The translations under genes were made by a program, and so were the position numbers. A stretch of DNA of 64,000 nucleotides from assembly GCA_045589955.1 (NCBI GenBank), contig JAZNQD010000009.1, forward strand, positions 184,876-248,875. The letters run 5' to 3'. The notes beneath the pieces are model-generated. The model searched no databases, was not told the origin of the DNA, and saw only the letters and a list, made by a program, of their open reading frames with translations. This DNA is from Bacilli bacterium (GTDB taxonomy: Bacteria > Bacillota_I > Bacilli_A > ML615J-28 > CAG-313). Positions 1-64,000 of the stretch are shown here, piece by piece. The number at the start of each line of letters is the position of its first letter. Within the stretch, counting starts at the first letter, position 1.

Positions 1-1313
1 ATGCTCAACAGGTTTGAAAGGTTAATATTTTCTAATACACGGTAATTCTGTCCAACTTCTGCTTTAGCTTGACTATATATTGTTGTTGGATAGTAATAGA
101 ATAAACCTTCGTCTTCATGGTATATGGATTCAATACCGATTTTTACTAATCTATCATCACTTATACCGGCATCTGTGGACTCTTGAATTTCAATTGTAAC
201 TTCTGGATAAGCACTTAAATCTTCAACACCATATGCTGGTTCAAAAGTTACATCTGATACATAACCTACTGCATCTACAGCTAAAATATTTACAGATAAT
301 CTAGATAAACCAGAAGTTGTTAAACCTGTCCAATATGTTTTATTTAATGCAAAACCACGACCAGATTTTACTACGCCGTTTGTATCATCTTTTGGCGCTC
401 TATATCTATATCTATTTTCACCGTTTGAGTAAAGAGGATACCAAGTGTCAGCGTTAGTAAAGTCATTTAATAAGAAACCTCTTTCGTCAATTTCTGTTCT
501 TACATAGTCTGATACTGCACCAGTTGTAGGATAATGATCAGGTTCAATCTTATCTCTATCTTGATCGATTATAAAATCTTTGTTAGTTGTTTGTTCGAGG
601 AATAATTGATTACCTGTATCAAATAAACTTTGTTGCCAAATTTCTGCTGTAATATTACTGAAATCACGGGCAGCTAAAACTGGACCGGTTACTGTTTCTG
701 GACGATCTTCTGGTAAGGCAACTAAATTAGAAGTATCTATATTGTCTAAGCTTGCATAGGCTAATGGCCAATCACCTTCTTCTTTACCATAGTGTAAATT
801 TGGATCAACTAAATCAGCGGTATTCATATTAGAAGTATCGGCATACGCTAAGTTACCATTATCTCCACGACCACGACCAGTTGCTAAAGTACTAGTAAGC
901 ACATTGCTCATATCTGCTAGGGCTAATTTACTAACTTCTTCTTCTAGTAAATCAACATTAACCATACCATATGCGCTTAAGGTATTAACTATATCACTTC
1001 TTGCTTCAGCGTCATCAGTTTCTTCTATATTTGATAAGTCTGCATAAGCTAAATTTTTATCATCTACGGTATTACGATTTTCAGCTAAAACTTTTGTAGT
1101 AATATTTCGCATGTCTGCACGACACATCGGAATACCACCCATGGTTACGCCATTATGTAGACGTAATGTTACATTTCCATCGATACCTAATGTACCAGCT
1201 TCTTCATAGCCTAAATCTGCAACTAATTCTCCAAGTACACCAGTAAAGTTTAAGTTTGCTGTTGTATCACCTTTTCTTAATGCGACCGCTGTTGTTTCAA
1301 TATAAGATGCCAT
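1..1313 (-). CDS. Tail fibre protein, partial (runs off left edge); Mtd_N-like N-terminus
   Basis: Not in ORF track. Hand-translated from ATG at 1313, and no stop was found in the stretches checked down to the edge. N-terminus ALRKGDTTANLNFTGVLGELVAD...LRLHNGVTMGGIPM resembles the major-tropism-determinant N-terminal module. Five LAxADxSN-type repeats follow. Confidence 0.7.
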   Translation of the reverse strand, partial: MASYIETTAVALRKGDTTANLNFTGVLGELVADLGYEEAGTLGIDGNVTLRLHNGVTMGGIPMCRADMRNITTKVLAENRNTVDDKNLAYADLSNIEETDDAEARSDIVNTLSAYGMVNVDLLEEEVSKLALADMSNVLTSTLATGRGRGDNGNLAYADTSNMNTADLVDPNLHYGKEEGDWPLAYASLDNIDTSNLVALPEDRPETVTGPVLAARDFSNITAEIWQQSLFDTGNQLFLEQTTNKDFIIDQDRDKIEPDHYPTTGAVSDYVRTEIDERGFLLNDFTNADTWYPLYSNGENRYRYRAPKDDTNGVVKSGRGFALNKTYWTGLTTSGLSRLSVNILAVDAVGYVSDVTFEPAYGVEDLSAYPEVTIEIQESTDAGISDDRLVKIGIESIYHEDEGLFYYYPTTIYSQAKAEVGQNYRVLENINLSNLLS

Positions 1314-1327
1314 AGTATTGTTATTCC

Positions 1328-3613
1328 TTAAAAGTCAATTCTTACTGAGCATTCAACTAATTTATTTGCACTCGGATGTTTATCGATAATTTTACCTAAA
1401 CATTTTCCATATTCAACGGTAGAAGCACATCCTTTTTTAACTTTAGATAAATAAATCTTATCACCAAATCTCGGCATACAGTTACCGTCCATTAATACTG
1501 GAACACGTCCAACCAATGCAACAGGCAAATGTAAATCTGATTTTTTTTCGCCCAATTGATAACCAGGTGCTGTTGATATAATACCATTACATTCAGTTGT
1601 GGCGATAGCAATTTCTTTTTCACCTTTACCGATTGTAATTAATGTACCTGGCTCATAAAATTGGTCTGCTTCATAAAATTCTGCCAAGTCAGCCCACCAT
1701 GCTCTAAACGCTGTACCATAGAAAGATATATTCGCATCATTTACATATGGATTCGCAGTAGTACTATCATATGGAGCTTTTGCACCTTTACCTAATACTG
1801 TTTTGTCAAAACGAACATATGATTCAACATTAATTGGATTAGCTAAACTACTACCTGTTTGGTTTTTATTTGTAGGTAAAGATGTTTGTAAATAGTTATC
1901 TTTTAATGTTTTTGGTGTAATTGCAGTTTGTTCACTAGAATTTATATTAGTTAAAACTTCTTTTACTTCGAAGTCTGTTGCGTATCTAGTTGTACCATAT
2001 GTAACATTACTTGCTTCGTTACGTAAGTCTAAGGCTAATCTAATTGAATTTGTACCTGTACACCAACCTAAAAATGAATCAGTTTGTGTTAATGTAATTT
2101 TACCTGCGTTTGCTGCAGAATCACAATAAATTGGTTGGTTTAACCATTCAGCAGGGAAATTCCATTGGAAAGAAGTTTGTTGTATTGCATTTACAATAAA
2201 ACGTGCCCCTGAACCATATCTAGGTAATTGTGAACGAGGATCATATACACCTGGTAAAATAATCGTATTACCTTCGATAGCAATACTACCGACACTTGGA
2301 CCAACGAAAGCAAAACTTTGAATTGTACCTAATTCATTTACACCTGTTACTTGAATTTTAAAGTTTAAACCATCAGATGCTAAGATTAATATTTCATCAT
2401 AAACAGCATAATCTACACCGCCAGTTGCTAATTCAAGAGTATATTGATATGAAGGAGCTTTATTTGTAATTTCACCTGAAAATACGATACTGTTTCCTAC
2501 TCTAATACCGATTGGCATTTTAGCATTATGACCTTTTGCATCATATGCCGTACTACCTTCTGCTAATTCATACAATAATGTTTGAGGATTCCAGTAGATG
2601 AAAGCATAGTTACCGACATTAGAAGCAAATTGAGATGCATCAGCTAAAATAAAGTTATCTGATGGTTGGAAAAATGCCCAATCAGGATCGTAAATATTCT
2701 CAGAGGTTAATGTTCTTGGAACCGCCAAAGCTGGAATACCTGTACCATACAAGCTATCTACTACATAACAGTTATATGGACGTTTTTTAGGGTCACTTGG
2801 ATAAACTAAAAGTGATTCATTCGGTACTTCTGGAATACTTGATACGTCTTCGTTTACTACATCGATATTAGATACAACACCTAAGTTACTTAAAATTGTA
2901 TTGAAGTATAATTTAATACTGTTACCGACACGGCTTACAGATGTTGCATATTTAGTAATAACATTTGGTAAAGTGGCTACACCGAAAAGAATATCTGATG
3001 TATTGTTATTTGGATCTTTAACGTATAAACCAATAGCACCAATATTCCATTTCTCTTTACCATCATCAGCGATTGCACCTAAACCTTCAGGAGGTAATGT
3101 AACGATATATTGTAAACCACCAGAAGCTGTATTAAAGCGCCATTTTAAAATTTGATTAATATATGGATTTCCGTCACTATCTACAGTCCAACGAGCGCCA
3201 CGCGTACCAGCAGAAAATACTACTTCACCTGCTTGTAAAAAGTCATTATCTGACCAGTTTATAATTGGAGTTGCAGGATCAGATACGATTTGGTTAATGA
3301 TTTTAATACCACTGAAATATAATTTAATACCGCCACGTGTAACATCTGATAATGCAGCCAAACCAGCAGTTGTAATTATTAAGCTATAGTTTGGATCTGG
3401 TTCAATAACTTTCCAGTTAACACCATTAAATTGTTCAAGTTCCCAACCGTTTGCGTCACTTCCGATTGCACAGAATAAACCCGGTTTTAATCTACCGGTG
3501 TTTAATACAAAGAATTGGTCTCTACTAATCGGTTCACCTTCACCGTGTCTTCTAGAAAAGAACAACTCGGCTGCAATATCATATTGTACAAGTTGATTAC
3601 GAGATACTAACAT
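1328..3613 (-). CDS. Tail fibre/baseplate protein with tail-collar-like N-region and C-terminal peptidase G2/IMC-like autocleavage domain
   Basis: YSLIITTAGLAAL tail-collar-like motif; C-terminal ADLAEFYEAD..YEPGT...GIIST.PGY...VALVGRVPV motif. Confidence 0.65.
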   Translation of the reverse strand: MLVSRNQLVQYDIAAELFFSRRHGEGEPISRDQFFVLNTGRLKPGLFCAIGSDANGWELEQFNGVNWKVIEPDPNYSLIITTAGLAALSDVTRGGIKLYFSGIKIINQIVSDPATPIINWSDNDFLQAGEVVFSAGTRGARWTVDSDGNPYINQILKWRFNTASGGLQYIVTLPPEGLGAIADDGKEKWNIGAIGLYVKDPNNNTSDILFGVATLPNVITKYATSVSRVGNSIKLYFNTILSNLGVVSNIDVVNEDVSSIPEVPNESLLVYPSDPKKRPYNCYVVDSLYGTGIPALAVPRTLTSENIYDPDWAFFQPSDNFILADASQFASNVGNYAFIYWNPQTLLYELAEGSTAYDAKGHNAKMPIGIRVGNSIVFSGEITNKAPSYQYTLELATGGVDYAVYDEILILASDGLNFKIQVTGVNELGTIQSFAFVGPSVGSIAIEGNTIILPGVYDPRSQLPRYGSGARFIVNAIQQTSFQWNFPAEWLNQPIYCDSAANAGKITLTQTDSFLGWCTGTNSIRLALDLRNEASNVTYGTTRYATDFEVKEVLTNINSSEQTAITPKTLKDNYLQTSLPTNKNQTGSSLANPINVESYVRFDKTVLGKGAKAPYDSTTANPYVNDANISFYGTAFRAWWADLAEFYEADQFYEPGTLITIGKGEKEIAIATTECNGIISTAPGYQLGEKKSDLHLPVALVGRVPVLMDGNCMPRFGDKIYLSKVKKGCASTVEYGKCLGKIIDKHPSANKLVECSVRIDF

Positions 3614-3628
3614 ATTTTAATAAAATCC

Positions 3629-5671
3629 TTACTCGGGAACTGGAATAAATGCTTTAATTGTTGGATTATTTGTAAATGCATATTCAATACTGTGATAGGT
3701 TGGGGTAGTCATAAGACCGAACGATGGTTTTTGTCCTTCTTCCCAAGCTTTATCTGCACCAAAGGTATATACATCAATAACATTATGTATATATAGAACT
3801 GTGGAAGCAATGTCATAAAATGTTTTTTTGAATTCGTTCATAAAGGTATCGTACTCTACTCCAGGTGGCACTTCTACAGCTACATTTACGTGGTTAGTCG
3901 GATACCAATTTGTAGGTCTATCCCATTCAAACCATTCTACCCATTCACCTTTAATTTCTTCATATACATAGCCATAATCATAGAAATCAGATGCTTTTTC
4001 AGTTTCTACTGAACCATAATCTACAGTTGGTAAGTTTGGTCCTACCATAGGTTTTACTAAGTATCTATTTGTACGAATTGGGTGCATTTCTAATACTGAT
4101 TCACCCTTTTCGTTTATTACCATTACAGGGCGTTCGTTTTTAACAACCGGTACAATATATGTTTGTTTACCAACTGTTACTGTACCTCTTGGCATATCTT
4201 CTAAAATGCCTTCACTACGAGGCATGTTCGTTAATGAATCGATTGCGTTTGCTAGTGTACCTACATCACCATAATCTTTTTTAGGAAAACGATATTCACG
4301 ATGATATTTTGCTCCTAATTCTTCGGCAGTTCTGAATGTTACATAACGCTGTACTGGATCTTTTGCTGAACTAGAATCTACAATTGGTGTAAAGAGCTGT
4401 TCAAGACTTATAATACGAGAATTTTTAGAAGTAACGTTATAGAAATTATATGATGTTTCTGTACCAACGATTTTATAGAAGTTTGTTAATTCTTCTAATA
4501 AAGCATGTTTTTCTTCTATGGTCATGTTACGAATATTTAATCGTATACCCATAAATTCAATAAGATTATTAATGTTTTGAGAGTCTACAAAATTAATACT
4601 TCTAATGTTTTTTAAACGCTGAATACTATCATAAGTTTCATTAAGTAAAACTTTTTGAAATACACCTAAAATTTCTGGAAATAATTTTTGGCTTAAATCG
4701 AATTGAGCTGCATATTTAGTAATTGATTTTACTTCTGGTACTACAAGATAATATTCATTGTTTTCAAAAGTACCTTCTCTTGAAAATGGAGATATTTCTA
4801 CACACTTTACATAATGTGTTTCGTAATCATCATCAATAATCATTATACAGCCGTCACCATTTTCTTCATGAATAAAGAAACCTGGACGAACATCATCGAT
4901 ACTAAGTCTAACGATATGTAAATTAAAACCAGCTATTACATCATATAAAACCGGTACTTTAATATTATAATTATCAACTGGACCATATGAAAAGTATCCT
5001 GGTTCTTCGGCAAATAAACAACAAGAAACATCATCTGGTAAACGATAATATTCTATGACGTCTATTCCGGGTCTAATATCAAAGTTAAATGTTAATCTTG
5101 GCTCAATATATGTCATTGTATCGTGAGGCATTAATTGGCCATTTTTGAAAAACATATATCTTTGTGGGTCATAGCCTTGTAAATCTATTGTACGATTCTT
5201 TTCATTCCAAAAATCGTTTTCATCTGCTCTTCCACAATAATATAACTCATCAGAAGTAAATATTATAATCTTAGTTGAAAATTTTGTAGCAGCGTGTGAA
5301 AAGATAGTAAGTGTATTATCGTCTGTTATTTCATATTCTTTAGGTAATAATTTATAGCCATCAACAAATACCATTATATTAGAGTTAATTAAATCTGTTA
5401 ATGTTTTACCCGAGCGGTCTTTACCTGATATTATAGTTTTACCTGTTACGATATTAGCGGTGTATTCATATGTGATTGAATTACTATTATATACATATAA
5501 ACACAAAGAATTATTTACTGGCTCTCGTACGGTAATAAAATTGTCTATAATAGAGTACATTGTTTTTGGTACCATTTGACCACCATTAAATAATAGAGTG
5601 GCCATTCCAACTTTTTGTATAGAGAGTTGGTCTTTTAAATAAATCTTATTAATATCGTTTGTATTTGTCAT
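3629..5671 (-). CDS. Baseplate wedge protein (gp7/gpI-like)
   Basis: Directly downstream of the gp6/J-like gene; FYKIVGTETSYNF resembles the Y..KGT motif of P2 gpI-type wedge proteins. Confidence 0.5.
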   Translation of the reverse strand: MTNTNDINKIYLKDQLSIQKVGMATLLFNGGQMVPKTMYSIIDNFITVREPVNNSLCLYVYNSNSITYEYTANIVTGKTIISGKDRSGKTLTDLINSNIMVFVDGYKLLPKEYEITDDNTLTIFSHAATKFSTKIIIFTSDELYYCGRADENDFWNEKNRTIDLQGYDPQRYMFFKNGQLMPHDTMTYIEPRLTFNFDIRPGIDVIEYYRLPDDVSCCLFAEEPGYFSYGPVDNYNIKVPVLYDVIAGFNLHIVRLSIDDVRPGFFIHEENGDGCIMIIDDDYETHYVKCVEISPFSREGTFENNEYYLVVPEVKSITKYAAQFDLSQKLFPEILGVFQKVLLNETYDSIQRLKNIRSINFVDSQNINNLIEFMGIRLNIRNMTIEEKHALLEELTNFYKIVGTETSYNFYNVTSKNSRIISLEQLFTPIVDSSSAKDPVQRYVTFRTAEELGAKYHREYRFPKKDYGDVGTLANAIDSLTNMPRSEGILEDMPRGTVTVGKQTYIVPVVKNERPVMVINEKGESVLEMHPIRTNRYLVKPMVGPNLPTVDYGSVETEKASDFYDYGYVYEEIKGEWVEWFEWDRPTNWYPTNHVNVAVEVPPGVEYDTFMNEFKKTFYDIASTVLYIHNVIDVYTFGADKAWEEGQKPSFGLMTTPTYHSIEYAFTNNPTIKAFIPVPE

Positions 5672-5676
5672 TATTC

Positions 5677-8600
5677 TTACTTAAAGTTTTGAATTACTTC
5701 GGTTATTTCTACACTAGATAATATTAATAGACCGTTTTTATTTACTTCAACGTTATCTAGTGGCGATAATACTCTACACCATTTTACATTTGGTGTATTC
5801 ATAACAGCAGTATAAATATCAGAAAGCTTTAAACCTTTACCAATATAATCTGGGGTTATTTCGAATAATTTTTGAACATTGTTTTTGATATTTTGTAAAA
5901 TTAAACCACTTGTCATAGTTGCAGTTTGTGATAATTCTGCTTCTATACGGATACTGACTTGTGTAATTTCAGGTTGTTTAAATTCTAAGAATGTTGTGAA
6001 GTGATTATAAGCATTAATAATTGGTTGATCTAAATTATTAATACTTTTTGTATCTATTCTGTTTCCAGTAAATGTAGCATCTACTTGTAAGTTATTTGTT
6101 GATGAAATAAAGATTGTACCACCTTTACCTGGATTTATACCGTTACCAGAAGTAGGTGTAGATATTAGGGTTATTTTTAAACCTGTACCTGTTGAACCTT
6201 CAGCGGGAACTAACAATGTTGTATCAAATTCACCTTCGTATTTTTCACCATAACTAATATCATTTAACCAAACAAGTTGTCTTACACTACCTGTTCCGCT
6301 TACTTCTGCTACTCTTAGTTTTAATTGGTTATTTGTTCCATTTACAACAACTATATCGTTTCTACGATAACCTTGACCACCTTTTTCATCATCAATTTGA
6401 CCACTTCCGTTTAAATCTAAAGAAGCTTTATATACAGGTGTTTCATCTAAAGAAGCAGGACCGTTTAAAGTAACGTATTCTGTACCTGATAATACACTAC
6501 TACCGTTCACTTTGAAATCAAATACACCATTGTCAATATTTACGATATCAACAGTAAATGGAATAACGGTATCATCTTTTCTAAATATGTATGCCAAAGT
6601 ATTTCCATCTCTATATCCATTTGCAGCTGTTACACCTTCCAATTGAATATTATAGCCATACATTGGATAGATGTTTGTGTTTAATAAATCTTCTGTTAAA
6701 TAACCTTCTTCTGTACCCCCTGGACCAGGACTACCAGCAACAGGAAAACGAATTTCAAAAATACCGTTTCTGTCGTAATATAATACAGAAGCATCATCTT
6801 CGTATAACATTTTGATTTTGTTAAAGGTTACAAAATGTTCGCCTACAGTATTATTATCATCAACTGAATAAAATTCGATTACATAATATTTATATCTATT
6901 ATATTCTGGTTGACCTGAAATATCAGCAGTGCCTTTAAAACAATTCGTTGGCATCCAATCTGACCAGTTTTCGTTTTCATTACCGTAAGGATTATTTATA
7001 AATGTTCTATCGATTACTCTATCCCAGTTTTCACTATTTCTTAAGTTATCAATACTTGGCATAGGATCAATATTTGTACCAAACATTGCTATTGTGCCTG
7101 GGAACGTACCTCTCTCTGGATTAGCAGCTTGGAATTTAATACCTGCGATTGCTTTGGCTTCATTGTATTTAATAATTATCTGTACAGGTTGTAATAGTGA
7201 TGGTTCCCACAGACTTTGATAATATAAGTTAGGGTCTTGGTCTGAACGAGCATTAATTAAAGGATGTGCTTGTGTAGGAGGCGGATTCATACCACGCTCA
7301 TCGTTTGTAAAGATAAGTGTAGAATTTTCTTGTTCGATAAATTCAAGATTTACAGTAAAGCCAGAACCTTGACCTGGGGTAGCATTATAAGCAGTAGCGA
7401 AAGGATTACCAGATTTTACAGACCAATCTTCAGTTGCTAAATACTTTTGAAGCATAGCAGATTTTACACCACCTACTTCATTTATTTCTAAGATGTTTAT
7501 GATTAATTCACTATTAGTATTTTTTACCAATAGAGTTTCATTTGCTTTGTAGCCAGAACCAGATGAAGCAATGTAGTTTTTAGGAAGTCTAGCTAAATAA
7601 CGTGTACCAATAGTATTTTTCCAATCTGGTAATAAACTATCACGTGGGTCTTTATTGTTATTATTAATAAAGAGTTGACCTCTAGCACCAGTGTCTTGTA
7701 CTAAGATTGAATTTTCTGTGTTAGTTAAGTTTTGAATACGGAATGAGAATGAACCCCAAAAACCACGTGTTGAATTAAGTAAGCCACCATAAACGTTTTT
7801 ATCGCTGATACTACCGATTGTAAAGTATGGATAAGTTTGAAATGATTTAATGCCGGTATAGTAAACCATATTCATCATTAAAGAATCATATGCACCTACT
7901 TTATCTGCTTCTTCGTATTCACCCCATACTGCAGTTGTTAAATAACCGCATTTATTTTGTAACATTGCTTCATAGTCTTGTCGTCTAATTGCTCTATCAC
8001 CAGAAGCGAATACGGCTGGAGAAGTATATTGTAAAGTTTCAAGGGTTTGTTTAGAAAATCCACCGTAAGCCGTAGTAGTTGTTGTTACTGTTACATTTAA
8101 ATTATCAACGTTACCAGTAGTATCCATGAAAGATAAGATAGTCAATAATGAACCTACTTTACCAGATTCTGCGATATTTCCTTCTTCACCTTCGTTAGCC
8201 GCATATTGAATTTGAATGTTACTACCAGATAATGGCAAGTTACCTAATTGATTGTTACCAACTTTGATATAAGATCTACCATCTGGGTCTGTATGTAATA
8301 AACAAACATTCATTTGGCTTGCGTCATATACAGAGTTTTTGTCATAAGCTAAAAATGAATTTGAAACAATCCATTCTTCACCGTTTACTTTAACTGTTAC
8401 ATAATTATGATTACATTTAAAATCTGTACTGAAATAAAATTTTTCATTTTCAATACCTGATGATACTTTATTTACAGTACGTATTTCACCTTGAACTAAT
8501 ACAATTTCAGTAACTGTTTCTACGTTAGCTGGACAAATAATTGCGGTAGGATTGAAGAATTTTTTACCATCAATAATAAATTGTGTATGAGCAGGGATTG

Positions 8601-8919
8601 TAAGAGTGATACCAATGAAATTATTTTTTGTAAGATTAACTAATACTTGTGAAGATACGTTACCGTGTAGTGTATTACCTAATGTATCAGCTAATTGATA
8701 TACACCAGCTTCTGAAAAAGCACTATCAGTATAACAGTTTGCCATAGCCGAAACTAAACAATATTGTAACATAGATCCATAAGCTGACATTACATTTACT
8801 AAAGAAGTAGCTGTATCAGATGGATACATTGCCTGGAAAGCTGTACTTTCAGCATTCCATTGTTCAGTAATAGCTTTGGCTAAAGTTTCAACATCATATA
8901 TAACGTTATCTAATTTCAT
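5677..8919 (-). CDS. Baseplate wedge subunit (T4 gp6/baseplate J-like) with internal accessory domains
   Basis: N-terminal gp6-like region, ETLQYTSPAVFASGDRAIRRQDYE motif, J-like C-terminus, large central insertion. Confidence 0.8.
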   Translation of the reverse strand: MKLDNVIYDVETLAKAITEQWNAESTAFQAMYPSDTATSLVNVMSAYGSMLQYCLVSAMANCYTDSAFSEAGVYQLADTLGNTLHGNVSSQVLVNLTKNNFIGITLTIPAHTQFIIDGKKFFNPTAIICPANVETVTEIVLVQGEIRTVNKVSSGIENEKFYFSTDFKCNHNYVTVKVNGEEWIVSNSFLAYDKNSVYDASQMNVCLLHTDPDGRSYIKVGNNQLGNLPLSGSNIQIQYAANEGEEGNIAESGKVGSLLTILSFMDTTGNVDNLNVTVTTTTTAYGGFSKQTLETLQYTSPAVFASGDRAIRRQDYEAMLQNKCGYLTTAVWGEYEEADKVGAYDSLMMNMVYYTGIKSFQTYPYFTIGSISDKNVYGGLLNSTRGFWGSFSFRIQNLTNTENSILVQDTGARGQLFINNNNKDPRDSLLPDWKNTIGTRYLARLPKNYIASSGSGYKANETLLVKNTNSELIINILEINEVGGVKSAMLQKYLATEDWSVKSGNPFATAYNATPGQGSGFTVNLEFIEQENSTLIFTNDERGMNPPPTQAHPLINARSDQDPNLYYQSLWEPSLLQPVQIIIKYNEAKAIAGIKFQAANPERGTFPGTIAMFGTNIDPMPSIDNLRNSENWDRVIDRTFINNPYGNENENWSDWMPTNCFKGTADISGQPEYNRYKYYVIEFYSVDDNNTVGEHFVTFNKIKMLYEDDASVLYYDRNGIFEIRFPVAGSPGPGGTEEGYLTEDLLNTNIYPMYGYNIQLEGVTAANGYRDGNTLAYIFRKDDTVIPFTVDIVNIDNGVFDFKVNGSSVLSGTEYVTLNGPASLDETPVYKASLDLNGSGQIDDEKGGQGYRRNDIVVVNGTNNQLKLRVAEVSGTGSVRQLVWLNDISYGEKYEGEFDTTLLVPAEGSTGTGLKITLISTPTSGNGINPGKGGTIFISSTNNLQVDATFTGNRIDTKSINNLDQPIINAYNHFTTFLEFKQPEITQVSIRIEAELSQTATMTSGLILQNIKNNVQKLFEITPDYIGKGLKLSDIYTAVMNTPNVKWCRVLSPLDNVEVNKNGLLILSSVEITEVIQNFK

Positions 8920-8927
8920 GGTAATTT

Positions 8928-9302
8928 TTACTCATTTGTAATAGTAGATTGAACAGTACTTGTTGTTCCACCTAAAGAAGGTACAGAAAACGAACAAGTA
9001 ACTAGGTATTGATTATTATTTTTCTTTTCGATAACAATATCAGAAGGGTTTAAACTTACTCTTGGTTCCCAGTCTGTAATATCCATATATAAAAACATCT
9101 TAACATCTGCTGGGTCTAAGTTATTTTCAAACAAAAGAGTTTTTAAAATTGTACCATATTGTCTGTTAAAAGGTACATCACCTTTTCCTGTAGTAAAAAG
9201 GCGTTCTAGATTCTTTTTAATCGCATTTAAATCATATAACACACTATCATTTTCTGCTGGAGAAGCTCTAAAAGATGTGTCTAAATCTCTATATTTAACC
9301 AT
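8928..9302 (-). CDS. Baseplate wedge gp25/gpW-like protein
   Basis: AIKKNLERLFTTGKGDVPFNRQYGTILKTLLFE...WEPRV is a GPW_gp25 pattern. Confidence 0.85.
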   Translation of the reverse strand: MVKYRDLDTSFRASPAENDSVLYDLNAIKKNLERLFTTGKGDVPFNRQYGTILKTLLFENNLDPADVKMFLYMDITDWEPRVSLNPSDIVIEKKNNNQYLVTCSFSVPSLGGTTSTVQSTITNE

Positions 9303-9347
9303 ATAAAAACAATATTATGAAAGGAAAACTAATATTTACTTTTTTAT

Positions 9348-9353
9348 TAGAAC
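9348..9353 (-). promoter_or_regulatory. GTTCTA box upstream of the gp25-like gene (putative phage late promoter)
   Basis: One of 11 intergenic, gene-facing copies. Confidence 0.5.
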
Positions 9354-9391
9354 TTATTATCATAAATACTAAAGGAAAATATTGAATTATA

Positions 9392-10072
9392 TTAACCTTC
9401 ACCAGGTGCGGTTGGAGTAGGACCGCCAGGACCAGGACTATATTTGTGAGTATGTGTACTTAAGTTTACACTTCCACCTTTAGCAGATACTTCGGCTTGA
9501 GATACAATGTTTCCTGTAACATTTAACTTACCTGTAATGGCCGTATCACCTTTAATATTAACGTTAGTAGCTGTAATATTAGCAGTTTGGCATTCAATAT
9601 TTACAGTGCTAGCTACTTTAATGGTCATATTTTGAATTTTATCTATATTTACATCGCCTAAAAAGAGCATTTGGAATAATTTTTTGACTTTATCTATACC
9701 AATGAATTGACCGTCTGCTCGATATATGCCATATGTATTCAAATAATCTTCTGTAATAGGTGTCTGAGGGGTTTTTTTGTATAAACAGCCTAAATATAAT
9801 AAAGAATTAATATTGTTACCCACAGCCAAAATAAGTACCTTAGAACCAATCTCAGGAATTTTATGATCAAGGTCTCCGGTATCACTCATTCCCATGAAAG
9901 CTGTATCTACTCGTGCTGCCCATGGTAGTTGTTCGGTTGTAATAGTTGTAGGGTGTAATTTTTCAATACGAACTTTTACTCTATAATTAAAAGTAGGGTC
10001 ATTATTATCTTCAACGGTACCAATGAAGAATGGATTAAAAAATTCCTTATCTACTTTTATATTAGCTCTCAT
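9392..10072 (-). CDS. Baseplate spike (gp5 OB-fold/gpV-like)
   Basis: GTVEDNNDP...RVKVRI..LH, IPEIGSKV, and C-terminal NLSTHTH (HxH metal tip). Confidence 0.85.
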   Translation of the reverse strand: MRANIKVDKEFFNPFFIGTVEDNNDPTFNYRVKVRIEKLHPTTITTEQLPWAARVDTAFMGMSDTGDLDHKIPEIGSKVLILAVGNNINSLLYLGCLYKKTPQTPITEDYLNTYGIYRADGQFIGIDKVKKLFQMLFLGDVNIDKIQNMTIKVASTVNIECQTANITATNVNIKGDTAITGKLNVTGNIVSQAEVSAKGGSVNLSTHTHKYSPGPGGPTPTAPGEG

Positions 10073-11220
10073 TAATATGTCTCTCTCGTTTTGGCTTTAC
10101 CATTTAAACCTTGCATAGCAATTTCAACCATAGCTGTTATTGAACTTAATGACATAGAAATGTGTATAGCATCGATAATATAAGTTCCTGATAAAGCATA
10201 AACCTTATTTGAAGGATCTTGTGCGTCATAATATTCAAAGTTTACTATTTGTGCAAGTCTATATGGTTGGAAGAACTGACTTTCTAGAGTCATATATGAA
10301 GAATAAGTTGACATTATGCGTTTATTTTGCTTTAAAGCATTGTAATAATTAGGATGTAAATTACCAACATCAAACGGATACCAATTTTGTCCTAATCCTT
10401 TTGCCAATTCTTTTGAAATATTGATTAAATTACTTTCTGCCACTACTTTTCTTGATGCAACTTCTTTCCATGAGTACGTTAATAAGTCAAAATATTCATC
10501 TACACCACCATAACCTTCATTTTTTAAGTTATTTGTACCTGCTTGTATTGAACCTTTAGCAGAAGTGTATCCAAATTGTTTTTGTGAAGGATTTGGTATA
10601 GGTGTTTGTACAAAAGTATAGATTTTTTCTTGTCTATTTCTAAATAAATCTGTTAAATTTTTATATAAAAGGCGTTTTTTACGGTCTAAACACCAAAACA
10701 TAGCAGAAGTTTCATTAATATAACCACGTTGAGCCATATAATTGAAAAATTGATAGATATTATTCTCACCTGCTACCCATAATTGTGAATCATTGGTAAA
10801 ATCTATATCTGATTCTAAACCGTATGCTAAAGCAATGTGTCTAAATACTTCACTAGATAAGCCATAAGCGTTATGTTCGTTTGCATGGCTATATCCATCA
10901 AAGAAATCTATTACACCTTCAATAGAAACATTTACAAAGTGTTGATTTAATTCTAATTTTTTAACATTATAGATTCTAAACGTATATTCGTCGGCAATTC
11001 CCCATTTTTTTGATACAATAGAGAATTTAATTTTGGTACCGTCTACAACTGAACGATAATCAAACCAAGAAATAGGAATAGATACTTCTAACTCACAAGT
11101 TGGTATAGGTTTCATAATAGATTCAAATATATCTGCACGTACAAAAACCACACCTTTTGCATCAAATATATTTAAGTCATCAATAAAGATATTTAAATCA
11201 TATACTTCTTGTACTAACAT
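10072..11220 (-). CDS. Baseplate hub protein (gp27/gpD-like)
   Basis: Size and position between the gp53-like and spike genes; weak motif support. Confidence 0.5.
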   Translation of the reverse strand: MLVQEVYDLNIFIDDLNIFDAKGVVFVRADIFESIMKPIPTCELEVSIPISWFDYRSVVDGTKIKFSIVSKKWGIADEYTFRIYNVKKLELNQHFVNVSIEGVIDFFDGYSHANEHNAYGLSSEVFRHIALAYGLESDIDFTNDSQLWVAGENNIYQFFNYMAQRGYINETSAMFWCLDRKKRLLYKNLTDLFRNRQEKIYTFVQTPIPNPSQKQFGYTSAKGSIQAGTNNLKNEGYGGVDEYFDLLTYSWKEVASRKVVAESNLINISKELAKGLGQNWYPFDVGNLHPNYYNALKQNKRIMSTYSSYMTLESQFFQPYRLAQIVNFEYYDAQDPSNKVYALSGTYIIDAIHISMSLSSITAMVEIAMQGLNGKAKTRETY

Positions 11221-11221
11221 A

Positions 11222-11617
11222 TTAATTCAATTCTATTGTTGTACCAATACGAGTTTCTTCTTTTGTACTGTTATTGTTATTTGAATTTTCTACAAAGTTG
11301 TTTATTTGTTCTGGCGAGTTAATAGAATAAATCCAGTTTTCATTTAATTGTGTAAATGGATCATCTAATCTATTTAATAGAAGTAACCACCACCAATATT
11401 TTTCATCACCTAAAGCAGAATGCATAGCAATTAAGTCTGGATAGTCTGCTTCATGATTAGCAACTAAATAACGCTGAACTTCATTAAAAGAATATGCTTG
11501 TTCGTTAAAGAATGAAAATAAATTAACTAAGCCGGCATTTATATCTGCTGTAGATACTTTATTATTATCTATAGTAATTTCATCAAAGAATGAATTAAAA
11601 GATGTTGTATTTGCCAT
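11222..11617 (-). CDS. Baseplate wedge gp53-like (LysM-type) protein
   Basis: DYPDLIA...LGDEKYWWWLLLLNRLDDPF pattern. Confidence 0.75.
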   Translation of the reverse strand: MANTTSFNSFFDEITIDNNKVSTADINAGLVNLFSFFNEQAYSFNEVQRYLVANHEADYPDLIAMHSALGDEKYWWWLLLLNRLDDPFTQLNENWIYSINSPEQINNFVENSNNNNSTKEETRIGTTIELN

Positions 11618-11622
11618 TTATA

Positions 11623-12627
11623 TTAACTCCGCATCCTAATCATATCTTGAATACTAGAAGCGATACTACCCGCGGTTACTTTAGAAGTATCAACGTTACC
11701 TGTACCCATATAGGTTTGGTGCTTAAGCCACAACATATTACTGTATGTATTTGCTGTCATAGCTTCGATTGTAGATAATTCAATTGTAACAACTGCTAAA
11801 AGTGGCACTAAATAATCAGAACCACTTTGACCTGGAGCTTGTGATGATGGATACCAGTGACGAATCATTGTTTTTGTATTAGGATATTCTACGTTTATGC
11901 CTTCTATAATACAATTATCTACTAATAACATACCACCAAGTTGTAACATTATTCTAGCATTAGTTGGACCAAATTCTAGATTTTGGCCGGCTTCTTCTCC
12001 ATATTGTATTTTCATTTTAAGGGGAGAAGGGGGTGGAGTATAGAAGCCGTATTCACCAAATCTACTAGGTAAGCACAAACCACCTAAAAATTCCAATGCT
12101 TCCACAAAGTTAGTGTTTATACCTGTTGCATCAGCATTGTTTTCATAACCATCATCAATTACAGGAATTCTTAAACTTAATGACAATGGTTCTGAACCGT
12201 TCCAAATCTTTAAAGTAGACGCACGGTTAACGCCTGAATCAAAGTTACCTCCTGCTTTTGTTCCTATTGTTTGCATCAAGGCATTAAACATCGGATTACC
12301 AAAATTACTTAGTGGAGCTTCCCATCTTGAACCTATTTTATACGATAGAGATTCCGGTAGATTAGCAGAGATTAAATATGTATTAGTCTCTTGTTGTACT
12401 GTGTGATGATACATTCCTCCAAAATCTTTAATGTATAACCTAGTTTGATGGAATTGTCTTAAATGTTTGTTTGTAGCTCCTCCATTTTCTGGTGCAATTC
12501 CTACATTCGAAAAGTCTAATGATTTATGTACATTTTTCTTATTTCTTATTTGGTCATAAGTGCTAATATATTCCATATTAACTACTGATGAACTCGTTGC
12601 TGCTTTGAATATAGGACTATTACTCAT
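11623..12627 (-). CDS. Baseplate tail-tube cap (gp48-like)
   Basis: Tube-like fold segments (CIIEGINVEY...VTIELSTIE) and synteny. Confidence 0.5.
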   Translation of the reverse strand: MSNSPIFKAATSSSVVNMEYISTYDQIRNKKNVHKSLDFSNVGIAPENGGATNKHLRQFHQTRLYIKDFGGMYHHTVQQETNTYLISANLPESLSYKIGSRWEAPLSNFGNPMFNALMQTIGTKAGGNFDSGVNRASTLKIWNGSEPLSLSLRIPVIDDGYENNADATGINTNFVEALEFLGGLCLPSRFGEYGFYTPPPSPLKMKIQYGEEAGQNLEFGPTNARIMLQLGGMLLVDNCIIEGINVEYPNTKTMIRHWYPSSQAPGQSGSDYLVPLLAVVTIELSTIEAMTANTYSNMLWLKHQTYMGTGNVDTSKVTAGSIASSIQDMIRMRS

Positions 12628-13179
12628 TTAATACATTCGCTTTACTTTAATTCGTTTTACATTACGTGTAGAGTATGTATCTACAATTGTTTGATAATCA
12701 AATTCATCTTGGAAAGTTTCTAATGCGTCTTTTGAAGTAAACATTGCAATAAAACCTTCTTTTGGACTATATGGATCTGGATCATCAGTGTTAATTGTAA
12801 TTAGATTGGTTATTTGATAGTAGAAATCACCATCTTCTTTACCATCGGTATAAACATAGTAGTTACTTACATCAGGTGAAGTTCCAGTTCTTCCATTTGC
12901 ACCACAGTTTCTAATTCTACCTGTGTTTGAACTATCTAAATATTCTCTATTTTTCTTATCACGAAGGAATTCTCTACAATCTTCATGACTTTCGAACCAT
13001 AAACTTGTATGATTTGCATTAAAGATAGCTCCAGAACCATCACGTAAATGCCATACTTGTTCACGTTCACATTCTAATCCATCTACTGTATACTTACATT
13101 TAGAACTTGTATTAATTCCTTCAGGTAAACTTGCACAACCTGTTAAAAATAACAAAACAACTATTAATAAATTTTTCAT
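12628..13179 (-). CDS. Lipoprotein of unknown function (moron-like insertion)
   Basis: MKNLLIVVLLFLTG-C lipobox; has its own sigma70-like promoter. Confidence 0.7.
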   Translation of the reverse strand: MKNLLIVVLLFLTGCASLPEGINTSSKCKYTVDGLECEREQVWHLRDGSGAIFNANHTSLWFESHEDCREFLRDKKNREYLDSSNTGRIRNCGANGRTGTSPDVSNYYVYTDGKEDGDFYYQITNLITINTDDPDPYSPKEGFIAMFTSKDALETFQDEFDYQTIVDTYSTRNVKRIKVKRMY

Positions 13180-13211
13180 GACACTTCTCCCTTTGTTTAT
13201 CTTATAATTTC

Positions 13212-13240
13212 ATTATGCCATGATTTACTATATATGTAAA
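13212..13240 (-). promoter_or_regulatory. Sigma70-like promoter TTTACA-N17-CATAAT
   Basis: Exact 17-bp spacer; closely similar to the promoter at 62178-62206. Confidence 0.65.
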
Positions 13241-13269
13241 ACAGTTTTTATTATTTTTTTAACATTTTT

Positions 13270-15627
13270 TTATGAATACATTAGGGTTTGTGCAAAATCA
13301 CCTACCGGATATACAGATTTATCAGATTGCATATAAACATTATTCTGATATACAGTCGGTTGTTGCTGATTTAGGTTATTAGCGTGTTGAATAGAAGCGT
13401 TTTGTTCTAATTCTACTACTTTCATGCCATTTAATTGAGCGATTTGTGTACTATTACGTTCTTCGGCTGATTGTACGTATGGAGTATCTAAAGGCAATGT
13501 AGTAGGACCATCACCTGCACCATTTGCAATTTTACCGGCTCCTAATTGTGCGTATTGACCATTTACCATAGAAGCAACTATACCACCACGTTGAGCATTG
13601 GCATCATATTCTACGTGTAACCATCTTGTATTACCACTTTTTTCTGCTATTGCTCTTGTAAATGGTATTTTGTGAGCTTGCATTATTTTAATTAATTGAT
13701 TTGGATTAATACCGTCAACTTGTAAATCAATTGCTTTTCCGGTTAAATGTTTTGAATTACTAGCACCGCCAACAGAAGCGTTATAATATTTATTTCTATA
13801 GGAACTTGTAATGCGAACGTTGTGTGAGCCAGCACCGTACATCTCGTTTAATGCATTTTGTAAAGGATTAACCACATTATCTCTTACTGCATTTACATTG
13901 TTTGCGATATTGTGTGGAATATAACCGTTTCTGTGAATTGATGTATTTAAAGGTACATCGCCTGGCGCATCTCCAAAGTTTTTATCTTCTTTTTTAAATG
14001 TTTGTTTTTGAGCTAAAGTATCAGCGGTTTCATCATCTTCCCCTGACCACCAATTTTTTACTTTGCCTACAAGAGTTTTTGATAATTCTACTAAACCACC
14101 ACCGGCAAATCCAATAAGTGCACCTTTAATTGCTCCCATTGGACCCATTTTACTACCAATTACTGCGCCTAAAATACCTGCTTCAAATACTAAAGAAGGT
14201 AAACCCATAATTGTATTTGGCATTCCATTTTCATCTGTACCAAAAGGATTTAATTTACTAAGGTTTTTTGATAATTCGATAATTGTACCGCCACCTAAAC
14301 CGATTGCGGCACCCATTGCAGCACCTTTAAGACCAGCAGCTTGACTTCCTAATGTAGCACCTAAAACAGCTAATCCAAAAGTAGGAGCTGGAATTCCAAA
14401 TATTGCCGTTTCAGCTTGGCCGTCTGCAGTAAATATTGTATCCCAATTAGCAACCATATCGGCAATTTTACCACCAGCTATACTTAAACCGGCACCGATT
14501 AAAGCTCCTCTAATACCAAATTTACTTCCGATAACAGCACCTGGTAAAGCATCTACTAAAATATCACTTACACCAGCAGAAGTAACATCACCTAAGCCTA
14601 AACTTCCTTCTAAGAAACCCGATAACATTTCTTTGGCGTTATCTCTAACACCGCTTAATAATCCCATTACAACAGTGCTACCTATTGTTGATAATAAACC
14701 TGTACCAACCATAGATACCATGCCAGAAATCGAAGACATTAATTTACTTATTAAACCGGGTTCTTCTTTCTGTTTTTCTTCTTGTTTTTCTTTTGGCTTT
14801 TGACCAAGTAATTCAATGATACTATCTAATTTAGCGTTTAATTCTGAGTCTTTAGATTTTTCAATAGCAGAAGCGCTTTCACTATGTTCCTTTTTAATAG
14901 AAGCATTTGTGAGTTTTTCTATTGTAAAAGATGCAATACCACCAACTAATTTATCTATACCTAAACTTTGTACTACCGCTGGATTTAATATGCCACCAGA
15001 TAATACAGAAACCGCAGTACTCTTCCAAGGACTAGATTCAGTAGTTCCTATATGGGCTTTTAATTGACCAAAAGGTGATTCTGTTCTACGTTCCTCTTCT
15101 AAGGCTTTGTCTAATTGTAAAGTACGTAATTCTCTTTCTTTTTCTTTAATCGGTAAATTTTGAAAGTCTGTTTCTAATGAAGCAATAGCCTTATATAACT
15201 GAATACGATTCTTTAATAAATTAGTTTCTTTATTTTCTTTTTCAATAGAAGAAGTACGCATGGTCTTAGGATCTTTCATTTTACCTAGCCATTCGTAATT
15301 CATAGCCTTTCTACGTGATTCTAAGGCAGCTTCTTCTTGAGCTTTTCTTAAATTACTTACATTCTTTAAGAAATCTTTTATGGTAGTATTTAATTCTTTT
15401 TGTTGGTCTGATAAGTTGAATAAAGTTTTTGTTTGTGCTGACGATTCTATGGCTTGAGCTTTACTTGAAGAAGCCATATTTGTAAGTGCAGAAGATTGTT
15501 TACGTAATACTTCTGTTTGTTTTAAATTCTGTTCTGCTAAATCTGCTACACTATCAGCTAATTTAGAAAGAGATTCATTAGCTTTAGGTTCATTTTCAGG
15601 TATTTTAATTTTTGTCGTATTAGCCAT
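13270..15627 (-). CDS. Tape measure protein with C-terminal peptidase M15 (D-Ala-D-Ala peptidase-like) domain
   Basis: Coiled-coil N-terminus, Gly/Ala-rich repeats, RITSSYR...NASVGGASNSKHLTGKAIDL...WLHVEY M15 motifs. Confidence 0.8.
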   Translation of the reverse strand: MANTTKIKIPENEPKANESLSKLADSVADLAEQNLKQTEVLRKQSSALTNMASSSKAQAIESSAQTKTLFNLSDQQKELNTTIKDFLKNVSNLRKAQEEAALESRRKAMNYEWLGKMKDPKTMRTSSIEKENKETNLLKNRIQLYKAIASLETDFQNLPIKEKERELRTLQLDKALEEERRTESPFGQLKAHIGTTESSPWKSTAVSVLSGGILNPAVVQSLGIDKLVGGIASFTIEKLTNASIKKEHSESASAIEKSKDSELNAKLDSIIELLGQKPKEKQEEKQKEEPGLISKLMSSISGMVSMVGTGLLSTIGSTVVMGLLSGVRDNAKEMLSGFLEGSLGLGDVTSAGVSDILVDALPGAVIGSKFGIRGALIGAGLSIAGGKIADMVANWDTIFTADGQAETAIFGIPAPTFGLAVLGATLGSQAAGLKGAAMGAAIGLGGGTIIELSKNLSKLNPFGTDENGMPNTIMGLPSLVFEAGILGAVIGSKMGPMGAIKGALIGFAGGGLVELSKTLVGKVKNWWSGEDDETADTLAQKQTFKKEDKNFGDAPGDVPLNTSIHRNGYIPHNIANNVNAVRDNVVNPLQNALNEMYGAGSHNVRITSSYRNKYYNASVGGASNSKHLTGKAIDLQVDGINPNQLIKIMQAHKIPFTRAIAEKSGNTRWLHVEYDANAQRGGIVASMVNGQYAQLGAGKIANGAGDGPTTLPLDTPYVQSAEERNSTQIAQLNGMKVVELEQNASIQHANNLNQQQPTVYQNNVYMQSDKSVYPVGDFAQTLMYS

Positions 15628-15809
15628 TATCCAAACTTATTCATTGCTTCTTTTTGTTCTTTTTCTAAATCAATTAGATGCTGTGCATGACGATTATGAA
15701 ACCACTCAAAATAATCCCAAGGCATAGTTACTACATCTTCATAGCCTAATTTTAAGTGATACATTAACCACCATTCGCGTTCTAAAATGTCATTTAAATC
15801 AAACAGCGG
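15627..15809 (-). CDS. Unannotated gp51-like chaperone C-terminal frame (probable frameshift extension of the upstream gene)
   Basis: Frame PLFDLNDILEREWWLMYHLKLGYEDVVTMPWDYFEWF...KFG-stop. It has no N-terminal ATG, and its TAA overlaps the tape-measure ATG (TAATG). Confidence 0.65.
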   Translation of the reverse strand, partial: PLFDLNDILEREWWLMYHLKLGYEDVVTMPWDYFEWFHNRHAQHLIDLEKEQKEAMNKFG

Positions 15810-16533
15810 AAAAAAATTCCTCTAGTGCTAAAATATATGCTCTAGAGCTCTCCTTTCCACACTTAGGACATTTTACAAGTATTTCTTCTTTTACACCCCA
15901 GATAGATTTTGTAAACCAATCTTCTATCGCAATAATATCTTCAGCTGTTACTACACCTTGTTCTGCCAACTCATACATTTCTAATAATGTTTTATCACCA
16001 GAGATTAAGCAAAGGTCTAATAGCAACAATCTCATTTGTGTATCAGTAGGATCGATATTTTTTAGTTTAATTAAGTTATCAATAGAAATATCGTCTTTTA
16101 TTATTTTATTGCGAATTTCTGTTTTGCCTAGATGTGTTAAGTCAACAGTATATTGCAAATCTTCAATATCGTCTGGAGTAGCAATTTGTAAATCACCCAT
16201 ATTTAAAGTTACTTGAATTGTATTATCGCACTCTTTATCTAAACATACAAAGTTTAATTTAATTGGATGCTTTTCATAAGTAGTAAAACGAATAAAATAC
16301 AATATATATTGTACATCAAACCAAAACAACTCTTCAAAAGTCATTTCTGGATTATCAAAGGTAACTAATTTTTTAATGAAATCTATATAATCTTGATTTG
16401 TTTTTTGTTGTTTTTGTGATAGAGATAATATAAATTTTTGTTCGATAGGTGTAATTTTTCTAACACTTGCACTAAACTGCTTTTTATATAGCATTTTACC
16501 CGGCAAGTCAATTGGTACGAATTGTTGTATCAT
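15799..16533 (-). CDS. Baseplate hub assembly/tail assembly chaperone (gp26-like)
   Basis: CxxxxC and CPKC pairs, ends LEEFFSAV; immediately upstream of the tape measure. Confidence 0.7.
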   Translation of the reverse strand: MIQQFVPIDLPGKMLYKKQFSASVRKITPIEQKFILSLSQKQQKTNQDYIDFIKKLVTFDNPEMTFEELFWFDVQYILYFIRFTTYEKHPIKLNFVCLDKECDNTIQVTLNMGDLQIATPDDIEDLQYTVDLTHLGKTEIRNKIIKDDISIDNLIKLKNIDPTDTQMRLLLLDLCLISGDKTLLEMYELAEQGVVTAEDIIAIEDWFTKSIWGVKEEILVKCPKCGKESSRAYILALEEFFSAV

Positions 16534-16547
16534 TTATTTCTCCTTTT

Positions 16548-17282
16548 TTAACCATAGATACTATCAGCGTCGTATTGTGAAGCTTCACTGCTTTTACTAA
16601 ATAATCCGCTGACTAATTTATCACCAATACTAAGCGGTGATGATACTAATTCACTTACAATAGCCTTATTCTTTAATGTTGAATCAAAAACGATTTTATC
16701 CATTTTAAATTTAGCCATTAAGCGTAATCTTTTTGGATCCTCTGTATATTCAAGCTTATATGTATCTTGATAATATGGAAAACATCCTTTTAATGTATAA
16801 TGTGCTACAGATAAAGAACTGACACCAACATTTCCTGGTCCAAAAAAATATACCTCTATATCTTTTTTATAAACTGACATTGGATTATAATATTCGCCGT
16901 CATCATCAAATATTAATTTTTTCCAGCTATCAAGATAATATTGTATTAACATACCAGACGAACAAAAGAATGTGATTGAAACATCTTGATAGTTTTGAAT
17001 ATCATCAGGTACATTACACCAACCTGTACGAACACGTCTTGAATTTGTACCAAAGTTTCTAACACCAAATACAATTTCTTCTACAATAGGTGTATAAGCA
17101 TTATACGCGTTTGAAGCAGCTCCAGTTACATTATCCCAAATACCACTTAAACTTGTCCAGCTATTATCTGTCTTTTTCTGTTTTCCATTTAAATATAATG
17201 TAGGCATAACAACTTCAAATTGATTATCGAGTTGTTCATCTGCAATGTTATCTATTTGTAATTGTGATTGAAAACGAAGCAT
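16548..17282 (-). CDS. Tail tube-fold protein (gp54-like tube initiator)
   Basis: DVSITFF...YLDSWKKLI...YKKDIEV...YTLKGCFP gp19-family pattern. Confidence 0.65.
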   Translation of the reverse strand: MLRFQSQLQIDNIADEQLDNQFEVVMPTLYLNGKQKKTDNSWTSLSGIWDNVTGAASNAYNAYTPIVEEIVFGVRNFGTNSRRVRTGWCNVPDDIQNYQDVSITFFCSSGMLIQYYLDSWKKLIFDDDGEYYNPMSVYKKDIEVYFFGPGNVGVSSLSVAHYTLKGCFPYYQDTYKLEYTEDPKRLRLMAKFKMDKIVFDSTLKNKAIVSELVSSPLSIGDKLVSGLFSKSSEASQYDADSIYG

Positions 17283-17287
17283 GTATA

Positions 17288-17899
17288 TTATCCAAATAAA
17301 GCTGTTACAGAATACGCATTGTCTGAGAAATAATCGTAATTAAATTCAATATCTACACTTACTGGTTCGGAACTACTAGGGTCAATTGAAGTAACTGTAT
17401 AACTAACTGGATAAAACCCTTTTAACCAAATAGTTCTTTTATCTAACTCTTTTCCTGATTTGGGATCTTTTATTCCACTACCAATAATGACCTGAGCTGT
17501 TCCAACATAAGCAGTTCTCGGTATTCTAGTTCCTAAGATTGGACTGTGTATAATATCACACCAGGCTTGTATAATATTTAATACACTACCTTCTAAATCT
17601 TCGGTTACAGTACATTTCCAAATACCTGATTTATCTTGTATTGTACCAGTTGTTCTTTTGTGCCCACCTAATACCAGTGTACTTTTTTTAATTTTTGTTC
17701 CAGGATATGAAAAAGATGTACAACGCAAACGTAATGTTTCTGCGCTTGCGACTTTTGTATTTCCAGAAAGTTTACCTACTACCTGTTGAGTCAATCTACT
17801 AAGTAATAAACCTGGTGTATCTGATATAATAAATTCTACTTGTGATTGCTTTAGCGGGTCTTGTAACTTACGTATTTCACTAAGTGTTTTTAATGCCAT
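17288..17899 (-). CDS. Tail tube-fold protein (gp19 family paralog)
   Basis: LRCTSFSYPG...IQAWCD...LKGFYP...DIEFNYDYF. Confidence 0.65.
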   Translation of the reverse strand: MALKTLSEIRKLQDPLKQSQVEFIISDTPGLLLSRLTQQVVGKLSGNTKVASAETLRLRCTSFSYPGTKIKKSTLVLGGHKRTTGTIQDKSGIWKCTVTEDLEGSVLNIIQAWCDIIHSPILGTRIPRTAYVGTAQVIIGSGIKDPKSGKELDKRTIWLKGFYPVSYTVTSIDPSSSEPVSVDIEFNYDYFSDNAYSVTALFG

Positions 17900-17948
17900 A
17901 GTATAAAATAAAAATGTGGGAAAATTAATTAAATAAATACTTATTAAT

Positions 17949-17954
17949 TAGAAC
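17949..17954 (-). promoter_or_regulatory. GTTCTA box upstream of the tube paralog operon
   Basis: Recurrent motif followed by an A/T run. Confidence 0.5.
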
Positions 17955-17993
17955 TGATTGGATACATAATTAAAAATGTATCCTTAATTAAAA

Positions 17994-18026
17994 ATAATGC
18001 CCTAAACATAAAGCTCAGAGCATTAT
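17994..18026 (-). terminator. Intrinsic terminator after the major tube gene
   Basis: 14-bp stem whose G-U pairs form only in the minus-strand RNA, followed by a U-run. Confidence 0.65.
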
Positions 18027-18057
18027 TATAACTACGTGAAAACAACAATATTAAAAA

Positions 18058-18609
18058 TTAGTCGTTTTCATCACCCATTAAGAAGTAGTTGTAACTTAAT
18101 GTAGTTGTAATCTCAATTGGATCAGAACTTGAAGCGTTAATTGTTGGGAATGATACTTCTGATGGGAATACGTCGAACAATCTCATATCATAACGAGTCA
18201 AGCCTTCTGGTTTTGGTTCGTATACATCAGGGTTTACTAATGCAACGTTAACATCTGCTGTATAAGATTCAAGTAAAGAGATAGTACCGTTTTTATAGTT
18301 GTGGTACATATTACACCAAACTTTAAAAGCTTCTGTAATTGAAGAATCCCAAACTTCAGTAAAGGTAACTGTCCAATCACCAGCACGAGTTTGTTTACCG
18401 GCGTAACGTCTTTCGAAGCCACCCCATTGTACAGTTGTTTTATCACCTGTAATTTTTGGTAAGCCAAATGTTTGACAACGTAATTCGAGGTTATCTGTTT
18501 TAATTAATGATGTTAATGGCGATCCAGCTTTGAAAACAATCTGGAATGTAGCCACAAACATTTTCAAAGGATCCTTAAGATTCTGTACCTTACTTAATGG
18601 ATGTAACAT
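18058..18609 (-). CDS. Major tail tube protein (T4 gp19-like)
   Basis: LRCQTFGLP...YAGKQTRAGDWTVTFTE...LFDVFPSEV...TTTLSYNYF. Confidence 0.8.
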   Translation of the reverse strand: MLHPLSKVQNLKDPLKMFVATFQIVFKAGSPLTSLIKTDNLELRCQTFGLPKITGDKTTVQWGGFERRYAGKQTRAGDWTVTFTEVWDSSITEAFKVWCNMYHNYKNGTISLLESYTADVNVALVNPDVYEPKPEGLTRYDMRLFDVFPSEVSFPTINASSSDPIEITTTLSYNYFLMGDEND

Positions 18610-18679
18610 ATGTTTGTTTCCTTATCGTTAATGTTAAAATTTTTAAATAGTAGACCGCCACTTGGTGTTCTTATTTAAA

Positions 18680-18685
18680 TAGAAC
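18680..18685 (-). promoter_or_regulatory. GTTCTA box upstream of the major tail tube gene
   Basis: Recurrent motif followed by an A/T run. Confidence 0.5.
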
Positions 18686-18754
18686 GATATAAATTTTTTG
18701 TTTTATTTTTATGCATACTTCTTTATAATTAAAAAAATATTAGGAGATGATTTT

Positions 18755-20272
18755 ATGTTAAAGACTTTTATTTGTGAATATTGCGGAAAAGAATATCAAG
18801 CCGATCCAGATTTAGGAGTTTGGCAAAAAGATGATACACAGAAAAAAAGTCAAATTGGAGTTTCTTGTAAGAGATATTGCTGTTATAAATGCGGTAAAAA
18901 AGCTCGCGCAGAGAAAGTTTCAGCTCAATGGCAAAATAAATCTATAGATGAAGTAAATGCCGTTGTCAGTAAGCGAAAAAAGGCTGTTAAACCACGTATT
19001 TGTAAAGTGTGTGGTAAAGAGTTTATTCCAAATGGTCCAACAGGTAATGCAAAAGGCGTATATTTATGTTCAGACGAATGTAGAGAGAAACATTTTCGCT
19101 TAATTCCAGATAGCGGTATAAAGAAATGCCAAAATTGTGGTAAAGAGTATCATTATGAATCTGGTCAAGGTAGTTGGGATAAAGATAATAACCTAGTAAA
19201 AGTAAATGGATTAGGACATGAATTTGTAGTTAAAAGTCATAGATTCTGTTGCTATGAATGCGGAATTAAATATAAAGAAAGAAAAAGAAAAGTAAGTAAT
19301 ATTGTAAAATACGGTAGGGTTAGCCCATTTCAAGATACCGACTTTAGAAAAAACTTTATTGAAAAACAAAAAGAAAATGGTACATTGTTTGTATCTAAAG
19401 GCGAACAAGAAATAAAAGATTGGTTAGAATCATTAGGCGTAAAAACAGAACATTATATAACTGGAAATGGATTAAATGATAAAACACCCCGTATTGAAAT
19501 TGATATTTATATTCCAGATTTAAAAATAGGCATAGAATATAATGGTGTATACTATCATAGTGTAAATGGTATTAAAAAAGATAGAATAAATACAAGATAT
19601 CATTATAATAAAAGTAAATGGGCACAAGAAAATGGTATTGAATTAATTCATGTATGGGAAGATCAATGGCTTAATAAAAAAGAATTAGTAAAAAGCATTA
19701 TAAAAGCTAGACTCAACCTAATTGATAAGAAAGTTAATCGTATTTATGCCAGAAATTGCGAATTACGTGTATTATCAACTGAAAAATATCGAGAATTTTG
19801 TGAGTTGAACCATATTCAAGGCTATAAAAAAGCAAGTATTAAATTAGGCTTATTCTATAAAGATGAATTAGTACAAATTGCTTCTTTCGGAAAAGTAAAT
19901 AATAGAGGAAAAGCCGTTACCACTAATAAAAATTATGATTATGAATGGGTACGTGGCTGTCCTGCTTCATTAAGTTATGTCGTCGGTGGTACTTCTAAGC
20001 TATTTAAATATTTTATTAAGAATTATACGCCTTCTTCTGTATTATGTTATGCAGACTGGAATCTTTTTAATGGCAGAGGATATAAAGAATGCGGTTTTGA
20101 ATTAGCGGGATATACTGGACCAGATAAATTCTATGTAACCGCAGACCATCATTATATAAGAAAAGGACGAGATCCTTATAACTACAAAGAATTAATGAAT
20201 CTCGTCCAATCTAATAAACTTTGGCTTTGCTATGGAGCTGGCTCTATGCGTTTTGTTTGGAATAAAAGCTAA
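18755..20272 (+). mobile_element. Free-standing putative homing endonuclease (Zn-finger repeats plus PD-(D/E)xK/Vsr-like nuclease and C-terminal domain)
   Basis: Probable start is ATG 18755 after AGGAG. CxxC...CxxxC repeats and IEIDIYIPDLKIGIEYNGVYYH; oriented opposite to both neighbours. Confidence 0.7.
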
Positions 20273-20292
20273 ATGTATATGATATGAAAGTT

Positions 20293-20580
20293 TTATTCCG
20301 GTAATTCAACTTTAGTAAATGTTAAAACATCTTCTGTAGTTCCATTTCCTTGTTGGCCATATTTGTTCCAACCAGCACCATAAAGATTTCCTTTATCAGT
20401 TAAATACCATGTAGTATATCGTGAAATCTTAACTTTAGCGATAATCTCTCCATCTTCTAAAACTAAAGGAGGTGTTTCACCATACATAGAGTATGTAACT
20501 ATATTATCACCACCCATTTTTTCGATTGGTGAACGGCCAAATGCTATATCGTGTGAAGTTTGTCTAAAAAGAATTGGCAT
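20293..20580 (-). CDS. Single-repeat RCC1-like protein (short paralog of the neighbouring gene)
   Basis: Shares N-terminus and C-terminus with 20600-21904 but has one TWYLTDKGNLYGAGWNKYGQQG repeat. Confidence 0.7.
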   Translation of the reverse strand: MPILFRQTSHDIAFGRSPIEKMGGDNIVTYSMYGETPPLVLEDGEIIAKVKISRYTTWYLTDKGNLYGAGWNKYGQQGNGTTEDVLTFTKVELPE

Positions 20581-20599
20581 ATTTTATTTTTCCTTTATA

Positions 20600-21904
20600 T
20601 TATTCTTTTGGAAGTTCGATTTTAGTAAAAGTTAATCTATTGGTTGTAGTCCCATTACCGAGTTGACCCTTAGTGTTTCTACCGCATGCGTATAAATTAT
20701 TATCATTATCTATATAGAAAGTCGTAACAGACGATGCAGCTATGTATTTTATATTTTCTGCGACTTTGGTAAATGTAGTAATATCTACTTTATTGCCAGT
20801 TCCTAATTGACCGTAATTGTTATTTCCATAACTATATAATTCATTTTTATTATTTGTATAGAAAACAGTCTCAGTATCCCCACAAGTGAAATCTTTTATA
20901 TTTTCTGTTACTTGTGTAAATGTAGTCACTTTATTATCGCTATCTCCACCTGTCATAAATAATATATTATCACTTGTCAAATAAAGAGTTTTAGTATTTA
21001 CACAAATAAAATCTTTAACATTAGAAGCTCTCTTAGTGAATTTCTTGACATTGGTTGTATTACCAGATCCTTGCTGACCATAGTTATTATGGCCGCAACC
21101 ATAAAGATTATTATCATTATCTAAATACCAAGTAGTGTCAAGTGAACATTTAATATCTTTTACATTTTCCGCTCTTTTGGTAAACAAAGATGCATCTGTT
21201 GTTGATCCTAAGCCTTGTTGACCGTATTCATTTCTACCTGTTCCATATAGATCATTATTGTTATCTATATACCACGTGGTATAGTCCGAACATGTTACAT
21301 ATTTTACATTCCCGGCTCTTTTAGTAAATTTGGATACATTATATTGAGTACCGGTATATCCATTGCCTTGAGCACCGTCACCCGCATTTCCACAACCATA
21401 TAAATTACCATTGTTATCTATGTACCAAGTTGTTTTTGCAGAACAAGCAAATAATTTAACATTCTCTGCTCTTTTAGTAAATTCTAATACGGATTTTACT
21501 GTATGACCTGCACTTTGTTGTTTACTATCATTCCATCCGCAACCGTATAATTCACCATCATTTGTTAAATACCACGTTACGGTTGCAGTATAAGTAGCAA
21601 AAAATGAACAATCGAAATCTTTGACGTTTTCAGCTCTTTTTGTAAAAGTATTTACTTGAGTTGTATCTCCACTTCCTTGTTGACCTGTGCTGTTATCTCC
21701 ACAGCCGTAAAGATTTCCTTTATTAGTTAAATACCAAGAATTATTTTCGACACATTTGACTTTTAATATGTATTCTCCATCTTCTAATACAACGGGTATA
21801 TTTTCTCCATACATACTATAAGTGATTGCATTTCCGCCCATTTTTTCAATGAGTGAATGACCAAAAGCGATGTCGTGAGAGGCATTATTAAAAATTATTG
21901 GCAT
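20600..21904 (-). CDS. RCC1/BLIP-II beta-propeller repeat protein
   Basis: About eight T(W/F)Y(L/I)...LYGCG.N..GQ.G.G....FTK repeats. Confidence 0.85.
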   Translation of the reverse strand: MPIIFNNASHDIAFGHSLIEKMGGNAITYSMYGENIPVVLEDGEYILKVKCVENNSWYLTNKGNLYGCGDNSTGQQGSGDTTQVNTFTKRAENVKDFDCSFFATYTATVTWYLTNDGELYGCGWNDSKQQSAGHTVKSVLEFTKRAENVKLFACSAKTTWYIDNNGNLYGCGNAGDGAQGNGYTGTQYNVSKFTKRAGNVKYVTCSDYTTWYIDNNNDLYGTGRNEYGQQGLGSTTDASLFTKRAENVKDIKCSLDTTWYLDNDNNLYGCGHNNYGQQGSGNTTNVKKFTKRASNVKDFICVNTKTLYLTSDNILFMTGGDSDNKVTTFTQVTENIKDFTCGDTETVFYTNNKNELYSYGNNNYGQLGTGNKVDITTFTKVAENIKYIAASSVTTFYIDNDNNLYACGRNTKGQLGNGTTTNRLTFTKIELPKE

Positions 21905-21957
21905 TACTAAAAAATACTCCAGATAATGATGTATATAACTGTTATTTTAGAACCTGG

Positions 21958-22542
21958 TTAACGTCCTTTACGAGCATTATTCCAACATGACCTACATACG
22001 GATTTATATGTTACATCATCTTTTTCTATAGCAACGGCCTTACCTGAGTTATCTAACTGACCATTAATGTATCTTAAATGCATGGACGCTTTGTTTTGAC
22101 AGTTTGGGGTTTCACATATTGTTTCTAGTTCTTTAATTTCATCTGCTAATACTAATAAATCGGCTGCGCCTTTAAATAAATTACCGTTAACATCTGTTTT
22201 TAAACCGTATGCAATGATATCTATTTTTTGTTTTTCTACGATATCTGTTAAAAATAATGCATCATCACGACTAATAAATTGTGCTTCATCAACTAAAATT
22301 ATACCGTAGTCTAATTTCCAAATTTCATCTTTAATACTTTCAAAATAGTATGCTGGAATAGGATCTTTTATTAGGCGAGAAGAAGTAGTACCCCAACCAG
22401 ACTGTTTTCCTTCTCTATCATCTATTTTTGGTTTTATAACAACAGGATTTAAACCTTTTCGTTTATAAATATCATATGTTTTGATAAGTTCTGTTGTTTT
22501 ACCTGCTCCCATGACGCCATAATAAAATTTAAGTTTAGCCAT
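21958..22542 (-). CDS. tdk: Thymidine kinase
   Basis: YYGVMGAGKTTELI, ILVDEAQF, YGLKTD, C-terminal zinc site (Y.SVCRSC). Confidence 0.95.
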   Translation of the reverse strand: MAKLKFYYGVMGAGKTTELIKTYDIYKRKGLNPVVIKPKIDDREGKQSGWGTTSSRLIKDPIPAYYFESIKDEIWKLDYGIILVDEAQFISRDDALFLTDIVEKQKIDIIAYGLKTDVNGNLFKGAADLLVLADEIKELETICETPNCQNKASMHLRYINGQLDNSGKAVAIEKDDVTYKSVCRSCWNNARKGR

Positions 22543-22667
22543 TTATCCCTCTTTTATTAACCAAATGAAAAGTATGCATAATTCAATAAAAAGAGTTAAG
22601 GAAAATATACCTAATAGCAGAAATATCTTCCTTAACATCTTAATATCCTTATTTTTGTTATATTACT

Positions 22668-23336
22668 TTATAATAGAATACAAAATCCAAAAAGAAAACC
22701 ATATTCAATTTCAGTTAATTTATTTGCTCTATCTATCCAAGGTAATTCCATCCATTTAAATTTATATTTTTCATAAAATCTTAAATTTAATTCATACATT
22801 GGAGCTGACATTAAGCCAATAAATATCCAAATCCAACTTTGTAAGCAAATAGCAGGGACAGTCATACATAAAGTATATCTAATCATGTGATATATCATGT
22901 CATAAGTATAACCGTATCTTCTTCCCGACCATTTTTGAAGTAACCAAGCAAAGAAGGAGTAGTTTTCTTTTAAATACAGTAATAAATCCCAAATTTTATC
23001 TAATGGCCATTTGAACCATCTGTCGTAACGTGATACATCAGGATTTACAGTTCTTCCCATATCAGCAAAGGTGCCACCATGACCCCTTGACCAAAATTGG
23101 AATTGTATCCATGCAGTGATTAAAGAGGCGAAAATAATATTAACAAGTAGAGACTGCATTGGATAAAGTATTGCAACTTTATAATAAATTACTGGTAATA
23201 AAGCCAAAAGCATGACTGTTGTTTGTAAACTTCTATTACCGAGTACTTTATATGTTTCGTCAGGGAATAATCCGCCAAACCAGCGTCTTAAAAATCCCCA
23301 TAATGCTCCGTTTAATAAGCAACCAATAAAAGACAT
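22668..23336 (-). CDS. Trp-rich multi-pass membrane protein, unknown function
   Basis: Several hydrophobic segments; directly downstream of the endolysin. Confidence 0.5.
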   Translation of the reverse strand: MSFIGCLLNGALWGFLRRWFGGLFPDETYKVLGNRSLQTTVMLLALLPVIYYKVAILYPMQSLLVNIIFASLITAWIQFQFWSRGHGGTFADMGRTVNPDVSRYDRWFKWPLDKIWDLLLYLKENYSFFAWLLQKWSGRRYGYTYDMIYHMIRYTLCMTVPAICLQSWIWIFIGLMSAPMYELNLRFYEKYKFKWMELPWIDRANKLTEIEYGFLFGFCILL

Positions 23337-23361
23337 TTTTTATATTCCCTTACGTTTAATG

Positions 23362-24144
23362 TTATACAAGTTCTTTAATTTTTCGTATTAAAGATGCCAG
23401 ATTAGTTTCCTTTTTTAATACTATTTTAGAAGTACCAGAATTCAAATATTTACATAAATCAGAGTATTCAGCTTCATATCTTGATTTATATCTTGGAAAT
23501 CTGTTCGTACGGTACTCATAAAGTCTTTTTAAGAACATTTCTTTAGTTGTAGGTTTATATATTTCTACTACATTTCTAATCATTCCAAACGCTCCACCTG
23601 AACCATGCTGAACAACAGATGATTTAATTGCTGCTTGTATAGCATTATCTGTTGAACCCCATGTAGTAACTAAGTCTAAATTAGGATTTTTTGATTCATC
23701 TAAGCGTTCGTATACCGGAATAATTTGTTTGTGTAATAAAAAGTTATCATACAATCTTTGAAAGGCTTTTTCTGCAGCAAGTTTCTTCCAAGTGAGAATA
23801 AAATTTTGTGAGCCAATATAAGCAGCTTTTTGACCGCCGGCTTTTTCTAAAATTTTATAATATTTTGGAGAAGTTTCTTGTGCATACCTTAAAAAGAAAT
23901 CAAATGTAGATGGCTTACCTTTTCGTCTTTCCGTAGATATTTGCCATTTACCATACGAATATCCGCCATAACTATCTTTACCTATAGCCTGATATCCTTT
24001 ACCACCGTGTTCATATTTTGCTGTGATTTCATGATCATTATGCAAAGCAACACGATTAGTTTTTGCCTCGATTGGTTGTGCGAATAATAAAACGAGACTT
24101 ATTACTCCCGCACTTAATCGTGACATTTTGTTTTTATATATCAT
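23362..24144 (-). CDS. Putative endolysin/muramidase (VgrG3-C-like lysozyme fold) with signal peptide
   Basis: ITAKYEHGG...KDSYGGYSYGKWQIS motif. Start is probably ATG 24144 (AGGAAG RBS) rather than 24210. Hydrophobic N-region ends IEA. Confidence 0.6.
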   Translation of the reverse strand: MIYKNKMSRLSAGVISLVLLFAQPIEAKTNRVALHNDHEITAKYEHGGKGYQAIGKDSYGGYSYGKWQISTERRKGKPSTFDFFLRYAQETSPKYYKILEKAGGQKAAYIGSQNFILTWKKLAAEKAFQRLYDNFLLHKQIIPVYERLDESKNPNLDLVTTWGSTDNAIQAAIKSSVVQHGSGGAFGMIRNVVEIYKPTTKEMFLKRLYEYRTNRFPRYKSRYEAEYSDLCKYLNSGTSKIVLKKETNLASLIRKIKELV

Positions 24145-24319
24145 ATTTATCTTCCTAGTTTCTTCCGCCTCTTTTAATGCTTTCAAAACTATTATTCTAA
24201 ATTTTGACATAATCTATAGAACCTAGGAAGGCATCTTTTTTCGAAAATTAATCTTCCAAATAGTATATTCTTTAAAATATTTATTTTCAAATCAAATACT
24301 TATGTAATTACTAATTTAT

Positions 24320-25681
24320 TTATAAGGAGATGAGATTTTCGCCTTTTTCTAAAAAATCTAAATATGAAATGGCTGTTTTTTGTGCAGCATTGGAATATTG
24401 ATATAATGGAGTTTGTTGATAAGCTAATTGTGCGTTATATATAGCTCCCACTAAAGCATCTGCCATATCTTTTAATTCAGTTGTACGTGTTACCTTGTTT
24501 TTATCTAATACCAATGCTTCCAATTCTTTTTTAAGCTTAGGACAAATTCCAACTTTTACGTGTCCTAATTCAATTAAGCTAGAAGCATTAGTATACGGCT
24601 CTAATTTAGTATCAACAGACAATTTTTCAACTTTAGTAAAACAATTAGATGCTTCAAAAGTCTGTAACATAATTAAACTATTCCATTGGTCAGCCGAAAT
24701 TGTATGAATTGGAATATTTTTTTCTACTACTAAATCAATACATAGATTTTGAATAGCACGTACATCTATTTTATTTTTTGCATTAATAGCTAAAAGTAAA
24801 TCTATTATATAAACAGTCTCTTTTTCATGTGTTGTTTCGTTTATTTGCCATTCTTTGTGTAAAATACATAATGCTGCATCACATTGACCATTTGAACCAC
24901 CTCCAGCTAAATCAATATGACAAAATCTTTCTGCTTTAGGTGCTCTTTTGAATTGCCATTTACCATTTAAATTCTGTTCAAAGATATCTTTAGGAAGACA
25001 CTCTAATAAATTAACATTATCGTGTATATTAGCGTCCAAATATAATTCAGAAGTTAAAGTAGGATCTTCTAATCGAGTTGTATCTCTAAATACAGCATTA
25101 TTATCACTAGTTGTCATACCAGCAATATCTTGAATCGATTGGTCTAATTGCAATTCAAATTTACTTTTATATATCGTAGGTACTTGAATTAACTCACAAC
25201 CAGTAGGAGGATTATAATTACCTTCTTCAATAGCTTTTAATTCACCGGGGTCAGTTATTATTTTACTCGGAATACTACCATTACCTACCATCACAGGAAA
25301 TGTTGAACCATCACCCACGAAGTTAGGATCGGGTTTTACTTCCCAAAGCATAGGTTTTAACATAAGAATGCTAGGATCATCCATTGGTAAATGTCTAATG
25401 TATTCACCCATGGCACTATTCGTAGTACGGGCAGACGATACAACCGATTGAAATACTAAATCTGAGCCTTGGAAACGTGAACTAAATCTGTTGTCTAATG
25501 TGTTTAACAGTGAGATTGCTTCTTCTACTCCCTTTTCATTGATCTCATCACAGTTATGGGCATAAAGGGCTTGACCATTATCTAAGGCTATCATAAAATT
25601 ATGATCTTCACCTTCTACTTTTAAATCATATACTGGAGTAGGCTCATTTAATACTATTTTTTCTATTTTTTTAATCTTCAT
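24320..25681 (-). CDS. terL: Terminase large subunit, C-terminal part: Int-C (43 aa) plus C-extein (Walker B Asp-Glu and nuclease domain)
   Basis: MKIKKIEK...VYDLKVEGEDHNF...AHN then CDEINEK; HIDLAGG...D and KDMADAL RNase H-like motifs; GGGAGG RBS before ATG 25681. Confidence 0.85.
   Translation of the reverse strand: MKIKKIEKIVLNEPTPVYDLKVEGEDHNFMIALDNGQALYAHNCDEINEKGVEEAISLLNTLDNRFSSRFQGSDLVFQSVVSSARTTNSAMGEYIRHLPMDDPSILMLKPMLWEVKPDPNFVGDGSTFPVMVGNGSIPSKIITDPGELKAIEEGNYNPPTGCELIQVPTIYKSKFELQLDQSIQDIAGMTTSDNNAVFRDTTRLEDPTLTSELYLDANIHDNVNLLECLPKDIFEQNLNGKWQFKRAPKAERFCHIDLAGGGSNGQCDAALCILHKEWQINETTHEKETVYIIDLLLAINAKNKIDVRAIQNLCIDLVVEKNIPIHTISADQWNSLIMLQTFEASNCFTKVEKLSVDTKLEPYTNASSLIELGHVKVGICPKLKKELEALVLDKNKVTRTTELKDMADALVGAIYNAQLAYQQTPLYQYSNAAQKTAISYLDFLEKGENLISL
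25553..25681 (-). mobile_element. Split intein C-fragment (Int-C)
   Basis: Block F VYDLKVEGEDHNF, terminal His-Asn, +1 Cys. Confidence 0.85.
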
Positions 25682-26963
25682 AAATAAACTTCCTCCCAAA
25701 TCGTTCCTCTATATAAGATAAAAAAGCTTCTATGCCTCCAACTTTATTTATAATGGTTTTCCAAATTGGTTCGGTATTTGCCAAACGTGAGCCAGTTGAC
25801 CGATGTGAGTTAAAAATACTTTCGTTAATTATTATTCCATCTATTCTTTTCAATACATTCCAAGCTCTACCCATAGATTTTGCTAGGTTTGCTTCTTGTT
25901 TTTCTTTTTCTGTTTTTTTACTCCAACATAAAGCTTGACTTTTAGCTAATTTTAGACGACTTTCTTTTGAAGAAACTTTTGGAAACAAATGATTTAGTTC
26001 AGCAGTTCTTTTTCTGTGTTTTTCGGATTTATTATAAGCAATAATCTTTTTTCTAGCTATTTCTATACGTTCTGGAGTAGATGCCGCCTGCTTTTTTCGT
26101 TTTCGTACTTCCGCTTTATGTATTTCATTTACTAGCCAAACATAATATAAATTTTTTGCATCAGATAACCAATCAAGAGTCATTAAAATTTTCTGTTGAG
26201 ATTGCTTTAACTTTGTTTCACTAATTTTTTTACTTTTTCTTAAAATAATTTCAGCTGGAAGAAAAGGAGCTCCTTCTCCACCATCACTCAAATTTGCTAA
26301 AATACCCGATCCAGTGCTTCTTTTCCCATATTGTTGTATTAATTGCTTTTCTAGGGTATATGCTTCGTTTAAAGTTAGAGCTGTTTTTACAATTTTTATA
26401 TCTGGTGTAAAATTTCTAGATAGTATATCTCTAATAATACTTTTTTTGAGAATATTTGGGTCTTGTCGTAAGGCTTTGGCAGTAAAATGTGTTGCTGCAC
26501 GGCTATATTGTGTATTAAATATAGGTGAAATTGTATTGGAATGTGAACTTACCCCAACATAAAAAGGTAAGTTAAAGTTTTTTGAGTCAGGTCTATTATC
26601 AATTAACTCATATACATAGGCTTGGTTTTCAGATGCAATTTCATCGTCTTCTGTTAAATACTGCGCTTGTTTATATGCTACACCATTTTCATATATAATA
26701 TAGGGATCATCTAGCTTAGGATTACTAATAACAAAAGGATGATCTGGTGTACATGTAATGTATTTATTATCTTCATAATAAATTTTGATTAATTCTGTTA
26801 CTTTTCGTGTTTCTTGAACATCTAGAATCTTTACTTCTTTTTTTATTCCATTTCTATCAACACTGTATGTTTTAAAATTAATTCCATTTTTAAATTGACG
26901 TAATAGACTCGCAAATGTAATTATTCCATGATTTGTATAAACTTTTGTATCACCAGTAAAACA
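25671..26963 (-). mobile_element. Intein N-fragment with fused GIY-YIG (LEM-3-like) homing endonuclease
   Basis: Cys1 codon at 26963-26961; VYELID...PFYVG...R...H...E..LI..YG...G.LANLSDGGEG at about 26621-26271. Confidence 0.8.
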
Positions 26964-27740
26964 AAATGAGTTTACAACGTTATAACCAGTGAAGTGGCCT
27001 TGATTACTACCACAAGTAATAATTATGTTATCTGGAAAATAAATATTGCCTGTACTTTTTTCACAAACAAATGGAATAGGACAATTTGGATTAGTGAGAT
27101 CGAAATTTTCAAAAGATCGTTGTGACATAACTCTTTGAAAACAAGGCATACTTTCCATTAATTTAACGAAAGGTAAAATATTTGTTTCATAAACTTGTTT
27201 CAAAGTCATTGATATTACTACATTTGCTATTGTAGCATCTTGGTCAATGTTAAAAACAGATCTGGGATATCTTAAGCATAAAATTCTATATAATGCATAT
27301 ACAAAAGCCTTGCGTGCTACAGTACTTTTTCCAGATCCAATACATCCGCTAAATATAACTTTACGGATAGGAGAGCCTTCTTTAAATATTTGATTTAATT
27401 GAGTTTTCCAAAAGTCATAGAGTGTTGCATTTGAATAACCCATAAAAAACTTATTTGATAAAAATTCTTCAATTGATGGTACAGGTCTTTTATATAATAT
27501 TATATCTGTTTGCTCAATAAATGAGTCATCTTGATTAGTCAAAGTTAAATATAAGCTAACGCGTTGATATATTTCAGGCTTTGCTTTTAATACATCGGGT
27601 AAATAATTTTCTTTATAATAATTAAAAATATCTGTAAAATCTAAAGAAGTAATAATTTTTTGAAATTCATCAGTTATATCAAATTGAACTACAGGTAAAT
27701 TCTCTAATTTTTGTGCAATGTCAAGAGGCAGTTGCTCCAT
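25671..27740 (-). CDS. terL: Terminase large subunit, N-terminal part: N-extein (259 aa, Walker A) plus Int-N plus GIY-YIG endonuclease
   Basis: FSGCIGSGKST Walker A; VVNSF then CFTGDT intein block A; ITCTPDHPF block B; ends with TAA at 25671. Confidence 0.85.
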   Translation of the reverse strand: MEQLPLDIAQKLENLPVVQFDITDEFQKIITSLDFTDIFNYYKENYLPDVLKAKPEIYQRVSLYLTLTNQDDSFIEQTDIILYKRPVPSIEEFLSNKFFMGYSNATLYDFWKTQLNQIFKEGSPIRKVIFSGCIGSGKSTVARKAFVYALYRILCLRYPRSVFNIDQDATIANVVISMTLKQVYETNILPFVKLMESMPCFQRVMSQRSFENFDLTNPNCPIPFVCEKSTGNIYFPDNIIITCGSNQGHFTGYNVVNSFCFTGDTKVYTNHGIITFASLLRQFKNGINFKTYSVDRNGIKKEVKILDVQETRKVTELIKIYYEDNKYITCTPDHPFVISNPKLDDPYIIYENGVAYKQAQYLTEDDEIASENQAYVYELIDNRPDSKNFNLPFYVGVSSHSNTISPIFNTQYSRAATHFTAKALRQDPNILKKSIIRDILSRNFTPDIKIVKTALTLNEAYTLEKQLIQQYGKRSTGSGILANLSDGGEGAPFLPAEIILRKSKKISETKLKQSQQKILMTLDWLSDAKNLYYVWLVNEIHKAEVRKRKKQAASTPERIEIARKKIIAYNKSEKHRKRTAELNHLFPKVSSKESRLKLAKSQALCWSKKTEKEKQEANLAKSMGRAWNVLKRIDGIIINESIFNSHRSTGSRLANTEPIWKTIINKVGGIEAFLSYIEERFGRKFIYED

Positions 27741-27779
27741 AATATACGCTTCCTTTTTTAATTTTATACACTAAATATA

Positions 27780-28475
27780 TTATTCGTGTTCAGTAAAATC
27801 GGCATCAACAACTTTTTTCTTTGGTAATGGTATATTGGACCAAGCACGTATTGATGTATTCATAGCAGCTACTTCTTTTAATTGACCGACTTGTTGAGGT
27901 TGAGCGTTTAAAGTATTATTTGTAACAGTAGAATTTTCTCCTGTTGCTAAATTAAGATTAACTACTGTTCCAGAACCTTGACCAGGCATTGCTCCAGCTC
28001 CACCGTTAATATTTGCCATTGCTTGTTGTGCGTCAACGCTAGATACATCAGATAAATCGTTATATATTTGAGCGGTTGTTTGTAAGTCTAGGTTATCGAT
28101 ATTATTTAATAAGCGCTCTAAAAGTTTTGCCTTTAATGTTTCTGCTACTACATTATTTCTCATACGTGAGTTCATAAAGTTTTCACACCAAGCAGTAATA
28201 ACTGTTTTTCTTTGTTCAGCTGATTCGTTACTTCTAATTAAGGCTAATGTTTCCGCAACGTTATTCATTTCAACTAAAGCTTGTAACATACCTTTATTTT
28301 CTTCATTTAAAGATGAATTTTTTACCATATCTTTTTGTTCGGATATAGTAGGTAGAGGCATTTCTTCTTCAATAGGCATTAATGCTTGGGTATTAGTTTC
28401 AATAATTTCACCGGTAATTGGATCACAATTCGGCTCAACTTCTTCAACCCACATTTTTGGTAAATCATCACTCAT
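27780..28475 (-). CDS. Possible terminase small subunit
   Basis: Helical protein directly upstream of terL; position only. Confidence 0.35.
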   Translation of the reverse strand: MSDDLPKMWVEEVEPNCDPITGEIIETNTQALMPIEEEMPLPTISEQKDMVKNSSLNEENKGMLQALVEMNNVAETLALIRSNESAEQRKTVITAWCENFMNSRMRNNVVAETLKAKLLERLLNNIDNLDLQTTAQIYNDLSDVSSVDAQQAMANINGGAGAMPGQGSGTVVNLNLATGENSTVTNNTLNAQPQQVGQLKEVAAMNTSIRAWSNIPLPKKKVVDADFTEHE

Positions 28476-28509
28476 GTTAAGTAAAACCTTTATTTTATTA
28501 CTATTTATA

Positions 28510-28515
28510 TAGAAC
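28510..28515 (-). promoter_or_regulatory. GTTCTA box upstream of the terminase genes
   Basis: GTTCTATATAAATA. Confidence 0.5.
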
Positions 28516-28522
28516 GGTGTTG

Positions 28523-29005
28523 TTAGTAATTTTTAGAAGTCCATTTTTTCCCTTTTACAGTCATTGCAATACGTCTTTTAGTATTCTGTCTGTTCATATG
28601 AAAATAATTTCTAATATCATGACCTTGATCGTGCATATATTTAGTCCAATGATCAAAAATTTCAAGTAATTCTTTTTCTTCTTCTTCAGATATATTTAAA
28701 CTTTTTCTGATATCCGCTGGTTTTGCTGGTAAATTTACATGTATCTTTTTATGCATATCACAGAATGCGTATTGTGCTGCTTTTAGACACTTTATAAATT
28801 CTTGCAGTGGGGGTATTTCTATTTTCATACCATATAAAAAGCGAATTATTTTTAAAATAATTGTTGGGTCATTTAAAATTGCCATTAGTTCAGTAAAACC
28901 TGGATAACCACGCGATTCTAACATAGTAAATGCAGTAAGAACCATCTCAGTGGATGCTAATTCTTCATTAGAAAGCGTAAAATATCCTCTTTCTTGTTTA
29001 CTCAT
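28523..29005 (-). CDS. Hypothetical protein, possibly Mor-like activator fold
   Basis: ELMAILNDPTIILKIIRFLYGMKIEIP loosely resembles the Mor family dimerisation motif. Confidence 0.3.
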   Translation of the reverse strand: MSKQERGYFTLSNEELASTEMVLTAFTMLESRGYPGFTELMAILNDPTIILKIIRFLYGMKIEIPPLQEFIKCLKAAQYAFCDMHKKIHVNLPAKPADIRKSLNISEEEEKELLEIFDHWTKYMHDQGHDIRNYFHMNRQNTKRRIAMTVKGKKWTSKNY

Positions 29006-29243
29006 TGCTACATTTCCATTTTCTACGATATTTTTCTAGTATGGGATATAATTGATATTGCCAAAGATTTAGTTTATAATTCTCTGAAGAAATTTCGTGT
29101 CTTTTATTTGGAATTTGTATAAAACCGCGTAAAAGAGTGATGAGCCACCTAATTTCATCTCTATTTGAAGTACATGTATCAAAAGTATCTTCAATTATAT
29201 CTTTTAAATCTTCTTCTGCTTGAAATTCAGTATAAATCATCAC
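28998..29243 (-). CDS. Hypothetical protein
   Basis: Overlapping, co-oriented ORF in the operon. Confidence 0.5.
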   Translation of the reverse strand: MMIYTEFQAEEDLKDIIEDTFDTCTSNRDEIRWLITLLRGFIQIPNKRHEISSENYKLNLWQYQLYPILEKYRRKWKCSNE

Positions 29244-29521
29244 TCAAATATCTTAAAGTCTGGTCCTTCTTCACAAATTTTTCTAATTAATTTAATATCA
29301 GATTTACCAATTAGTGAAATAAGACCTTGTATATCATTTTCTAATTTTAAACGATTTTTTTCATTTAAACTAAGCTTTCCAAAAAGAGTTTGTGAATTTC
29401 CATCAATTAAAACCTCTTGAAGACACCAAGTTAAATATGAATATAATACCATAGCTACTTTATACTCAGGTAATTCAGTGTCTTCAGCAATAGTTTTAAT
29501 TTTAGAGTAATTACTGCTCAT
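29240..29521 (-). CDS. HU/IHF-like DNA-binding protein (divergent)
   Basis: IAEDTELPEYKVAMVLYSYL...VLIDGNSQTLFGKLSL follows the HU helix-helix-FG pattern. Confidence 0.4.
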   Translation of the reverse strand: MSSNYSKIKTIAEDTELPEYKVAMVLYSYLTWCLQEVLIDGNSQTLFGKLSLNEKNRLKLENDIQGLISLIGKSDIKLIRKICEEGPDFKIFE

Positions 29522-29927
29522 TATCTAATTCTTCTTGTGTTTTTAACAAACCTTCTTTACGTAAACGTTTAAGATCTGTATTATTGGTAGCAATATGGTC
29601 TTGGAGTTGTTTTTGTTCTTTATATGAATTTACAACTTCATTCGCTTTTTCCCACCATAAATCGCGTACTTCTTTTTTATGAGCATATTCTTCGGCTAAG
29701 CATGAAAACATAACAATAAATTCTTGACCACCACCGAATTGAATTTTCTCGCCTTCTAAGGGTACGGTTGAATATTTGATAGGTGCCATTTTATATTTGT
29801 TATCAGCAGGGTCCCAACGAACGCCTCCTAATAAATTCATATATACACCTTTAGTATTTTCAGCCCATTCCTGTTGAGAAGCATATTCTTTTTCAGAAAT
29901 ATCGACATGTTTAGTTTCAATAGCCAT
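29511..29927 (-). CDS. Hypothetical protein
   Basis: ORF with RBS in the operon. Confidence 0.5.
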   Translation of the reverse strand: MAIETKHVDISEKEYASQQEWAENTKGVYMNLLGGVRWDPADNKYKMAPIKYSTVPLEGEKIQFGGGQEFIVMFSCLAEEYAHKKEVRDLWWEKANEVVNSYKEQKQLQDHIATNNTDLKRLRKEGLLKTQEELDNEQ

Positions 29928-29945
29928 TTATAATTTCCTCTCTTT

Positions 29946-30380
29946 TTAATAGTAATTTTTTATATATAACGGTAATTCTTTAAAACAATAAATTGAATCT
30001 TTTTGTAAAATTGTATCTGCCATATCTAAAATTTGTGACATTGTACATGGCTTATTTTCATATAAGATAGAACTTTCTGAAACGATTGTAATCTTAGATT
30101 TATAAAACTTTTTTACCACGCTGAGGGCTCTTTCATGCTTAGGTGTTAATCCTAAAACTGCCACGCTTTTATCGATTCGCCAATAATTAAAAAATTCGTT
30201 ATATTTTACATAGTTGTTTTTACGTAGATTGATTATTTTTGCTTTGGATAGCTCGTACTCTTCTGCTAAATCTTCAATAGGTATTCCGAAAGCAAGTTTT
30301 ATTAATAATTCAATCTTTGTTTCTGGATCGAGTTTGCTTTTAATTGTCATTTTTCTGTTATAATAGATAAAGTATTTCAA
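29946..30380 (-). CDS. HTH DNA-binding protein
   Basis: FGIPIEDLAEEYELSKAKIINLRK helix-turn-helix. Confidence 0.5.
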   Translation of the reverse strand: MKYFIYYNRKMTIKSKLDPETKIELLIKLAFGIPIEDLAEEYELSKAKIINLRKNNYVKYNEFFNYWRIDKSVAVLGLTPKHERALSVVKKFYKSKITIVSESSILYENKPCTMSQILDMADTILQKDSIYCFKELPLYIKNYY

Positions 30381-30453
30381 AATATTAGATAAAACGTATA
30401 ACTATTTTTCTAGAACAGCAATCATAAAATGGAAAATAAATAAAATTTTAATT

Positions 30454-30481
30454 AGTAGAAAATAAAGCGTTTATTATTCTA
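30454..30481 (+). promoter_or_regulatory. AGTAGAA-N-ATTCTA dyad upstream of glyA
   Basis: TAGAA-N16-TTCTA. Confidence 0.55.
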
Positions 30482-30511
30482 AATACTAAATTATGTAAAG
30501 GAGTATACTAA

Positions 30512-31900
30512 ATGATTGACATAAACATACAAAAAATTTTAGGTGAAGAAGTAGAACGCTTAAACCGTGATATTGAATTGATTGCTTCTGAAAATTATCC
30601 TTCTCAAGATATATTAGATTTAATGGGTTCACATTTTTCTGTTAAATATTCAGAAGGTTTTCCATTGTCAGTTTCTAAACAAGGTAGACATTATGCCGGC
30701 TGTGAAATAATTGATAAACTAGAAGAATATGCGATTGAGAATGCTTGTAAACTGTTTAAATGTAAGTATGCCAATGTTCAGCCTTGGTCTGGTTCACAAG
30801 CTAATTTGGCAGTATATGCAGGATTATTACTACCAGGTGATAAAATTTTAGGTATGGATTTAAATGCGGGTGGTCATTTAACACATGGTTCGAAAGCTTC
30901 TGATTCAAGTAAAGAATATATTGCGTATTACTATGGATTAGATAAAGATGGTTATTTAAATTATGACGAAATAAGAGATAAATTATATGAATGCAAACCG
31001 TCATTATTGATTGTAGGGGCAAGTGCTTATTCGCGAATTATTGACTTTGAAAGAATTAGAAGTCTTGTTGATGATTATAATCAGTCAGTATATTATGATT
31101 GCGGTGGTTCAAATAATCCCGATGCACCTACTAAATCTTGTTATTTAATGGTTGATATGGCTCATATTGCAGGATTAGTAGCGGCTGGAGTCCATCCATC
31201 ACCATTACCTTATGCAGATGTAGTTACTTCTACAACTCATAAAACATTAAGAGGTCCAAGAGGTGGTTTAATATTATGGAATGATGAAAAACTTTGTACA
31301 AAATTAAATAGTGGTGTATTTCCTAAAACACAAGGTGGAAGTAATCAAGCTGCCATTGCTGCTAAATGTCAATGTTTTATAGAAGCTCAACAACCTAGTT
31401 TTAGAAAATATGCAAAACAAATATTAAAAAATATGCAAGCACTTATGGAAGGTATTAAAAGTGCAGATACTGAAAATTTAATTGATTTTGTGTCTAAAGG
31501 TTCCGATAATCACCTTGTTTTATTAGATATTAAAAAAGTAGGCATTTATGGTAAAGAAGCCGAAGATAGATTAACTTCATATGGAATTATCTGTAATAAA
31601 AATATGATAGCAGGTGATACAAAACCTTCAGAATGTACAGGAATTCGTATTGGTACCGCAGCAATTACTACACGTGGATTTGATGAAGAAATGTGTTACG
31701 AACTCGGTAGAATAATTACTAAAATCTTAACTAATCCTAATTGTGATGAAAAGTCTAAAGAAGGTGTAATTGATTTAGAGCCTATTTCTATTAAAGTAAA
31801 ATTATCTAAAATGTTAGACCGAATTGGATCTTTTTATAAATCATCACTTGTAAATACTTATGTTGACACAGATTCTGATACACCAGATGATTTAGCGTAA
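30512..31900 (+). CDS. glyA: Serine hydroxymethyltransferase
   Basis: LIASENY, YSEG...Y.GCE, GGHLTHG, DMAHIAGLV, STTHKTLRGPRGG (PLP Lys), GIRIGTAAITTRG. Confidence 0.97.
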   Translation: MIDINIQKILGEEVERLNRDIELIASENYPSQDILDLMGSHFSVKYSEGFPLSVSKQGRHYAGCEIIDKLEEYAIENACKLFKCKYANVQPWSGSQANLAVYAGLLLPGDKILGMDLNAGGHLTHGSKASDSSKEYIAYYYGLDKDGYLNYDEIRDKLYECKPSLLIVGASAYSRIIDFERIRSLVDDYNQSVYYDCGGSNNPDAPTKSCYLMVDMAHIAGLVAAGVHPSPLPYADVVTSTTHKTLRGPRGGLILWNDEKLCTKLNSGVFPKTQGGSNQAAIAAKCQCFIEAQQPSFRKYAKQILKNMQALMEGIKSADTENLIDFVSKGSDNHLVLLDIKKVGIYGKEAEDRLTSYGIICNKNMIAGDTKPSECTGIRIGTAAITTRGFDEEMCYELGRIITKILTNPNCDEKSKEGVIDLEPISIKVKLSKMLDRIGSFYKSSLVNTYVDTDSDTPDDLA

Positions 31901-31982
31901 ATTCTGTTTTACTTTTTTATAAACATACGCTATTTACCGATCATAGCCAATTAAATAGTCAGATGAAAGGATATAAAAATAA

Positions 31983-32567
31983 ATGTTGGGATTTCCTGGA
32001 GTTATACATAGAGATAAAAACGGTAATGAAAGAATGATTGATTTACCCACACGTTTGCTCTGTGATAGAATTGTTATGGTAACAGGTGAAGTAACAGATG
32101 AATTAGCAGAGTCAGTTGTAGCACAATTACTTTACTTAGAGTCAGTTGATAAAGATAAACCAATTAATATGTTTGTTATGGGACCAGGTGGAGTAGTTAC
32201 TGCTGGATTTGCAATTATTTCTACAATGAATACTATTAAATGTCCAGTATATACTACTATTATAGGTCAAGTTGCTAGTATGTCATCCGTTATTGCAGCA
32301 TCTGGTGAAAAAGGTCATAGAAAAATTTATCCATTATCACGAGTAATGTTACATCAAGTATCTGGTGGTTATAGAGGTAATGTTCAAGATGCTAGAGTTA
32401 ATTATAAAGAAATGGAAAGAATTAATGATTTAGCAATGGAACATTTGGCAAAATGTTGTGGAAAAGATTTAGAAACATTAAAAGCAGATTGTGAAAGAGA
32501 CGCTTGGTTTTCTTCTGAAGAAATAGTTGCCTATGGTATGGTTGACAAAATAACTGAGCCAAGATAA
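31983..32567 (+). CDS. clpP: ATP-dependent Clp protease proteolytic subunit
   Basis: SVVAQLLYLE, GQVASM (catalytic Ser), MLHQ (His), ERD (Asp). Confidence 0.92.
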   Translation: MLGFPGVIHRDKNGNERMIDLPTRLLCDRIVMVTGEVTDELAESVVAQLLYLESVDKDKPINMFVMGPGGVVTAGFAIISTMNTIKCPVYTTIIGQVASMSSVIAASGEKGHRKIYPLSRVMLHQVSGGYRGNVQDARVNYKEMERINDLAMEHLAKCCGKDLETLKADCERDAWFSSEEIVAYGMVDKITEPR

Positions 32568-32575
32568 TTTAAAAT

Positions 32576-32604
32576 AAAGGGGATATAAAAATATCTCCTT
32601 TTTA
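32576..32604 (+). terminator. Intrinsic terminator after clpP
   Basis: AAAGGGGATAT-AAAA-ATATCTCCTTT plus T-run. Confidence 0.65.
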
Positions 32605-32607
32605 TTT

Positions 32608-32635
32608 AGTAGAAAATACAAATCTTTATATTCTA
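32608..32635 (+). promoter_or_regulatory. AGTAGAA-N-ATTCTA dyad upstream of recA
   Basis: TAGAA-N16-TTCTA. Confidence 0.55.
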
Positions 32636-32666
32636 TAAAATAGTTTCTTACAAAGAGAGGTTAATA

Positions 32667-33761
32667 ATGGCTAAAAAAGAAGAAGATTCACAATTAGATA
32701 AAGATATGAAAGCAGCATTGGCACTAATTACAAAACAATTTGGAGATGATGCTTTAATGACTTTTGATGATGCAAGTATTAAAAAGGTTGATACTATTTC
32801 AACAGGTTCACTTAATCTTGATGTTGCTCTGGGTGTAGGTGGTTTACCGGAAGGAAGAATTAATACTATTTATGGTGAAGCTTCGAGTGGTAAATCTACT
32901 ATTGCTTTACAGTTAGTTGCAAATGCTCAGAAAAAAGGATATTTATGTGCATATTTAGATTCAGAACATGCTGTTGATTTAGGATATGCAAAAGCTTTAG
33001 GTGTAGATTTAAAACACTTATTATTTGCTCAGCCTGAATCCGGTACGGTTTGTTTTTCGATTGCGGAAACATTATTAAAGCAAGGTAAAGTTAAACTTAT
33101 TGTATTTGATTCAGTTTCAACAATGTTATCTGATTCTGAAATTAATGGTGAAATGGGTGGTAACTTTATTGGACGTCAAGCCAAAATGATGTCAGATGGT
33201 TTAAAACGTATTACTCCATTAGCCGCAAAATCAAATTGTATGTGTTTCTTTATTTCTCAGACTCGTAAAAACATTGGTGTAATGTATGGTGATACCGATG
33301 TAATGAGCGGTGGTGAATCATTAAAATTTTATTCTTCGGTTATTATGAAAATTTGGAAAAAACAAAGCCCTACCACGGAGAAATTAAATGGTGAAGACAT
33401 CGCAACCTCAGTTGAAACTACTGTCAAAGTTGTTAAAAATAAAGTTGCTCCTCCTTTCCGTACGGCTAAGTTTATTATTCGCTATGGTAAAGGTATCTCT
33501 CAAGAAGAAGAAATATTAGATTTGGCATTTAAATTTGGTCTTCTTGAAAAAGCAGGAAGTTGGGTAAAATATAAAGGTGAAAATATTGCCCAAGGTAAAG
33601 AAAAGGCTATGGTATGGTTAAAAGAAGATCCAGAACGTATGGAACATTTTAAACAAACCGTGCTTGAGTATATTACCAATAAAAGTGAAGAAATGGATCT
33701 TGTTTCTGATGAGGAAGAGGAATTAGAATATGATCCAGTAACCGGTGAAATTTTAGAATAA
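32667..33761 (+). CDS. recA: RecA/UvsX recombinase
   Basis: ISTGSLNLDVALG.GGLP.GR, GEASSGKST, LIVFDSV, GGESLKFYSS, KNKVAPPF. Confidence 0.95.
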   Translation: MAKKEEDSQLDKDMKAALALITKQFGDDALMTFDDASIKKVDTISTGSLNLDVALGVGGLPEGRINTIYGEASSGKSTIALQLVANAQKKGYLCAYLDSEHAVDLGYAKALGVDLKHLLFAQPESGTVCFSIAETLLKQGKVKLIVFDSVSTMLSDSEINGEMGGNFIGRQAKMMSDGLKRITPLAAKSNCMCFFISQTRKNIGVMYGDTDVMSGGESLKFYSSVIMKIWKKQSPTTEKLNGEDIATSVETTVKVVKNKVAPPFRTAKFIIRYGKGISQEEEILDLAFKFGLLEKAGSWVKYKGENIAQGKEKAMVWLKEDPERMEHFKQTVLEYITNKSEEMDLVSDEEEELEYDPVTGEILE

Positions 33762-33772
33762 GGAAAAACTCA

Positions 33773-34108
33773 ATGATTGAATTTTTGAAGAAGTTATTTG
33801 CTTTACTTCGTGATATTTTTGCGCCAAAAAATATTGTTGTAGATGAAGCGCCTGAAATTACAGTAGAAGTTGAACGTAGAGGTGTTACAATTATTTTACC
33901 TGTAAATATTTGGGAAGAGTTAGAATCTAAGAATTATAGTATTAGTGTGGTAATGTATAAAGGTAAACCTTCATCAGTACAAGTATTAACGACTGAAGAT
34001 GGTAAAAGTAAATACATTAGTACATTAAAAGCTTATATGAACATCAAATCGTTCATTAATGGTAATCCTTGTGATTATCGTAAAGAAAACTTAATTTTTA
34101 ATGATTAA
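33773..34108 (+). CDS. Hypothetical protein
   Basis: ORF with RBS in the operon. Confidence 0.5.
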   Translation: MIEFLKKLFALLRDIFAPKNIVVDEAPEITVEVERRGVTIILPVNIWEELESKNYSISVVMYKGKPSSVQVLTTEDGKSKYISTLKAYMNIKSFINGNPCDYRKENLIFND

Positions 34109-34122
34109 TAAAGGAGATAATC

Positions 34123-34368
34123 ATGTCAGAAATCGGTGGAATTGATAACGCTCGTTTGAAATCTTTGATTGAACGTATCGAACGCTTGGAAGAAGAAAAA
34201 AAAGGCGTTGGTAATGATATTAAAGATATTTATGCCGAAGCTAAATCAGCAGGTTTCGATGTAAAAGCTTTACGCCATGTTATTAAACAACGTGCAAAAG
34301 CTAAAAACGAAAGAGATGAAGAAAGACACATTTTTGCTCTTTATGAAGCGGCCGCTGGATTAGAATAA
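34123..34368 (+). CDS. gapR: GapR/DUF2312 nucleoid-associated protein
   Basis: LKSLIERIERLEEEKK...DIKDIYAEAKSAGFDVKALRHVIKQR. Confidence 0.9.
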   Translation: MSEIGGIDNARLKSLIERIERLEEEKKGVGNDIKDIYAEAKSAGFDVKALRHVIKQRAKAKNERDEERHIFALYEAAAGLE

Positions 34369-34396
34369 AAAATTTATATTTTTTGAAAATTAAAAA

Positions 34397-34425
34397 AGTA
34401 GAATACAGGTCGAGCTTGTATTCTA
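34397..34425 (+). promoter_or_regulatory. AGTAGAA-N-ATTCTA dyad upstream of the DNA polymerase
   Basis: TAGAA-N17-TTCTA; could also act as a terminator hairpin. Confidence 0.5.
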
Positions 34426-34462
34426 TTTTTTATGATACAAATATAATGAAAGATAGGTAACA

Positions 34463-37400
34463 ATGAGTATATTTGCAGAATCTAAAGTTTTTTTAAGTAG
34501 AAGCAAATCAGATTATATCAGTCAAAACTGTCCAACTTTGATTTTGATAGCTAAGGAACCGCTCGAACGTGATAGAATGGAAATTCTTGATTCTCCACAA
34601 GGGCGTACTTACTTATCTGAATGCTTTAAAAGTAAGTATAAAGCAAGTACCACTCATATTACCTATATTAAAGATGCCGTTTCTAATTTTAGTTCAACAA
34701 TTCTACCTGAAATTTTAGCTGTATATACTGAACGATTAGGATTAAATTGTGAACAAGTTGTATTAGGCTTTATTGGACAAGAAGCTTTAGATACTTTTGA
34801 GACTGAAATTGATACTGGATATAATCCTTCTCAAATGTGTGATTATATCTTAGATAAAACGAATAAAGTCATTAGATATTCAGACCAACGTGTTACAGGT
34901 AGGTTTAGAAAAAGCATACCTTATACAGTTTTACCGGGTTTAAATGAGGCTTCTACATTAACGGCTGCTTTAAATGATATTGAGATAACTGGTTTACAGA
35001 TTGAATCTCCTTATTGTAGTACAGGTGAAATTATCAATAAATTTAATCAAATAATTGAATTATATGAAAATTCTTTTATTAAAGGCTTTTGTTTTGACTT
35101 TAAATTTAATGAAGTATCAAATAGAGTTGATTATTTTACAGTATTTGATAGCTTAACTAATGAAACATTATCTTATTGCAAAAATGATATACTTTGTGAA
35201 AATGATTCAGCACAGTTAAGAGAAGAATATGTCAATACTTTTAAAAATCTGTTAAAAAAGGTACCTGTATATAGTAATGATTTAGATATGACTAAAAAGG
35301 CATTGTCTTTGTGTCGATTTGATTTTGAAATATCCTATATTGACAAAGAAACTGGAAATACTTGCTTAGATAAATCATTTGTAATAACTGGTGATGCCAA
35401 TGGTACAGTATCAGAGTGGTATGATAATTGGAATAAAAAAGTTTTTCCAACATTAGGCTTAAAAAAGACCTCAGAAGAAGCCAAACGTTTAGGTTATTCC
35501 GATGATGTTAAATATGAATGGATATACGATATTGAGGTATTTAAACATGATTGGCTATTCGTTGCTAAATCTATGGATGGAAAGAGTAAAGTAATTTGTT
35601 GGAATGATCCTTATTCGTTACGAGATTGGATTAAAAACAAAATTTTAATTGGATTTAATAACGCAGCATACGACGATGATGTAATTAAGTATGCTATGTC
35701 TCTTCCTTATATAGATACAAAAAATCTTAAAGGACCGGTTAAATCTGTTAAAGAATATTCAGATATGTTAATTAATGATGAAGGTAAAGGTTATAGACCA
35801 AAGACAATAGGCTATAAAAATCCACCATTTTTATCATGGGACGTTAGTTTTCATATGCCATTTGATATTAGACGAAATTCATTGAAAAAATTAACAATGT
35901 CTGTATTAAATCGAAAAAATTATGATTCGTCTGTACCTTTTACAATTGAAACTAAATTAACGCCTTCTCAACGCTTAGATGTTGAAAAGTATTGCGAAAT
36001 GGACGTGGACAATACTCGTGATTTATTCTTACCAGATCCAGCCGATGTAGAAGCACAAAAAGAAAATCCTAAGCATAAGTTTAGAGAATTTGCAAGAGAT
36101 TCATATGATATTCGTTGGAATTTGATTATTGAATATAATATGACACCAAAAACTCTTATCAATAAAGCTTCTTCGTTTGCAGGAAAAGTATTATGTGGTG
36201 AGGATGCTAAACCTAATTCAGAATATACTTTTAAAATTGTAGATGGAAAAAAACAATATTATTCCATACCAGAACAAGCTCTTACTGAGTTGGCTGGTTC
36301 GCCTGTATTACAATTCTATCTTGATAATCAAAGTAATAGAGATTATATTCATGAAAAATTTGAATATTATTTAGGTGGTGATGACGACGGACATAAATAT
36401 CAATTTGGTTTTGGAGGTTTACACCAAGCACTTTTAGGTTATGGTTCAACTAATTTAGTAAACATGGACGTGGCTTCTCTATACCCATCTTTATTAGTGC
36501 AATATAATTTAATGTCACGAGGTGCTAAAAATCCAGAGTCATATAAAGAAGTGTACGAGACAAGATTGGCTGCAAAACGTGAAGGTAAAACATTACTTAA
36601 TTTAGGTCTTAAGCTTATTTTAAACGGTTCCATTGGTGCTATGTTGTCAGAATATAATCCATTATATGATACATGGTCTAATTCATCAATTTGTGTACAT
36701 GGTCAGTTATTGTTATTTATATTGGTTAAACGTTTATATGATGCTGGCTTTAATATCGTACAAACAAACACTGATGGTATTATGATAGAAAGACAAGCAG
36801 ATGTTGATTTTATGCCTATTTGTAAACAATGGGAAGAAGATTCTAGACTAGTTTTAGAGTATGATGAAATTGATATTTTACAACAAAACAATGTGAATAA
36901 CTACTATTGTAAATTTACAAATGGAAAAGTTAAATCTAAAGGCTTTTATCTATCAAATGAAAAATTTGGTAAAGCAACTTCAAAGATTTTATGTAATATA
37001 GTGACTAATAAACCAGCTCTTGAGGGTACTGAGCCTAGAGATTATGTAATTTATAAAAAGCATAGTATAGGTGAGATTTATGACGGCATAACACGTGAAA
37101 AATTAGAAGGTAGAAGTTTAGCTTTTGTTGTTGGATATGCTGATGATCCGCGTACTCAATCTTATTACAGTAGAAGTAAAAATGAACGAGAAGTGGTAGT
37201 AAAAGATGAAAGAGGTAAGCCAGTTTTAGATGAATCTGGACAAGCTGTTACAACTATAGTAAATACAGAGAGTAAAATCACAGGTTTTACAGATAATATG
37301 TTATTAGTAGACGATGTGAATACTTTAACTATGGAAGAGATCAATACTCGTGAATATATCAACTTTGCTAAAAACTTATTGAATCAGGTTGAAGATTTTG

Positions 37401-38116
37401 GTCCATATTATGATGTTGGTTTTGTAAAGTCCGAAGAGCCTACATATTTACAAGCATTGAATCCATTAAAAGATAACACAGATCCTCATCCTACAAAAAG
37501 TGGTGTTATATGTCAAAACTTCTTATTTGAATGTGATTATGCGACTAAAGAAGAACAAGAAGAGTTAATTGAGGCTTGTAAAGATAAATTATATAGAGTA
37601 GTTTGGTCAGGTAACAAATCATATCACTGCGTAGTTAGATTAGATGCTCCTGTTACATCTACAAATTATAAAAAAGTTTGGTATTATTTGAAATATAAAT
37701 TAGGTTTTGTAGGTGCAGATGAACAATGCTCTATCCCTTCAAAATATACGCGTGTACCAGATCAAATTAATCCTAAGACTGGTAATATGCAAGTTTTATA
37801 CAGCGAAGATAAAAATGTACTAAGTAAAGCTGAAATATTAGAAGCTATGCCAAAACTAAAAGATGAAATTAAACCAATAACAAGCTATAAAGGTCAAGTA
37901 ACATTAAAAGCTTTGGAAAGACATATTAAACGTCAAGATTGGGGTGAAGGTAATCGTTTTAGTGCGGTTCAAAAATTAAGTCCTATTTTAATTTCACAGG
38001 TAGAGTATGAAACTTTGTTGGGCATGATACCTGTTAAATTAGATAAAGACCATAAGCGTGTAATACGAGCAAAATATTTTTATTGGGAAAAATACAAAGA
38101 TGAAAGTGGAGAATAA
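34463..38116 (+). CDS. Family B DNA polymerase fused to a C-terminal AEP primase/PriCT domain; N-terminal extension possibly UDG-like
   Basis: Exonuclease YDIEVF and IGFNNAAYD; pol motifs DVASLYPS, KLILNGSIG and NTDG; AEP-like FLFECD, SGNKSYH and D...TRVP. Confidence 0.8.
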   Translation: MSIFAESKVFLSRSKSDYISQNCPTLILIAKEPLERDRMEILDSPQGRTYLSECFKSKYKASTTHITYIKDAVSNFSSTILPEILAVYTERLGLNCEQVVLGFIGQEALDTFETEIDTGYNPSQMCDYILDKTNKVIRYSDQRVTGRFRKSIPYTVLPGLNEASTLTAALNDIEITGLQIESPYCSTGEIINKFNQIIELYENSFIKGFCFDFKFNEVSNRVDYFTVFDSLTNETLSYCKNDILCENDSAQLREEYVNTFKNLLKKVPVYSNDLDMTKKALSLCRFDFEISYIDKETGNTCLDKSFVITGDANGTVSEWYDNWNKKVFPTLGLKKTSEEAKRLGYSDDVKYEWIYDIEVFKHDWLFVAKSMDGKSKVICWNDPYSLRDWIKNKILIGFNNAAYDDDVIKYAMSLPYIDTKNLKGPVKSVKEYSDMLINDEGKGYRPKTIGYKNPPFLSWDVSFHMPFDIRRNSLKKLTMSVLNRKNYDSSVPFTIETKLTPSQRLDVEKYCEMDVDNTRDLFLPDPADVEAQKENPKHKFREFARDSYDIRWNLIIEYNMTPKTLINKASSFAGKVLCGEDAKPNSEYTFKIVDGKKQYYSIPEQALTELAGSPVLQFYLDNQSNRDYIHEKFEYYLGGDDDGHKYQFGFGGLHQALLGYGSTNLVNMDVASLYPSLLVQYNLMSRGAKNPESYKEVYETRLAAKREGKTLLNLGLKLILNGSIGAMLSEYNPLYDTWSNSSICVHGQLLLFILVKRLYDAGFNIVQTNTDGIMIERQADVDFMPICKQWEEDSRLVLEYDEIDILQQNNVNNYYCKFTNGKVKSKGFYLSNEKFGKATSKILCNIVTNKPALEGTEPRDYVIYKKHSIGEIYDGITREKLEGRSLAFVVGYADDPRTQSYYSRSKNEREVVVKDERGKPVLDESGQAVTTIVNTESKITGFTDNMLLVDDVNTLTMEEINTREYINFAKNLLNQVEDFGPYYDVGFVKSEEPTYLQALNPLKDNTDPHPTKSGVICQNFLFECDYATKEEQEELIEACKDKLYRVVWSGNKSYHCVVRLDAPVTSTNYKKVWYYLKYKLGFVGADEQCSIPSKYTRVPDQINPKTGNMQVLYSEDKNVLSKAEILEAMPKLKDEIKPITSYKGQVTLKALERHIKRQDWGEGNRFSAVQKLSPILISQVEYETLLGMIPVKLDKDHKRVIRAKYFYWEKYKDESGE

Positions 38117-38118
38117 TT

Positions 38119-38739
38119 ATGTCTAAAGATTGGACTGGAAATACATCTATATATGCATGTAATCATCGTACAAAAGAATCTGAAGTAGCTGAAAATGATT
38201 TTTACGCGACTCACCCCGAATCAACACAATTATTTCTTAAAAAATGTAAAGAAAGAAATTTTGAATTACCGAAAAAAATTTGGGAATGTGCAGTGGGACA
38301 AGGACATATTGCTAAAGAATTGACAGCAATTGGACATGATGTATTAGGTACCGATTTAGTAGACAGAGGTTATGGTGAAGGTGGTGTAGATTTTTTAAGT
38401 CTTACAAAAGATACTTTACCAGAAACTTATAAGCCTTATCTAAAATGTATATTTACAAATCCTCCTTATGCTAATGCTAAAATTTTTGTAGAGAAAGCTT
38501 TAGAATTGTTGGATTCTGATGGTATTTGTATTATGTTTTTGAAAACTACTTTTTTAGAAACAAAAGGCCGTTTAGATTTATTCAAAAATAGAAAACTTAA
38601 ATATGTTTGGCAATATGTAAATAGACAAGGCTGTGGAAAAAACGGTGGCACTTTTAAAAATGGAGGAGCTGCTGCCTATGCTATGTTTATATGGGACAAT
38701 TCTTATAATGGTTTGCCAGAAATAGATTGGATAGAATAA
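38119..38739 (+). CDS. DNA amino-methyltransferase (N6-A or N4-C)
   Basis: IWECAVGQGHI (SAM-binding motif I) and FTNPPY (motif IV). Confidence 0.85.
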   Translation: MSKDWTGNTSIYACNHRTKESEVAENDFYATHPESTQLFLKKCKERNFELPKKIWECAVGQGHIAKELTAIGHDVLGTDLVDRGYGEGGVDFLSLTKDTLPETYKPYLKCIFTNPPYANAKIFVEKALELLDSDGICIMFLKTTFLETKGRLDLFKNRKLKYVWQYVNRQGCGKNGGTFKNGGAAAYAMFIWDNSYNGLPEIDWIE

Positions 38740-38755
38740 ATAGAAAAAATAATTT

Positions 38756-38783
38756 AGTAGAATAGATATTATCGGCTATTCTA
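38756..38783 (+). promoter_or_regulatory. AGTAGAA-N-ATTCTA dyad upstream of dut
   Basis: TAGAA-N16-TTCTA. Confidence 0.55.
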
Positions 38784-38819
38784 TAAGTAGTATGTAATAA
38801 AAAGAGAGGAAATATTAAA

Positions 38820-39329
38820 ATGCAATATACTAAAACACGTGATGTAAAAGATATTACTGGCAATAGAGATGAAGATGCTGGTTTTGACTTTTTTGTTCCT
38901 AATGATTGGAATGAAGGCAAACCATATTATCTTCGTTTGGGTGAGCAAGTTAATATTCCATCAGGTATTAAAATTAAATTAAAAAATACCCAGATGATGA
39001 AAATGGATAACAAATCAGGTGTATCTTTGAAAAAAGGTACTGTATATGGTGCAACTATTATCGATGCAGGTTATAGAGGCGAAATTCACATTAATTTATT
39101 TAAGGTGGTTTGTGGCAAAGAAGATATTCGTATTCGTCGTCGTGGATTTCTTGGTTTACTCGGATTTAAAGAATGGGCAGCTGTAATTAACCCTGGTGAA
39201 AAGATCATTCAAGGTATTATTCACACTATTTCAAATGAGCAAGCACAATTCGTATCTGAAAAAGATTATGAAAAAGGTCCAAAAACAAAAAGACAAGCTG
39301 GTGCATTTGGAAGTACAGGTACTAAATAA
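38820..39329 (+). CDS. dut: Trimeric dUTPase
   Basis: DAGFD, NKSG, IDAGYRGEI, RQAGAFGSTG. Confidence 0.85.
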   Translation: MQYTKTRDVKDITGNRDEDAGFDFFVPNDWNEGKPYYLRLGEQVNIPSGIKIKLKNTQMMKMDNKSGVSLKKGTVYGATIIDAGYRGEIHINLFKVVCGKEDIRIRRRGFLGLLGFKEWAAVINPGEKIIQGIIHTISNEQAQFVSEKDYEKGPKTKRQAGAFGSTGTK

Positions 39330-39340
39330 TATATGAGTGT

Positions 39341-39377
39341 AAGGTCACATCGTCTTATGCTTTGTGACCTTTTCTTT
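39341..39377 (+). terminator. Probable terminator after dut
   Basis: AAGGTCACA/TGTGACCTT stem plus T-run. Confidence 0.5.
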
Positions 39378-39388
39378 GATTTTTTACA

Positions 39389-39769
39389 ATGGGGATTAAA
39401 ATGGCTACTAGAAAAAAAGAATATAAGGAAGTTGTTGGTAAAAAAGATTTATCTGTAGGTATGAAGTGGGACACGGGTAAATTAGATTATTCATTGTTGC
39501 CTTGGGAAGTAATTGAAGCGGCGGTAAAACGTTTTACTGTGGGTAGTGCTAAATATGGTCCAAACAATTGGCAAAAATTGGATAATGCACAAGCTCGTTA
39601 TGAAGCAGCGATGTTAAGACATTGGGTAGAGTATAAGAAAGGTAATCGTTGGGATGAAGATCCTAATTTTGAAAATACACCTTCTACTCACTTACAAGCA
39701 GCTTTATGGAATATGATGTGTTTAGTTTGGTTTGAATTACAAGATATTGAAAAAGAAAAACCAGAATAA
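39389..39769 (+). CDS. DUF5664-like dNTP diphosphohydrolase (all-alpha NTP-PPase)
   Basis: KWDTGKLDYSLLP...GSAKYGPNNW...AAMLRH...HLQAALWN. Confidence 0.8.
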   Translation: MGIKMATRKKEYKEVVGKKDLSVGMKWDTGKLDYSLLPWEVIEAAVKRFTVGSAKYGPNNWQKLDNAQARYEAAMLRHWVEYKKGNRWDEDPNFENTPSTHLQAALWNMMCLVWFELQDIEKEKPE

Positions 39770-39846
39770 ATAAATATTGTTTTACTTTTTTACCTTTGTA
39801 CAATATATATTATATAGTTATGTATAATTGAAGGTATTGTATAACC

Positions 39847-40512
39847 ATGATAAAAAGCCAAGAAGCATTTGAACAACATATTGATTTTAGTGGATTGCTT
39901 GAATTTTGTAAAAGTGGAACAGATGTAGATTCATTGTTGCATTTACATAATTCATTACAAGTTTCTATTGAAGTTAAAAAAGATACACCAAATCATGTTT
40001 TTGAAGTAATCCATTTTACTAGACAATGGTTAGATTTAGAAACTTGGGTAGGTGCTGATCCAAATCGTATTTTAATATATGCCACACATAATCAACAAAT
40101 CGATAGAAATGTAAATATTCGTGCTTCAGAGTGTATCGTGAGAAGAGTACAAAGAGCCGGTTTTGCTATGCCTGAATTTAATGGTAAAAGATTATACGAT
40201 GTCATTCAAGATTTAAGCAAACTAGAATCATTATATAAGTACAGAGTAGAAGTAGTATATCCTAATTTAAATAAATGTTTCTGTGTTGTAAAAAATTGGC
40301 ATGTTTGTGGTAAATGGGTAATCGACACATACAATCCAACGTATCAAGATATAGAGACATTGCGTGAAGCTGAAGATTACATTTTAGAAAGATGGAATGG
40401 AAAGGCTAATGGTGAGTATATAAATCGGAGTAATCGATATATCATTTCACGTAAACTAAAAGGTAGTGAAAATTCCAAGTGGGAAGTCGTAAAACAAATG
40501 ACTTGGGCATAA
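39847..40512 (+). CDS. Hypothetical protein, PD-(D/E)xK-like N-terminal domain
   Basis: IDFSGL...TDVD...SIEVK. Confidence 0.35.
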   Translation: MIKSQEAFEQHIDFSGLLEFCKSGTDVDSLLHLHNSLQVSIEVKKDTPNHVFEVIHFTRQWLDLETWVGADPNRILIYATHNQQIDRNVNIRASECIVRRVQRAGFAMPEFNGKRLYDVIQDLSKLESLYKYRVEVVYPNLNKCFCVVKNWHVCGKWVIDTYNPTYQDIETLREAEDYILERWNGKANGEYINRSNRYIISRKLKGSENSKWEVVKQMTWA

Positions 40513-40534
40513 AATTATATAAAGGAAAAAATAT

Positions 40535-41410
40535 ATGAATACATATGACAATCAATATTTAGATTTAGTTGAAGATATTTTAAATAATGGCGAAGTAAAT
40601 CCTTGCAGAACAGGTAATAATACATTAGTTAAATTAAATCGTGTTTTAACACATGACCTAGCAGAAGGTTTTCCTATTTTAACTTTTAGACCACTTCCAT
40701 TTAAAGGCTGTAGAGTTGAATTGGAATGCTTTTTAATGGGTAATACTGATAAAAAATATTATCAAGATAGAGGTTGTCAATATTGGAATTCTTGGGCTAA
40801 TCCAAAAATAGCCGATCCAAAAGATAAAGAAGCTCAGCTTAAGGAACGTGATTTGGGTCCAATTTATGGTTATCAATGGGTTGCGTTTAATGCTCCATAT
40901 GAGAGATATGATGTAGATAATAAACATTTGGGTATTAATCAAATTAAACGTGTTGTTGATACTTTAAAAGTAAATCCATACGATAGAAGATTAATTGTAA
41001 ATGCTTGGAATCCATCTCAAGAAGATCAAATGGCTTTACCGCCTTGTGTATATGTATTTCAATTTAATTATGTAGGCGGACGTTTACATATCACTGTAAA
41101 TCAACGTTCTTGTGATTTAATTTTAGGTGTACCTACTGATTTTCAATTTTATAGTTTATTGTTACATTTAATGGCTCAAACTGTTGGTATGGTACCCGGT
41201 ACAGTTACTTTAAATCTTTGTAATTGTCATATTTATGATAATCACGTTGAATTGGTAAAAGATAACTTAATGAAATGGAGAAAAGAACAGTTTGATTTAC
41301 CAAATTTGATTTTAGAGCCTGAAGCTAATGTATTTAATTTTAGATATGAAATGGCAAAATTAGATAACTATCAGCATGGTGATAAAGTAACTTTTCCAAT
41401 TGCGGTATAA
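40535..41410 (+). CDS. thyA: Thymidylate synthase-family enzyme with a dCMP-type specificity residue
   Basis: RTG, EL, DRRLIVNAWN, LPPC, QRSCD, HIY and C-terminal IAV; but GVPTD replaces GxPFN and PCV replaces PCH. Confidence 0.85.
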   Translation: MNTYDNQYLDLVEDILNNGEVNPCRTGNNTLVKLNRVLTHDLAEGFPILTFRPLPFKGCRVELECFLMGNTDKKYYQDRGCQYWNSWANPKIADPKDKEAQLKERDLGPIYGYQWVAFNAPYERYDVDNKHLGINQIKRVVDTLKVNPYDRRLIVNAWNPSQEDQMALPPCVYVFQFNYVGGRLHITVNQRSCDLILGVPTDFQFYSLLLHLMAQTVGMVPGTVTLNLCNCHIYDNHVELVKDNLMKWRKEQFDLPNLILEPEANVFNFRYEMAKLDNYQHGDKVTFPIAV

Positions 41411-41423
41411 GGAGTAAATTTTA

Positions 41424-42128
41424 ATGGAAATAACCACTTTTGATTGTGTTCGCTGGTTTAGAAAAAGTATGCCTTATGAGCAAGTGGAACTTTTTAAATG
41501 TAGACCTTTAAGAATAAGACCTGAAAATCAAATATATAAGTGTACTAAAGGTTATAACGTTAAATTAGATGAAGCAGATGCAAAAAAGATTTTAGCTTCA
41601 GAATCAGATAATCAAAGTAGAGAAATTAATTGTGAATCAAAACCTGTTGCATTACTTTCGGTATATTCTGTTGCTCGATTCTTACAGTCAAGTTTAAATA
41701 AAAAATTGACACCATATGATACAAAGGAATCTTTTGTGATTGTTTGTCGAGATGGTGAATGGTGTAATTATAACGAAATTAAATTTGTTTCAATTGAAGA
41801 CTCAGAATTAATTACAGATGATTCCGCCGCTGATAAAAAGGCAAAAGAAAAAGTAAAAATACAACACAGTACAGCTCTAATGTTAAAATCCATTCTTGGT
41901 CCATTAGTAGATGGCTTATGTGAAAAATATGGTTTAGTTCGTAAAGATGAATCTATTTATTTCAGAGATTCCAAAGCAATAAAAGCTGCTCTTCAAAGTT
42001 ATTTAGATAATACTATTATAACGGATCTGAAAGAAAATGGCTTTACAATAAAGCTTAATAATAGGTATCAAAAGATTGATAAATATACTAGACTGTTTGA
42101 TATCATTGATGTAATTCCAGAGGAGTAA
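41424..42128 (+). CDS. Hypothetical protein
   Basis: ORF with GGAG RBS. Confidence 0.55.
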   Translation: MEITTFDCVRWFRKSMPYEQVELFKCRPLRIRPENQIYKCTKGYNVKLDEADAKKILASESDNQSREINCESKPVALLSVYSVARFLQSSLNKKLTPYDTKESFVIVCRDGEWCNYNEIKFVSIEDSELITDDSAADKKAKEKVKIQHSTALMLKSILGPLVDGLCEKYGLVRKDESIYFRDSKAIKAALQSYLDNTIITDLKENGFTIKLNNRYQKIDKYTRLFDIIDVIPEE

Positions 42129-42133
42129 ATTTA

Positions 42134-42484
42134 ATGGTTAAAGTAGCTATTGTTGGTATAAATTCATTTACTGACTATGAAAAACTAAAAGAGACTGTGA
42201 CCACGTATACTAAGTCTTTTTCGAATATTACTTTTATTGCGGGTTGTGAACATAAATTTAGTGCTTTGGTCGAGAAATTAGCAAAAGAGCTTATGCACCC
42301 AGTGGTAATTTATAAAGCAGATACAAACCGTAATGGTAAAATGGCTAAGTTTATACGTAATCAAACAATAATTGATAATTCTGAAGTATCATTAATTTTT
42401 AGTAATAAAAAATCAAAAGATATTTTAGATTATACATTACGAGCAAATCAACAATATAAGAAGTATGAGGTATTTGAAGTATAA
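42134..42484 (+). CDS. SLOG-family (YspA/DUF2493-like) protein
   Basis: VAIVG..SFTDYE.L...ADTNRNGKMAKFIRNQTIID. Confidence 0.65.
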   Translation: MVKVAIVGINSFTDYEKLKETVTTYTKSFSNITFIAGCEHKFSALVEKLAKELMHPVVIYKADTNRNGKMAKFIRNQTIIDNSEVSLIFSNKKSKDILDYTLRANQQYKKYEVFEV

Positions 42485-42691
42485 ATGTTAAAATTTGGAA
42501 CTAGATATAAAGATGGTATTATTGCAAACGTTGGTGAGTATGAGTATGTAGAAGAAAATTCTGTACCTAGTCATAATACTAAAATAAAACATCGTAAAAC
42601 TAGAAAAGAATATGTAATGAAAGAAAATTGCTCTAAAGAAAGAGAATTATATATTATAAAGAATGGAATAAAAAATTATTTGGTGTGGTAA
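42485..42691 (+). CDS. Hypothetical protein
   Basis: Short coupled ORF. Confidence 0.45.
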   Translation: MLKFGTRYKDGIIANVGEYEYVEENSVPSHNTKIKHRKTRKEYVMKENCSKERELYIIKNGIKNYLVW

Positions 42692-43269
42692 TGAAAATTT
42701 GGTTTACATCGGACTTACATTTTGGACATAAAAACTTATTACGCTTAGGCAAAGGACGTCCATTTGAAACTATTGAAGAACATGATCAAGCTTTAATAGA
42801 CAATTGGAATAAACGTGTTGCTAAAGGTGATGTTGTATATGTTTTGGGTGATGTTTCTTTACGCGGAGATATTGATTTCTTACGTGAACGTTTATCTAAA
42901 CTTAACGGAGCTAAACATTTAATCATTGGTAATCATGATAGAGCCAAAGAACACACTTGCTTATTGAATGAAAATATTTGGCAATCAATGCGTCCTTACC
43001 TCAGACTAAAAGCACAATTAGCAACTGGTGAAAAGGTTGTATGTATTTTATCTCACTATCCTATTTTAGAATTTGATGGTGCTTATCGCTCATACGTTCT
43101 ACATCTATATGGGCATATTCATGATATTGTTAGTTATGATGATATCTACAAAAAATTAGGTTTTAGAGCTATTCACGTTGGTGTAGATACAAATAATTTT
43201 ATGCCAATTAGTTTAGATGAAGCCTGGAATAAAAGTAATATATTGTTGGAGAAACTTGATGAAAACTAA
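42685..43269 (+). CDS. Calcineurin-like metallophosphoesterase
   Basis: SDLHFGH, GD, GNHD, HYP, GHIH. Confidence 0.9.
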   Translation: MVMKIWFTSDLHFGHKNLLRLGKGRPFETIEEHDQALIDNWNKRVAKGDVVYVLGDVSLRGDIDFLRERLSKLNGAKHLIIGNHDRAKEHTCLLNENIWQSMRPYLRLKAQLATGEKVVCILSHYPILEFDGAYRSYVLHLYGHIHDIVSYDDIYKKLGFRAIHVGVDTNNFMPISLDEAWNKSNILLEKLDEN

Positions 43270-43453
43270 AATAATTCCTAATCCAGATAAAGCAAAATAT
43301 GATGAAATGACACAGGCTTGTAAAGATAATGACAATTATTGTCCTTGCCTTTTGGAAAAAACCCCGGACACAAAATGTATGTGTAAGGCATTCCGTGAGC
43401 AAGAAGAAGGTTTGTGCCATTGTCAGCGTTTTTTAAAGATTAAAGTTGATTAG
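43259..43453 (+). CDS. Ferredoxin-thioredoxin reductase catalytic-chain-like protein
   Basis: CPC...CMC...CHC cysteine pattern; start corrected to ATG 43259 after GGAG. Confidence 0.75.
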   Translation: MKTKIIPNPDKAKYDEMTQACKDNDNYCPCLLEKTPDTKCMCKAFREQEEGLCHCQRFLKIKVD

Positions 43454-43478
43454 AATAAAAACATTAAAAGTATATTTG

Positions 43479-43508
43479 GCCTAGTATAAGTAATTATATT
43501 AGGCTTTT
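43479..43508 (+). terminator. Intrinsic terminator
   Basis: GCCTAGTATAA-GTAA-TTATATTAGGC plus T-run. Confidence 0.6.
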
Positions 43509-43534
43509 ATTTTGTATTATATGAAATAATTTGC

Positions 43535-43563
43535 TTTACTTTGTTTATAGTTTATATTATAAT
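43535..43563 (+). promoter_or_regulatory. Sigma70-like promoter TTTACT-N17-TATAAT
   Basis: Perfect -10 and 17-bp spacer. Confidence 0.7.
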
Positions 43564-43596
43564 AATATTAAATAAGGTAAAAGAAAGGATAACGTT

Positions 43597-43830
43597 ATGT
43601 CAAAACCACGTTCAGCAGATAGTATGTTGACGAAAATTGAGAATATGCAAGTTGGAGATGAAATTTTTACAGATAAATCAAATGGATATATATCTGATAA
43701 TTTGAATACTATTAAAAAGAAATTTCCAGAGCGCAAATATACTCAATTAAGTATTTATACACACGAAGGACCTACTTATACATCGTTAAAAGATTTTAAG
43801 AAGGTAATTTGTATTACAAGGTTAGCATAA
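43597..43830 (+). CDS. Hypothetical protein
   Basis: ORF with AGGA RBS. Confidence 0.5.
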   Translation: MSKPRSADSMLTKIENMQVGDEIFTDKSNGYISDNLNTIKKKFPERKYTQLSIYTHEGPTYTSLKDFKKVICITRLA

Positions 43831-44100
43831 ATGATTACAATTTATATAGATGGTTTTTCCATAGATGAAACGTCATTATTATTTGGCAAGCTAGATACTC
43901 TTACAGAAACTAAAAATATATGTAAAGCTAATTGGCCAGATAATACTTCAATAACCTTAACTGTTGGCGACTTGTTATTAAAACAACCTCTTTTACGAAA
44001 CTACTTTTCTAGTGAGAATCGGTTAACATTTGATTCAGTCATGTCATTGCTTCCAAAGATTTTACCGTTAAATGCTAAAATTGAATTAGATTGGAGTTAA
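43831..44100 (+). CDS. Hypothetical protein
   Basis: Abutting ORF. Confidence 0.45.
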   Translation: MITIYIDGFSIDETSLLFGKLDTLTETKNICKANWPDNTSITLTVGDLLLKQPLLRNYFSSENRLTFDSVMSLLPKILPLNAKIELDWS

Positions 44101-44178
44101 AACTTATAAAATTATATACAAAGTTCTAATAGTGTATACATGCTAATGATTTTGTATAATTAACTTATAGGTTTAACA

Positions 44179-45159
44179 ATGAAATACGCATTTATGATTG
44201 CAATCGCATTTTGTCTTGCGATTATATCTTCTATTATGACAGCATTGGGTATGACAGAACTATTTGCTGCAGCTGGAACCTTTATATTAGTTTTATTTGT
44301 TTTGATTGACTTGGGTAGATTTTTACTATTCAATTTTGTTGTTGATGAGTGGCATAATCTACGTAAAGTTAAGTATTTGATTGTGGTAATTCTAACTTTA
44401 CTTTTTGTGTACTCTGCAGTAGGTATTTTTGCCAAATTAGATTCTTTAGTGTCTCTCGAAACAAAATCTGCTATGATAAACGCCGCTGCATATAATAAAG
44501 CTGTAGAAAATGCTGAAGTTACCCAGAATAGATCTGAGGATTTAGCTGTCATTGCTCGAACAGAGTATAAAAATGCTTTAGAATGGAATGCTCTCGATTA
44601 TAATAACTGTATAAGTCGTGCCGCTGGTGATATCAATAAAGAAAATAAATGTAATAATACAAAGCGTAGATTAGATAAGACAGCTTTAGCCAATTTACAA
44701 ACTGCTTTGAAAAGTGCAGATAGTAATTTAAAAACGACTGAAGAAACTACAAAGATTAATTCTCAAAATCAGAGTGAAATAGCTAGTATCTTAACAACCA
44801 TTTGTAAATTAACGCAAAAAGATTGTACAACATATGATAGTTTGCAAAATTCAATAAGTATTTTAATATTTTTAGTTATTATTGGAACCGACTATTTACA
44901 AATTGCAATTATCTTAGCCGTAAATACTAGAAAGAATAAACTTAAAGTTGAAGATCGCAAAAAAGTTAATTTTAAACAGTTAAAAGTTACGCACAGCGAG
45001 GAAGAGCCTACTAAAAAAATTGAAAAAAATGTAGAAAATTTTTTAGAAGTAGAAAAAACGAGTAAAAGCGTTGAAATACCTAGAAAAACCCACAGTGGAG
45101 GCAGTTTTGGTCCAAAACCACGCCCTTCAACGCCTCAAAATGGAGAAATAAAGAAGTAA
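44179..45159 (+). CDS. Membrane-anchored coiled-coil protein
   Basis: Three N-terminal hydrophobic segments, a long helical region, one further TM segment and a charged tail. Confidence 0.55.
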   Translation: MKYAFMIAIAFCLAIISSIMTALGMTELFAAAGTFILVLFVLIDLGRFLLFNFVVDEWHNLRKVKYLIVVILTLLFVYSAVGIFAKLDSLVSLETKSAMINAAAYNKAVENAEVTQNRSEDLAVIARTEYKNALEWNALDYNNCISRAAGDINKENKCNNTKRRLDKTALANLQTALKSADSNLKTTEETTKINSQNQSEIASILTTICKLTQKDCTTYDSLQNSISILIFLVIIGTDYLQIAIILAVNTRKNKLKVEDRKKVNFKQLKVTHSEEEPTKKIEKNVENFLEVEKTSKSVEIPRKTHSGGSFGPKPRPSTPQNGEIKK

Positions 45160-45209
45160 TTGAAATATATGGATAATTTATAAAATCTGTTTTTCAAGAG
45201 CAAAATTTT

Positions 45210-45265
45210 AGCCTATAAGTATACTCAAAGGAATTAATTTTTGGGAAATATTTATAGGCTTTTTT
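45210..45265 (+). terminator. Long hairpin/terminator
   Basis: AGCCTATAAGTAT...ATATTTATAGGCT plus T-run. Confidence 0.5.
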
Positions 45266-45359
45266 ATACGTAAGTGTCCGTTCTATAATATACATTTCGA
45301 ATACTAAAAGCCTTGATTTCCTAGGCTATTCCTAATAAACAGTTTATAAAGGAGCGAAT

Positions 45360-45872
45360 ATGTATACTGTGCCATTAGAGGAATCTTGGCTTGATTATCC
45401 TTCACCAGATGGAAATGCTGTAGCAGTCATTTTAACAGGCTGTGAGCATCATTGTGTTGGCTGTCATAGTGTAGGTCTACAAAAAGTAAAAACCTATGCT
45501 GAGGAGCCAAAAAAACTAACTTTACGAATTAAAGAATTTTGTAAACGTGCATGCACTAATAAAATAGTTTTACTTGGTGGAGATCCGCTTTTATGCTCTA
45601 ATCTAGGTATTACCCGTTATCTTGTTGATAATTTGTCAAGTGAATATGATATTTGTATTTATACTGGTTATGATATCGAGTATGTTAAAAAATTACAAAT
45701 TACCGGTGTAAAATACTTTAAATGTGGTAAATATTTAAAAGAATTTAGTAGAGATTCACAAAAGACAGATTCAAGCTTTATATTAGCGAGTTCAAATCAA
45801 GATTTTTATGATGGTAACTATAATAAATTATCTAACAATGGAATATTAAATTTTAAAAATAGCGAGGAATAG
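45360..45872 (+). CDS. nrdG: Anaerobic RNR activating radical SAM protein
   Basis: GCEHHCVGCHS (CxxxCxxC), GGDP; adjacent to nrdD. Confidence 0.88.
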   Translation: MYTVPLEESWLDYPSPDGNAVAVILTGCEHHCVGCHSVGLQKVKTYAEEPKKLTLRIKEFCKRACTNKIVLLGGDPLLCSNLGITRYLVDNLSSEYDICIYTGYDIEYVKKLQITGVKYFKCGKYLKEFSRDSQKTDSSFILASSNQDFYDGNYNKLSNNGILNFKNSEE

Positions 45873-45877
45873 TAACA

Positions 45878-48025
45878 ATGAGTCAAGACAAAAAAGCGAT
45901 TTCAATTAAATATCCAAAATTTAATTATATGGAAGAAAACCCATATCAAGAAGAAATGGATAAATTGATTGATATTAGTCTTTCAGAGGCGAATACAACC
46001 CGAACACAAAAAAATATCGCCGAGTGTTTAACAAAATCAATTAAATCTAAATATGGTGTTAAGGATAAAGAAGAACTAAAAAGCAAAGTAGAAGATATCT
46101 TAGCATTACATGGATTATCACAAAAACATTTTGACCCATTATCTACAATTTCTACTTTAACCTTTGGTAATTTACAAACAGTTAATGATATTTCAGTTGA
46201 TGACAATGCAAACAAAACTTCTACTAATATGGAAGGTATTCAAGGTGAGGCATTTTTATCTTATAAAAAATTAGCTGGATATGATTATTTATATCAAACA
46301 TTAAAAGAATTATATGGTAAAAATGAAGCTAAAAAATGTATGGCTTCTATGTTTGATTTTTCATTAGCTTTAAACGATAGTACAAAAATTTTAGTACCAT
46401 ATTGTTATTGTATTGATGCTTCTAAAATTGTAATGGAAGGTCGTAATTTTGGTCAAGTACATTCTAGTCCAGCTCATCGTGTAGCTACTTATATTTCTGT
46501 ACTTGGTGATACAATTAGAGAAATTTCATTTAATGTTGCCGGAGCCATTGCTGTTGGTACATTTTTCTTAGATATTGCACATTTGGCTATTTATAGAGAA
46601 AGAATTACATTAGATGATTTGCGTACCGATAAGAAAGTACGTAAAGCTATGTCAAATCACTTACAACAATTTATTCATACTGTTAACCATTACTCGAGAA
46701 ATTCAGTAGAATCACCTTTCACTAACGTTTCTTGCTTTGATAGAGATAAGTTACGTGGTTTAATTGATGAAGATAACTATGATTGGTATTTCCAAAAGAA
46801 AGCTGCTATCGTAGAAGATAATAACTTAGAAAATACAAAAGAAGCATTTAAAGAATTCGTTTTAGATTATATCGAAGAATTACAACAAATGTATATTGAT
46901 ATCTTTAATGAAGGCGATCCATTGCGTAACGGTTTACAATTCCCATTCCCTGTAACTACTATTAATTTAAGTATTGATATTAATAAAGAAACAGGTGAAC
47001 GCAAATTAACTACTGAAAATAATAATCTTTTGAATTATATTGTTAAAAAAGATATTTCACGTTTTAATATCTATTGTTCAGAAGGTACTAAAGTTGCATC
47101 TTGTTGTCGTTTAATCTCTGATGCTGAAATGTTAGAATTAGGTGAAGGTGTTAACTCATTCGGTGGTTCACAAGTTTCATTAGGTTCACATCGTGTAGTT
47201 ACAATTAACTTTGCTCGTGCTGCTTATGAAGCTGAATCATATGACGACTTTAAATCAATCATTACAGACCGTGTTGAAGAGATGGCTAAAATTCTTAAAG
47301 CACACCGTGTATTGATTCATAAGTTAGAAGCATGTGGTACTCAACCTTGGATTACTAACGGTTGGATTAATATGTCTCATATGTTCTCTACATTTGGTTG
47401 TTGTGGTTATGTAGAAGCAGACGAAATTTTAAAATCTAAGTTTAATCATGCTACATTTGATTACATGAAAGACTTTTTGGTATACTTTAACGAAGAATGT
47501 AAGCGTTTAGCTAAAGAAGAAAATATTGTAATGAATATCGAAGCAATTCCGGCTGAAGGCATGGCACCAAAATTGGCTAAGGCTGATAAAATTTTGGTAG
47601 AAGGTACTTATGATATTTATGCTAACCAATGGTGTTCTTTGTGGAAAGATTATACTATTTATGAAAAGATGAAAAGAGACGGTGAAATCAATGCCCTCAT
47701 GACCGGTGGTAGTATTGTACATATCAATATTGATTCACACGTTACTTCTTCTCAAGCAAAGAATTTAATCTCTGATGCTATTAAATATGGTATGGCTCAC
47801 TTCGCATTAAATGCTGTATATGCAGAATGTGCAGAGTGTGGTCATGTACATAAAGGCAAAGTTGAAAAATGTCCTAAATGTGGATCAGAAAAAGTTTCTT
47901 ATTTGACACGTGTTATTGGCTATTTCAGTCGTGTGGCTGGATGGAATAAAACTCGTCGTGAGAAAGATTTTGCTAATAGAAAATTCCTCAATTATAATCA
48001 AATCAAAGACCAGCTTGATAGTTAA
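45878..48025 (+). CDS. nrdD: Class III anaerobic ribonucleotide reductase (SCCR subtype, no obvious ATP cone)
   Basis: ASCCRL finger loop, C-terminal CxxC...CxxC and TRVIGYF glycyl-radical motif. Confidence 0.92.
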   Translation: MSQDKKAISIKYPKFNYMEENPYQEEMDKLIDISLSEANTTRTQKNIAECLTKSIKSKYGVKDKEELKSKVEDILALHGLSQKHFDPLSTISTLTFGNLQTVNDISVDDNANKTSTNMEGIQGEAFLSYKKLAGYDYLYQTLKELYGKNEAKKCMASMFDFSLALNDSTKILVPYCYCIDASKIVMEGRNFGQVHSSPAHRVATYISVLGDTIREISFNVAGAIAVGTFFLDIAHLAIYRERITLDDLRTDKKVRKAMSNHLQQFIHTVNHYSRNSVESPFTNVSCFDRDKLRGLIDEDNYDWYFQKKAAIVEDNNLENTKEAFKEFVLDYIEELQQMYIDIFNEGDPLRNGLQFPFPVTTINLSIDINKETGERKLTTENNNLLNYIVKKDISRFNIYCSEGTKVASCCRLISDAEMLELGEGVNSFGGSQVSLGSHRVVTINFARAAYEAESYDDFKSIITDRVEEMAKILKAHRVLIHKLEACGTQPWITNGWINMSHMFSTFGCCGYVEADEILKSKFNHATFDYMKDFLVYFNEECKRLAKEENIVMNIEAIPAEGMAPKLAKADKILVEGTYDIYANQWCSLWKDYTIYEKMKRDGEINALMTGGSIVHINIDSHVTSSQAKNLISDAIKYGMAHFALNAVYAECAECGHVHKGKVEKCPKCGSEKVSYLTRVIGYFSRVAGWNKTRREKDFANRKFLNYNQIKDQLDS

Positions 48026-48046
48026 ACTGGTTGAAGAGTAAAAAAG

Positions 48047-48077
48047 AAATGGACCTTTTAATTAGGTCCATTTTTTT
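48047..48077. terminator. Bidirectional terminator between convergent nrdD and the AAA ATPase
   Basis: AAATGGACCT/AGGTCCATTT stem flanked by A- and T-runs. Confidence 0.75.
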
Positions 48078-48079
48078 AT

Positions 48080-48973
48080 TTAAAACATAATCGCATTACT
48101 ACCGGTATCTATTTCTTTTTCTTCTTGTTCTTTTAATAGATATTCGAAAATTAAATCGTTTGAATATTGACCATCGTCTAAGATATCGATTTTTGCTTTA
48201 GCTACTTTAAAATCACCAGAACAAATATGTGTTAATTTAGCTATTTGGTTTTGTGTTAATTTATATTCTTTACCAAAATATGTTTTTACGCCAGCTACAA
48301 TATTCTCAGGTTTCATATAATCATATTTTATCTTAAATATAAATCTACGTAAAGAAGCGTTATCTATCTTATCTTTTAAGTTTGTAGTCATAATAAAAGG
48401 ATAAGGATGATCTTCCATTTGTGTTAAAATTTCATTTACTGAAGAAGCTTGATGGTTTTGTTTAGCATATCTACGATCGAATAAGAATGAATCTGCTTCA
48501 TCAAATAAAAGAATAGCTTTTTTATCACGTGCTTCTTTAAAGGCCATTTTAATATTTTGTTCAGTTTCGCCTACAAATTTTGCTTCTAAATCACTAGCAC
48601 GCTTTTTTATAAATGGCATTTTTAATTCTTGAGCTAACCATTGTCCATAAAAAGATTTACCAGAACCAGATACACCATAAAGCAATAATCCATACTGTTT
48701 AATCTTTGATTTTTTAAGCTTAGTAGTTAATACTTTCAAATCTTGATTACAATTAACCATCTTATAATCAAATTTAATTTTTGGTCTTGGTGTTTCTTCT
48801 TGTTCTGAATTAGCTGATGTACTACTATTTAAATCTTTTACTATAGCATTACGCAGCTCCGGGGGTAAAAATTCTAATAAGTGCGGATCTAAATTGTTAC
48901 CATCTACATAATGTATATTGTATCTAACATTTGTAAAATTATTATTACCGTTGTTATCACCTGGAAAGATCAT
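48080..48973 (-). CDS. AAA+ ATPase
   Basis: LLYGVSGSGKS, LLFDEAD, TTN, D.ASLRRF. Confidence 0.9.
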   Translation of the reverse strand: MIFPGDNNGNNNFTNVRYNIHYVDGNNLDPHLLEFLPPELRNAIVKDLNSSTSANSEQEETPRPKIKFDYKMVNCNQDLKVLTTKLKKSKIKQYGLLLYGVSGSGKSFYGQWLAQELKMPFIKKRASDLEAKFVGETEQNIKMAFKEARDKKAILLFDEADSFLFDRRYAKQNHQASSVNEILTQMEDHPYPFIMTTNLKDKIDNASLRRFIFKIKYDYMKPENIVAGVKTYFGKEYKLTQNQIAKLTHICSGDFKVAKAKIDILDDGQYSNDLIFEYLLKEQEEKEIDTGSNAIMF

Positions 48974-48983
48974 ATTATACCTC

Positions 48984-49403
48984 TTAGAATGTCACTAATA
49001 TTTTACCTAATTTTGTTAATAATGAAATAGCATCTCCTGCGATACGTAACTTAGTTTTTGTAAACTCTAATGTACGCATAGTAGTTTCTTCAGATAAACA
49101 CATTTGATAAGCAGCAATAAAATCTGTAACTGAATCAGTTGAGTCAGAAATATAAATGTTATATGTGCTAACTAAATTTTCAATACGTTTAGCTATTTCA
49201 AATCGCTCTTTTTTAGAAGATGAAGTACAAAACTTTACTAATTGTTCGGCTTTTAAAATACCTAGACCATTAGAATATAAGAATTCTAAGCAAGTATCTT
49301 CTTCACTTGCATTTGTTACTTGTAAAGGTAAATTTTTATTAAACCACTCAAAAGTTAATTCGTTTTCATCATTATTTTTTTGGCGTTTTCTTTTCCAAAA
49401 CAT
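48984..49403 (-). CDS. Hypothetical protein
   Basis: ORF with RBS. Confidence 0.5.
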   Translation of the reverse strand: MFWKRKRQKNNDENELTFEWFNKNLPLQVTNASEEDTCLEFLYSNGLGILKAEQLVKFCTSSSKKERFEIAKRIENLVSTYNIYISDSTDSVTDFIAAYQMCLSEETTMRTLEFTKTKLRIAGDAISLLTKLGKILVTF

Positions 49404-49469
49404 CTTGCTATCCTTTTGTAATATACCATACTTTATATAAAATATACTATTACATATAAAGAGTAAAAC

Positions 49470-49503
49470 AAAAAATGCCCCATCTTAATATATAGACAGG
49501 GCA
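49470..49503 (-). terminator. Intrinsic terminator after hsp20
   Basis: TGCCCTGTCT/AGATGGGGCA stem plus U-run on the minus strand. Confidence 0.7.
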
Positions 49504-49511
49504 CTTATTTC

Positions 49512-49964
49512 TTAGTCTATAGTATAAATTTTAGGCTTTTTTTCTTCTGGAATTTCAATTTTAATATTGATTTGTAAAAGACCATTAAAATAGTTTACTT
49601 TATCTATCACTGAAAATTCTGGAAGTTTTAAACTCCATTTGAAACTTCTGCTAGCTATACCTTTATAAAGATAATCTCTCTCTGGAGTACCAGCCGTAAT
49701 ATCTTCTACATATAGCACGTTATCTTCAGTTGATACTTTTAAGCCCTCTTTAGGATAACCAGCTAAGCTTAATTCTACTGTAAATTCATCAGTAGTATCT
49801 TTGTCTTTACGATAAATATTATATTTTGGAAATGACTCTTGACGCTCTACTAAATTTAAAGGTAAAGCATTTGAAAAGAAAGCGTCGATAAAAGGTGAAA
49901 ATTGTGAGTCAATAATGCGAGAAAGTGAACCGCGCATCAACGGTGAAAGTTGCTTATTTGTCAT
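49512..49964 (-). CDS. Small heat-shock protein (IbpA-like Hsp20)
   Basis: FPKYNI, ELSLAG, YLYKGIASRSF, NGLL.I, IPEEKKP. Confidence 0.92.
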   Translation of the reverse strand: MTNKQLSPLMRGSLSRIIDSQFSPFIDAFFSNALPLNLVERQESFPKYNIYRKDKDTTDEFTVELSLAGYPKEGLKVSTEDNVLYVEDITAGTPERDYLYKGIASRSFKWSLKLPEFSVIDKVNYFNGLLQINIKIEIPEEKKPKIYTID

Positions 49965-50028
49965 TTTAAAAATCTCCTAATTTAAGCAAGATTAATGTAG
50001 ATGTAAGCCTATAAAGCACTTACATTAA
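49962..50028 (-). promoter_or_regulatory. ROSE-like RNA thermometer in the hsp20 5' UTR
   Basis: AAUCUUGCU-UAAAUU-AGGAGAUU hairpin with a bulged G opposite the SD, plus an upstream AUGUAAG/CUUACAU hairpin. Confidence 0.7.
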
Positions 50029-50087
50029 TATAGAACTATTAAATACAATCAATTGTTCTATTAATTAAGAATATATAAGGAAAAATC

Positions 50088-50573
50088 ATGATTGTAAAAC
50101 AGAAAACTAAAATGGCAAAATCACGTACTGCTACTCGAAAAGCAATAAAGAAATTTTGTAGACCAAAAAAACCTAAGATTGGATTCGTAAAAGTAGGACA
50201 AACCAAATTAAGGCATGGTACTTCTAAGAGTGAAGATGTTTGGTTATCTAATTTACAAGTTCCAGAAAGAAGTAAGGTAATATATGGCTTTAATGGTAAA
50301 GTTTATATTGTAGATGGATATAATGCCAATACTCGAACTATTTATGAGTTTTTAGGCAATTATTTTCATGGTCATCCTATTCAATATAAAGCGGTTTTTG
50401 ATAGCATTAATTCATTGACTAAAACTACATATAGATATTTATACGAAACAACTAAGGCAAGATTTCAATTATTTCATTCTCTTGGCTTTAAAGTAGTTTA
50501 TGTATGGGAATCTGATTATAAAAAGAATCGTTTTGCACAAAGAGTTTATATACCTGGAAAAGAGTTAGTATAA
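50088..50573 (+). CDS. Vsr-like/PD-(D/E)xK nuclease with a basic N-terminus (possible homing endonuclease)
   Basis: IVDGY...TIYEFLGNYFHGHP...VVYVWESD. Confidence 0.6.
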   Translation: MIVKQKTKMAKSRTATRKAIKKFCRPKKPKIGFVKVGQTKLRHGTSKSEDVWLSNLQVPERSKVIYGFNGKVYIVDGYNANTRTIYEFLGNYFHGHPIQYKAVFDSINSLTKTTYRYLYETTKARFQLFHSLGFKVVYVWESDYKKNRFAQRVYIPGKELV

Positions 50574-50929
50574 TGAGACTTGAACAAATTTTAGATGAAA
50601 CATTAGAATTATTAATAGCAAATGAACAAGATCCTAGATTTAAAAATTTCGGAGCTCTTCAGAAATCTAAATATCAGCACTCAAAACCGGAGGAAGATGC
50701 TTTTTTAAGAAGCGATATGTATAAAGGAACAAAAGGTAATTCTGAAGCAGTTAAAAAAGGACATATTAAACGAAAGACAAATCCAAAATATAAAGAAATT
50801 AATAAAAAAGCCGCCCAAAAGCGTTCCAGTTGGTACAAATCTAAGGAAAACAAAGAAAAGTTTATGGAAGCAATCAGGCGGCGTAAAAAACCAGTTAAGG
50901 CTTCGAAGACAGATTCTCAAACATCTTAA
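50573..50929 (+). CDS. Small basic hypothetical protein
   Basis: Lys/Arg-rich; coupled to the upstream gene (TAATG). Confidence 0.5.
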   Translation: MRLEQILDETLELLIANEQDPRFKNFGALQKSKYQHSKPEEDAFLRSDMYKGTKGNSEAVKKGHIKRKTNPKYKEINKKAAQKRSSWYKSKENKEKFMEAIRRRKKPVKASKTDSQTS

Positions 50930-51314
50930 AAATGCCTTCAAGCTTAGCTTGGTCTCTTATTGAAAGATGTATATTATGTTTTAACTTACTCAAAAATGGC
51001 TTAGTTAATTGATCATAATATTTAACTTTCAATTTTTTATGTGATAATTCAGCGTCTGCCTTATTATCAAAATAGCAGCTGTGCATAAAGAAATTTGATG
51101 TCTCTGGATTTTTAACTACGACATTATATGTATATTTAAGTGGCCTTTGCATAAATACATTAATATCAGCAGTTTTAACTCCATTTGGGTCATATCTACA
51201 CGTTGAAATGCCAGATAGTCCACTAATTTCATCGCCTATTCTCGGTGACGTATTAAAATGCTCTTTGTGCTGCTTATATCCAATTGTTTTGGTCATTCTA
51301 ACTCCACGCGACAA
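50895..51314 (-). CDS. Hypothetical protein
   Basis: ORF in the minus-strand cluster. Confidence 0.45.
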   Translation of the reverse strand: MSRGVRMTKTIGYKQHKEHFNTSPRIGDEISGLSGISTCRYDPNGVKTADINVFMQRPLKYTYNVVVKNPETSNFFMHSCYFDNKADAELSHKKLKVKYYDQLTKPFLSKLKHNIHLSIRDQAKLEGIFKMFENLSSKP

Positions 51315-51317
51315 TAA

Positions 51318-51716
51318 TTAATCTTCTTTAATATCCTTTCCATATACAACTTTTGTATGTGGTTCGAAGCGTTTAATTACTGTCATTATAGACCAATGAT
51401 CAAACAAGGGATTTTGTGAGGCCAAAGCGTCTAATTCTTTTTTATGTCTATTCATAAATGCTTGCGCTTCTTTTTTATTGGTAAAGCACAAACCAGAATA
51501 CAATTCTTTTCGGCCATCGATATATGAGTTATCTTCTCTTCTAGAAACTTCAGTATCCCAGGGTTTCCATTTCTTTTCGCCCTCTTTTACAAATACGGTT
51601 TTGGTTTCAGGACATAACTCAACAAAGCCTTCACGAGCAGCGATATTACGTTTAAATTTCGTATCACGCTGTCCATTTCTTTGCCAGGTATTTAATCTTA
51701 TCTTGACTAAGCCCAT
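51318..51716 (-). CDS. Hypothetical protein
   Basis: Start moved to ATG 51716 (GGAGG RBS). Confidence 0.5.
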   Translation of the reverse strand: MGLVKIRLNTWQRNGQRDTKFKRNIAAREGFVELCPETKTVFVKEGEKKWKPWDTEVSRREDNSYIDGRKELYSGLCFTNKKEAQAFMNRHKKELDALASQNPLFDHWSIMTVIKRFEPHTKVVYGKDIKED

Positions 51717-51802
51717 CAGTTTTCCTCCATATGTAGTATAGTACAATATAATATATGTTTAATCATAAAACATAATCAGTATATAGCGATATTTTTTATA
51801 AA

Positions 51803-51827
51803 TAAAGCCCGTTTTTTACAACGAGCT
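51803..51827 (-). terminator. Probable terminator
   Basis: AGCTCGTT/AACGGGCT stem plus U-rich tail. Confidence 0.5.
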
Positions 51828-51863
51828 AAATTTTTTTATAAATTTTTGTTATGATGGCTTAGT

Positions 51864-52478
51864 TTATTGTTTTTCAAGAGTTATTTTTATACCATTCATG
51901 TTAATAACTACTGCATCCTCGTTAGTAACTTTGTTGGTAACTTTATTTTCGGCCTTTTCTTTTTCAATAGTAGTATTCTCTAGTAGCCCTTTTAATTGTT
52001 TACCGGTAATATCCCATCCCCAACTTCCCGCTAAGATAGTATAAATGATTTTATCGAGTTCAGGATCTAATCTATATTTGACCAATAAACTTTGAGGTTT
52101 TTCTTCACTATTAAGCGGAATATTGTTACTAAAATTAATTTGACCAGAAAAATCTTTATATATTAACCAATTTACTTTTTCAGTATCAAGTAGTAGCTTT
52201 AATTCTTCTTCTAAACGCGAAGTTATATTATTTTGCTCGACAACAAGAGTTAAATATTTACCTATAGCAAAAGGTGTATTCATATGAGCTTCAAAAGCCG
52301 GTACAACTTGAATATCATGTACCTTACAAAATTTATCTACAACCTCTTTATCAAGTACAGTCAAACTGTTCAAGTCTGAAAGGTTTGGCTCGATTTTTTG
52401 TATTTCTGCAATTACTTCATATACAGTTTCTTTTAACTCTGGATCCATAATTGAATCGAATTCGTTATCTGACATCAT
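51864..52478 (-). CDS. Hypothetical protein
   Basis: Start moved to ATG 52478/52475 (AAGGA RBS). Confidence 0.5.
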   Translation of the reverse strand: MMSDNEFDSIMDPELKETVYEVIAEIQKIEPNLSDLNSLTVLDKEVVDKFCKVHDIQVVPAFEAHMNTPFAIGKYLTLVVEQNNITSRLEEELKLLLDTEKVNWLIYKDFSGQINFSNNIPLNSEEKPQSLLVKYRLDPELDKIIYTILAGSWGWDITGKQLKGLLENTTIEKEKAENKVTNKVTNEDAVVINMNGIKITLEKQ

Positions 52479-52662
52479 TTGTCCTTTCTGTAAAATCAAC
52501 GTGTGTTTCAATACCTTCCGCACGAGCCAAAGTTGTAACAACAGTTAAAACTTCTTCTTGACTAATTTCTTCTTTGAAAAATACTGACTTTAATATATTA
52601 TCATTGGCATCAGATATTGTTAAATGCCATTCACCATTACATTTATAAAATTTAAATTTCAT
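52465..52662 (-). CDS. Hypothetical protein
   Basis: AGGAG RBS. Confidence 0.5.
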   Translation of the reverse strand: MKFKFYKCNGEWHLTISDANDNILKSVFFKEEISQEEVLTVVTTLARAEGIETHVDFTERTNDVR

Positions 52663-52689
52663 TTTTATTACTCCTTAAAATATAATCTA

Positions 52690-52717
52690 TAGAATATAAA
52701 ATGCCTATATTTCTACT
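52690..52717 (-). promoter_or_regulatory. AGTAGAA-N-ATTCTA dyad upstream of the gene starting at 52662
   Basis: TAGAA-N16-TTCTA. Confidence 0.55.
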
Positions 52718-52726
52718 AAATTAATT

Positions 52727-53719
52727 TCAAAGATCATCAGTATTTATAATAAAGTTTACATTAAATTTAGGTAAAGTTTTAAATGGTTCGTTATATGGTA
52801 TATATCCACAAGAATTTATAATATATCGAGTTTTGTTTTTACCGATTTTAAAATCTTTTCTACAATGTACGTGTCCAGAAAAAACCAATCTAATATTTGG
52901 CATAGTATCAATCCATTTTTCTAAACTTGATACATAACTAGCATTGGAGATACTATCTTTATAGGTATCTTCTATACATTTTCCTGATAAACAATGATGT
53001 GTCATTAAAATTATTTTTGCGGTAGGATTTATTTTTAAGATTTCAGCATAGCACTCTTGTACTTTATTTTTAGCCAACTTGTTTAATTTTAAATAGGTTT
53101 CTGGTGATAAACGCATATATTCGGTTTCATGACCCCATTTAAAGTCATTCAAACGTTCAGATGCTAATAATAAATTTTCACGTATTAAACGTTGCTTTGT
53201 TAAGCGTTTGATTGGTTTAGTTTCAGTATTTCCATAACCCCAAGCATCTAATACATTTGCCCAACGTAAATTATAAGCATTATATGTTTTGGTAGTAAAT
53301 GTTTTATACTCATAATCTGTATAAAAAGTGCTTCCTATTACAGCTACACTATTATCGGTACCTGGAATCCACATCCAATTATTTTCTAAATAATGATGAA
53401 AAAGATGTGTTTCTGGAAATTCTTGCCTTAATTCATCTTTTAACTGATAAATTGTTTTGCCTTCGTGGTTATATACCAAATGATTACCGTCTATAAAGAA
53501 AACAGTTTTCTCTTGAAAAAATCCTTCTAAAAAGGCCTTAGTTTGTGTTAAACTAGCAGCTAAATCACCGGCGATTAAAGTGATACAATCAGGCTCATTA
53601 TTTAAGGCTTTACTAAAATAATGACCAAATGGAGTATGTGTTATACCCTTCTTTTTAGAAGTGTCTCCGTTTATACCATCATCAAAATGAGTATCGCTAA
53701 TTAAACGTAACTTAACCAT
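52727..53719 (-). CDS. Calcineurin-like metallophosphoesterase
   Basis: SDTHFD, AGD, GNH, THH, GHVH. Confidence 0.88.
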   Translation of the reverse strand: MVKLRLISDTHFDDGINGDTSKKKGITHTPFGHYFSKALNNEPDCITLIAGDLAASLTQTKAFLEGFFQEKTVFFIDGNHLVYNHEGKTIYQLKDELRQEFPETHLFHHYLENNWMWIPGTDNSVAVIGSTFYTDYEYKTFTTKTYNAYNLRWANVLDAWGYGNTETKPIKRLTKQRLIRENLLLASERLNDFKWGHETEYMRLSPETYLKLNKLAKNKVQECYAEILKINPTAKIILMTHHCLSGKCIEDTYKDSISNASYVSSLEKWIDTMPNIRLVFSGHVHCRKDFKIGKNKTRYIINSCGYIPYNEPFKTLPKFNVNFIINTDDL

Positions 53720-54143
53720 GTTTAATTAAATCCAATATTTGTGCAATATCCTGACGTGTTAAAGCTGGAGCTTCTCCAAAGTTATTTGCTAATTTTTCTA
53801 AGCGATGAATTAAAAGAGAAGCTCGAAATAATTTTTCTTCTAAGTCAGCTTTTTGTACACGTATAGCATCACAATAACCAGCTTCATAGGCAGGATGCTC
53901 GGATAAATTATCATCATCTATAAAATTATCTACGTATACTTGACGTATCTCATTTCGATCGACCATTACACTTGAAATATAAGCGCTTACTGTTGTTAAT
54001 CTTCCTTTTGCTTTTTTCAATAAATTAGTAAAAGCTTCTACATCAGCACTATCACTAAATAGTTCCGCTAAGTTTAAAATATTATTATCAGTAATTCGTA
54101 AGGTTACTTCATCTGTATCAGATACATCTACGCAAACAGACAT
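53712..54143 (-). CDS. Hypothetical protein
   Basis: Coupled ORF. Confidence 0.5.
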   Translation of the reverse strand: MSVCVDVSDTDEVTLRITDNNILNLAELFSDSADVEAFTNLLKKAKGRLTTVSAYISSVMVDRNEIRQVYVDNFIDDDNLSEHPAYEAGYCDAIRVQKADLEEKLFRASLLIHRLEKLANNFGEAPALTRQDIAQILDLIKHG

Positions 54144-54346
54144 TATATCTTCCTTTTCAATTTTTTCTTGTTTTGACGTCTTTCAATAGCCTTTTGTACA
54201 CGGCGTTGTTGATGATTTAAACGTTTAAAAGTTTTTGTTTCGCCGATTTCTCGAATTTCGGTTACTTTACCGTTTTCATCAAATTTCATGCCAAACAATT
54301 CAGCCAAAGAAGGAGCAATTGTTTCTATATTATCAGTATTTTCCAT
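54143..54346 (-). CDS. Hypothetical protein
   Basis: Coupled ORF with a basic C-terminus. Confidence 0.45.
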   Translation of the reverse strand: MENTDNIETIAPSLAELFGMKFDENGKVTEIREIGETKTFKRLNHQQRRVQKAIERRQNKKKLKRKI

Positions 54347-54349
54347 ATA

Positions 54350-54754
54350 TTAATCCTCAGGTGTCACTTGTGTAAAGTTTTTGTGTTTTGGTTTTAAGAC
54401 TACTATTTCATCATCAGCGATTGTGTTATCAGTAAACGGACTCCACATCAATTGATTAAAACTAGCGATAACGTGTAGTTTTTGTTCTTTGTACATTTTT
54501 GACCATTTATTTTTGGTATATACAAGATTATTAGTTAAAAAGGCGTTGATTTTTTGAATTGTACAATTATTAGCCCTAACGTTTTTATAATCATACTTTT
54601 TGTTTTCATTCTCCGCACGCAATTCTTCTAGCACAGTAGTTATACCTAAAACTTTAAACAAATCTTCATAAAATAATATACGTTTATTTTTCATTACTTC
54701 ATCTGTTATTTTAAAAGATACTGTTTTTTTACTAAATAAATTTTTAAAGAACAT
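54350..54754 (-). CDS. Hypothetical protein
   Basis: Coupled ORF. Confidence 0.45.
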   Translation of the reverse strand: MFFKNLFSKKTVSFKITDEVMKNKRILFYEDLFKVLGITTVLEELRAENENKKYDYKNVRANNCTIQKINAFLTNNLVYTKNKWSKMYKEQKLHVIASFNQLMWSPFTDNTIADDEIVVLKPKHKNFTQVTPED

Positions 54755-55991
54755 CTATTTCTCCATTATTGAGTAATTCATCATATAAGTCGCTTATCTT
54801 TTGCCAATTAAAGCCACATAAAATATTTTCTAAATACTCATCACCTTTAATACAAGCAAAAAAGTAAGTGCTGTAGGTCTTATAATTAGAATATATCCAA
54901 GCAGAGAATTCCTTCTTAATAATTTTCAAATCTGATTCGTTTTGTGCAATTTCATCATATTTTTCTTTTGCTAGTTGGCATTTTTTACGAATATGATTGG
55001 TTACAGCACGTTGAATTTCTATAATTTGTAATACTTGAGATTTTATTTCTGGAAAACAACCTATTACATCATCAACCGTGCCCGCATTTATTGCATCTAA
55101 AACTTTTTGATTTGTAAAGCCTATTTCACCTTTAAAACCTTTTAATTGCATGTAGTGTTTACATTTTATTTTGGCTCTATGGAAGTTTTTATCGCGTATT
55201 ACTACACCTTCGTGAAAAGAATCTTTATACGAATTACACAGAGTTAAAACTTCATCAATGGTTGTTAAATCAAATACTTCTGGAATTTCAAAGTTACTTA
55301 ATACATCAAAGTTAGCTCTTAAATCTTCCGGTAAAATTTCTTGATAAGTATTTATATCACGAGCACCTAATAAAACAAGCTTAGTTAAAGGATGATCACA
55401 TATTACTCGGTTTTTAGGCGAAATTAACTCAAACATATAAGTCAAGTTTTTATCCAAAGATTCTAAGCTTGCGTTATTAGTAATCTTATTCCAAGCATAA
55501 TCTTTTAATTGTTCAAAAGTAGTCATACCGTCAGTTTCTTTTTCGGTAAATGATGAAATAATGCAAACCGGTATTTCGTGATTTATATTCCAACCGTTAT
55601 TAGTTACCCAAATCCAATTATTTTTATAGTTGAAGCATTTCATTAAACTACCGTCTACTTTATCTAAAACGGTCACCGAATCCCAGTCTAAATCGTCTAC
55701 ATAACCTTCACCCCAATTACCAAATTTATAAAAAGGAGTGCAAACCATTTTAGGCGAATTAATATCTTCAACAGACACGATACAACCACGACATACTCTT
55801 ACTAACGGGTTACTAAAATTACAAGCCAATGTATTATAAGAAAGCATGTATAATTCAGGATAAAGTAAATTACCAGCATCATCAGTAAAATTACAACGTT
55901 TAGCTGTTACATAATATGGATCTTGAGCTAAATCTTCAATCCAAGTGTCTTTATGTGTTTTAATAAAATCTAATAAAATGCTATAAGACAT
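54744..55991 (-). CDS. RNA ligase (T4 Rnl1-like)
   Basis: CRG, PFYKF.N, KVDGSL (motif I), FELISP.NRVI, EGVV, KIK. Confidence 0.88.
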   Translation of the reverse strand: MSYSILLDFIKTHKDTWIEDLAQDPYYVTAKRCNFTDDAGNLLYPELYMLSYNTLACNFSNPLVRVCRGCIVSVEDINSPKMVCTPFYKFGNWGEGYVDDLDWDSVTVLDKVDGSLMKCFNYKNNWIWVTNNGWNINHEIPVCIISSFTEKETDGMTTFEQLKDYAWNKITNNASLESLDKNLTYMFELISPKNRVICDHPLTKLVLLGARDINTYQEILPEDLRANFDVLSNFEIPEVFDLTTIDEVLTLCNSYKDSFHEGVVIRDKNFHRAKIKCKHYMQLKGFKGEIGFTNQKVLDAINAGTVDDVIGCFPEIKSQVLQIIEIQRAVTNHIRKKCQLAKEKYDEIAQNESDLKIIKKEFSAWIYSNYKTYSTYFFACIKGDEYLENILCGFNWQKISDLYDELLNNGEIDVL

Positions 55992-56000
55992 GCTTACCTC

Positions 56001-56480
56001 TTATAAATAATCATTTAAGTTAAATTCATTATGCTTAACTATATATTGTTTTGTTTCGCCTTGTAAAGCAAAATTTATTTGTTTATACATTCTTTCAATT
56101 ACATCGTTTGGTACGAATCCATTAGTAAATTTGCGTTTCGCATTTTGCTTTTTACAAACTTCTAAAGGTACATCTTTTAAAGAAATAATTACCAACTGTG
56201 TAGAATACTGTTTACATAATTTATTATATTGATTCAAATAACGCTCTAAAGTAGACGTAGCATCTAAGACAGTATATTTATTTGTTTGTAAAGATTTTTC
56301 TAATAGGTCAAAAGTAGTTTTCCAGATTTCTGGTTCTGAAACGTATCCTTTTTCTTCTTTTTGCTGAAGACGTAATGTATCTGGACAAATTATATTAGCT
56401 TTGTACATAAATGTATTATTAACAAATGTACTTTTGCCCGATCCAGGTATACCTCTCATTACAAATAAATAATTAGTCAT
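56001..56480 (-). CDS. Polynucleotide 5'-kinase (kinase-only Pnk)
   Basis: RGIPGSGKST, D..R, LDAT, lid R...VP..VI.RM; no HAD phosphatase domain. Confidence 0.82.
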   Translation of the reverse strand: MTNYLFVMRGIPGSGKSTFVNNTFMYKANIICPDTLRLQQKEEKGYVSEPEIWKTTFDLLEKSLQTNKYTVLDATSTLERYLNQYNKLCKQYSTQLVIISLKDVPLEVCKKQNAKRKFTNGFVPNDVIERMYKQINFALQGETKQYIVKHNEFNLNDYL

Positions 56481-57198
56481 TTATACAAACATCCTCTGCA
56501 TTATCGTTTACTATATATCCTAAGTCTTTAGCGTATTCACGCATTAATTTTTCTGCTCTACGCTGTTCGGCTAATACATATACTCCGTTTTTAGTCAACA
56601 TTTTTTCTAAATCTAAACCCAAGGCTCTCGCTGCGTCACTATTATCGTTTACTGCAATCCAATTTAAGGCTTTTTCTTTAATATCTTTATACGAAATAGT
56701 TTGGCGTTCTTCTTCAGACAAATCTTGTGTTTCATTTAAGTATGCTTCTATAACATATATATACTTCTTAGCTGATTCTTGAGTAGTTTCTATATCTTTA
56801 CGCCATTGTGGCATAGTTATTTCTGGAGTAATTGTTTTTTGATTATTCGAAGCCATTACATTATCAACAGTTTTTGAATACGAAAGCTTTTCATTGCGTA
56901 ATTTAAGAATGTGCTTATTAATTTCAGTTAAACAGCTAGGATCTAGTATACCTTTAATTACAGCAATGATTTTATGATTTAATACAGCTTTCAAATAATT
57001 TGGATTACCATTGTCATCGTGAAATAAATCATAATTGCCCTCATAATATGTATAATGATGGCGAATATAGTTTATTTTTTCGCTAAATGATAAATGAGGT
57101 GTATTATGTATTATATCATGTATACTTTTTTTACCAATTTTAAAAGTACGCTCTTTTGAACGTTTCATGTTTTTTAAACGTTTTGAGAAATCAGTCAT
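56473..57198 (-). CDS. Hypothetical protein
   Basis: YIRHHYTYYE motif; own upstream promoter. Confidence 0.5.
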   Translation of the reverse strand: MTDFSKRLKNMKRSKERTFKIGKKSIHDIIHNTPHLSFSEKINYIRHHYTYYEGNYDLFHDDNGNPNYLKAVLNHKIIAVIKGILDPSCLTEINKHILKLRNEKLSYSKTVDNVMASNNQKTITPEITMPQWRKDIETTQESAKKYIYVIEAYLNETQDLSEEERQTISYKDIKEKALNWIAVNDNSDAARALGLDLEKMLTKNGVYVLAEQRRAEKLMREYAKDLGYIVNDNAEDVCIND

Positions 57199-57262
57199 AC
57201 TATTCTTCCTTTACATATCCTTTCTAAATTATGTGATAAAAGTCATTTTTTATCATGAATTC

Positions 57263-57291
57263 ACTATACCACAATATAGTTAATATGTAAA
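57263..57291 (-). promoter_or_regulatory. Sigma70-like promoter TTTACA-N17-TATAGT (extended -10 TG)
   Basis: 17-bp spacer. Confidence 0.6.
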
Positions 57292-57303
57292 GCAAAAAAT
57301 GTA

Positions 57304-57591
57304 CTATTCTTCTAATCTAGCTTTAAAGATTTCATCCATTTTTTCAGTTTCTTTTGTTGCATTTACATTTTCGAAACTTAATACGACTCTTCTATAATCA
57401 CCATTGTATAAGCGTAATAACGTAAGTAATTCGCCACGTTTTTCAAGAAAAGCACCACAATAAATATCAAATAGCTTTTTATAGCAAATTTGAATATCTA
57501 ATGGTGAAATGGCGTATGGTAAATTACCCGGTACACCAGTATAAGCTTCGTTTGGATTGTAATCCATATAACCAAAAACATTATCATTCAT
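57304..57591 (-). CDS. Hypothetical protein (paralog of 57584-57847)
   Basis: LLRLYNGDYRRVVLSFEN. Confidence 0.5.
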   Translation of the reverse strand: MNDNVFGYMDYNPNEAYTGVPGNLPYAISPLDIQICYKKLFDIYCGAFLEKRGELLTLLRLYNGDYRRVVLSFENVNATKETEKMDEIFKARLEE

Positions 57592-57847
57592 CGTTTAAAA
57601 TCCTACTTAATGCAATTCGCTCTTGTTTAATATTCTCAAATTCAATACTCATTACAGTTGTTCTGTAATCATAATGATAAATCCGCAACAATGCTTCATA
57701 TTCACTTTCTTTTTCTGGATATTTTCTCACATAAAAGAAGTAAATTGCTTGATAAGCGTCTGAAATGCTCTTTTCTAAATCGTTTTTGCTCAGAAATTCC
57801 TCTTCCATTGGTCTTGGTATAAAGACTATTTCATTTTCAATTGTCAT
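57584..57847 (-). CDS. Hypothetical protein (paralog of 57304-57591)
   Basis: LLRIYHYDYRTTVMSIEFEN. Confidence 0.5.
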   Translation of the reverse strand: MTIENEIVFIPRPMEEEFLSKNDLEKSISDAYQAIYFFYVRKYPEKESEYEALLRIYHYDYRTTVMSIEFENIKQERIALSRILNDE

Positions 57848-59786
57848 TTATCAAATCTTTCATTTCAGAGATAGTTAAAATTTTACAACCTGCTTTTTTT
57901 GCTTTTTCTATTTTACTAGAAGTTGCGTTAATATCTTTTACTACTAAATAATTTACATCTTTATTCCATTTATCAGAAGCTTTTCCACCATTTCTGTTTA
58001 TGTACTCCATTAAATCCTTATCTCGTATTCCTGAAAAGCAGACATTATAAGATTTACATTTATCAGATTCTTGTTCGATTTTGTTATCAATAAATGTAAC
58101 GCCGTAGTCAAATAATCGCATGTGTGCTTTTTCCATATACCAAAAATGCTCATACTCAAGATATTGTTCAATTCGTGCTTCACCAAATCCATCAATATCT
58201 TGTAATTTCTCTTTGGTCATACCCTCTAATGTACCATATCTATCCCAAACTAATTGTAATACCCTTTCACCAATATCTGGACCAAAGGTACCATTAGCGG
58301 CTGCAAATTTAACCTCCGTAAAGGTACTTTTTTTGGCTTCCAGGCTAGCTTCTATCTTTTCACCATTCTTACCTATTAGAGTAAGAATTAAGCCTTCTGG
58401 GAGTCCAAAAATCTTATATGGCTCTAATCTTTTATTTTCAGTATTTAAAATATAATTATATATCTTAGCACAATTACCATAAGCAAGCTGATCTATCTCT
58501 AATTTTGATCCAAAGTATTCTAATTTACGAATATTCATCTCTGTTTGAAAATCTTCGGTCTCTTCACTCCAGATATATTGTAAATCAACACCATTTACTT
58601 TAGTTTTACAATTAGGTAAATTAAAATCTTCAGAAGGTATTAAAACTTCTTCTAACTTAGGAATAACTAAACCAGCACGCTTAAATCTAATCTTGGCGCC
58701 TATTCCACATTTTGTCTTTATAACGTTATCATAATTATGTGCAGTAATATTAGTAATTGTGGCACCGGCTACTTCAACCGGCTCGATTTCTAATACAGGA
58801 GTAAATACGCCCCATCTACTTATTTGCCAATTTATGTTAGTTACTGTAGATTCTGCAATATTATCGTATATACCTAATTTAAATTTACGACTACGTTTTG
58901 GATTTATAGTACCACCAACAAAACCGGTTTCAACATTATCCACTTGTGTTAATATGATGCCGTCTAATTCATAATCAGAAAGTTTTATACGTGTTTTAAC
59001 ATAATCAATCATATTTTCATCATTTAAGATTTCATCAGATACGTATTGATAATAAGGTACATCGAATCCCAATGCTTCTAATAATTCAAAAGATATTCCT
59101 TGGTTAAGAGAAGTCCAATATGCAACAAACTTAGCATTCTTAAAAATATCGATTGCAGTATCTTTACGATTTAATGCTCCAGCTATAGTATTACGACCAT
59201 TTTTTTGAGCTTTACCGGTTTTTAATTCAATATCTTTTAAAATAGATTCAATCATGTTTTTCTTAAATAATAATTCACCACGAACTATTATTTTTTGTTT
59301 GCATTTAAATAATTTTGTTGGAATATTTTTAACATATTTGATATGTCTTAATATATCTTTACCTACTGTACCATGACCTCTTGTTGCTGCAATTTTTAAT
59401 TCACCGTTTTCATAAGTAAGAATTAAAGAACATCCATCTAATTTATCCGAAAGTATAAAAAGAGTATGACCTTTTTTCCATTTTAAAATATCATTTTCTT
59501 TTAGTTCTTCCATGCTACCCATTGGTATTTCATGAGTAATGTCTTGTCCAAAACCGGTATTATTAGAGGTTAATTTATTAAAAAATTGTGCGTCTGACCA
59601 TTTTTCTTTTGCGGCATTATATATATTATCATACAAAAAATCATCTACTTGACTAGAAGGTATAGAAATATCAAATGTAGTTTTTAATACATCTACTTCA
59701 TAATCTTCTAAACTATAAATTTCGCCTTTAGAATATGCTGTGTTACATTTCTCTAATATAGCTTGTATTTCAATTGGCATACTCAT
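57837..59786 (-). CDS. ligA: NAD-dependent DNA ligase
   Basis: KLDG, ATRG.G..G.D, VRGE, N.RN..AG, DG, OB fold and BRCT (VCFSG.RD); C4 zinc finger degenerate. Confidence 0.92.
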   Translation of the reverse strand: MSMPIEIQAILEKCNTAYSKGEIYSLEDYEVDVLKTTFDISIPSSQVDDFLYDNIYNAAKEKWSDAQFFNKLTSNNTGFGQDITHEIPMGSMEELKENDILKWKKGHTLFILSDKLDGCSLILTYENGELKIAATRGHGTVGKDILRHIKYVKNIPTKLFKCKQKIIVRGELLFKKNMIESILKDIELKTGKAQKNGRNTIAGALNRKDTAIDIFKNAKFVAYWTSLNQGISFELLEALGFDVPYYQYVSDEILNDENMIDYVKTRIKLSDYELDGIILTQVDNVETGFVGGTINPKRSRKFKLGIYDNIAESTVTNINWQISRWGVFTPVLEIEPVEVAGATITNITAHNYDNVIKTKCGIGAKIRFKRAGLVIPKLEEVLIPSEDFNLPNCKTKVNGVDLQYIWSEETEDFQTEMNIRKLEYFGSKLEIDQLAYGNCAKIYNYILNTENKRLEPYKIFGLPEGLILTLIGKNGEKIEASLEAKKSTFTEVKFAAANGTFGPDIGERVLQLVWDRYGTLEGMTKEKLQDIDGFGEARIEQYLEYEHFWYMEKAHMRLFDYGVTFIDNKIEQESDKCKSYNVCFSGIRDKDLMEYINRNGGKASDKWNKDVNYLVVKDINATSSKIEKAKKAGCKILTISEMKDLINDN

Positions 59787-60100
59787 TATTTAAATCTCCC
59801 TATTTGATGTAAAAATCGTTTAAAAGCTTCATTTGAATATTTAATATCATAATATTTAGCTAGTACGATTGCATCTACAATATTTGTTACTGTAATTGGT
59901 TCGCGGTGGTTATTTTCAGCATAAACCATTAAACTATTCTTAACGCAAGTATATGTTTTAGTATCAATTTCATAATATAATCCATTAACATCTCTTTTAA
60001 CTCTATTATTACCATGCTTATCACATAGAAACATGCCATCTAAAACTAATTCGTGCGTTTGTGGATCTTCTCTGTAAATCTTACGAACATACCAGCGCAT
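59786..60100 (-). CDS. Hypothetical protein
   Basis: Coupled to ligA (TAATG). Confidence 0.5.
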   Translation of the reverse strand: MRWYVRKIYREDPQTHELVLDGMFLCDKHGNNRVKRDVNGLYYEIDTKTYTCVKNSLMVYAENNHREPITVTNIVDAIVLAKYYDIKYSNEAFKRFLHQIGRFK

Positions 60101-60170
60101 TATTCATTCCTTTTTGCTTTACTTTATTAAATATATAATATATACTTTTTTTATAAAAGTAAAACAATAA

Positions 60171-60620
60171 TTGATAGAGGTAATTATGAAGTGGATAAAT
60201 CATTTTATAAAAGTAGCAGAAGTCGTATCTACTATGTCAAAAGACCCTAATCACAAAATTGGTGCGGTAATAGTAGACAAGAATAATCGAATAGTGAGTA
60301 CAGGCTTTAATGGTTTTGCTAAAGGTATTGATGACACAGATGAGCGTTTAAATGATAAAGAAACTAAGCGTTTGTTAATGTTACATGCTGAAGAAAATGC
60401 TATATTATATGCTAAACAAGATTTAACCGATTGTAGTATTTATATTTATGGTTATCCGCCTTGTGTACATTGTACTTCAATTATTATTCAGTCTGGTATA
60501 AAAACTATTTATTATAAAAATTCGAATAAACACAATACCGTTTCAGATTATTGGAAAGCCAATTTGGAGATGGCACAACGGTTAGCAAAAGAAGCAAATG
60601 TAGCGGTTGTTGATTTATAA
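60171..60620 (+). CDS. dCMP deaminase
   Basis: SKDP..KIGAVI, GFNG, HAEENA, PCVHC. Confidence 0.92.
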   Translation: MIEVIMKWINHFIKVAEVVSTMSKDPNHKIGAVIVDKNNRIVSTGFNGFAKGIDDTDERLNDKETKRLLMLHAEENAILYAKQDLTDCSIYIYGYPPCVHCTSIIIQSGIKTIYYKNSNKHNTVSDYWKANLEMAQRLAKEANVAVVDL

Positions 60621-60621
60621 A

Positions 60622-60650
60622 AAATCCCGGTTTAATCCGGGATTTCTTTT
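60622..60650. terminator. Bidirectional terminator
   Basis: AAATCCCGG-TTTAAT-CCGGGATTT between convergent genes. Confidence 0.8.
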
Positions 60651-60886
60651 TAATAATTGGTTATGCTATAAAAACCACCTGCTTCCATTGTACGATTCCA
60701 AACGGTAATAGCTTTTTGTTTACTTAAACCTAAAAATTCAAATTGATCATAATGGTTACAAGTTGGACATTTAGCATAATATAAACCGTCTACATCGACT
60801 ACATATGGATAACTTGTTTTCTTTTTTCTTTTACAATGCTTACAAGGAGCGGCTCCTTCATCGTTATATTTTATTTTACTTACCAT
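60650..60886 (-). CDS. Lar-like zinc-ribbon protein
   Basis: PCKHC...CPTC...AI..WN. Confidence 0.55.
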   Translation of the reverse strand: MVSKIKYNDEGAAPCKHCKRKKKTSYPYVVDVDGLYYAKCPTCNHYDQFEFLGLSKQKAITVWNRTMEAGGFYSITNY

Positions 60887-61449
60887 TGATCAATTCCTAT
60901 ATATACATTCTTATCATTTATTATTTTTAAAACGTCTGAATCATCTCTAAATTCATTTCTTAATAAACATATGATTTTTTCTTTACTAAGAGTTATAAGT
61001 CCAGAAGTTATACGACTTAATAATTTTGAATCTTTAGCCTTATCTTTTCTATGCTTTTTGGTATCAGTTCTTTTATTAATCGTAGCTTCTAGTTTTGGAT
61101 TAGCTACATCACATCCGACTAAATCATACACAGCATATTTATATCCATATAAATCAATATGTCCTGCGACTAAACTATATGTTGGTTTAACAACTCTACT
61201 TTTTCTAATTATTACTTGTGGACACTTTTGAATATTAATTAGATTATTATGCTTTGAATCATCTTGTGCTAATATATCATCTACCCCACAAATCCTCTGT
61301 GTTGTTTTAACAAAGTCTACTTCATCTTTTGTGTTTATAAATTTAGAAAACCGTAAAACAGCGATCGATTTTTTATAATTACCTTGTCCAGTAGATAACG
61401 TTCGACCGCTGTTTATGTAGAAATACTCAGGGAATTCATTTTTATCCAT
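60880..61449 (-). CDS. Hypothetical protein
   Basis: Coupled ORF. Confidence 0.5.
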   Translation of the reverse strand: MDKNEFPEYFYINSGRTLSTGQGNYKKSIAVLRFSKFINTKDEVDFVKTTQRICGVDDILAQDDSKHNNLINIQKCPQVIIRKSRVVKPTYSLVAGHIDLYGYKYAVYDLVGCDVANPKLEATINKRTDTKKHRKDKAKDSKLLSRITSGLITLSKEKIICLLRNEFRDDSDVLKIINDKNVYIGIDQW

Positions 61450-62144
61450 TAAATAACATCCTTTGCCAATACGTCTTTTAATTCTCGTACTGAAATACCA
61501 ACTTTAGTTTCAAATTCTTCTTTGGTTATTTCTTTACATTGTCTTTTTTGCCATTCTAATAACCAACCATCTTTTCCATATTCTGGATCAATAATTTGGT
61601 TATAAAAATGCTTTTTGGCTAAATCACAATTATATTTTTTACTTTGTGGAATACGTCTTGCTTCATTAGACACAAACTTATAAGTCGCTCTAATGTTACA
61701 AGTATTGGTTTGTTCAATGAAGGTATTTGTATAGTTACCTTCAAAATATCCGCCCCAACTATCCCTTAAATATTTTGGACCTTTACCAAAAATACCTTGA
61801 CGACATTCTTTTTTTGCTACATATGGCTCAGTACGAGTATATGTTGCGATTTCAATATAAGCAGAATATGCATAACATGCTTGTTCTACATCTTCCCAAT
61901 TTAAACCAAATGGAACATAATAAAAGCTTTCTCTTTGACTAATATTCCATCTATCTCTATCTACTAATTCATAATTGACACCACTTAAACGGTTTTCAAT
62001 TAATTCTGGTCCATACTTACATTGCAATAACAATACAGTAGGCTCTACACGTTCGATAGGCATTAAATCATCTTCATTTGCTTGTACTAAAGAAGATGTT
62101 AAAAGTAAAGCCAAAAATAAATTAATTCCGAGTATCTTTTTCAT
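61449..62144 (-). CDS. Secreted Cys-containing hypothetical protein
   Basis: Sec signal peptide MKKILGINLFLALLLTSSLVQA. Confidence 0.55.
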   Translation of the reverse strand: MKKILGINLFLALLLTSSLVQANEDDLMPIERVEPTVLLLQCKYGPELIENRLSGVNYELVDRDRWNISQRESFYYVPFGLNWEDVEQACYAYSAYIEIATYTRTEPYVAKKECRQGIFGKGPKYLRDSWGGYFEGNYTNTFIEQTNTCNIRATYKFVSNEARRIPQSKKYNCDLAKKHFYNQIIDPEYGKDGWLLEWQKRQCKEITKEEFETKVGISVRELKDVLAKDVI

Positions 62145-62177
62145 GATATAATCCCCCTTATTTCATTATATAATTAT

Positions 62178-62206
62178 ATCATACCACAGTTTACTATATA
62201 AGTAAA
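62178..62206 (-). promoter_or_regulatory. Sigma70-like promoter TTTACT-N17-TATGAT
   Basis: 17-bp spacer; closely matches 13212-13240. Confidence 0.65.
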
Positions 62207-62213
62207 ACAGTTT

Positions 62214-63593
62214 TTAATCATCTAGGAAAAAAAGATCACTATTTGTAGGATATAGTTTCTCACAATCATATACAGATAATATCCAATTTAATTCAGAATA
62301 TAATTCATATTTCGAATAACACAATTTGCTATGACTAATATATGTATCATTGTGACGTTTTTCTACTACTTTTATGTAATAACCGGTTAAATATTCATTT
62401 TCTTTGGTTATTTCTACTTGCATACCATCTTCTATTGTTAAAACTAACCTTTTTGGATCAGTAAGGTATTCCCAGGGGCTTAATTTTTTTTTATCTTTTA
62501 TGGTATTCGTATAACTAAAATACCAACCGCCAAAACTAAACAACAAGAAGAAAATTATTAAAACAAAGTAGTCTATATTACGTAATTTAATAGATAAATA
62601 AGTGTATTTTTCCATTGTATTTTCTACATACTCTTTATCTAATAACTGCTTTATTTTAGAAGAATAATCAAAAAAGTTCTTAAGTGGAATATTTAAAAGT
62701 AATGTTTGTAATTCAGCTTTTAATACTTCATTTTCTGTCCATCCAAATACTTTTATAGCATTGATTTTTATATCATCATGAATCACGCATAATACTAAAT
62801 CATTTATTTTACCACCTATCCATTTTGCTTTTAAATTTTCACATTGAGATAAGGTACCATTTTTAAAACCATATATAATTATATTGACATCTACGTCTAA
62901 TGATGAATTTAAGATTGCTAATTTAGTTTGATCTAAATTTACTCCAATTACTTTATTGAATGTAAAATTATCACGATACTCATCACTTGGGTGTAATGCT
63001 ACTTCTTCACCAACATTCGTATTACCTTTTATAATATTTTCACTTGGAGCAATATAATTTTTATAACTTTGTGTAGATGTCCAAGGTGCTATTGTATTAG
63101 GTCGTATTGTCCAGATATAATCATATTTATCCCCAGAATGATATCCATAACGGTTACCTTTTACTTTAACTGGACCGTCAAAATATAAATCTTGTAATTC
63201 TTTGCGTTTTTCATTTGATATCCAGCGTGAACCATATTTTGCTAAAGTATATGAGCTATTATCGCCTCTATCTCTATAACATTTACCATAATAAGCACAA
63301 ACTGTATGACACGATCTATGTTTACCTGAACCAGAACAACGAGTAGTGTGCATTTTACAACAAGTATATTGCTCTACCCACGGTCCTTCATATTTTAGAG
63401 TGATGACTTTATCGTTTATATATTTGGTATCATTTATTTTTATACGCCAATAAATGCCATATACAATAAGCATGCCAACCCAAACAATAAGAGATACGAT
63501 AGCAAATTCCGTATATGTAATTTTTCTAGATTTATATGCAAAAATGAATCCGAAAATGAGATTAACTATTGCTAAGCCACATACAAATTCCAT
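62214..63593 (-). CDS. Membrane protein with a Cys-rich extracytoplasmic insert
   Basis: Two N-terminal TM segments, CCKMHTTRC...C...C...C, late TM segment. Confidence 0.55.
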   Translation of the reverse strand: MEFVCGLAIVNLIFGFIFAYKSRKITYTEFAIVSLIVWVGMLIVYGIYWRIKINDTKYINDKVITLKYEGPWVEQYTCCKMHTTRCSGSGKHRSCHTVCAYYGKCYRDRGDNSSYTLAKYGSRWISNEKRKELQDLYFDGPVKVKGNRYGYHSGDKYDYIWTIRPNTIAPWTSTQSYKNYIAPSENIIKGNTNVGEEVALHPSDEYRDNFTFNKVIGVNLDQTKLAILNSSLDVDVNIIIYGFKNGTLSQCENLKAKWIGGKINDLVLCVIHDDIKINAIKVFGWTENEVLKAELQTLLLNIPLKNFFDYSSKIKQLLDKEYVENTMEKYTYLSIKLRNIDYFVLIIFFLLFSFGGWYFSYTNTIKDKKKLSPWEYLTDPKRLVLTIEDGMQVEITKENEYLTGYYIKVVEKRHNDTYISHSKLCYSKYELYSELNWILSVYDCEKLYPTNSDLFFLDD

Positions 63594-63614
63594 ATCGTAT
63601 CTCCCTGTTATAAA

Positions 63615-64000
63615 TTACCAGTTTATATCAACATTATCGTCTACGCCAGAAGCAAATGTTGATGTAGTTTGTGTAGAAGTAATTGTTTTGCACAAATCTA
63701 ATTTTTCTGGACGAGCATCTACAAACCACTTAGATGGAATACGCTCTACTAAGCGAGTATATTCTCTACAAATATCAAATAATTCAGTCATTGAACGTTG
63801 AAATTCTGCTCTGCCACCTTCAACAATATTTAAAACTCTATCATAATTTAGTTTAGGTAAATTAGTCGGATAAGCTTCTTTTAACATACTCATAAATGAA
63901 TTTCTACCGTCTAATACGTTACTATTTCTTGGTTCCATATAAGCTTTTATAACAGACATAAAGGCATCTTTTTCTTTTTCTGCTATATTACCTGATTGTT
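63615..64000 (-). CDS. LemA-like protein, partial (frame is open to the right edge)
   Basis: IVEGGRAEF...L.D..REY......P..WF pattern; no stop between 63959 and 64000. Confidence 0.45.
   Translation of the reverse strand, partial: QSGNIAEKEKDAFMSVIKAYMEPRNSNVLDGRNSFMSMLKEAYPTNLPKLNYDRVLNIVEGGRAEFQRSMTELFDICREYTRLVERIPSKWFVDARPEKLDLCKTITSTQTTSTFASGVDDNVDINW

What the first reader, a model, noticed from the sequence alone, without database searches (positions are those of the whole stretch)
15627..15825. Hidden gp51-like frame reachable by a +1/-2 frameshift at a U7 slippery site (G/GT-style chaperone in a T4-like tail module)
Seen: the gp26-like gene ends GAG GAA UUU UUU UCC GCU GUU UGA (A7 on the plus strand at 15810-15816). 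The +1 frame opens just before the U-run and reads PLFDLNDILEREWWLMYHLKLGYEDVVTMPWDYFEWF...KFG. It has no N-terminal AUG, and its TAA overlaps the tape-measure ATG (TAATG), which implies it is translated. An SD-like GAGGA abuts the slip site. Known: tail-assembly chaperones upstream of tape measures use programmed frameshifts (lambda G/GT -1, Mu -2), and T4 gp26 and gp51 are separate genes. Inference: a ~301-aa gp26-gp51 fusion is made alongside the 244-aa product. The ORF track misses this frame.
Basis: partly seen in the sequence, partly recalled or inferred. Interest (0 to 1): 0.65.

Follow-up and report, generated by a model that had tools for sequence, protein, structure and literature searches.

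The report
Frameshifted tail chaperone in jumbo phage
An uncultured 249-kb gut/rumen phage very probably makes a short and a long form of its tail-assembly chaperone (a relative of T4 gp26) by letting some ribosomes slip one base forward at UUU_UCC; this is a well-supported new example of a known phage trick, not a new kind of system.

Summary
A 244-aa gene of the T4 gp26 family (PF12322) at 15799-16533(-) ends GAG GAA UUU UUU UCC GCU GUU UGA. The +1 frame stays open for 60 more codons and ends in a TAA that overlaps the tape-measure ATG.

- **Conservation:** in 33 distinct related loci from rumen jumbo phages, the +1 frame has 1 stop in 57 codons x 33 loci. The other two frames have 245 and 195.
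- **No own start:** the encoded peptide is conserved with synonymous changes upstream of any start codon. No start codon is conserved, and one locus has none.
- **Shift site:** the invariant core is UUU_UC, not U7. Six loci read UUC_UUU_UCC, which argues for a +1 ribosomal slip rather than a -2 slip or transcriptional slippage.
- **Slow A-site codon:** UCC makes up 2-3% of Ser codons. No tRNA-Ser(GGA) was found in the phage contig or the rest of the bin.
- **Other lineages:** three more distant lineages keep the +1 arrangement (UUU_UGG, CUU_UGG, UUU_CCC). Others encode the domain as a separate gene.
- **T4 comparison:** T4 gp51 is a gp26-like domain plus a C-terminal extension. "gp51-like" therefore holds for the architecture; sequence homology of the extension is unproven.

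This is a new member of the G/GT chaperone-frameshift class. No expression data could be obtained.

The parts
15799..16533 (-). Short chaperone gene (TAC-N), 244 aa, T4 gp26 / PF12322 family, with a zinc-ribbon CPKCG motif and the C-terminal LEEFFSAV*
   Evidence: PF12322 at 7e-12, 45.9 bits, cut-off 24.5. phrog_150 'baseplate hub'. hhalign to T4 gp26 gives 95.8% probability. The AF2 model has pLDDT 91.6 and matches BFVD 'baseplate hub subunit / hub assembly protein' models at E down to 4e-11. It is the only PF12322 gene on the 249-kb phage contig.
15818..15822 (-). SD-like GAGGA, 4 nt upstream of the slipping UUU codon; a possible 5' stimulator
   Evidence: G at the Glu wobble position occurs in 24/33 loci and GAC in 24/33. 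The background shares are 14-16% GAG and 16% GAC. It is not invariant, since GAAGAC, GACGAC and GAAGCC variants exist.
15808..15816 (-). Shift site UUU_UUU_UCC. The invariant core is UUU_UC (15809-15813). tRNA-Phe in the P site re-pairs from UUU (15811-15813) to UUU (15810-12), while the rare UCC codon sits in the A site.
   Evidence: The second Phe codon is TTT in 33/33 loci; the first is TTC in 6/33. The Ser codon is TCC in 31/33 although TCC is 2-2.7% of Ser codons. This is the only credible in-frame TTT_TCC in the window. No tRNA-Ser(GGA) was found in the contig or the bin.
15799..15801 (-). Frame-0 stop (UGA), two codons after the Ser codon
   Evidence: Frame 0 ends two codons (three in one locus, L010) after the Ser codon in all 33 loci. 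All 120 homologous proteins end ..[FY]FS plus 2-3 residues.
15630..15809 (-). The +1-frame extension, 60 codons (PLFDLNDILEREWWLMYHLKLGYEDVVTMPWDYFEWFHNRHAQHLIDLEKEQKEAMNKFG). It forms the C-terminal domain of the long isoform (TAC-NC, 301 aa).
   Evidence: The peptide is conserved in 33 loci (alignment A2). Codon-position entropies fit coding in this frame, including codons 6-17, which lie upstream of the window's ATG. AF2 predicts a three-helix domain with pLDDT 79. The profile search finds only short ORFs with ragged starts.
15627..15629 (-). Stop (UAA) of the +1 frame, overlapping the tape-measure ATG (TAATG)
15762..15764 (-). Internal AUG (codon 18 of the hidden frame). It is the start of the 45-aa ORF that gene callers report; it is not conserved.
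   Evidence: This position is Met in 18/33 loci and Ile or Val in the rest. The first canonical start falls at codon 4, 7, 11, 17, 18, 23 or 28, and L012 has none.
13270..15627 (-). Tape measure protein, 785 aa, with a C-terminal M15 peptidase domain
   Evidence: PF08291 at 1.1e-12 and phrog_894. Its size and position are those of a tape measure.
16548..18609 (-). Three tail-tube-like genes directly upstream (244, 203 and 183 aa)
   Evidence: phrog_45 / phrog_3629 / phrog_4542 'tail tube' for the 244-aa and 183-aa proteins. The 203-aa protein has no hit.

Best explanation
The 244-aa gp26-family protein is this contractile-tailed jumbo phage's tail assembly chaperone. It sits between the tail tube genes and the tape measure gene.

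Most ribosomes terminate at the UGA and make the short form. A minority slip +1 when peptidyl-tRNA-Phe(GAA) occupies the second UUU of GAG_GAA_UUU_UUU_UCC and the A site holds the rare, slowly decoded UCC. The tRNA re-pairs with the overlapping UUU, CCG is read next, and 60 more residues are added. This gives a 301-aa long form (...LALEEFF-PLFDLNDILER...KFG) that ends at the tape-measure start codon.

By analogy with lambda G/GT and with T4 gp26/gp51, the shared N-domain would coat the tape measure. The small helical C-domain of the rare long form would recruit the tube or hub.

- **Shown here:** the anatomy, its conservation, the +1 offset, the lack of a conserved start, and the rarity of UCC.
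- **Inferred:** ribosomal (rather than transcriptional) slippage, stimulation by the upstream GAGGA, the ratio of the two products, and their functions.
For: - **Family.** The protein belongs to PF12322, is related to T4 gp26 and has a matching fold.
- **Gene order.** The window reads tube, tube, tube, gp26-like, extension, tape measure, hub/spike, gp25-like, gp6-like. Smaller relatives read sheath, tube, gp26-like, small ORF, tape measure.
- **Short-form ends.** 120 homologs of 238-257 aa all end ..[FY]FS plus 2-3 residues. None is fused in frame.
- **Open frame.** In 33 distinct loci the +1 frame has 1 stop per 57x33 codons, against 245 and 195 in the other frames. The peptide is conserved through synonymous changes (CGC/AGA/CGA for Arg; TTA/CTC/CTA for Leu) upstream of any start. 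No start is conserved, and L012 has none.
- **Slip core.** TTT_TC is invariant. TCC occurs in 31/33 loci against a 2-3% background, and GAG and GAC are enriched upstream.
- **tRNAs.** The phage contig carries tRNA-Phe(GAA), Pro(UGG), Ser(UGA) and Ser(GCU). No Ser(GGA) was found anywhere in the bin.
- **Independent lineages.** The same +1 offset occurs at GAA/GCA_UUU_UUU_UGG (L056, L060), UUU_CUU_UGG (L059) and UUU_UUU_CCC (L063).
- **Literature.** UUU_Ynn is known to be especially prone to +1 shifts in bacteria. CUU_U and UUU_U are the RF2 shift sites. Tail chaperone frameshifts are known in the -1, -2 and +1 directions (PMC5009743).
- **Single gene.** There is only one PF12322 gene on the phage contig, so no gp51-type second gene can supply the long form.
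Against: - There is no expression evidence of any kind.
- No conserved downstream RNA structure was found and there is no Rfam hit. Efficiency may therefore be low and rests on weak stimulators.
- GAGGA is absent in about a quarter of the loci, and its 4-5 nt spacing differs from the 3 nt of prfB.
- The FF motif is conserved across the whole gp26 family, including T4 (KEFFELL*, TTC TTT GAG, no shift). Part of the T-run conservation is therefore protein-level.
- TCC is also constrained by the conserved Pro (CCG) in the +1 frame.
- In distant lineages the same domain is a separate gene with its own ATG (L055, L058, L061, L062). The domain can therefore work unfused.
- The host assignment of the bin is uncertain and the bin is 95% complete, so absence of tRNA-Ser(GGA) is not proven.
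Confidence: 0.82

Rival explanations
1. Transcriptional slippage. The RNA polymerase drops one U on the T7 tract (or adds two). Ordinary translation of the edited mRNA then gives the same 301-aa protein.
For: The window and 27/33 relatives carry an uninterrupted T7 run. Homopolymer slippage is an established route to frameshifted products (PMC5009743). The product would be identical to that of a +1 ribosomal shift, so sequence alone cannot fully separate the two.
Against: Six of 33 loci have TTC TTT TCC, leaving only four consecutive T, yet they keep the +1 frame and the peptide. L059 has TTT CTT TGG. Such tracts are, to my knowledge, too short for efficient polymerase slippage. The strong preference for the rare UCC codon and the upstream GAGGA are features of a translational mechanism. 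The window has 41 other A/T runs of 7 or more, so a T7 run is not special here.
Confidence: 0.08
2. Independent initiation. The hidden frame is a separate small gene translated from the internal AUG (45 aa), the CUG, or another non-canonical start. Translation might be coupled to termination of the upstream gene.
For: The window has an AUG at codon 18 and a GAGGA upstream. In distant lineages the homologous domain clearly has its own ATG: L055 and L058 overlap the upstream gene in +1, and L061 and L062 use TAATG in +2. Gene callers report it as small ORFs.
Against: The AUG is replaced by Ile or Val in 15/33 loci. The first canonical start is scattered over codons 4-28 or is absent (L012). Residues upstream of the AUG (D9, I10, E12, W16, L17) are invariant or nearly so and show synonymous variation. 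GAGGA lies 8+ nt from CCG/CUG, where no start-like codon is conserved (CTG, CTT, CGA, TCG, CAT and others). The +1 offset and the distance of the frame-0 stop from the slip site are fixed.
Confidence: 0.05
3. A -2 ribosomal frameshift on the U7 run, as reported for phage Mu. The product would have one extra Phe (..EEFFF-PLF..).
For: U7 allows a -2 re-pairing of tRNA-Phe in the window. A -2 shift reaches the same frame. Mu uses -2 (PMC5009743).
Against: In the six UUC_UUU_UCC loci, a -2 move would place tRNA-Phe on UCU, whereas a +1 move gives a perfect UUU. L059 (UUU_CUU_UGG) and L063 (UUU_UUU_CCC) also fit +1.
Confidence: 0.03
4. There is no functional extension. The open +1 frame is a by-product of composition or an assembly/indel artefact, and only the 244-aa protein matters.
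For: No protein or RNA data exist. The extension has no Pfam or PHROG match.
Against: The frame stays open and the peptide is conserved in 33 independent assemblies, with 40-77% identity to the window's peptide. Homologs are found across phages with GC from 29 to 58%. The same offset recurs everywhere, so a sequencing error is excluded.
Confidence: 0.02

Closest known systems
Lambda gpG/gpGT and the conserved tail-assembly-chaperone frameshift of long-tailed phages (Levin 1993; Xu, Hendrix & Duda 2004, 2013, 2014; reviewed in PMC5009743)
   Same: Two overlapping ORFs lie immediately upstream of the tape measure and downstream of the tube gene. The second ORF has no start of its own and is reached by a slip a few codons before the stop of the first, giving a short form and a rare long form. 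The direction is known to vary among phages (-1, -2, +1).
   Different: The direction here is +1 at UUU_UCC rather than -1 at G_GGA_AAG. The protein family is PF12322 (gp26-like, with a zinc ribbon) and has no detectable similarity to gpG. No products or ratios have been measured here.
T4 gp26 and gp51 ('hub assembly chaperones', PMC3004832), identified as the TACs of T4-like phages by Vladimirov, Gautam & Davidson 2022 (Virology 566:9). That paper was not readable here; it is summarised in PMC10274946 and PMC12846349.
   Same: The N-domain family is the same: T4 gp26 residues 1-206 and gp51 residues 1-201 both match PF12322, as does the window protein. The logic of a short form plus a long form with a ~50-60 aa C-terminal extension is the same. 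The EFF motif at the C-terminus of the short form is shared.
   Different: T4 uses two separate, divergently transcribed genes and no frameshift. The window phage has one gene plus a +1 frameshift. Sequence similarity between the two extensions is not significant.
RF2 (prfB) +1 frameshift and UUU_Y-type +1 sites (YopN-TyeA; influenza PA-X UCC_UUU_CGU) as reviewed in PMC5009743
   Same: [quoted passage not shown] One distant lineage even uses CUU_U (L059).
   Different: The slow codon is a rare sense codon (UCC), not a stop. The SD-like element is 4-5 nt rather than 3 nt upstream and is not invariant. No autoregulatory role is implied.
Listeria phage PSA, A118 and A500 +1 frameshifts in capsid and tail genes (CCC_UGA; ACA_CCC_UCC_GAA), PMC5009743
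   Same: These are +1 shifts in structural genes of phages with low-GC hosts, relying on rare codons.
   Different: The shift codon (CCC) and the genes (capsid, tail shaft) are different. Those products are virion components.
Vandenendeviridae/Andersonviridae TAC locus with a proposed -1 shift at GTTTTT (Pseudomonas phage Adele, PMC12846349)
   Same: It is a myophage with a triplicated tube locus, followed by TAC-N with a poly-T motif near its 3' end, an unannotated downstream frame kept open in all genomes, and then the tape measure. The argument there is also purely comparative.
   Different: The reported direction is -1. Whether that TAC-N belongs to PF12322 was not tested here.

Membership tests
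G/GT-type tail assembly chaperone pair with programmed frameshift | Located between the major tail/tube gene(s) and the tape measure gene | tested here: met
   Tube-like genes lie at 16548-18609, the chaperone at 15799-16533 and the tape measure at 13270-15627. Relatives have the same order, with a sheath gene upstream.
G/GT-type tail assembly chaperone pair with programmed frameshift | The second ORF overlaps the 3' end of the first in another frame, lacks its own conserved start and is conserved as protein | tested here: met
   The offset is +1 in 33/33 loci. The +1 frame has 1 stop against 245 and 195 in the other frames. No start is conserved.
G/GT-type tail assembly chaperone pair with programmed frameshift | A conserved slippery sequence inside the overlap | tested here: met
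   TTT_TC is invariant. 27/33 loci read TTT TTT TCN (26 of them TCC) and 6/33 read TTC TTT TCN.
G/GT-type tail assembly chaperone pair with programmed frameshift | Two protein products in a fixed ratio; both are needed for tail assembly and both are absent from virions | not testable with these tools
PF12322 T4_baseplate (T4 gp26/gp51 family) | Pfam match above the gathering threshold over the whole domain | tested here: met
   45.9 bits against a cut-off of 24.5; model positions 19-218 of 219. The T4 gp26 and gp51 controls score 215.6 and 177.5 bits.
PF12322 T4_baseplate (T4 gp26/gp51 family) | Fold shared with annotated gp26/gp51-like proteins | tested here: met
   The AF2 model (pLDDT 91.6) matches 54 BFVD models at E<=1e-3, annotated as baseplate hub subunit or hub assembly protein, with TM up to 0.72. 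No solved structure matches.
gp51 C-terminal extension (listed as PF28602 in precomputed annotations of gp51 homologs) | Sequence or profile similarity of the +1 extension to the gp51 C-terminal ~48 aa | tested here: inconclusive
   hhalign of A2 and A3 against a 29-member gp51 alignment gave E 0.016-0.12 and probability 0.5-2.8%. The best local alignment does fall in gp51 221-240. An HMM search of the T4 genome found nothing. PF28602 is not in the local Pfam copy.
RF2 (prfB)-type +1 frameshift | YUU_U shift codon | tested here: met
   UUU_U in this clade and CUU_U in L059.
RF2 (prfB)-type +1 frameshift | In-frame stop codon in the A site at the shift | tested here: not met
   The A-site codon is the sense codon UCC. 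The stop follows two codons after it.
RF2 (prfB)-type +1 frameshift | SD sequence 3 nt upstream of the shift codon | tested here: inconclusive
   GAGGA lies 4 nt upstream of the second UUU and occurs in about 24/33 loci.
Programmed transcriptional slippage | A long homopolymer tract conserved in all members that use the mechanism | tested here: not met
   T7 is interrupted (only T4 remains) in 6/33 loci, and distant +1 lineages have TTT CTT T.

The most novel reading that the evidence does not exclude
The C-terminal Phe-Phe of gp26-family chaperones may be an ancient +1 shift site (YUU_Y) that has been kept in several deeply diverged lineages of contractile-tailed phages. The hidden three-helix domain would then be the homolog of the T4 gp51 C-terminal extension. 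On this reading, T4's two-gene solution and the stand-alone small genes of other lineages are derived states of one ancestral frameshifting gene. This would make the gp26 family a natural series in which the same long isoform is produced in three different ways.
Probability: 0.35. Interest if true: 0.5.

Novelty: new member of a known kind. Interest (0 to 1): 0.38.

Why it matters
- **Annotation.** The finding corrects the annotation of a whole clade of uncultured ~220-260 kb rumen/gut jumbo phages. Gene callers give a 244-aa "baseplate hub" plus a ragged 30-77 aa ORF, where there should be a TAC-N/TAC-NC pair.
- **Link to T4.** It ties the T4 gp26/gp51 chaperone family to the classical G/GT frameshift logic, which T4 itself was long said to lack.
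- **Recoding signal.** It gives a clean natural example of a +1 shift at UUU_UCC that seems to depend on a sense codon without a cognate tRNA. This is useful for frameshift predictors, which are mostly tuned to -1 heptamers.

It does not reveal a new kind of system.

Tried and rejected
- **Cultured phages.** blastn and tblastn of the region, of the gp26-like protein and of the hidden peptide against 50,697 phage records found nothing. The clade is uncultured.
- **Family libraries.** Pfam and PHROG scans of the hidden peptide, alone and as 31 members, gave nothing credible.
- **Downstream RNA stimulator.** Single-sequence folds of 33 loci have z-scores mostly between -2.3 and +1.3. RNAalifold gives -0.47 kcal/mol and essentially no consensus pairs. 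The window fold has z -0.26, and Rfam has no hit. A conserved pseudoknot or hairpin is rejected.
- **Solved structures.** The PDB fold search with the gp26-like model found no match at E<=1e-3. The BFVD search with the extension model found nothing significant.
- **In-frame fusions.** None were found among 120 close homologs. None were found among 40 profile hits in 1.84 billion representatives, apart from one 2845-aa outlier at E 7e-4 that was not followed up.
- **Homology to the gp51 extension.** hhalign against single sequences and against a gp51 family alignment was not significant, and an HMM search of the whole T4 genome found nothing.
- **Key paper.** Vladimirov et al. 2022 is not held in the library.
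- **"Positional" gp51 likeness.** This was rejected because T4 genes 26 and 51 are divergent, not tandem.


Full report
**Observation.** On the minus strand, ORF 15799..16533 (244 aa) ends CTA GAG GAA TTT TTT TCC GCT GTT TGA. The T7 run is at 15810-15816.

The +1 frame is closed by a TAG at 15822-15824. It then reads RNFFPLFDLNDILEREWWLMYHLKLGYEDVVTMPWDYFEWFHNRHAQHLIDLEKEQKEAMNKFG. Its TAA (15627-15629) shares its last A with the ATG of the 785-aa ORF 13270..15627.

The ORF list shows only a 45-aa piece of this frame, starting at the internal ATG (15762-15764). A slip at the second Phe codon gives 241 + 60 = 301 aa.

**What the genes are.**
- The 244-aa protein matches Pfam PF12322 (T4_baseplate) at 45.9 bits against a cut-off of 24.5, over model positions 19-218 of 219. 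It also matches phrog_150 'baseplate hub'.
- A profile of the protein and its relatives aligns to T4 gp26 with 95.8% probability.
- Its AlphaFold model (pLDDT 91.6) matches 54 predicted viral structures named baseplate hub subunit or hub assembly protein. It matches no solved structure.
- The 785-aa protein has the size and place of a tape measure and carries an M15 peptidase domain.
- Upstream lie three tube-like genes. Downstream lie hub, spike, gp25-like and gp6-like genes.
- The window lies on contig C9, which is 249,415 bp with 30.5% GC and 20 tRNA genes. This is a jumbo phage genome that has been binned with a 2-Mb MAG.

The gp26-like gene therefore occupies the slot of a tail assembly chaperone.

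**Conservation.** A search of 5.8 billion proteins with the hypothetical fusion found 143 hits, of which the best 120 are listed. These are 238-257 aa long and cover only the first 80% of the query. All end ..LE[DE][FY]FS plus two or three residues, and none is fused in frame.

Scans of viral and metagenome contigs gave 33 distinct loci with enough downstream sequence. Most come from rumen-type metagenomes and several lie on 220-263 kb contigs.

- In every locus the frame one base forward is open from the T-run for 56-66 codons and ends at or near the tape-measure start.
- Over 57 codons x 33 loci, the +1 frame has 1 stop (a natural end). Frame 0 has 245 and frame +2 has 195.
- The peptide is conserved with 40-77% identity to the window. 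F2, E12, W16, L17, L21, P32 and W38 are invariant.
- The stretch between the frame-0 stop and the window's ATG (codons 6-17) varies most at third codon positions. Arg is CGC, AGA or CGA, and Leu is TTA, CTC or CTA.
- The ATG is not conserved: 15 loci have Ile or Val there. The first canonical start falls at codon 4, 7, 11, 17, 18, 23 or 28, and L012 has none in 57 codons.
- A profile search of 1.84 billion representatives found 40 hits. All but one outlier are short ORFs that begin at profile positions 1 to 31, which is what gene callers produce when there is no real start.

**The shift site.** The second Phe codon is TTT in 33/33 loci and is followed by TC in 33/33. The first Phe codon is TTC in 6 loci, so U7 is not required and the invariant core is UUU_UC.

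A +1 move of tRNA-Phe from UUU to the overlapping UUU works in every locus. A -2 move would land on UCU in the six TTC loci, and four U's are too few for polymerase slippage.

- The Ser codon is TCC in 31/33 loci. TCC is only 2.0% of Ser codons in these genes and 2.7% (1.7 per thousand codons) in the window's long ORFs.
- The only credible in-frame TTT_TCC in the window is this one.
- ARAGORN finds tRNA-Phe(GAA), Pro(UGG), Ser(UGA) and Ser(GCU) on the phage contig. It finds no Ser(GGA) among the 81 tRNAs of the bin. UCC is therefore probably decoded slowly.
- The two codons before the site are GAG and GAC/GAA far more often than codon usage predicts: 24/33 each, against 14-16% background. Together they form an SD-like GAGGA four nucleotides before the slipping codon. 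A quarter of the loci lack it.
- No conserved RNA structure follows the site, and Rfam has nothing.

These features match what the Atkins et al. review reports. [quoted passage not shown]

**Distant relatives.** The profile hits led to other lineages, each with the small ORF directly after a PF12322 gene and before a large tape-measure-like gene.

| Loci | GC | Arrangement |
|---|---|---|
| L056, L060 | 48-49% | ..GCA/GAA TTT TTT TGG CCT.. stop; extension (FFGLS...) in +1; only an upstream GTG as a 'start' |
| L059 | 58% | ACG TTT CTT TGG; extension in +1 |
| L063 | 31% | GGC TTT TTT CCC; extension in +1 |
| L055, L058 | 29-33% | own ATG; 41-nt overlap in +1 |
| L061, L062 | 31-36% | own ATG at a TAATG junction; +2 |

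Smaller phages show the order sheath, tube, gp26-like, small ORF, tape measure. The domain is therefore expressed by a +1 shift in at least four lineages and as a separate small protein in others.

**Relation to T4.**
- T4 gp26 (208 aa) matches PF12322 over residues 1-206. T4 gp51 (249 aa) matches over 1-201, leaving a ~48-aa extension.
- Leiman et al. list both proteins as hub assembly chaperones (PMC3004832).
- Vladimirov, Gautam and Davidson (2022) identified the TACs of T4-like phages. As summarised by others, they found that these phages carry a short gene and a longer fused gene instead of a frameshift (PMC10274946; PMC12846349). I could not read that paper.
- T4 genes 26 and 51 are divergent neighbours. 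Gene 26 ends AAA GAG TTC TTT GAG TTA CTA TAA with no hidden frame.
- The window phage has a single PF12322 gene on its contig, so a frameshift is the only visible source of a long form.
- Whether the hidden domain is homologous to the gp51 extension remains open. hhalign against a 29-member gp51 alignment puts its best local alignment in gp51 221-240, but at 0.5-2.8% probability. An HMM search of the T4 genome is empty. The extension model is a three-helix bundle (pLDDT 79) without significant structural matches.

**Verdict.** This is a G/GT-style chaperone pair built on the gp26 family, with the long form made by a +1 ribosomal shift at UUU_UCC.

I put 0.82 on that mechanism. The rivals get 0.08 (transcriptional slippage), 0.05 (independent initiation), 0.03 (-2 shift) and 0.02 (no function).

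The class is known: tail chaperone frameshifts, including +1 ones, and gp26/gp51 as TACs. I therefore rate it a new member of a known kind, of moderate interest. Its main value is for annotating jumbo phages, for +1 frameshift prediction, and for the evolutionary link between T4's two-gene solution and the frameshifting solution.

Noticed in passing
whole contig: window = G000:C9:184876-248875: Contig C9 is 249,415 bp with 30.5% GC and carries a cluster of 20 tRNA genes at about 58-70 kb. It looks like a complete or near-complete jumbo phage genome binned into a 2.03-Mb, 73-contig MAG rather than a prophage. Relatives lie on 220-263 kb viral contigs.
   Followed up: partly
G000:C12:39727-39933 (locus L065): A second, weak PF12322 match (21.6 bits, model positions 49-115) lies inside a 433-aa open frame on another contig of the bin. 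This may be another phage or prophage with a gp26-like gene.
   Followed up: no
window 15630-15641 and alignments A2/A3: The extension ends in a conserved aromatic tail, (K/H/x)F(G/I)-stop, right at the tape-measure start. The tail is kept even in distant lineages (..KFI, ..HFI, ..ESFI, ..RAFSR). It may be a docking motif.
   Followed up: no
L054 (T4 NC_000866) 10803-11429(-): T4 gp26 ends ..GLKEFFELL*, so the Glu-Phe-Phe motif used as the slip site in the window clade is conserved across the whole family at the protein level. T4 also makes a second product (26') from gene 26 by internal initiation.
   Followed up: partly
L055:760-800 and L058:800-845: In the lineage with its own ATG, the 41-nt overlap is dual-coding. 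The frame-0 tail (VPF..(Y/F)P.G.EL.R.FG..) and the +1 frame are both conserved. Shift-prone strings (CCC_UUU_CGA; CUU_UUU_CCG) lie just upstream of the ATG, so a frameshift product cannot be excluded there either.
   Followed up: partly
window 16548-18609(-): Three consecutive tail-tube-like genes precede the chaperone. This recalls the triplicated tube locus described for Vandenendeviridae (PMC12846349). The middle one (17288-17899) has no PHROG hit.
   Followed up: no
precomputed annotation of gp51 homologs: gp51-family proteins carry a second Pfam family, PF28602, that is absent from the local Pfam copy. It is probably the model of the gp51 C-terminal extension and would be the right test for the hidden domain.
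   Followed up: no
BFVD hits: Tenacibaculum phage pT24 has a 306-aa gp26-like protein (A0A1B4XWT4). It also has a 73-aa uncharacterised protein with a neighbouring accession (A0A1B4XWS3) that is the fifth-ranked, non-significant structural match of the extension model. This is a possible cultured example of the same pair.
   Followed up: no

Follow-up and report, generated by a model that had tools for sequence, protein, structure and literature searches.

We identified a gene for the large terminase subunit (TerL) of an uncultured phage that is divided over two overlapping open reading frames, and we consider it likely that the gene is interrupted in Walker B by a mobile, naturally split class-1 intein, in which a GIY-YIG homing endonuclease forms a C-terminal extension of the N-terminal intein half (Int-N). 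The gene is located on the minus strand of the window, by which we mean the whole stretch of 64,000 nt that was analysed. It was originally described from the nucleotide sequence without database searches (the sequence-only reading), and every statement about the sequence in this description that we checked holds, including the ORF coordinates and frames, the CFTGDT and TxxH motifs, Walker A, the GGGAGG sequence and the 11-nt overlap.

Organization of the terminase locus

The two open reading frames and their segments are as follows.

27740-25671, minus strand: ORF-N, 689 aa, consisting of 259 aa of TerL, the 112-aa Int-N, the GIY-YIG nuclease and a basic helical tail
[quoted passage not shown]
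26628..26963, minus strand: Int-N, ORF-N residues 260-371, 112 aa, with Cys1 in CFTGDT and block B T331-P-D-H334
26271..26627, minus strand: GIY-YIG nuclease domain, an in-frame extension of Int-N, ORF-N residues ~372-490, from motif alignment A1
25674..26270, minus strand: basic helical tail, ORF-N residues 491-689, net charge +21
25697-25692, minus strand: ribosome-binding site GGGAGG of ORF-C, 10 nt 5' of the ATG
25671..25673, minus strand: stop codon TAA of ORF-N, 8 nt past the ATG of ORF-C
25681-24320, minus strand, +1 frame: ORF-C, 453 aa, consisting of the 43-aa Int-C and 410 aa of TerL
25553..25681, minus strand: Int-C, ORF-C residues 1-43, with the basic head MKIKKIEKI, block F VYDLKVEGEDHNF and block G ..YAHN
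24320..25552, minus strand: C-extein, CDEINE..., 410 aa plus stop, the remainder of the ATPase together with the RNase-H-like nuclease domain

The N-extein contains Walker A (GCIGSGKST, ORF-N residues 132-140, nt 27347-27321) and terminates in ...VVNSF, immediately before the Asp-Glu of Walker B, while the C-extein opens with a Cys at position +1 followed by this DE. Removal of the element in silico yields a virtual spliced product of 669 aa, as anticipated in the sequence-only reading (about 669 aa), which is 83-87% identical to contiguous 669-aa homologues over 100% of the length; Walker A and the post-splice Walker B, VVNSF-CDE, are conserved across the TerL family. The intein element is 1411 nt long (26963-25553), and this length of 1 modulo 3 is exactly what the register of both extein frames requires. 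Furthermore, a near-isogenic phage contig (L012) is without exactly these 1411 nt and has flanks that are 95-99% identical. The agreement between the anatomy and the exact excision is far beyond chance.

The assignment of the host protein as a phage large terminase, also made in the earlier reading, is supported by both fold and sequence comparisons. The best 18 PDB fold matches to a model of an intein-less homologue (P0001) were all large terminases (HK97, G20c, T4 gp17, P22, D6E, P74-26 and HCMV; probability 0.99-1.0), with matches that cover the C-terminal terminase nuclease domain, the ATPase domain being poorly modelled. A tblastn search with TerL returned 193 matching records, among them a 33.6% identical match, covering 86% of the query, to the large terminase subunit of Xanthomonas phage phiXF1 (E 5e-87). 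The protein is at most 34% identical to the TerL of any cultured phage in these tblastn results, and its PHROG matches are weak.

The nuclease domain and the probable mobility of the element

The nuclease was examined in an alignment, A1, of 29 sequences, comprising the ORF-N of the window and 28 homologues. The nuclease motifs are invariant in A1, namely Y377 (YVY), Y394 and G396 (PFYVG), R414, H418, E464, N483, G487 and G488, and no stop codon separates Int-N from the nuclease in the window or in any of the 28 homologues. No Pfam GIY-YIG match was obtained for the nuclease domain of the window itself. Its homology to this family is transitive, since phmmer searches started from it reach free-standing GIY-YIG endonucleases (E 1e-11 to 1e-9) and connect it to proteins that pass the cut-off; three free-standing proteins (P0168, P0171 and P0174) score above the Pfam cut-off for LEM-3_GIY-YIG and have a NUMOD3 match. 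Among 17 members of the family, PF22945 was matched by nine and PF01541 by six, all at E 2e-4 or weaker. In Foldseek, the domain matches the GIY-YIG enzyme PD-T4-3 (9u75_A, 9u7u, 9u7z; probability 1.0) with an rmsd of 3.6-4.0 Å over 102-107 columns, in a region modelled with a pLDDT of 74-86, and PD-T4-3 is also the top PDB profile match (E 0.075). The invariant motifs, the phmmer links, the Pfam matches of the relatives and the fold match support the earlier claim that a GIY-YIG nuclease, here a divergent one, is fused in frame to Int-N.

The tail that follows is all-helical in the AF2 model (pLDDT 74-91) and presumed to be a DNA-binding region. It contains the motif YNKSEKHRK, which recurs in those inteins of the TerL family that carry an HNH endonuclease; no Pfam family, NUMOD models included, was matched by the tail.

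A comparison of three contigs shows a mosaic pattern. The N-extein and the intein of the window are 93-97% identical to those of L008, the C-extein and downstream region of which are much more divergent from the window. The C-extein and downstream region of the window resemble L012, and the N-extein of L012 is the outlier among the three. L012 has its own free-standing endonuclease gene, and the mosaic could also have arisen by ordinary recombination between phages or through co-conversion directed by this endonuclease.

We also considered the possibility that the split intein splices but that the GIY-YIG domain fused to it survives as a dead or domesticated remnant, in an element that is vertically inherited and immobile. 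The lack of a Pfam GIY-YIG match would be in line with such decay, which the homing cycle predicts to follow the fixation of an element (10.1101/2025.01.02.630785). However, the presumed catalytic residues are invariant in 29 sequences that range down to 40% identity, and the dN/dS ratios are 0.03-0.25 for the nuclease domain and 0.12-0.20 for the tail. Moreover, the element is missing from a genome that is 95-99% identical, an L008-like element is combined with an L012-like downstream backbone, and one family contains empty sites, mini-inteins, three-ORF forms and two-ORF forms side by side. We therefore regard a dead nuclease as unlikely, although it is the alternative that survives best, and favor the hypothesis of a mobile element.

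The intein halves

The residues needed for class-1 splicing are present in both halves. Cys260 of ORF-N, which opens CFTGDT, and T331 and H334 of block B (TPDH, residues 331-334) are invariant in A1, and Int-C is conserved in every partner ORF examined. The intein of the window ends in VYDLKVEGEDHNF...YAHN and is followed by C, the first residue of the C-extein CDEINE; in the relatives, the intein end and the +1 residue are HN and C, HN and T, or KN and C. All 11 intein-bearing alleles retain the terminal Asn and have Cys or Thr at +1, while the +1 position is L, M or V in five of the 24 intein-less alleles. The C-terminal strand of Int-N is acidic (...YLTEDDEIASE), with a net charge of -6 over the last 30 aa, and the head of Int-C has a net charge of +3 over its first 12 aa. 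The dN/dS ratios are 0.13-0.28 for Int-N and 0.10-0.21 for Int-C.

The score of ORF-N against Pfam Intein_splicing (17.9 bits) is below the gathering cut-off of 35.8, which is expected because ORF-N has the Int-N half alone; the threshold is passed by the homologues P0137 (38.3) and P0163 (77.9, mostly due to its other intein). In Foldseek, the N fragment of the Npu DnaE split intein (4qfq_A) was the first match to the Int-N region (E 3e-4, probability 1.0), with low TM-scores and a high rmsd that are explained by the presence of the N half only and by the moderate confidence of the AF2 model of ORF-N (mean pLDDT 63.5). Furthermore, Int-N and the contiguous P0033 mini-intein can be aligned residue by residue, and the split falls within the 8-residue linker of the mini-intein, KRNKDLHT, between block B/N4 and block F. 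The splicing residues and this alignment support the interpretation of the element as a class-1 intein inside Walker B, split at the canonical endonuclease-insertion point, and thereby strengthen the sequence-only reading, which had placed a split intein in Walker B.

Another hypothesis is that covalent splicing is absent and that the intein halves serve as a high-affinity dimerisation module that joins the TerL fragments, like the fragmented NrdA of phage Aeh1. There is precedent for functional assembly without splicing of a gene that was fragmented by a mobile endonuclease (PMC3045599). In TerL, however, the break is situated two residues before the Asp-Glu of Walker B, within a beta-strand of the ATPase core, where a leftover Hint domain of 112 aa and 43 aa would be very disruptive. 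In addition, the residues that serve the chemistry only (Cys1, TxxH, the terminal Asn and the Cys or Thr at +1) are all conserved, and the homologous contiguous mini-intein P0033 must splice for a TerL to result. Assembly without splicing thus seems improbable. We infer that TerL is trans-spliced, because the catalytic residues are conserved, the host gene is essential and the selection is purifying; trans-splicing of natural TerL split inteins has experimental precedent (PMC11766414).

Conservation of the split

ORF-N terminates in ...FIYED followed by TAA and overlaps ORF-C by 11 nt (ATGAAGATTAA), with the ribosome-binding site and start codon of ORF-C located within the last codons of ORF-N (..FGRKFIYED). 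The equivalent signal, (A/G)GGAG-TTTAT(T/C)TATGAA, is kept in L001, L003, L005, L007, L008, L010 and L015. Homologues sharing the split, a search for which had been suggested in the sequence-only reading, were found in about 28 protein clusters drawn from independent assemblies (ENA, Logan and JGI), in which the intein and nuclease part is 40-96% identical and the stop is at the same place, the position being the same or at most 9 nt away in 28/28 homologues of A1. An overlapping Int-C ORF with a conserved ribosome-binding site and ATG was present at the TerL site in all 10 split-form loci examined (partners include L001, L003, L007, L008/9, L010/11 and L015). The length of the overlap is variable among the relatives (11, 20 and 25 nt) and the ATG of ORF-C is constant. 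Likewise, all split forms have Met as residue 1 of Int-C, whereas the contiguous mini-intein P0033 has Thr (ACG) at this position. Purifying selection was observed on every segment, with dN/dS ratios of 0.03-0.28.

Two explanations would make the split apparent rather than real. One is that ribosomes continue into ORF-C by a programmed +1 frameshift or by bypassing the stop, so that a single contiguous precursor is made and is spliced in cis. Recoding is a known practice in phages, and the ORFs overlap, with a Shine-Dalgarno-like GGGAGG 5' of the ORF-N stop. But the stop position and the overlap vary in the relatives, while the ATG and the ribosome-binding site do not; a conserved slippery motif is absent, the spacing of about 18 nt from the Shine-Dalgarno sequence to the stop is unlike the prfB type, and the junction is without stable RNA structure (z = -0.05). 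The coupling geometry to which the sequence-only reading drew attention does recur in the window, in ATGnnnnnTAA overlaps of 11 nt at 29521, 43259, 54754 and 57847, and additionally at 52475; these five overlaps in unrelated gene pairs argue for ordinary translational coupling. Overall, recoding is very improbable. The other explanation, an assembly or sequencing frameshift in what is truly one contiguous gene for a full-length, cis-splicing GIY-YIG intein, is still less credible, for although both frames would be joined by one +1 shift located between 25708 and 25674, and an intein that is contiguous and has its GIY-YIG domain in frame exists elsewhere (P0160), none of the approximately 28 clusters (down to 40% identity) reads through, the second ORF has its conserved start signals in 10/10 loci, and homopolymers are at most 3 nt long throughout the stretch in which the shift is needed. 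As the split is evolutionarily conserved, the two objections that the sequence-only reading had raised against itself, a one-base assembly error and the contiguity of all homologues, fail.

Other states at the same TerL site in the relatives are an empty site, a contiguous mini-intein and a fractured gene of three ORFs (L004-L006), with a separate endonuclease ORF that overlaps by 14 nt. Contiguous mini-inteins in the TerL family were identified in P0033 and P0091, and HNH and LAGLIDADG inteins at other sites of the same family. Free-standing versions of the nuclease of the window were also identified (P0150, P0151, P0162 and P0164).

Proposed mechanism

We hypothesize that a single late mRNA gives rise to a 689-aa N-precursor and, by translational coupling, to a 453-aa C-precursor that is initiated at the ATG located 8 nt ahead of the ORF-N stop. 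The Hint domain could then form as the acidic terminus of Int-N associates with the basic Int-C head, and class-1 splicing would proceed by an acyl shift at Cys260, transfer to Cys+1 and cyclisation of Asn43, joining ...VVNSF to CDEINE... in an active TerL of 669 aa. The bulky domain of 318 aa directly after the Int-N strand might slow the association of the halves. The predicted by-product is a 430-aa protein of Int-N, GIY-YIG nuclease and tail, bound to the 43-aa Int-C. We likewise infer homing and a splicing-dependent release of the nuclease: the 430-aa protein, or the precursor, may cut the intein-less terL of co-infecting relatives near the insertion site, and repair off the intein-bearing allele would copy the element and adjoining extein sequence with it. 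A three-ORF fractured gene is the probable ancestor of the fused form, which a small indel in the linker between Int-N and the endonuclease would have created.

Relation to known systems

The locus resembles the fractured genes, which include gp41-1, NrdJ-1, IMPDH-1 and others (Dassa et al. 2009, PMC2677866) and the AceL NrdHF locus (PMC7891396). In these, as in the window, a phage-type essential gene is interrupted by an intein that is split at the canonical point of endonuclease insertion, and Int-N and Int-C, joined to their respective exteins, are encoded by different ORFs of one strand. Further shared features are a homing endonuclease between the halves (GIY-YIG or Vsr-like in the fractured genes), an Int-C ORF that overlaps the preceding ORF and complementary local charges of the halves. 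However, the endonuclease in the published fractured genes is a free-standing ORF that follows a stop and a non-coding gap of 27-51 nt in which hairpins may form, whereas the nuclease in the window is without a start of its own or a preceding stop, so that there are two ORFs and not three. The relatives L004-L006 share the three-ORF form but have the 14-nt overlap instead of the gap.

Naturally split inteins are also present in the phage TerL proteins GOS-TerL and AceL-TerL (PMC11766414; terminase locus in PMC2677866), which are metagenomic. Their split is atypical, with an Int-N of 25-37 aa and an Int-C of 104-115 aa, and their terminases are T4-gp17-like. The intein in the window differs in its canonical split of 112 and 43 aa, its Walker B site, the distant TerL family and the fusion of a nuclease to Int-N.

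Actinobacteriophage terminase inteins with out-of-frame or antisense endonucleases have been described by Gosselin et al. (10.1101/2025.01.02.630785), who proposed that a free-standing endonuclease gene enters the intein and is later shifted into frame by indels of 1-2 bp. These are similarly terminase inteins without the standard in-frame LAGLIDADG endonuclease, but they are contiguous, and the endonucleases are Endo VII-like, Vsr-like or LAGLIDADG. The pair of three-ORF and two-ORF forms at the TerL site of the window fits this model.

P0033 carries a homologous intein at the identical NSF-CDE position, which differs in being contiguous and in having the linker KRNKDLHT in place of nuclease, stop and start. 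The DnaE inteins of Npu and Ssp are of the same class, with Cys1, Cys+1 and the same split position, and rank first in structural similarity to the Int-N region (4qfq_A and 4lx3_A; 18-25% identity in the Foldseek alignments). The Npu intein probably also resembles that of the window in the acidic end of its Int-N, the basic head of its Int-C and the pattern VYD..V...HNF of its block F. The halves of the DnaE split inteins are encoded at distant loci and have no endonuclease. The nuclease resembles the modular phage GIY-YIG endonucleases of the I-TevI and Seg type, in which an N-terminal catalytic domain of roughly 100 aa precedes a long basic region for DNA binding, a role that is presumed for the tail in the window. 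To our knowledge, the known members of this group, with their NUMOD modules, are free-standing or intron-encoded, whereas the nuclease in the window is predicted to form one polypeptide with an intein half and 259 aa of TerL before splicing.

The sequence-only reading called the architecture unusual, which stands in part. The in-frame fusion of Int-N and nuclease was not found in the literature searched, and only this feature seems undescribed; fractured genes with GIY-YIG endonucleases and TerL split inteins are already known (PMC2677866, PMC7891396, PMC11766414). Moreover, the fused two-ORF form is common in this phage group, with its approximately 28 clusters, and it recurs in another gene, which is SbcC-like (L014).

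A terminase encoded by two overlapping ORFs

The phage large terminase (TerL) is encoded by two overlapping ORFs on the minus strand, the features of which are as follows.

ORF-N: 27740-25671, minus strand, 689 aa
N-extein of ORF-N: residues 1-259, minus strand, with the P-loop GCIGSGKST and the end VVNSF
Start of Int-N: residue 260, the Cys of CFTGDTKVYT
Block TPDH of ORF-N: residues 331-334
Nuclease domain of ORF-N: from about residue 372, YVY...PFYVG...R...H...E...N..GG
Tail of ORF-N: after the nuclease domain, 200 residues, basic and helical
C-terminal end of ORF-N: ...FGRKFIYED, then TAA
ORF-C: start at ATG 25681, minus strand, +1 frame, GGGAGG with the ATG 10 nt later

The sequence-only reading had placed the start of ORF-C at this ATG, in another frame than ORF-N, behind a GGGAGG ribosome-binding site and with an overlap of 11 nt; all of these features were found, the two-ORF fractured gene is real, and the interpretation was essentially right. 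The first 43 residues of ORF-C are MKIKKIEKIVLNEPTPVYDLKVEGEDHNFMIALDNGQALYAHN, followed by CDEINE. Virtual splicing, in which residue 259 of ORF-N is joined to residue 44 of ORF-C, yields a protein of 669 aa. The intein and nuclease element (26963-25553) is 1411 nt long, which is 1 modulo 3, so that both exteins are brought into one frame. Six gene pairs in the 64 kb have an 11-nt overlap of the ATGnnnnnTAA/TGA type (25681, 29521, 43259, 52475, 54754 and 57847), comprising the four others that had been pointed out from the sequence and a fifth at 52475. This recurrence suggests a preferred geometry for translational coupling in the phage.

The anticipated spliced product of about 669 aa has its counterpart in uninterrupted, intein-less homologues of 669 aa, which cover 100% of the virtual protein at 83-87% identity. 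A search with the virtual spliced protein returned 304 relatives, on contigs of up to 285 kb. The AlphaFold model of one intein-less homologue (P0001) has a confident C-terminal domain, and its best 18 matches in the PDB are all large terminases (HK97, G20c, T4 gp17, P22, D6E, P74-26 and HCMV UL89). Likewise, tblastn identified annotated terminase large subunits, the top match being that of Xanthomonas phage phiXF1 (33.6% identity over 86% of the query, E 5e-87). Searches of PDB sequences, by phmmer with ORF-N and P0001 and with a profile of the TerL alignment, gave nothing useful, and the identification as TerL is therefore based on fold comparison and tblastn. Pfam and PHROGs gave only weak matches to the window proteins, and the TerL family was scarcely recognised. 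A PHROG "tail fiber" match (E 0.0016) was put down to the composition of a lysine-rich helical region and rejected.

A canonically split intein

Two members of the family, P0033 and P0091, carry a contiguous mini-intein at the exact NSF|CDE site in Walker B. The Int-N and Int-C of the window align residue for residue with the P0033 intein, the sole difference being the linker region, where eight residues (KRNKDLHT) in P0033 occupy the place of the nuclease, stop and start, and where a Thr (ACG) stands at the position of the initiator Met (ATG). The alignment maps the break to the canonical split point, in agreement with the split intein proposed from the sequence. The splicing residues are present, including Cys1, T331, H334, the block F Asp and HNF, the terminal Asn and the +1 nucleophile. 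The net charge is -6 in the last 30 residues of Int-N and +3 in the first 12 residues of Int-C, and complementary charges of the two halves have been described for other split inteins (PMC2677866). In a fold comparison of the ORF-N model with the PDB, Npu DnaE split-intein chains came first (4qfq_A, E 3e-4); the Pfam intein score of ORF-N was below threshold, as would be expected of half a domain. The +1 residue was Cys or Thr in 11 of the 11 intein-bearing alleles seen, as compared with 24 intein-less alleles that had Cys (18), Leu (3), Thr, Met or Val (1 each), a contrast that is in the expected direction but with numbers too small for significance.

A divergent GIY-YIG nuclease with a basic tail

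The nuclease is a divergent GIY-YIG enzyme. Its motif residues are invariant across 29 sequences (ORF-N and 28 homologues), down to 40% identity, and its model (pLDDT 74-86) resembles the GIY-YIG enzyme PD-T4-3 with probability 1.0, a protein that was also the top PDB profile match. No stop separates the nuclease from Int-N, to which it is fused in frame as the sequence-only reading had proposed. Matches to PF22945 were obtained for 9/17 family members and to PF01541 for 6/17, all under the curated score. Run exhaustively with nuclease plus tail as query, phmmer recovered 816 proteins at E < 1e-3, most of them free-standing and 200-350 aa long; among those tested, P0168, P0171 and P0174 scored above the Pfam LEM-3_GIY-YIG cut-off and matched NUMOD3. 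The tail has a net charge of +21 and matched neither a Pfam family nor a NUMOD model, and its motif YNKSEKHRK also occurs in HNH-endonuclease inteins of this TerL family. The nuclease domain does not begin with an in-frame ATG. A rather improbable rival explanation for the fused protein is that its nuclease is dead.

Conservation of the split among relatives

Relatives were searched for with the intein and nuclease part in ENA, Logan and JGI assemblies. An exact look-up of the ORF-N sequence gave no record, and the near-identical P0121 and P0122 stood in for it. About 28 clusters of N-halves were identified (689, 693, 622-628 and 681 aa), with identities from 96% down to 40%; all cover the whole query, all end in ...F(I/V)YE(N/D/I), and none reads through into the C-half. 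The homologue search that the sequence-only reading had proposed found the same split in all of these clusters, and we reject the one-base assembly error that it had named as one possible refutation of its claim, since clusters from three sources stop at the same place. At every locus fetched, the N-half is followed by an ORF of 453-457 aa that begins MK(I/F)KKIE, overlaps it by 11 or 20 nt and has a conserved (A/G)GGAG...TATG upstream.

N-halves with an overlapping C-half ORF (locus: N-half protein)
L001: P0144
L003: P0149
L007: P0121
L008/L009: P0122
L010/L011: P0123
L015: P0137

Among these loci the stop of ORF-N shifts slightly and the start of ORF-C is fixed, which fits independent or coupled initiation rather than a frameshift site. 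A programmed frameshift is rejected on these grounds and because no stable RNA structure was found at the junction. Promoter-like or terminator-like sites for the nuclease or ORF-C were not commoner than in shuffled sequence.

Pairwise dN/dS values were far under 1 in all segments.

Pairwise dN/dS of the window against L007, L008 and L010 (C-extein value against L010 excluded for a 3-codon length difference)
Int-N: 0.13-0.28
GIY-YIG domain: 0.03-0.25
Tail: 0.12-0.20
Int-C: 0.10-0.21

One locus has an unusual composition. The C-half in L015:164-3395 is a normal TerL Int-C and C-extein, and the 622-aa N-half (P0137) has a foreign 185-aa N-extein resembling the nuclease domain of another terminase (phrog_2699, E 5.6e-5); the first half of its Int-N differs as well. 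Either the 3.5-kb assembly is chimeric or inteins have recombined ectopically.

Alternative states and mobility at the terminase site

Four states coexist at this one TerL site: empty, contiguous mini-intein, three-ORF and two-ORF fused. The three-ORF form, a classic fractured gene, was identified at the NSF|CDE site in three loci, where an ORF for the N-extein and Int-N (372 aa in L005 and L006, 342 aa as called in L004) ends in ...ELYDTK and a stop. It is followed by a nuclease ORF of 261 aa (MIQNSHYIYGLFD...) in the +1 frame, with a 14-nt overlap, and then by the ORF for Int-C and the C-extein. The fused 625-aa subfamily has ...ELYDSNTFYVYGLY... at the corresponding place, so that the three-ORF and fused forms differ by a small indel in the linker. 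The empty site is seen in L012, the contig of P0001, which is near-isogenic and lacks exactly the 1411 nt; its identity to the window is 95-99% in the stretches 34900-27960 and 25300-22100.

The window is a mosaic. Its N-extein and intein are 93-97% identical to those of L008, a relative with the element, and its C-extein and everything downstream are 93-100% identical to L012 and only 58-88% to L008. The element thus has a different history from the downstream backbone, as homing would produce. We considered whether the low N-extein identity between the window and L012 could be a co-conversion tract of this intein, and rejected this because L012 is the outlier relative to both the window and L008. 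Since an endonuclease gene of its own also sits at the start of terL in L012, the N-extein part of the mosaic is not attributable to the intein.

That gene (L012:7363-8019) belongs to a 579-nt insertion just upstream of terL, which overlaps the terL start and is absent from the window at about 27789. It is a free-standing gene of 218 aa with a NUMOD3 motif, probably another homing endonuclease. The N-extein of L012 is 61-82% identical to those of the window and L008, with flanks at 87-98%, and its terL may have been remodelled by this second endonuclease. Furthermore, the first ~120 nt of the C-extein (25544-25425) have identities of 0.70 (window-L012), 0.82 (window-L008) and 0.74 (L012-L008), as compared with 0.93-0.97 in the next 240 nt; this divergence could come from evolution of the site that the endonuclease targets or cleaves, or from short tracts of co-conversion. 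The stretch 32700-32360 may be a further hot spot of recombination, since identity to L012 falls there to 0.60-0.73 with a 58-nt indel between flanks of 91-99%. It spans the 3' end of ORF 31983-32567, which is ClpP by synteny with L012, and the spacer that precedes a RecA-like gene.

Similar architectures and other intein sites

The same two-ORF design was identified in a SbcC/Rad50-like ATPase of another phage contig (L014:3001-6203), broken in Walker A (SSGNG|C...). In its N-half of 443 aa, an N-extein of 44 aa is followed by Int-N, a SegE-like GIY-YIG domain and then a tail; the C-half begins MRVIKKQ...FVHN|SGKSS with a 25-nt overlap, and joining the two restores GNG-SGKS. The 468-aa P0158 resembles this design, with an Int-N-GIY-YIG N-half (matching PF01541) after an N-extein ending ..CPTG|C, a sequence reminiscent of Walker A in helicases. 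In P0160 (705 aa, JGI), a protein other than TerL, the intein is contiguous and includes a GIY-YIG domain in frame.

The TerL family is itself a hot spot for inteins, which occupy at least five sites in it (P0014-P0018, P0035, P0040, P0043, P0047, P0066 and P0091). Two inteins at once are found in P0091 and in P0163, the latter a TerL N-half that is interrupted in Walker A by an HNH intein and also carries the split intein.

Intein insertion sites in the TerL family
Site 1: Walker A, GCIG|C...HN|SGKST; mini and HNH inteins
Site 2: P-loop; LAGLIDADG intein in P0066
Site 3: Walker B, NSF|CDE
Site 4: nuclease domain, RYC|...N|CHIDL; P0018
Site 5: ELKDM|C...HN|CDAL; P0047

Proposed mechanism and significance

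The anatomy of the split-intein element, its conservation, the selection on it and its presence or absence between near-isogenic genomes are direct observations. We infer that the two precursors would be produced by coupled translation, that Int-C would be captured electrostatically by Int-N, and that class-1 splicing would rebuild VVNSF-CDE and release a 430-aa Int-N-nuclease protein bound to Int-C. The nuclease would then cut empty terL alleles in mixed infections, and repair would copy the element. An improbable rival to the splicing step is that the intein halves assemble non-covalently. A further idea, which we regard as rather improbable, is that the in-frame fusion is a selected regulatory design that couples nuclease and splicing activities, beyond a neutral intermediate. 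The nuclease might for example be inactive or mis-targeted while tethered to the N-fragment of TerL and become competent only through trans-splicing. In another version, the tail might, by binding DNA, influence how the intein halves associate, such that maturation of the terminase and homing would coincide late in infection. If this picture is true, the TerL site would offer a complete natural series from empty through mini-intein and three-ORF to two-ORF fused, with a contiguous GIY-YIG intein elsewhere (P0160), and would directly support the acquisition of endonucleases by inteins through the capture of free-standing genes.

Genes fractured by split inteins, with a free-standing gene for a GIY-YIG or Vsr-like endonuclease between the halves, have been known since 2009, and one of the loci is a terminase (PMC2677866). 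In those genes the endonuclease is free-standing, whereas in the window it is an in-frame extension of Int-N. A GIY-YIG gene is also present in AceL NrdHF, reported later (PMC7891396), and the natural split inteins GOS-TerL and AceL-TerL, which lie in terminases and are atypically split, have been shown by experiment to be active (PMC11766414). Out-of-frame and antisense endonucleases in terminase inteins have been reported by Gosselin et al., who proposed that such genes are later brought into frame by indels (10.1101/2025.01.02.630785). A literature search of full texts, with few subscription papers among them, found no account of an in-frame fusion between a GIY-YIG endonuclease and a split Int-N. 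The finding is not a new principle; among one group of uncultured large phages the two-ORF fused form is common, and its sister states at the same site are well documented. Natural alleles at one site in an essential gene make a long-debated route of endonuclease acquisition by inteins testable, in which invasion by a free-standing gene is followed by frame fusion. Furthermore, DNA packaging in widespread, uncultured, AT-rich large phages (contigs of up to about 285 kb) is predicted to need protein trans-splicing. The diverged, canonically split Cys1/Cys+1 and Cys1/Thr+1 pairs (112 + 43 aa) are candidates for orthogonal ligation tools, and the family also provides a GIY-YIG endonuclease with a large, uncharacterised putative DNA-binding tail. 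These features should be of interest to specialists on inteins and homing endonucleases and to tool builders.

Other genes in the window

A DNA near-identity search of GenBank phages gave no match, and the phage thus has no close cultured relative there. Further genes in the window encode NrdD, an NAD-dependent DNA ligase, an RNA ligase and an M15 peptidase-domain protein, and RecA, ClpP and SHMT were called on the syntenic L012. Within a long block of minus-strand structural genes there is a 524-aa ORF on the plus strand (18698-20272) with a TTG start and no Pfam match, which may be a moron or another mobile gene.

Follow-up and report, generated by a model that had tools for sequence, protein, structure and literature searches.

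The window, i.e., the whole 64-kb stretch of DNA analysed here, carries a thymidylate synthase (TS) family gene whose product is, with a probability of about 60%, a folate-dependent dCMP C5-methyltransferase feeding 5-methylcytosine (5mC) into virion DNA and, in part, dTMP synthesis (Table 1). Judging from the sequence, the phage probably incorporates 5mC into its own DNA. Phage Xp12 and phages from metagenomes are already known to do so, and the finding is less novel than an earlier note on this DNA implied.

The TS homolog was covered end to end by the Pfam family PF00303 (Thymidylat_synt, E 5e-78). Solved TS structures matched it at E 6.5e-54 with about 36–40% identity, and its identity to canonical TS was 36–45%. 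The AF2 model (pLDDT 94.7) reached a TM of about 0.9 against full-length human, mouse and E. coli TS. The segment QRSCDLILGVPTDFQFY aligned opposite QRSADVFLGVPFNIASY in the solved structures; thus, Asp202 takes the position of E. coli Asn177, and its codon lies exactly where the earlier note had placed it. The change from PCH to PCV was likewise recovered in the alignment and in the codons TGT GTA, with Cys171-Val172 standing for Cys146-His147. As had also been noted, the TS alignments showed that the catalytic Cys, the Arg pair, the loop Trp residues and the C-terminal IAV (as part of a canonical FPIAV) are all kept. The retained residues comprise the equivalents of R21, E58, W80, W83, Y94, R126 and R127 as well as C146, R166, S167, D169, H207 and Y209. 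Leu168, three residues before Cys171, is the equivalent of Leu143, and the signature of the enzyme is Leu143/Val147/Asp169/Asp177.

This signature was compared across the clade formed by the window protein and its 120 nearest database homologs (55–99% identity). Asp177 was present in all 121 members, including all 120 homologs, and is thus neither chance nor a sequencing oddity. In 124 canonical TS representatives, by contrast, Asn177 was invariant. Position 147 was never His in the clade (L102, V11, M6, I2). Leu143 and Asp169 were found in 122/122 sequences of the clade alignment, in which L168, P169, P170 and C171 (window numbering) were invariant. Trp80, Trp83 and Tyr94 were kept, with Trp83 replaced by Phe in two members. 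The members alignable to the end finish in PIAV/I, while about 20–30 were gapped there. The clade carries further pocket changes (D20C, K48R, I79Y, F176A/T/S, D205N, T206C).

It is known that Asn177 selects dUMP and Asp177 dCMP, and positions 177 and 147 were the best separators of modified from unmodified viral contigs in the MetaGPA study, where Asp177 homologs were found on cytosine-modified contigs (PMC8670742). Methyl products are associated with Leu143 and hydroxymethyl products with Asp/Glu143 (PMC13326640, PMC6400193), the Leu143 rule being a correlation only, as the reference methylase of Xp12 aligns with Asn at 143. Asp169Asn goes with a 5-hydroxy-dCMP product (PMC13326640). These residue rules are correlations that have been partly validated by experiment: of seven metagenomic TS homologs with such a prediction, five yielded 5-methyl-dCMP (5mdCMP) in E. 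coli and two did not (bioRxiv 10.1101/2024.12.05.627091). Since Asp177, Leu143 and Asp169 are conserved clade-wide and the TS C-terminal tail is kept, the predicted substrate of the enzyme is dCMP and the predicted reaction is methylation, not hydroxymethylation. These features support the core of the earlier proposal that the enzyme makes 5mdCMP.

Table 1. Features of the 64-kb window discussed in the text.
Feature	Positions	Strand	Size or evidence
Thymidine kinase (TK), salvage supply of dTMP	21958–22542	-	PF00265 E 3.9e-35
Serine hydroxymethyltransferase (SHMT), regenerates methylene-tetrahydrofolate	30512–31900	+	PF00464 E 1.9e-121
NPPY-motif DNA methyltransferase, probably N6-adenine	38119–38739	+	phrog_799 E 1.8e-48
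Putative divergent trimeric dUTPase-family enzyme	38820–39329	+	169 aa; PF00692 E 4.5e-9; phrog_135 E 6e-22
DUF5664 all-alpha dNTP diphosphohydrolase homolog	39389–39769	+	126 aa; PF18909 E 1.9e-23; phrog_801
Protein without family, immediately upstream of TS homolog	39847–40512	+	221 aa
TS-family enzyme, predicted dCMP C5-methyltransferase (5-methyl-dCMP synthase)	40535–41410	+	291 aa
TGT GTA, catalytic Cys171 and Val172 (E. coli Cys146-His147)	41045–41050	+	
GAT, Asp202 (E. coli ThyA Asn177 equivalent), pyrimidine-specificity residue	41138–41140	+	
Protein without family, downstream of TS homolog	41424–42128	+	234 aa
NrdG activase and NrdD catalytic subunit, anaerobic ribonucleotide reductase	45360–48025	+	PF13353/PF04055; PF13597 E 8.7e-71
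dCMP deaminase family	60171–60620	+	149 aa; HAE...PCxxC motif; PF00383 E 1e-19

The neighbours of the TS homolog were those that had been listed before, i.e., the NPPY methyltransferase, the dUTPase-like and DUF5664 proteins and two open reading frames (ORFs) without family match. Matches of the methyltransferase to Dam and phage_N6A_met were weak; copies with 53–99% identity occur in six related loci, and in most relatives the polymerase gene adjoins it. The dUTPase-like protein keeps motifs III–V, with Lys for Arg in motif II and an insertion (PDB alignment), and in all relatives its gene precedes that of the TS homolog. A PDB sequence search with the DUF5664 protein gave no match. Characterised DUF5664 enzymes are reported to hydrolyse dATP, dGTP and dUTP, a list that does not include dCTP (PMC12884076). 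With these substrates, and with a dNMP kinase in the same slot in several relatives, the proposal that DUF5664 removes a canonical pyrimidine dNTP was not upheld. The protein upstream of the TS homolog matched nothing in Pfam, PHROG or NCBIfam and its AF2 model was unusable (pLDDT 44); it is conserved at this place in part of the lineage, with homologs (30–93% identity) in the same position in four related loci. The downstream protein, also without match in these three collections, has weak, partial relatives (27–35% identity) at varying positions and probably lies outside the core module.

The phages carrying the clade are uncultured jumbo phages from gut or rumen samples, with contigs of 218–263 kb. 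The window phage is one of these, AT-rich (about 30% G+C, about 70% A+T), myovirus-like and roughly 220–245 kb in size. The conserved gene order is polymerase, adenine methyltransferase, dUTPase-like protein, DUF5664 protein or T4 gp1-like dNMP kinase, and TS homolog; its last three steps persist down to 57% identity. The kinase of the relatives passes the Pfam PF21448 cut-off. The TS homolog sits in an early, co-oriented block of replication and nucleotide-metabolism genes. NrdG and NrdD, for dNTP precursor supply, belong to the same plus-strand block.

The Pfam matches also confirmed SHMT, TK and a dCMP deaminase in the window. The deaminase matched human DCTD (E 4.5e-19), is 29% identical to the Xp12 deaminase and is a candidate for the conversion of 5mdCMP to dTMP or of dCMP to dUMP; it is not encoded in cis, the distance to the TS homolog being about 19 kb. 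The window ORFs scanned against Pfam, which outside the annotated genes were all those of at least 134 aa, contained no second ThyA, ThyX or DHFR; the window spans 64 kb, whereas the whole genome has about 230 kb. Within the window, no dNMP kinase was found, no dCTP-removing enzyme was identified, and Pfam gave no hit for a glycosyltransferase, a carbamoyltransferase or a comparable tailoring enzyme.

In the proposed pathway, the enzyme would retain the chemistry of TS, with transfer of a one-carbon unit and then of hydride, but its pyrimidine pocket would now take dCMP instead of dUMP. dCMP would be methylated using methylene-tetrahydrofolate, regenerated with the help of the phage SHMT, and the resulting dihydrofolate would presumably be reduced by the host. 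The 5mdCMP may then be phosphorylated by a gp1-like dNMP kinase, as encoded in the cluster of some relatives, or by host kinases. Incorporation by the phage polymerase would replace much or all of the virion cytosine by 5mC. Some 5mdCMP may be deaminated to dTMP by the phage deaminase homolog, as in Xp12-type phages, and this dTMP would help to supply the A+T-rich genome. Deaminases linked to metagenomic 5mdCMP-making enzymes prefer 5mC and yield dTMP (bioRxiv 10.1101/2024.12.05.627091). The second proposal of the earlier note, a dTMP route via 5mdCMP and the deaminase, is thus a documented pathway in such phages, and likely runs alongside cytosine modification, not instead of it; both proposals describe known biology. 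The residue signature, its conservation in the clade, the TS fold and the gene context are observed; we infer what the enzyme uses and makes, how much of its product enters DNA and how far it replaces cytosine, and what the dUTPase-like and DUF5664 proteins do.

With regard to the extent of replacement, the window was depleted in the palindromes GGCC (0.48), CATG (0.57), GATC (0.58) and GCGC (0.58), and the relatives in GGCC (0.60) and CATG (0.71). Xp12, a phage with 100% 5mC (PMC7653180), was not depleted (0.94–0.97); PaMx74 also replaces C fully (bioRxiv 10.1101/2024.12.05.627091). Since a wholly 5mC genome is expected to need less avoidance, the depletion argues weakly against complete, protective substitution. 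The depletion, as in unmodified phages, would suit a pathway in which nearly all 5mdCMP is deaminated to dTMP, giving a source of dTMP independent of host ThyA and leaving virion cytosine ordinary. The high dTTP demand of a genome with so little G+C, the presence of both deaminase homolog and TK, the documented route and the lack of an identified dCTPase point the same way. Yet published Asp177 homologs are enriched on contigs behaving as cytosine-modified, Xp12 and PaMx74 replace cytosine fully, a gp1-like kinase lies beside the enzyme in relatives, and the deaminase is not next to the TS homolog here. Such an exclusive thymidylate route appears unlikely.

It is improbable that dCMP is modified to a product other than methyl, be it 5-hydroxymethyl-dCMP, 5-hydroxy-dCMP or an undescribed C5 product, maybe decorated by neighbours. 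Leu instead of Asp/Glu three residues before the catalytic Cys, Asp rather than Asn at 169, the presence of a complete C-terminal tail along with Trp83 and Tyr94, the full-length TS fold of the AF2 model and the lack of a detected tailoring enzyme in the window all speak against it, although the cofactor pocket of the clade is unusual (I79Y, F176A/T, D20C, D205N/T206C) and T4 dCH has Tyr56 at the spot of I79Y (PMC6400193). SHMT without DHFR in the window would suit a tetrahydrofolate-releasing reaction, unannotated ORFs lie on either side of the gene, and the residue rules are correlative. In public records the protein is labelled as an ordinary TS, which would convert dUMP to dTMP with Asp177 tolerated: it scores 214.8 bits against a cut-off of 108 for TIGR03284, the NCBI thymidylate-synthase equivalog, and a homolog at least 90% identical was deposited as 'Thymidylate synthase' (DAG09647.1). 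The usual dUMP suppliers, dUTPase and dCMP deaminase, are present, and no other TS was seen among the window ORFs scanned. This reading is highly improbable in view of the strict Asn/Asp split at 177 between canonical TS and the clade, the additional change at 147, the engineered N177D and N229D mutants that shift to dCMP (as cited in PMC8670742) and the 5mdCMP made by tested natural Asp177 homologs.

The predicted dCMP methylase has several known counterparts. The Xp12 deoxycytidylate methyltransferase (MT664984 45326–46195) is likewise a TS-family enzyme with Asp177 and a non-His residue (Pro) at 147, and Xp12 also encodes a dCMP-deaminase homolog. For Xp12 and PaMx74 the predicted pathway is the same: 5mdCMP is made before replication, and some of it goes on to dTMP. 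The Xp12 homolog is, however, only 25–27% identical to the window protein, and, besides having Asn143, could not be aligned with the C-terminal tail of canonical TS. Its gene directly adjoins those of the deaminase and DHFR, and Xp12 is a 64-kb GC-rich siphovirus. The MetaGPA homologs (PMC8670742, bioRxiv 10.1101/2024.12.05.627091), compared by published description, agree with the window protein in the diagnostic residues at 177 and 147, are likewise predicted to make 5mdCMP and also occur together with dCMP deaminases and all-alpha NTP pyrophosphohydrolases. The latter are PRA-PH (PF01503) there and DUF5664 here, and the deaminase lies within 3 kb there.

T4 gp42 dCMP hydroxymethylase also uses dCMP through an Asp (Asp179) at the position of 177, and gp56 dCTPase, gp1 dNMP kinase and gp42 follow the same logic of pool-editing hydrolase, kinase and TS homolog, with the gp1-like kinase shared by the relatives of the window phage. 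In contrast to the window protein, gp42 has Asp145 for Leu143 and Val85 for Trp83, lacks the C-terminal tail and releases tetrahydrofolate. The flavin-dependent 5-hydroxy-dCMP synthases RB69 gp48 and DLP3 gp80 (PMC13326640) are Asp177 homologs using dCMP as well, but carry D169N and L143E where the clade has Asp169 and Leu143. In E. coli ThyA N177D and L. casei TS N229D, a single Asn-to-Asp change yields a dCMP methylase (Hardy & Nalivaika 1992; Liu & Santi 1992, as cited in PMC8670742), and the window protein is a natural equivalent of these mutants on a near-canonical scaffold. Unlike them, the clade has also altered residue 147 and the folate-pocket residues 20, 48, 79, 176, 178–181, 205 and 206, and these extra changes may adjust the enzyme further than one substitution does.

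Pfam family PF00303 (Thymidylat_synt) covered residues 6-291 of the thymidylate synthase (TS) homolog (E 5.4e-78), and solved TS structures matched it at 36-40% identity (E 6.5e-54). The AF2 model had a pLDDT of 94.7, and Foldseek gave a TM of about 0.9 to full-length TS from human, mouse and E. coli. In structure alignments, QRSCDLILGVPTDFQFY of the TS homolog paired with QRSADVFLGVPFNIASY, which places Asp202 at the position of E. coli Asn177 (positions 143, 147, 169 and 177 follow E. coli ThyA numbering hereafter). Thus, the Asn177-to-Asp switch and its codon, which the earlier note had read from the sequence, were confirmed. The same holds for PCV in place of PCH: catalytic Cys171 is followed by Val172, where E. 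coli has His147. Leu168, a bulky hydrophobic residue three positions before the catalytic Cys, corresponds to position 143. D194, W84 and W87 (Asp169, Trp80 and Trp83 in E. coli) and the tail F287-P-I-A-V291 are present, and a TS-like loop, G-P-I-Y-G-Y, is found at the site of T4 Ser94-x-Tyr96.

The 120 closest homologs (55-99% identity) were gathered and aligned with E. coli ThyA. All 120 carried Asp177 and none His147, position 147 being Leu (102), Val (11), Met (6) or Ile (2). R21, E58, W80, Y94, R126, R127, C146, R166, S167, D169, H207 and Y209 were invariant in the clade alignment (R21, R126, R127 and R166 bind phosphate, C146 is catalytic), Trp83 was kept in all members but two, and Leu143, Asp169 and Asp177 were each counted in 122 of 122 sequences. 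Clade members aligning to the end terminated in ..PIAV/I. When 1.84 billion cluster representatives were searched exhaustively, the clade was compact, with one representative at 56% identity and the next at no more than 45%. The other 149 representatives included 124 with Asn177, 119 of which also had His147, and 21 with Asp177. Compared to these 124 canonical sequences, the clade has Asp177 and Leu, Val, Met or Ile at 147, and the TS homolog carries neither of the two residues, Asn177 and His147, that mark canonical ThyA. Since Asp177 was spread over about 15 separate groups of a rough neighbour-joining tree, which is crude and unsupported, the Asn-to-Asp switch looks recurrent across the TS family.

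The meaning of these residues has been described. MetaGPA found positions 177 and 147 to best split TS homologs of cytosine-modified viral contigs (Asp177) from those of unmodified ones (PMC8670742), and selection of dCMP by Asp177 is a published rule (PMC8670742, PMC13326640). Leu143 correlates with methylation and Asp/Glu143 with hydroxymethylation, as restated in PMC13326640; a bulky hydrophobic residue at 143 keeps water out and permits hydride transfer (PMC6400193, PMC13326640). The ternary complex of T4 dCMP hydroxymethylase sets the hydroxymethylase signature (PMC6400193; see also PMC5175136), i.e., an acidic residue (Asp or Glu; Asp145 in T4) at the place of E. coli Leu143, three positions ahead of the catalytic Cys, a water-holding Ser-x-Tyr pair, Val for Trp83 and no C-terminal tail, and the folate site of this enzyme type is open (PMC6400193). 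A T4-type hydroxymethylase was rejected, as the TS homolog has Leu rather than Asp/Glu at 143, a full C-terminal tail and a full-length TS fold. Flavin-dependent 5-hydroxy-dCMP synthases of the RB69 gp48 type, with Glu143, are marked by D169N (2026, PMC13326640), and this assignment was rejected as well, since Asp169 and Leu143 occur throughout the clade instead of Asn169 and Glu143.

All residues published for dCMP C5-methyltransferases (Asp177, Leu143, Asp169, Trp80/Trp83 and the C-terminal tail) were found in the TS homolog. By every published criterion it is predicted to be a dCMP methylase rather than a hydroxymethylase or a hydroxylase, in agreement with the dCMP-methylating enzyme that the earlier note had proposed. 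The residue rules are correlations. When seven metagenomic TS homologs so predicted were expressed, five made 5-methyl-dCMP (5mdCMP) and two failed, with the enzyme of Xp12, a phage with 100% 5-methylcytosine (5mC), as positive control (2024, bioRxiv 10.1101/2024.12.05.627091). The Xp12 enzyme, which shares only 25-27% identity with the TS homolog, departs from the Leu143 rule, as Asn aligns at this position. That the TS homolog is a naturally occurring dCMP methylase with a near-canonical TS scaffold is considered well supported by these sequence features, with a probability of about 0.75.

The genomic neighbourhood was as the earlier note had described it: close by are genes for an NPPY methyltransferase, for a protein of the dUTPase family and for a DUF5664 protein (PF18909), plus two ORFs without family match, and the window carries SHMT, thymidine kinase and dCMP deaminase genes at other sites (coordinates of features are given in the table). 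In relatives down to 57% identity the order is kept, namely polymerase, usually methyltransferase, dUTPase-like gene, a variable slot and the TS homolog; a 221-aa protein sometimes sits between the variable slot and the TS homolog. This protein had one relative only, at 90% identity, in a word-indexed homolog search, and its AF2 model had a pLDDT of 44. Family searches for both ORFs with divergent syntenic copies (loci L002, L006, L007, L010 and L004 of relatives) were empty. The variable slot holds DUF5664 in the window and in loci L001, L002, L006, L008 and L009, and a T4 gp1-like dNMP kinase, above the Pfam cut-off, in loci L004, L007, L010 and L011. A tblastn search with the kinase of the relatives found none in the window. 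In pattern scans of IMG/VR, DUF5664 and the kinase were each confined to their own set of near-complete contigs of 227-237 kb. Thus, the two appear mutually exclusive in the slot, given the limited sensitivity of the scans. The two slot enzymes run in opposite directions, DUF5664 from dNTP to dNMP and the kinase from dNMP to dNDP. No PDB relative of the DUF5664 protein was found by sequence. A role of its gene in a Z-genome (PurZ) was dismissed, since the window ORFs scanned included no adenylosuccinate-synthetase-like ORF.

Positions of features in the window and in loci of relatives (L004, L007, L010)
Feature	Position	Strand	Remark
RCC1-repeat (beta-propeller) protein	20600-21904	-	434 aa; adjoins thymidine kinase
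Cell-like genes (SHMT, ClpP, RecA, GapR-like, Hsp20)	30512-33761, 34123-34368, 49512-49964
TTAGTAGAAWA motif	30452-30462, 32606-32616, 38754-38764	+	intergenic, upstream of replication/nucleotide genes
GTTTTACTTTTTTA motif	31906-31919, 39779-39792 (+); 60152-60165 (-)		intergenic, upstream of replication/nucleotide genes
DNA polymerase	34463-38116		1217 aa; C-terminal primase-like region; phrog_1252, phrog_2597
DUF5664 protein	39389-39769		PF18909, 82.7 bits (cut-off 27)
221-aa protein	39847-40512
TS homolog	40535-41410	+	291 aa
Asp202 codon GAT	41138-41140	+	equivalent of E. coli Asn177
RNA repair set (metallophosphoesterase, T4 Rnl1-like RNA ligase, AAA_33 kinase)	52727-56480	-	separate genes
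T4 gp1-like dNMP kinase	L004 6365-6994; L007 8065-8700; L010 2754-3392		between dUTPase-like gene and TS homolog
Fused RNA repair set	L004 7075-9288		one 737-aa protein, between dNMP kinase and TS homolog

A dedicated dNMP kinase, as encoded next to the TS homolog in these relatives, is required for a phage to feed a non-canonical dNMP into its pool of dNTPs; T4 uses gp1. In the published 5mdCMP assays, a dNMP kinase was likewise supplied (bioRxiv 10.1101/2024.12.05.627091). DUF5664 or the gp1-like kinase may act as alternative pool controls around a 5mC pathway in this lineage; if so, the divergent dUTPase-family protein might be the missing dCTPase. No dCTP-removing enzyme was identified in the pathway. 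The earlier note had assigned the removal of a canonical dNTP to DUF5664. For dCTP this was not supported, the reported substrates of the two characterized DUF5664 enzymes being dATP, dGTP and dUTP (PMC12884076). Trimeric Dut-family enzymes can change specificity (PMC12884076), and the dUTPase-like protein is divergent, with Lys for the Arg of motif II and an insertion. As a dCTP remover it is a candidate on a par with DUF5664, and equally speculative.

Clade-wide changes in the folate and pyrimidine pocket comprise D20C, K48R, I79Y, F176A/T/S, residues 178-181, D205N and T206C. A pocket rebuilt in this way (D20C, I79Y, F176A/T, 178-181, D205N/T206C) may yield a C5 product other than methyl. 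That either such a product or a two-way pool control around the 5mC pathway by DUF5664 and the gp1-like kinase is realized is considered improbable; if true, either would mean that anaerobic gut jumbo phages modify cytosine before replication in a way not described so far.

Regarding the fate of 5mdCMP formed by the predicted dCMP methylase, the deaminase is a genuine member of the dCMP-deaminase family, encoded about 19 kb from the TS homolog. The 'dCMP deaminases' linked to the expressed metagenomic TS homologs favoured 5mC, converting 5mdCMP to dTMP, and this preference is polyphyletic and not readable from sequence (bioRxiv 10.1101/2024.12.05.627091). The earlier note had proposed both incorporation of 5mC into DNA and conversion to dTMP. 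The two routes are known to coexist in Xp12-type phages (bioRxiv 10.1101/2024.12.05.627091). The complete pathway, with 5mdCMP passing into DNA and to dTMP, is judged somewhat probable. Among the window ORFs scanned, which represent about a quarter of the genome, there was no DHFR and, as regards the second copy that the earlier note wanted checked, no further ThyA or ThyX. Beyond the window, no dNMP kinase, DHFR or second TS was reached: one end protein occurred only on short contigs that reach no further than the window, and the other was without record.

Observed/expected ratios of 4-mer palindromes were determined with a Markov model for the window (64 kb), for 102 kb pooled from relatives (L002, L004, L007, L008 and L010) and for Xp12. 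The respective ratios were 0.48, 0.60 and 0.94 for GGCC; 0.57 (z -5.8), 0.71 and 0.96 for CATG; 0.58 (z -5.5), 0.90 and 0.97 for GATC; and 0.58, 1.14 and 1.11 for GCGC. Thus, all four palindromes were under-represented in the window, and GGCC and CATG also in the relatives, while Xp12 was without such depletion; this evidence is weak, Xp12 being the one control and differing strongly in base composition. By this indication, cytosine in the lineage would be replaced incompletely, or the replacement would not protect against the relevant host enzymes.

The window has about 30% G+C throughout and phage-like gene content, with baseplate and tail proteins, a polymerase-primase, RecA, ClpP, NrdDG, an NAD-dependent ligase and RNA repair. 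Homologs of the clade reside on contigs of 218-263 kb. A 245-kb contig (L240, JAFZWP010000001.1) was deposited in a water-buffalo rumen 'Bacilli bacterium' MAG and is probably a complete jumbo-phage genome binned as a bacterium; another clade-bearing contig (L239, JBJFGR010000097.1) lies inside a Succinivibrionaceae MAG. Contig sizes together with the rumen and MAG records therefore identify the carriers as uncultured jumbo phages of gut or rumen samples. No close cultured relatives were found, the best phage-database matches to the TS homolog being below 40% identity, and the lineage was absent from the literature found by search. The polymerase had no Pfam match, and its identity to the top-ranked polymerases of cultured phages was only about 25-31%. 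The set of cell-like genes is unusual for a phage; the PF10073 match of the GapR-like DNA-binding protein (81 aa) was made on its near-identical copy in locus L001. No tRNA genes were found in the window. Two spacer motifs, chosen after inspection of the spacers, had 3 matches each compared to about 0.3 expected and are possible promoter elements of the phage. Between 37.5 and 43.5 kb, promoter and terminator scans gave results at or below shuffle expectation.

The TS homolog scored 214.8 bits against NCBIfam TIGR03284, the thymidylate-synthase equivalog (cut-off 108), and DAG09647.1, a homolog sharing at least 90% identity, was deposited as 'thymidylate synthase'. Therefore, Asp177 variants are systematically mis-named. 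If the proposed reading is correct, a widespread uncultured lineage of rumen and gut jumbo phages swaps cytosine for 5mC before replication. This would bear on host restriction, which the phages may escape or become targets of, on the behaviour of phage DNA in sequencing and methylation calling, and on gene annotation, as pipelines report plain 'thymidylate synthase'. The lineage would also supply dCMP methylases tuned by nature for use as tools, and perhaps 5mC-selective deaminases. The residue code and the pathway are already published and partly validated; there is no new concept. The interest would lie in the host lineage of anaerobic gut jumbo phages, in the alternation of DUF5664 and dNMP kinase, and in an origin independent of the Xp12 enzyme.
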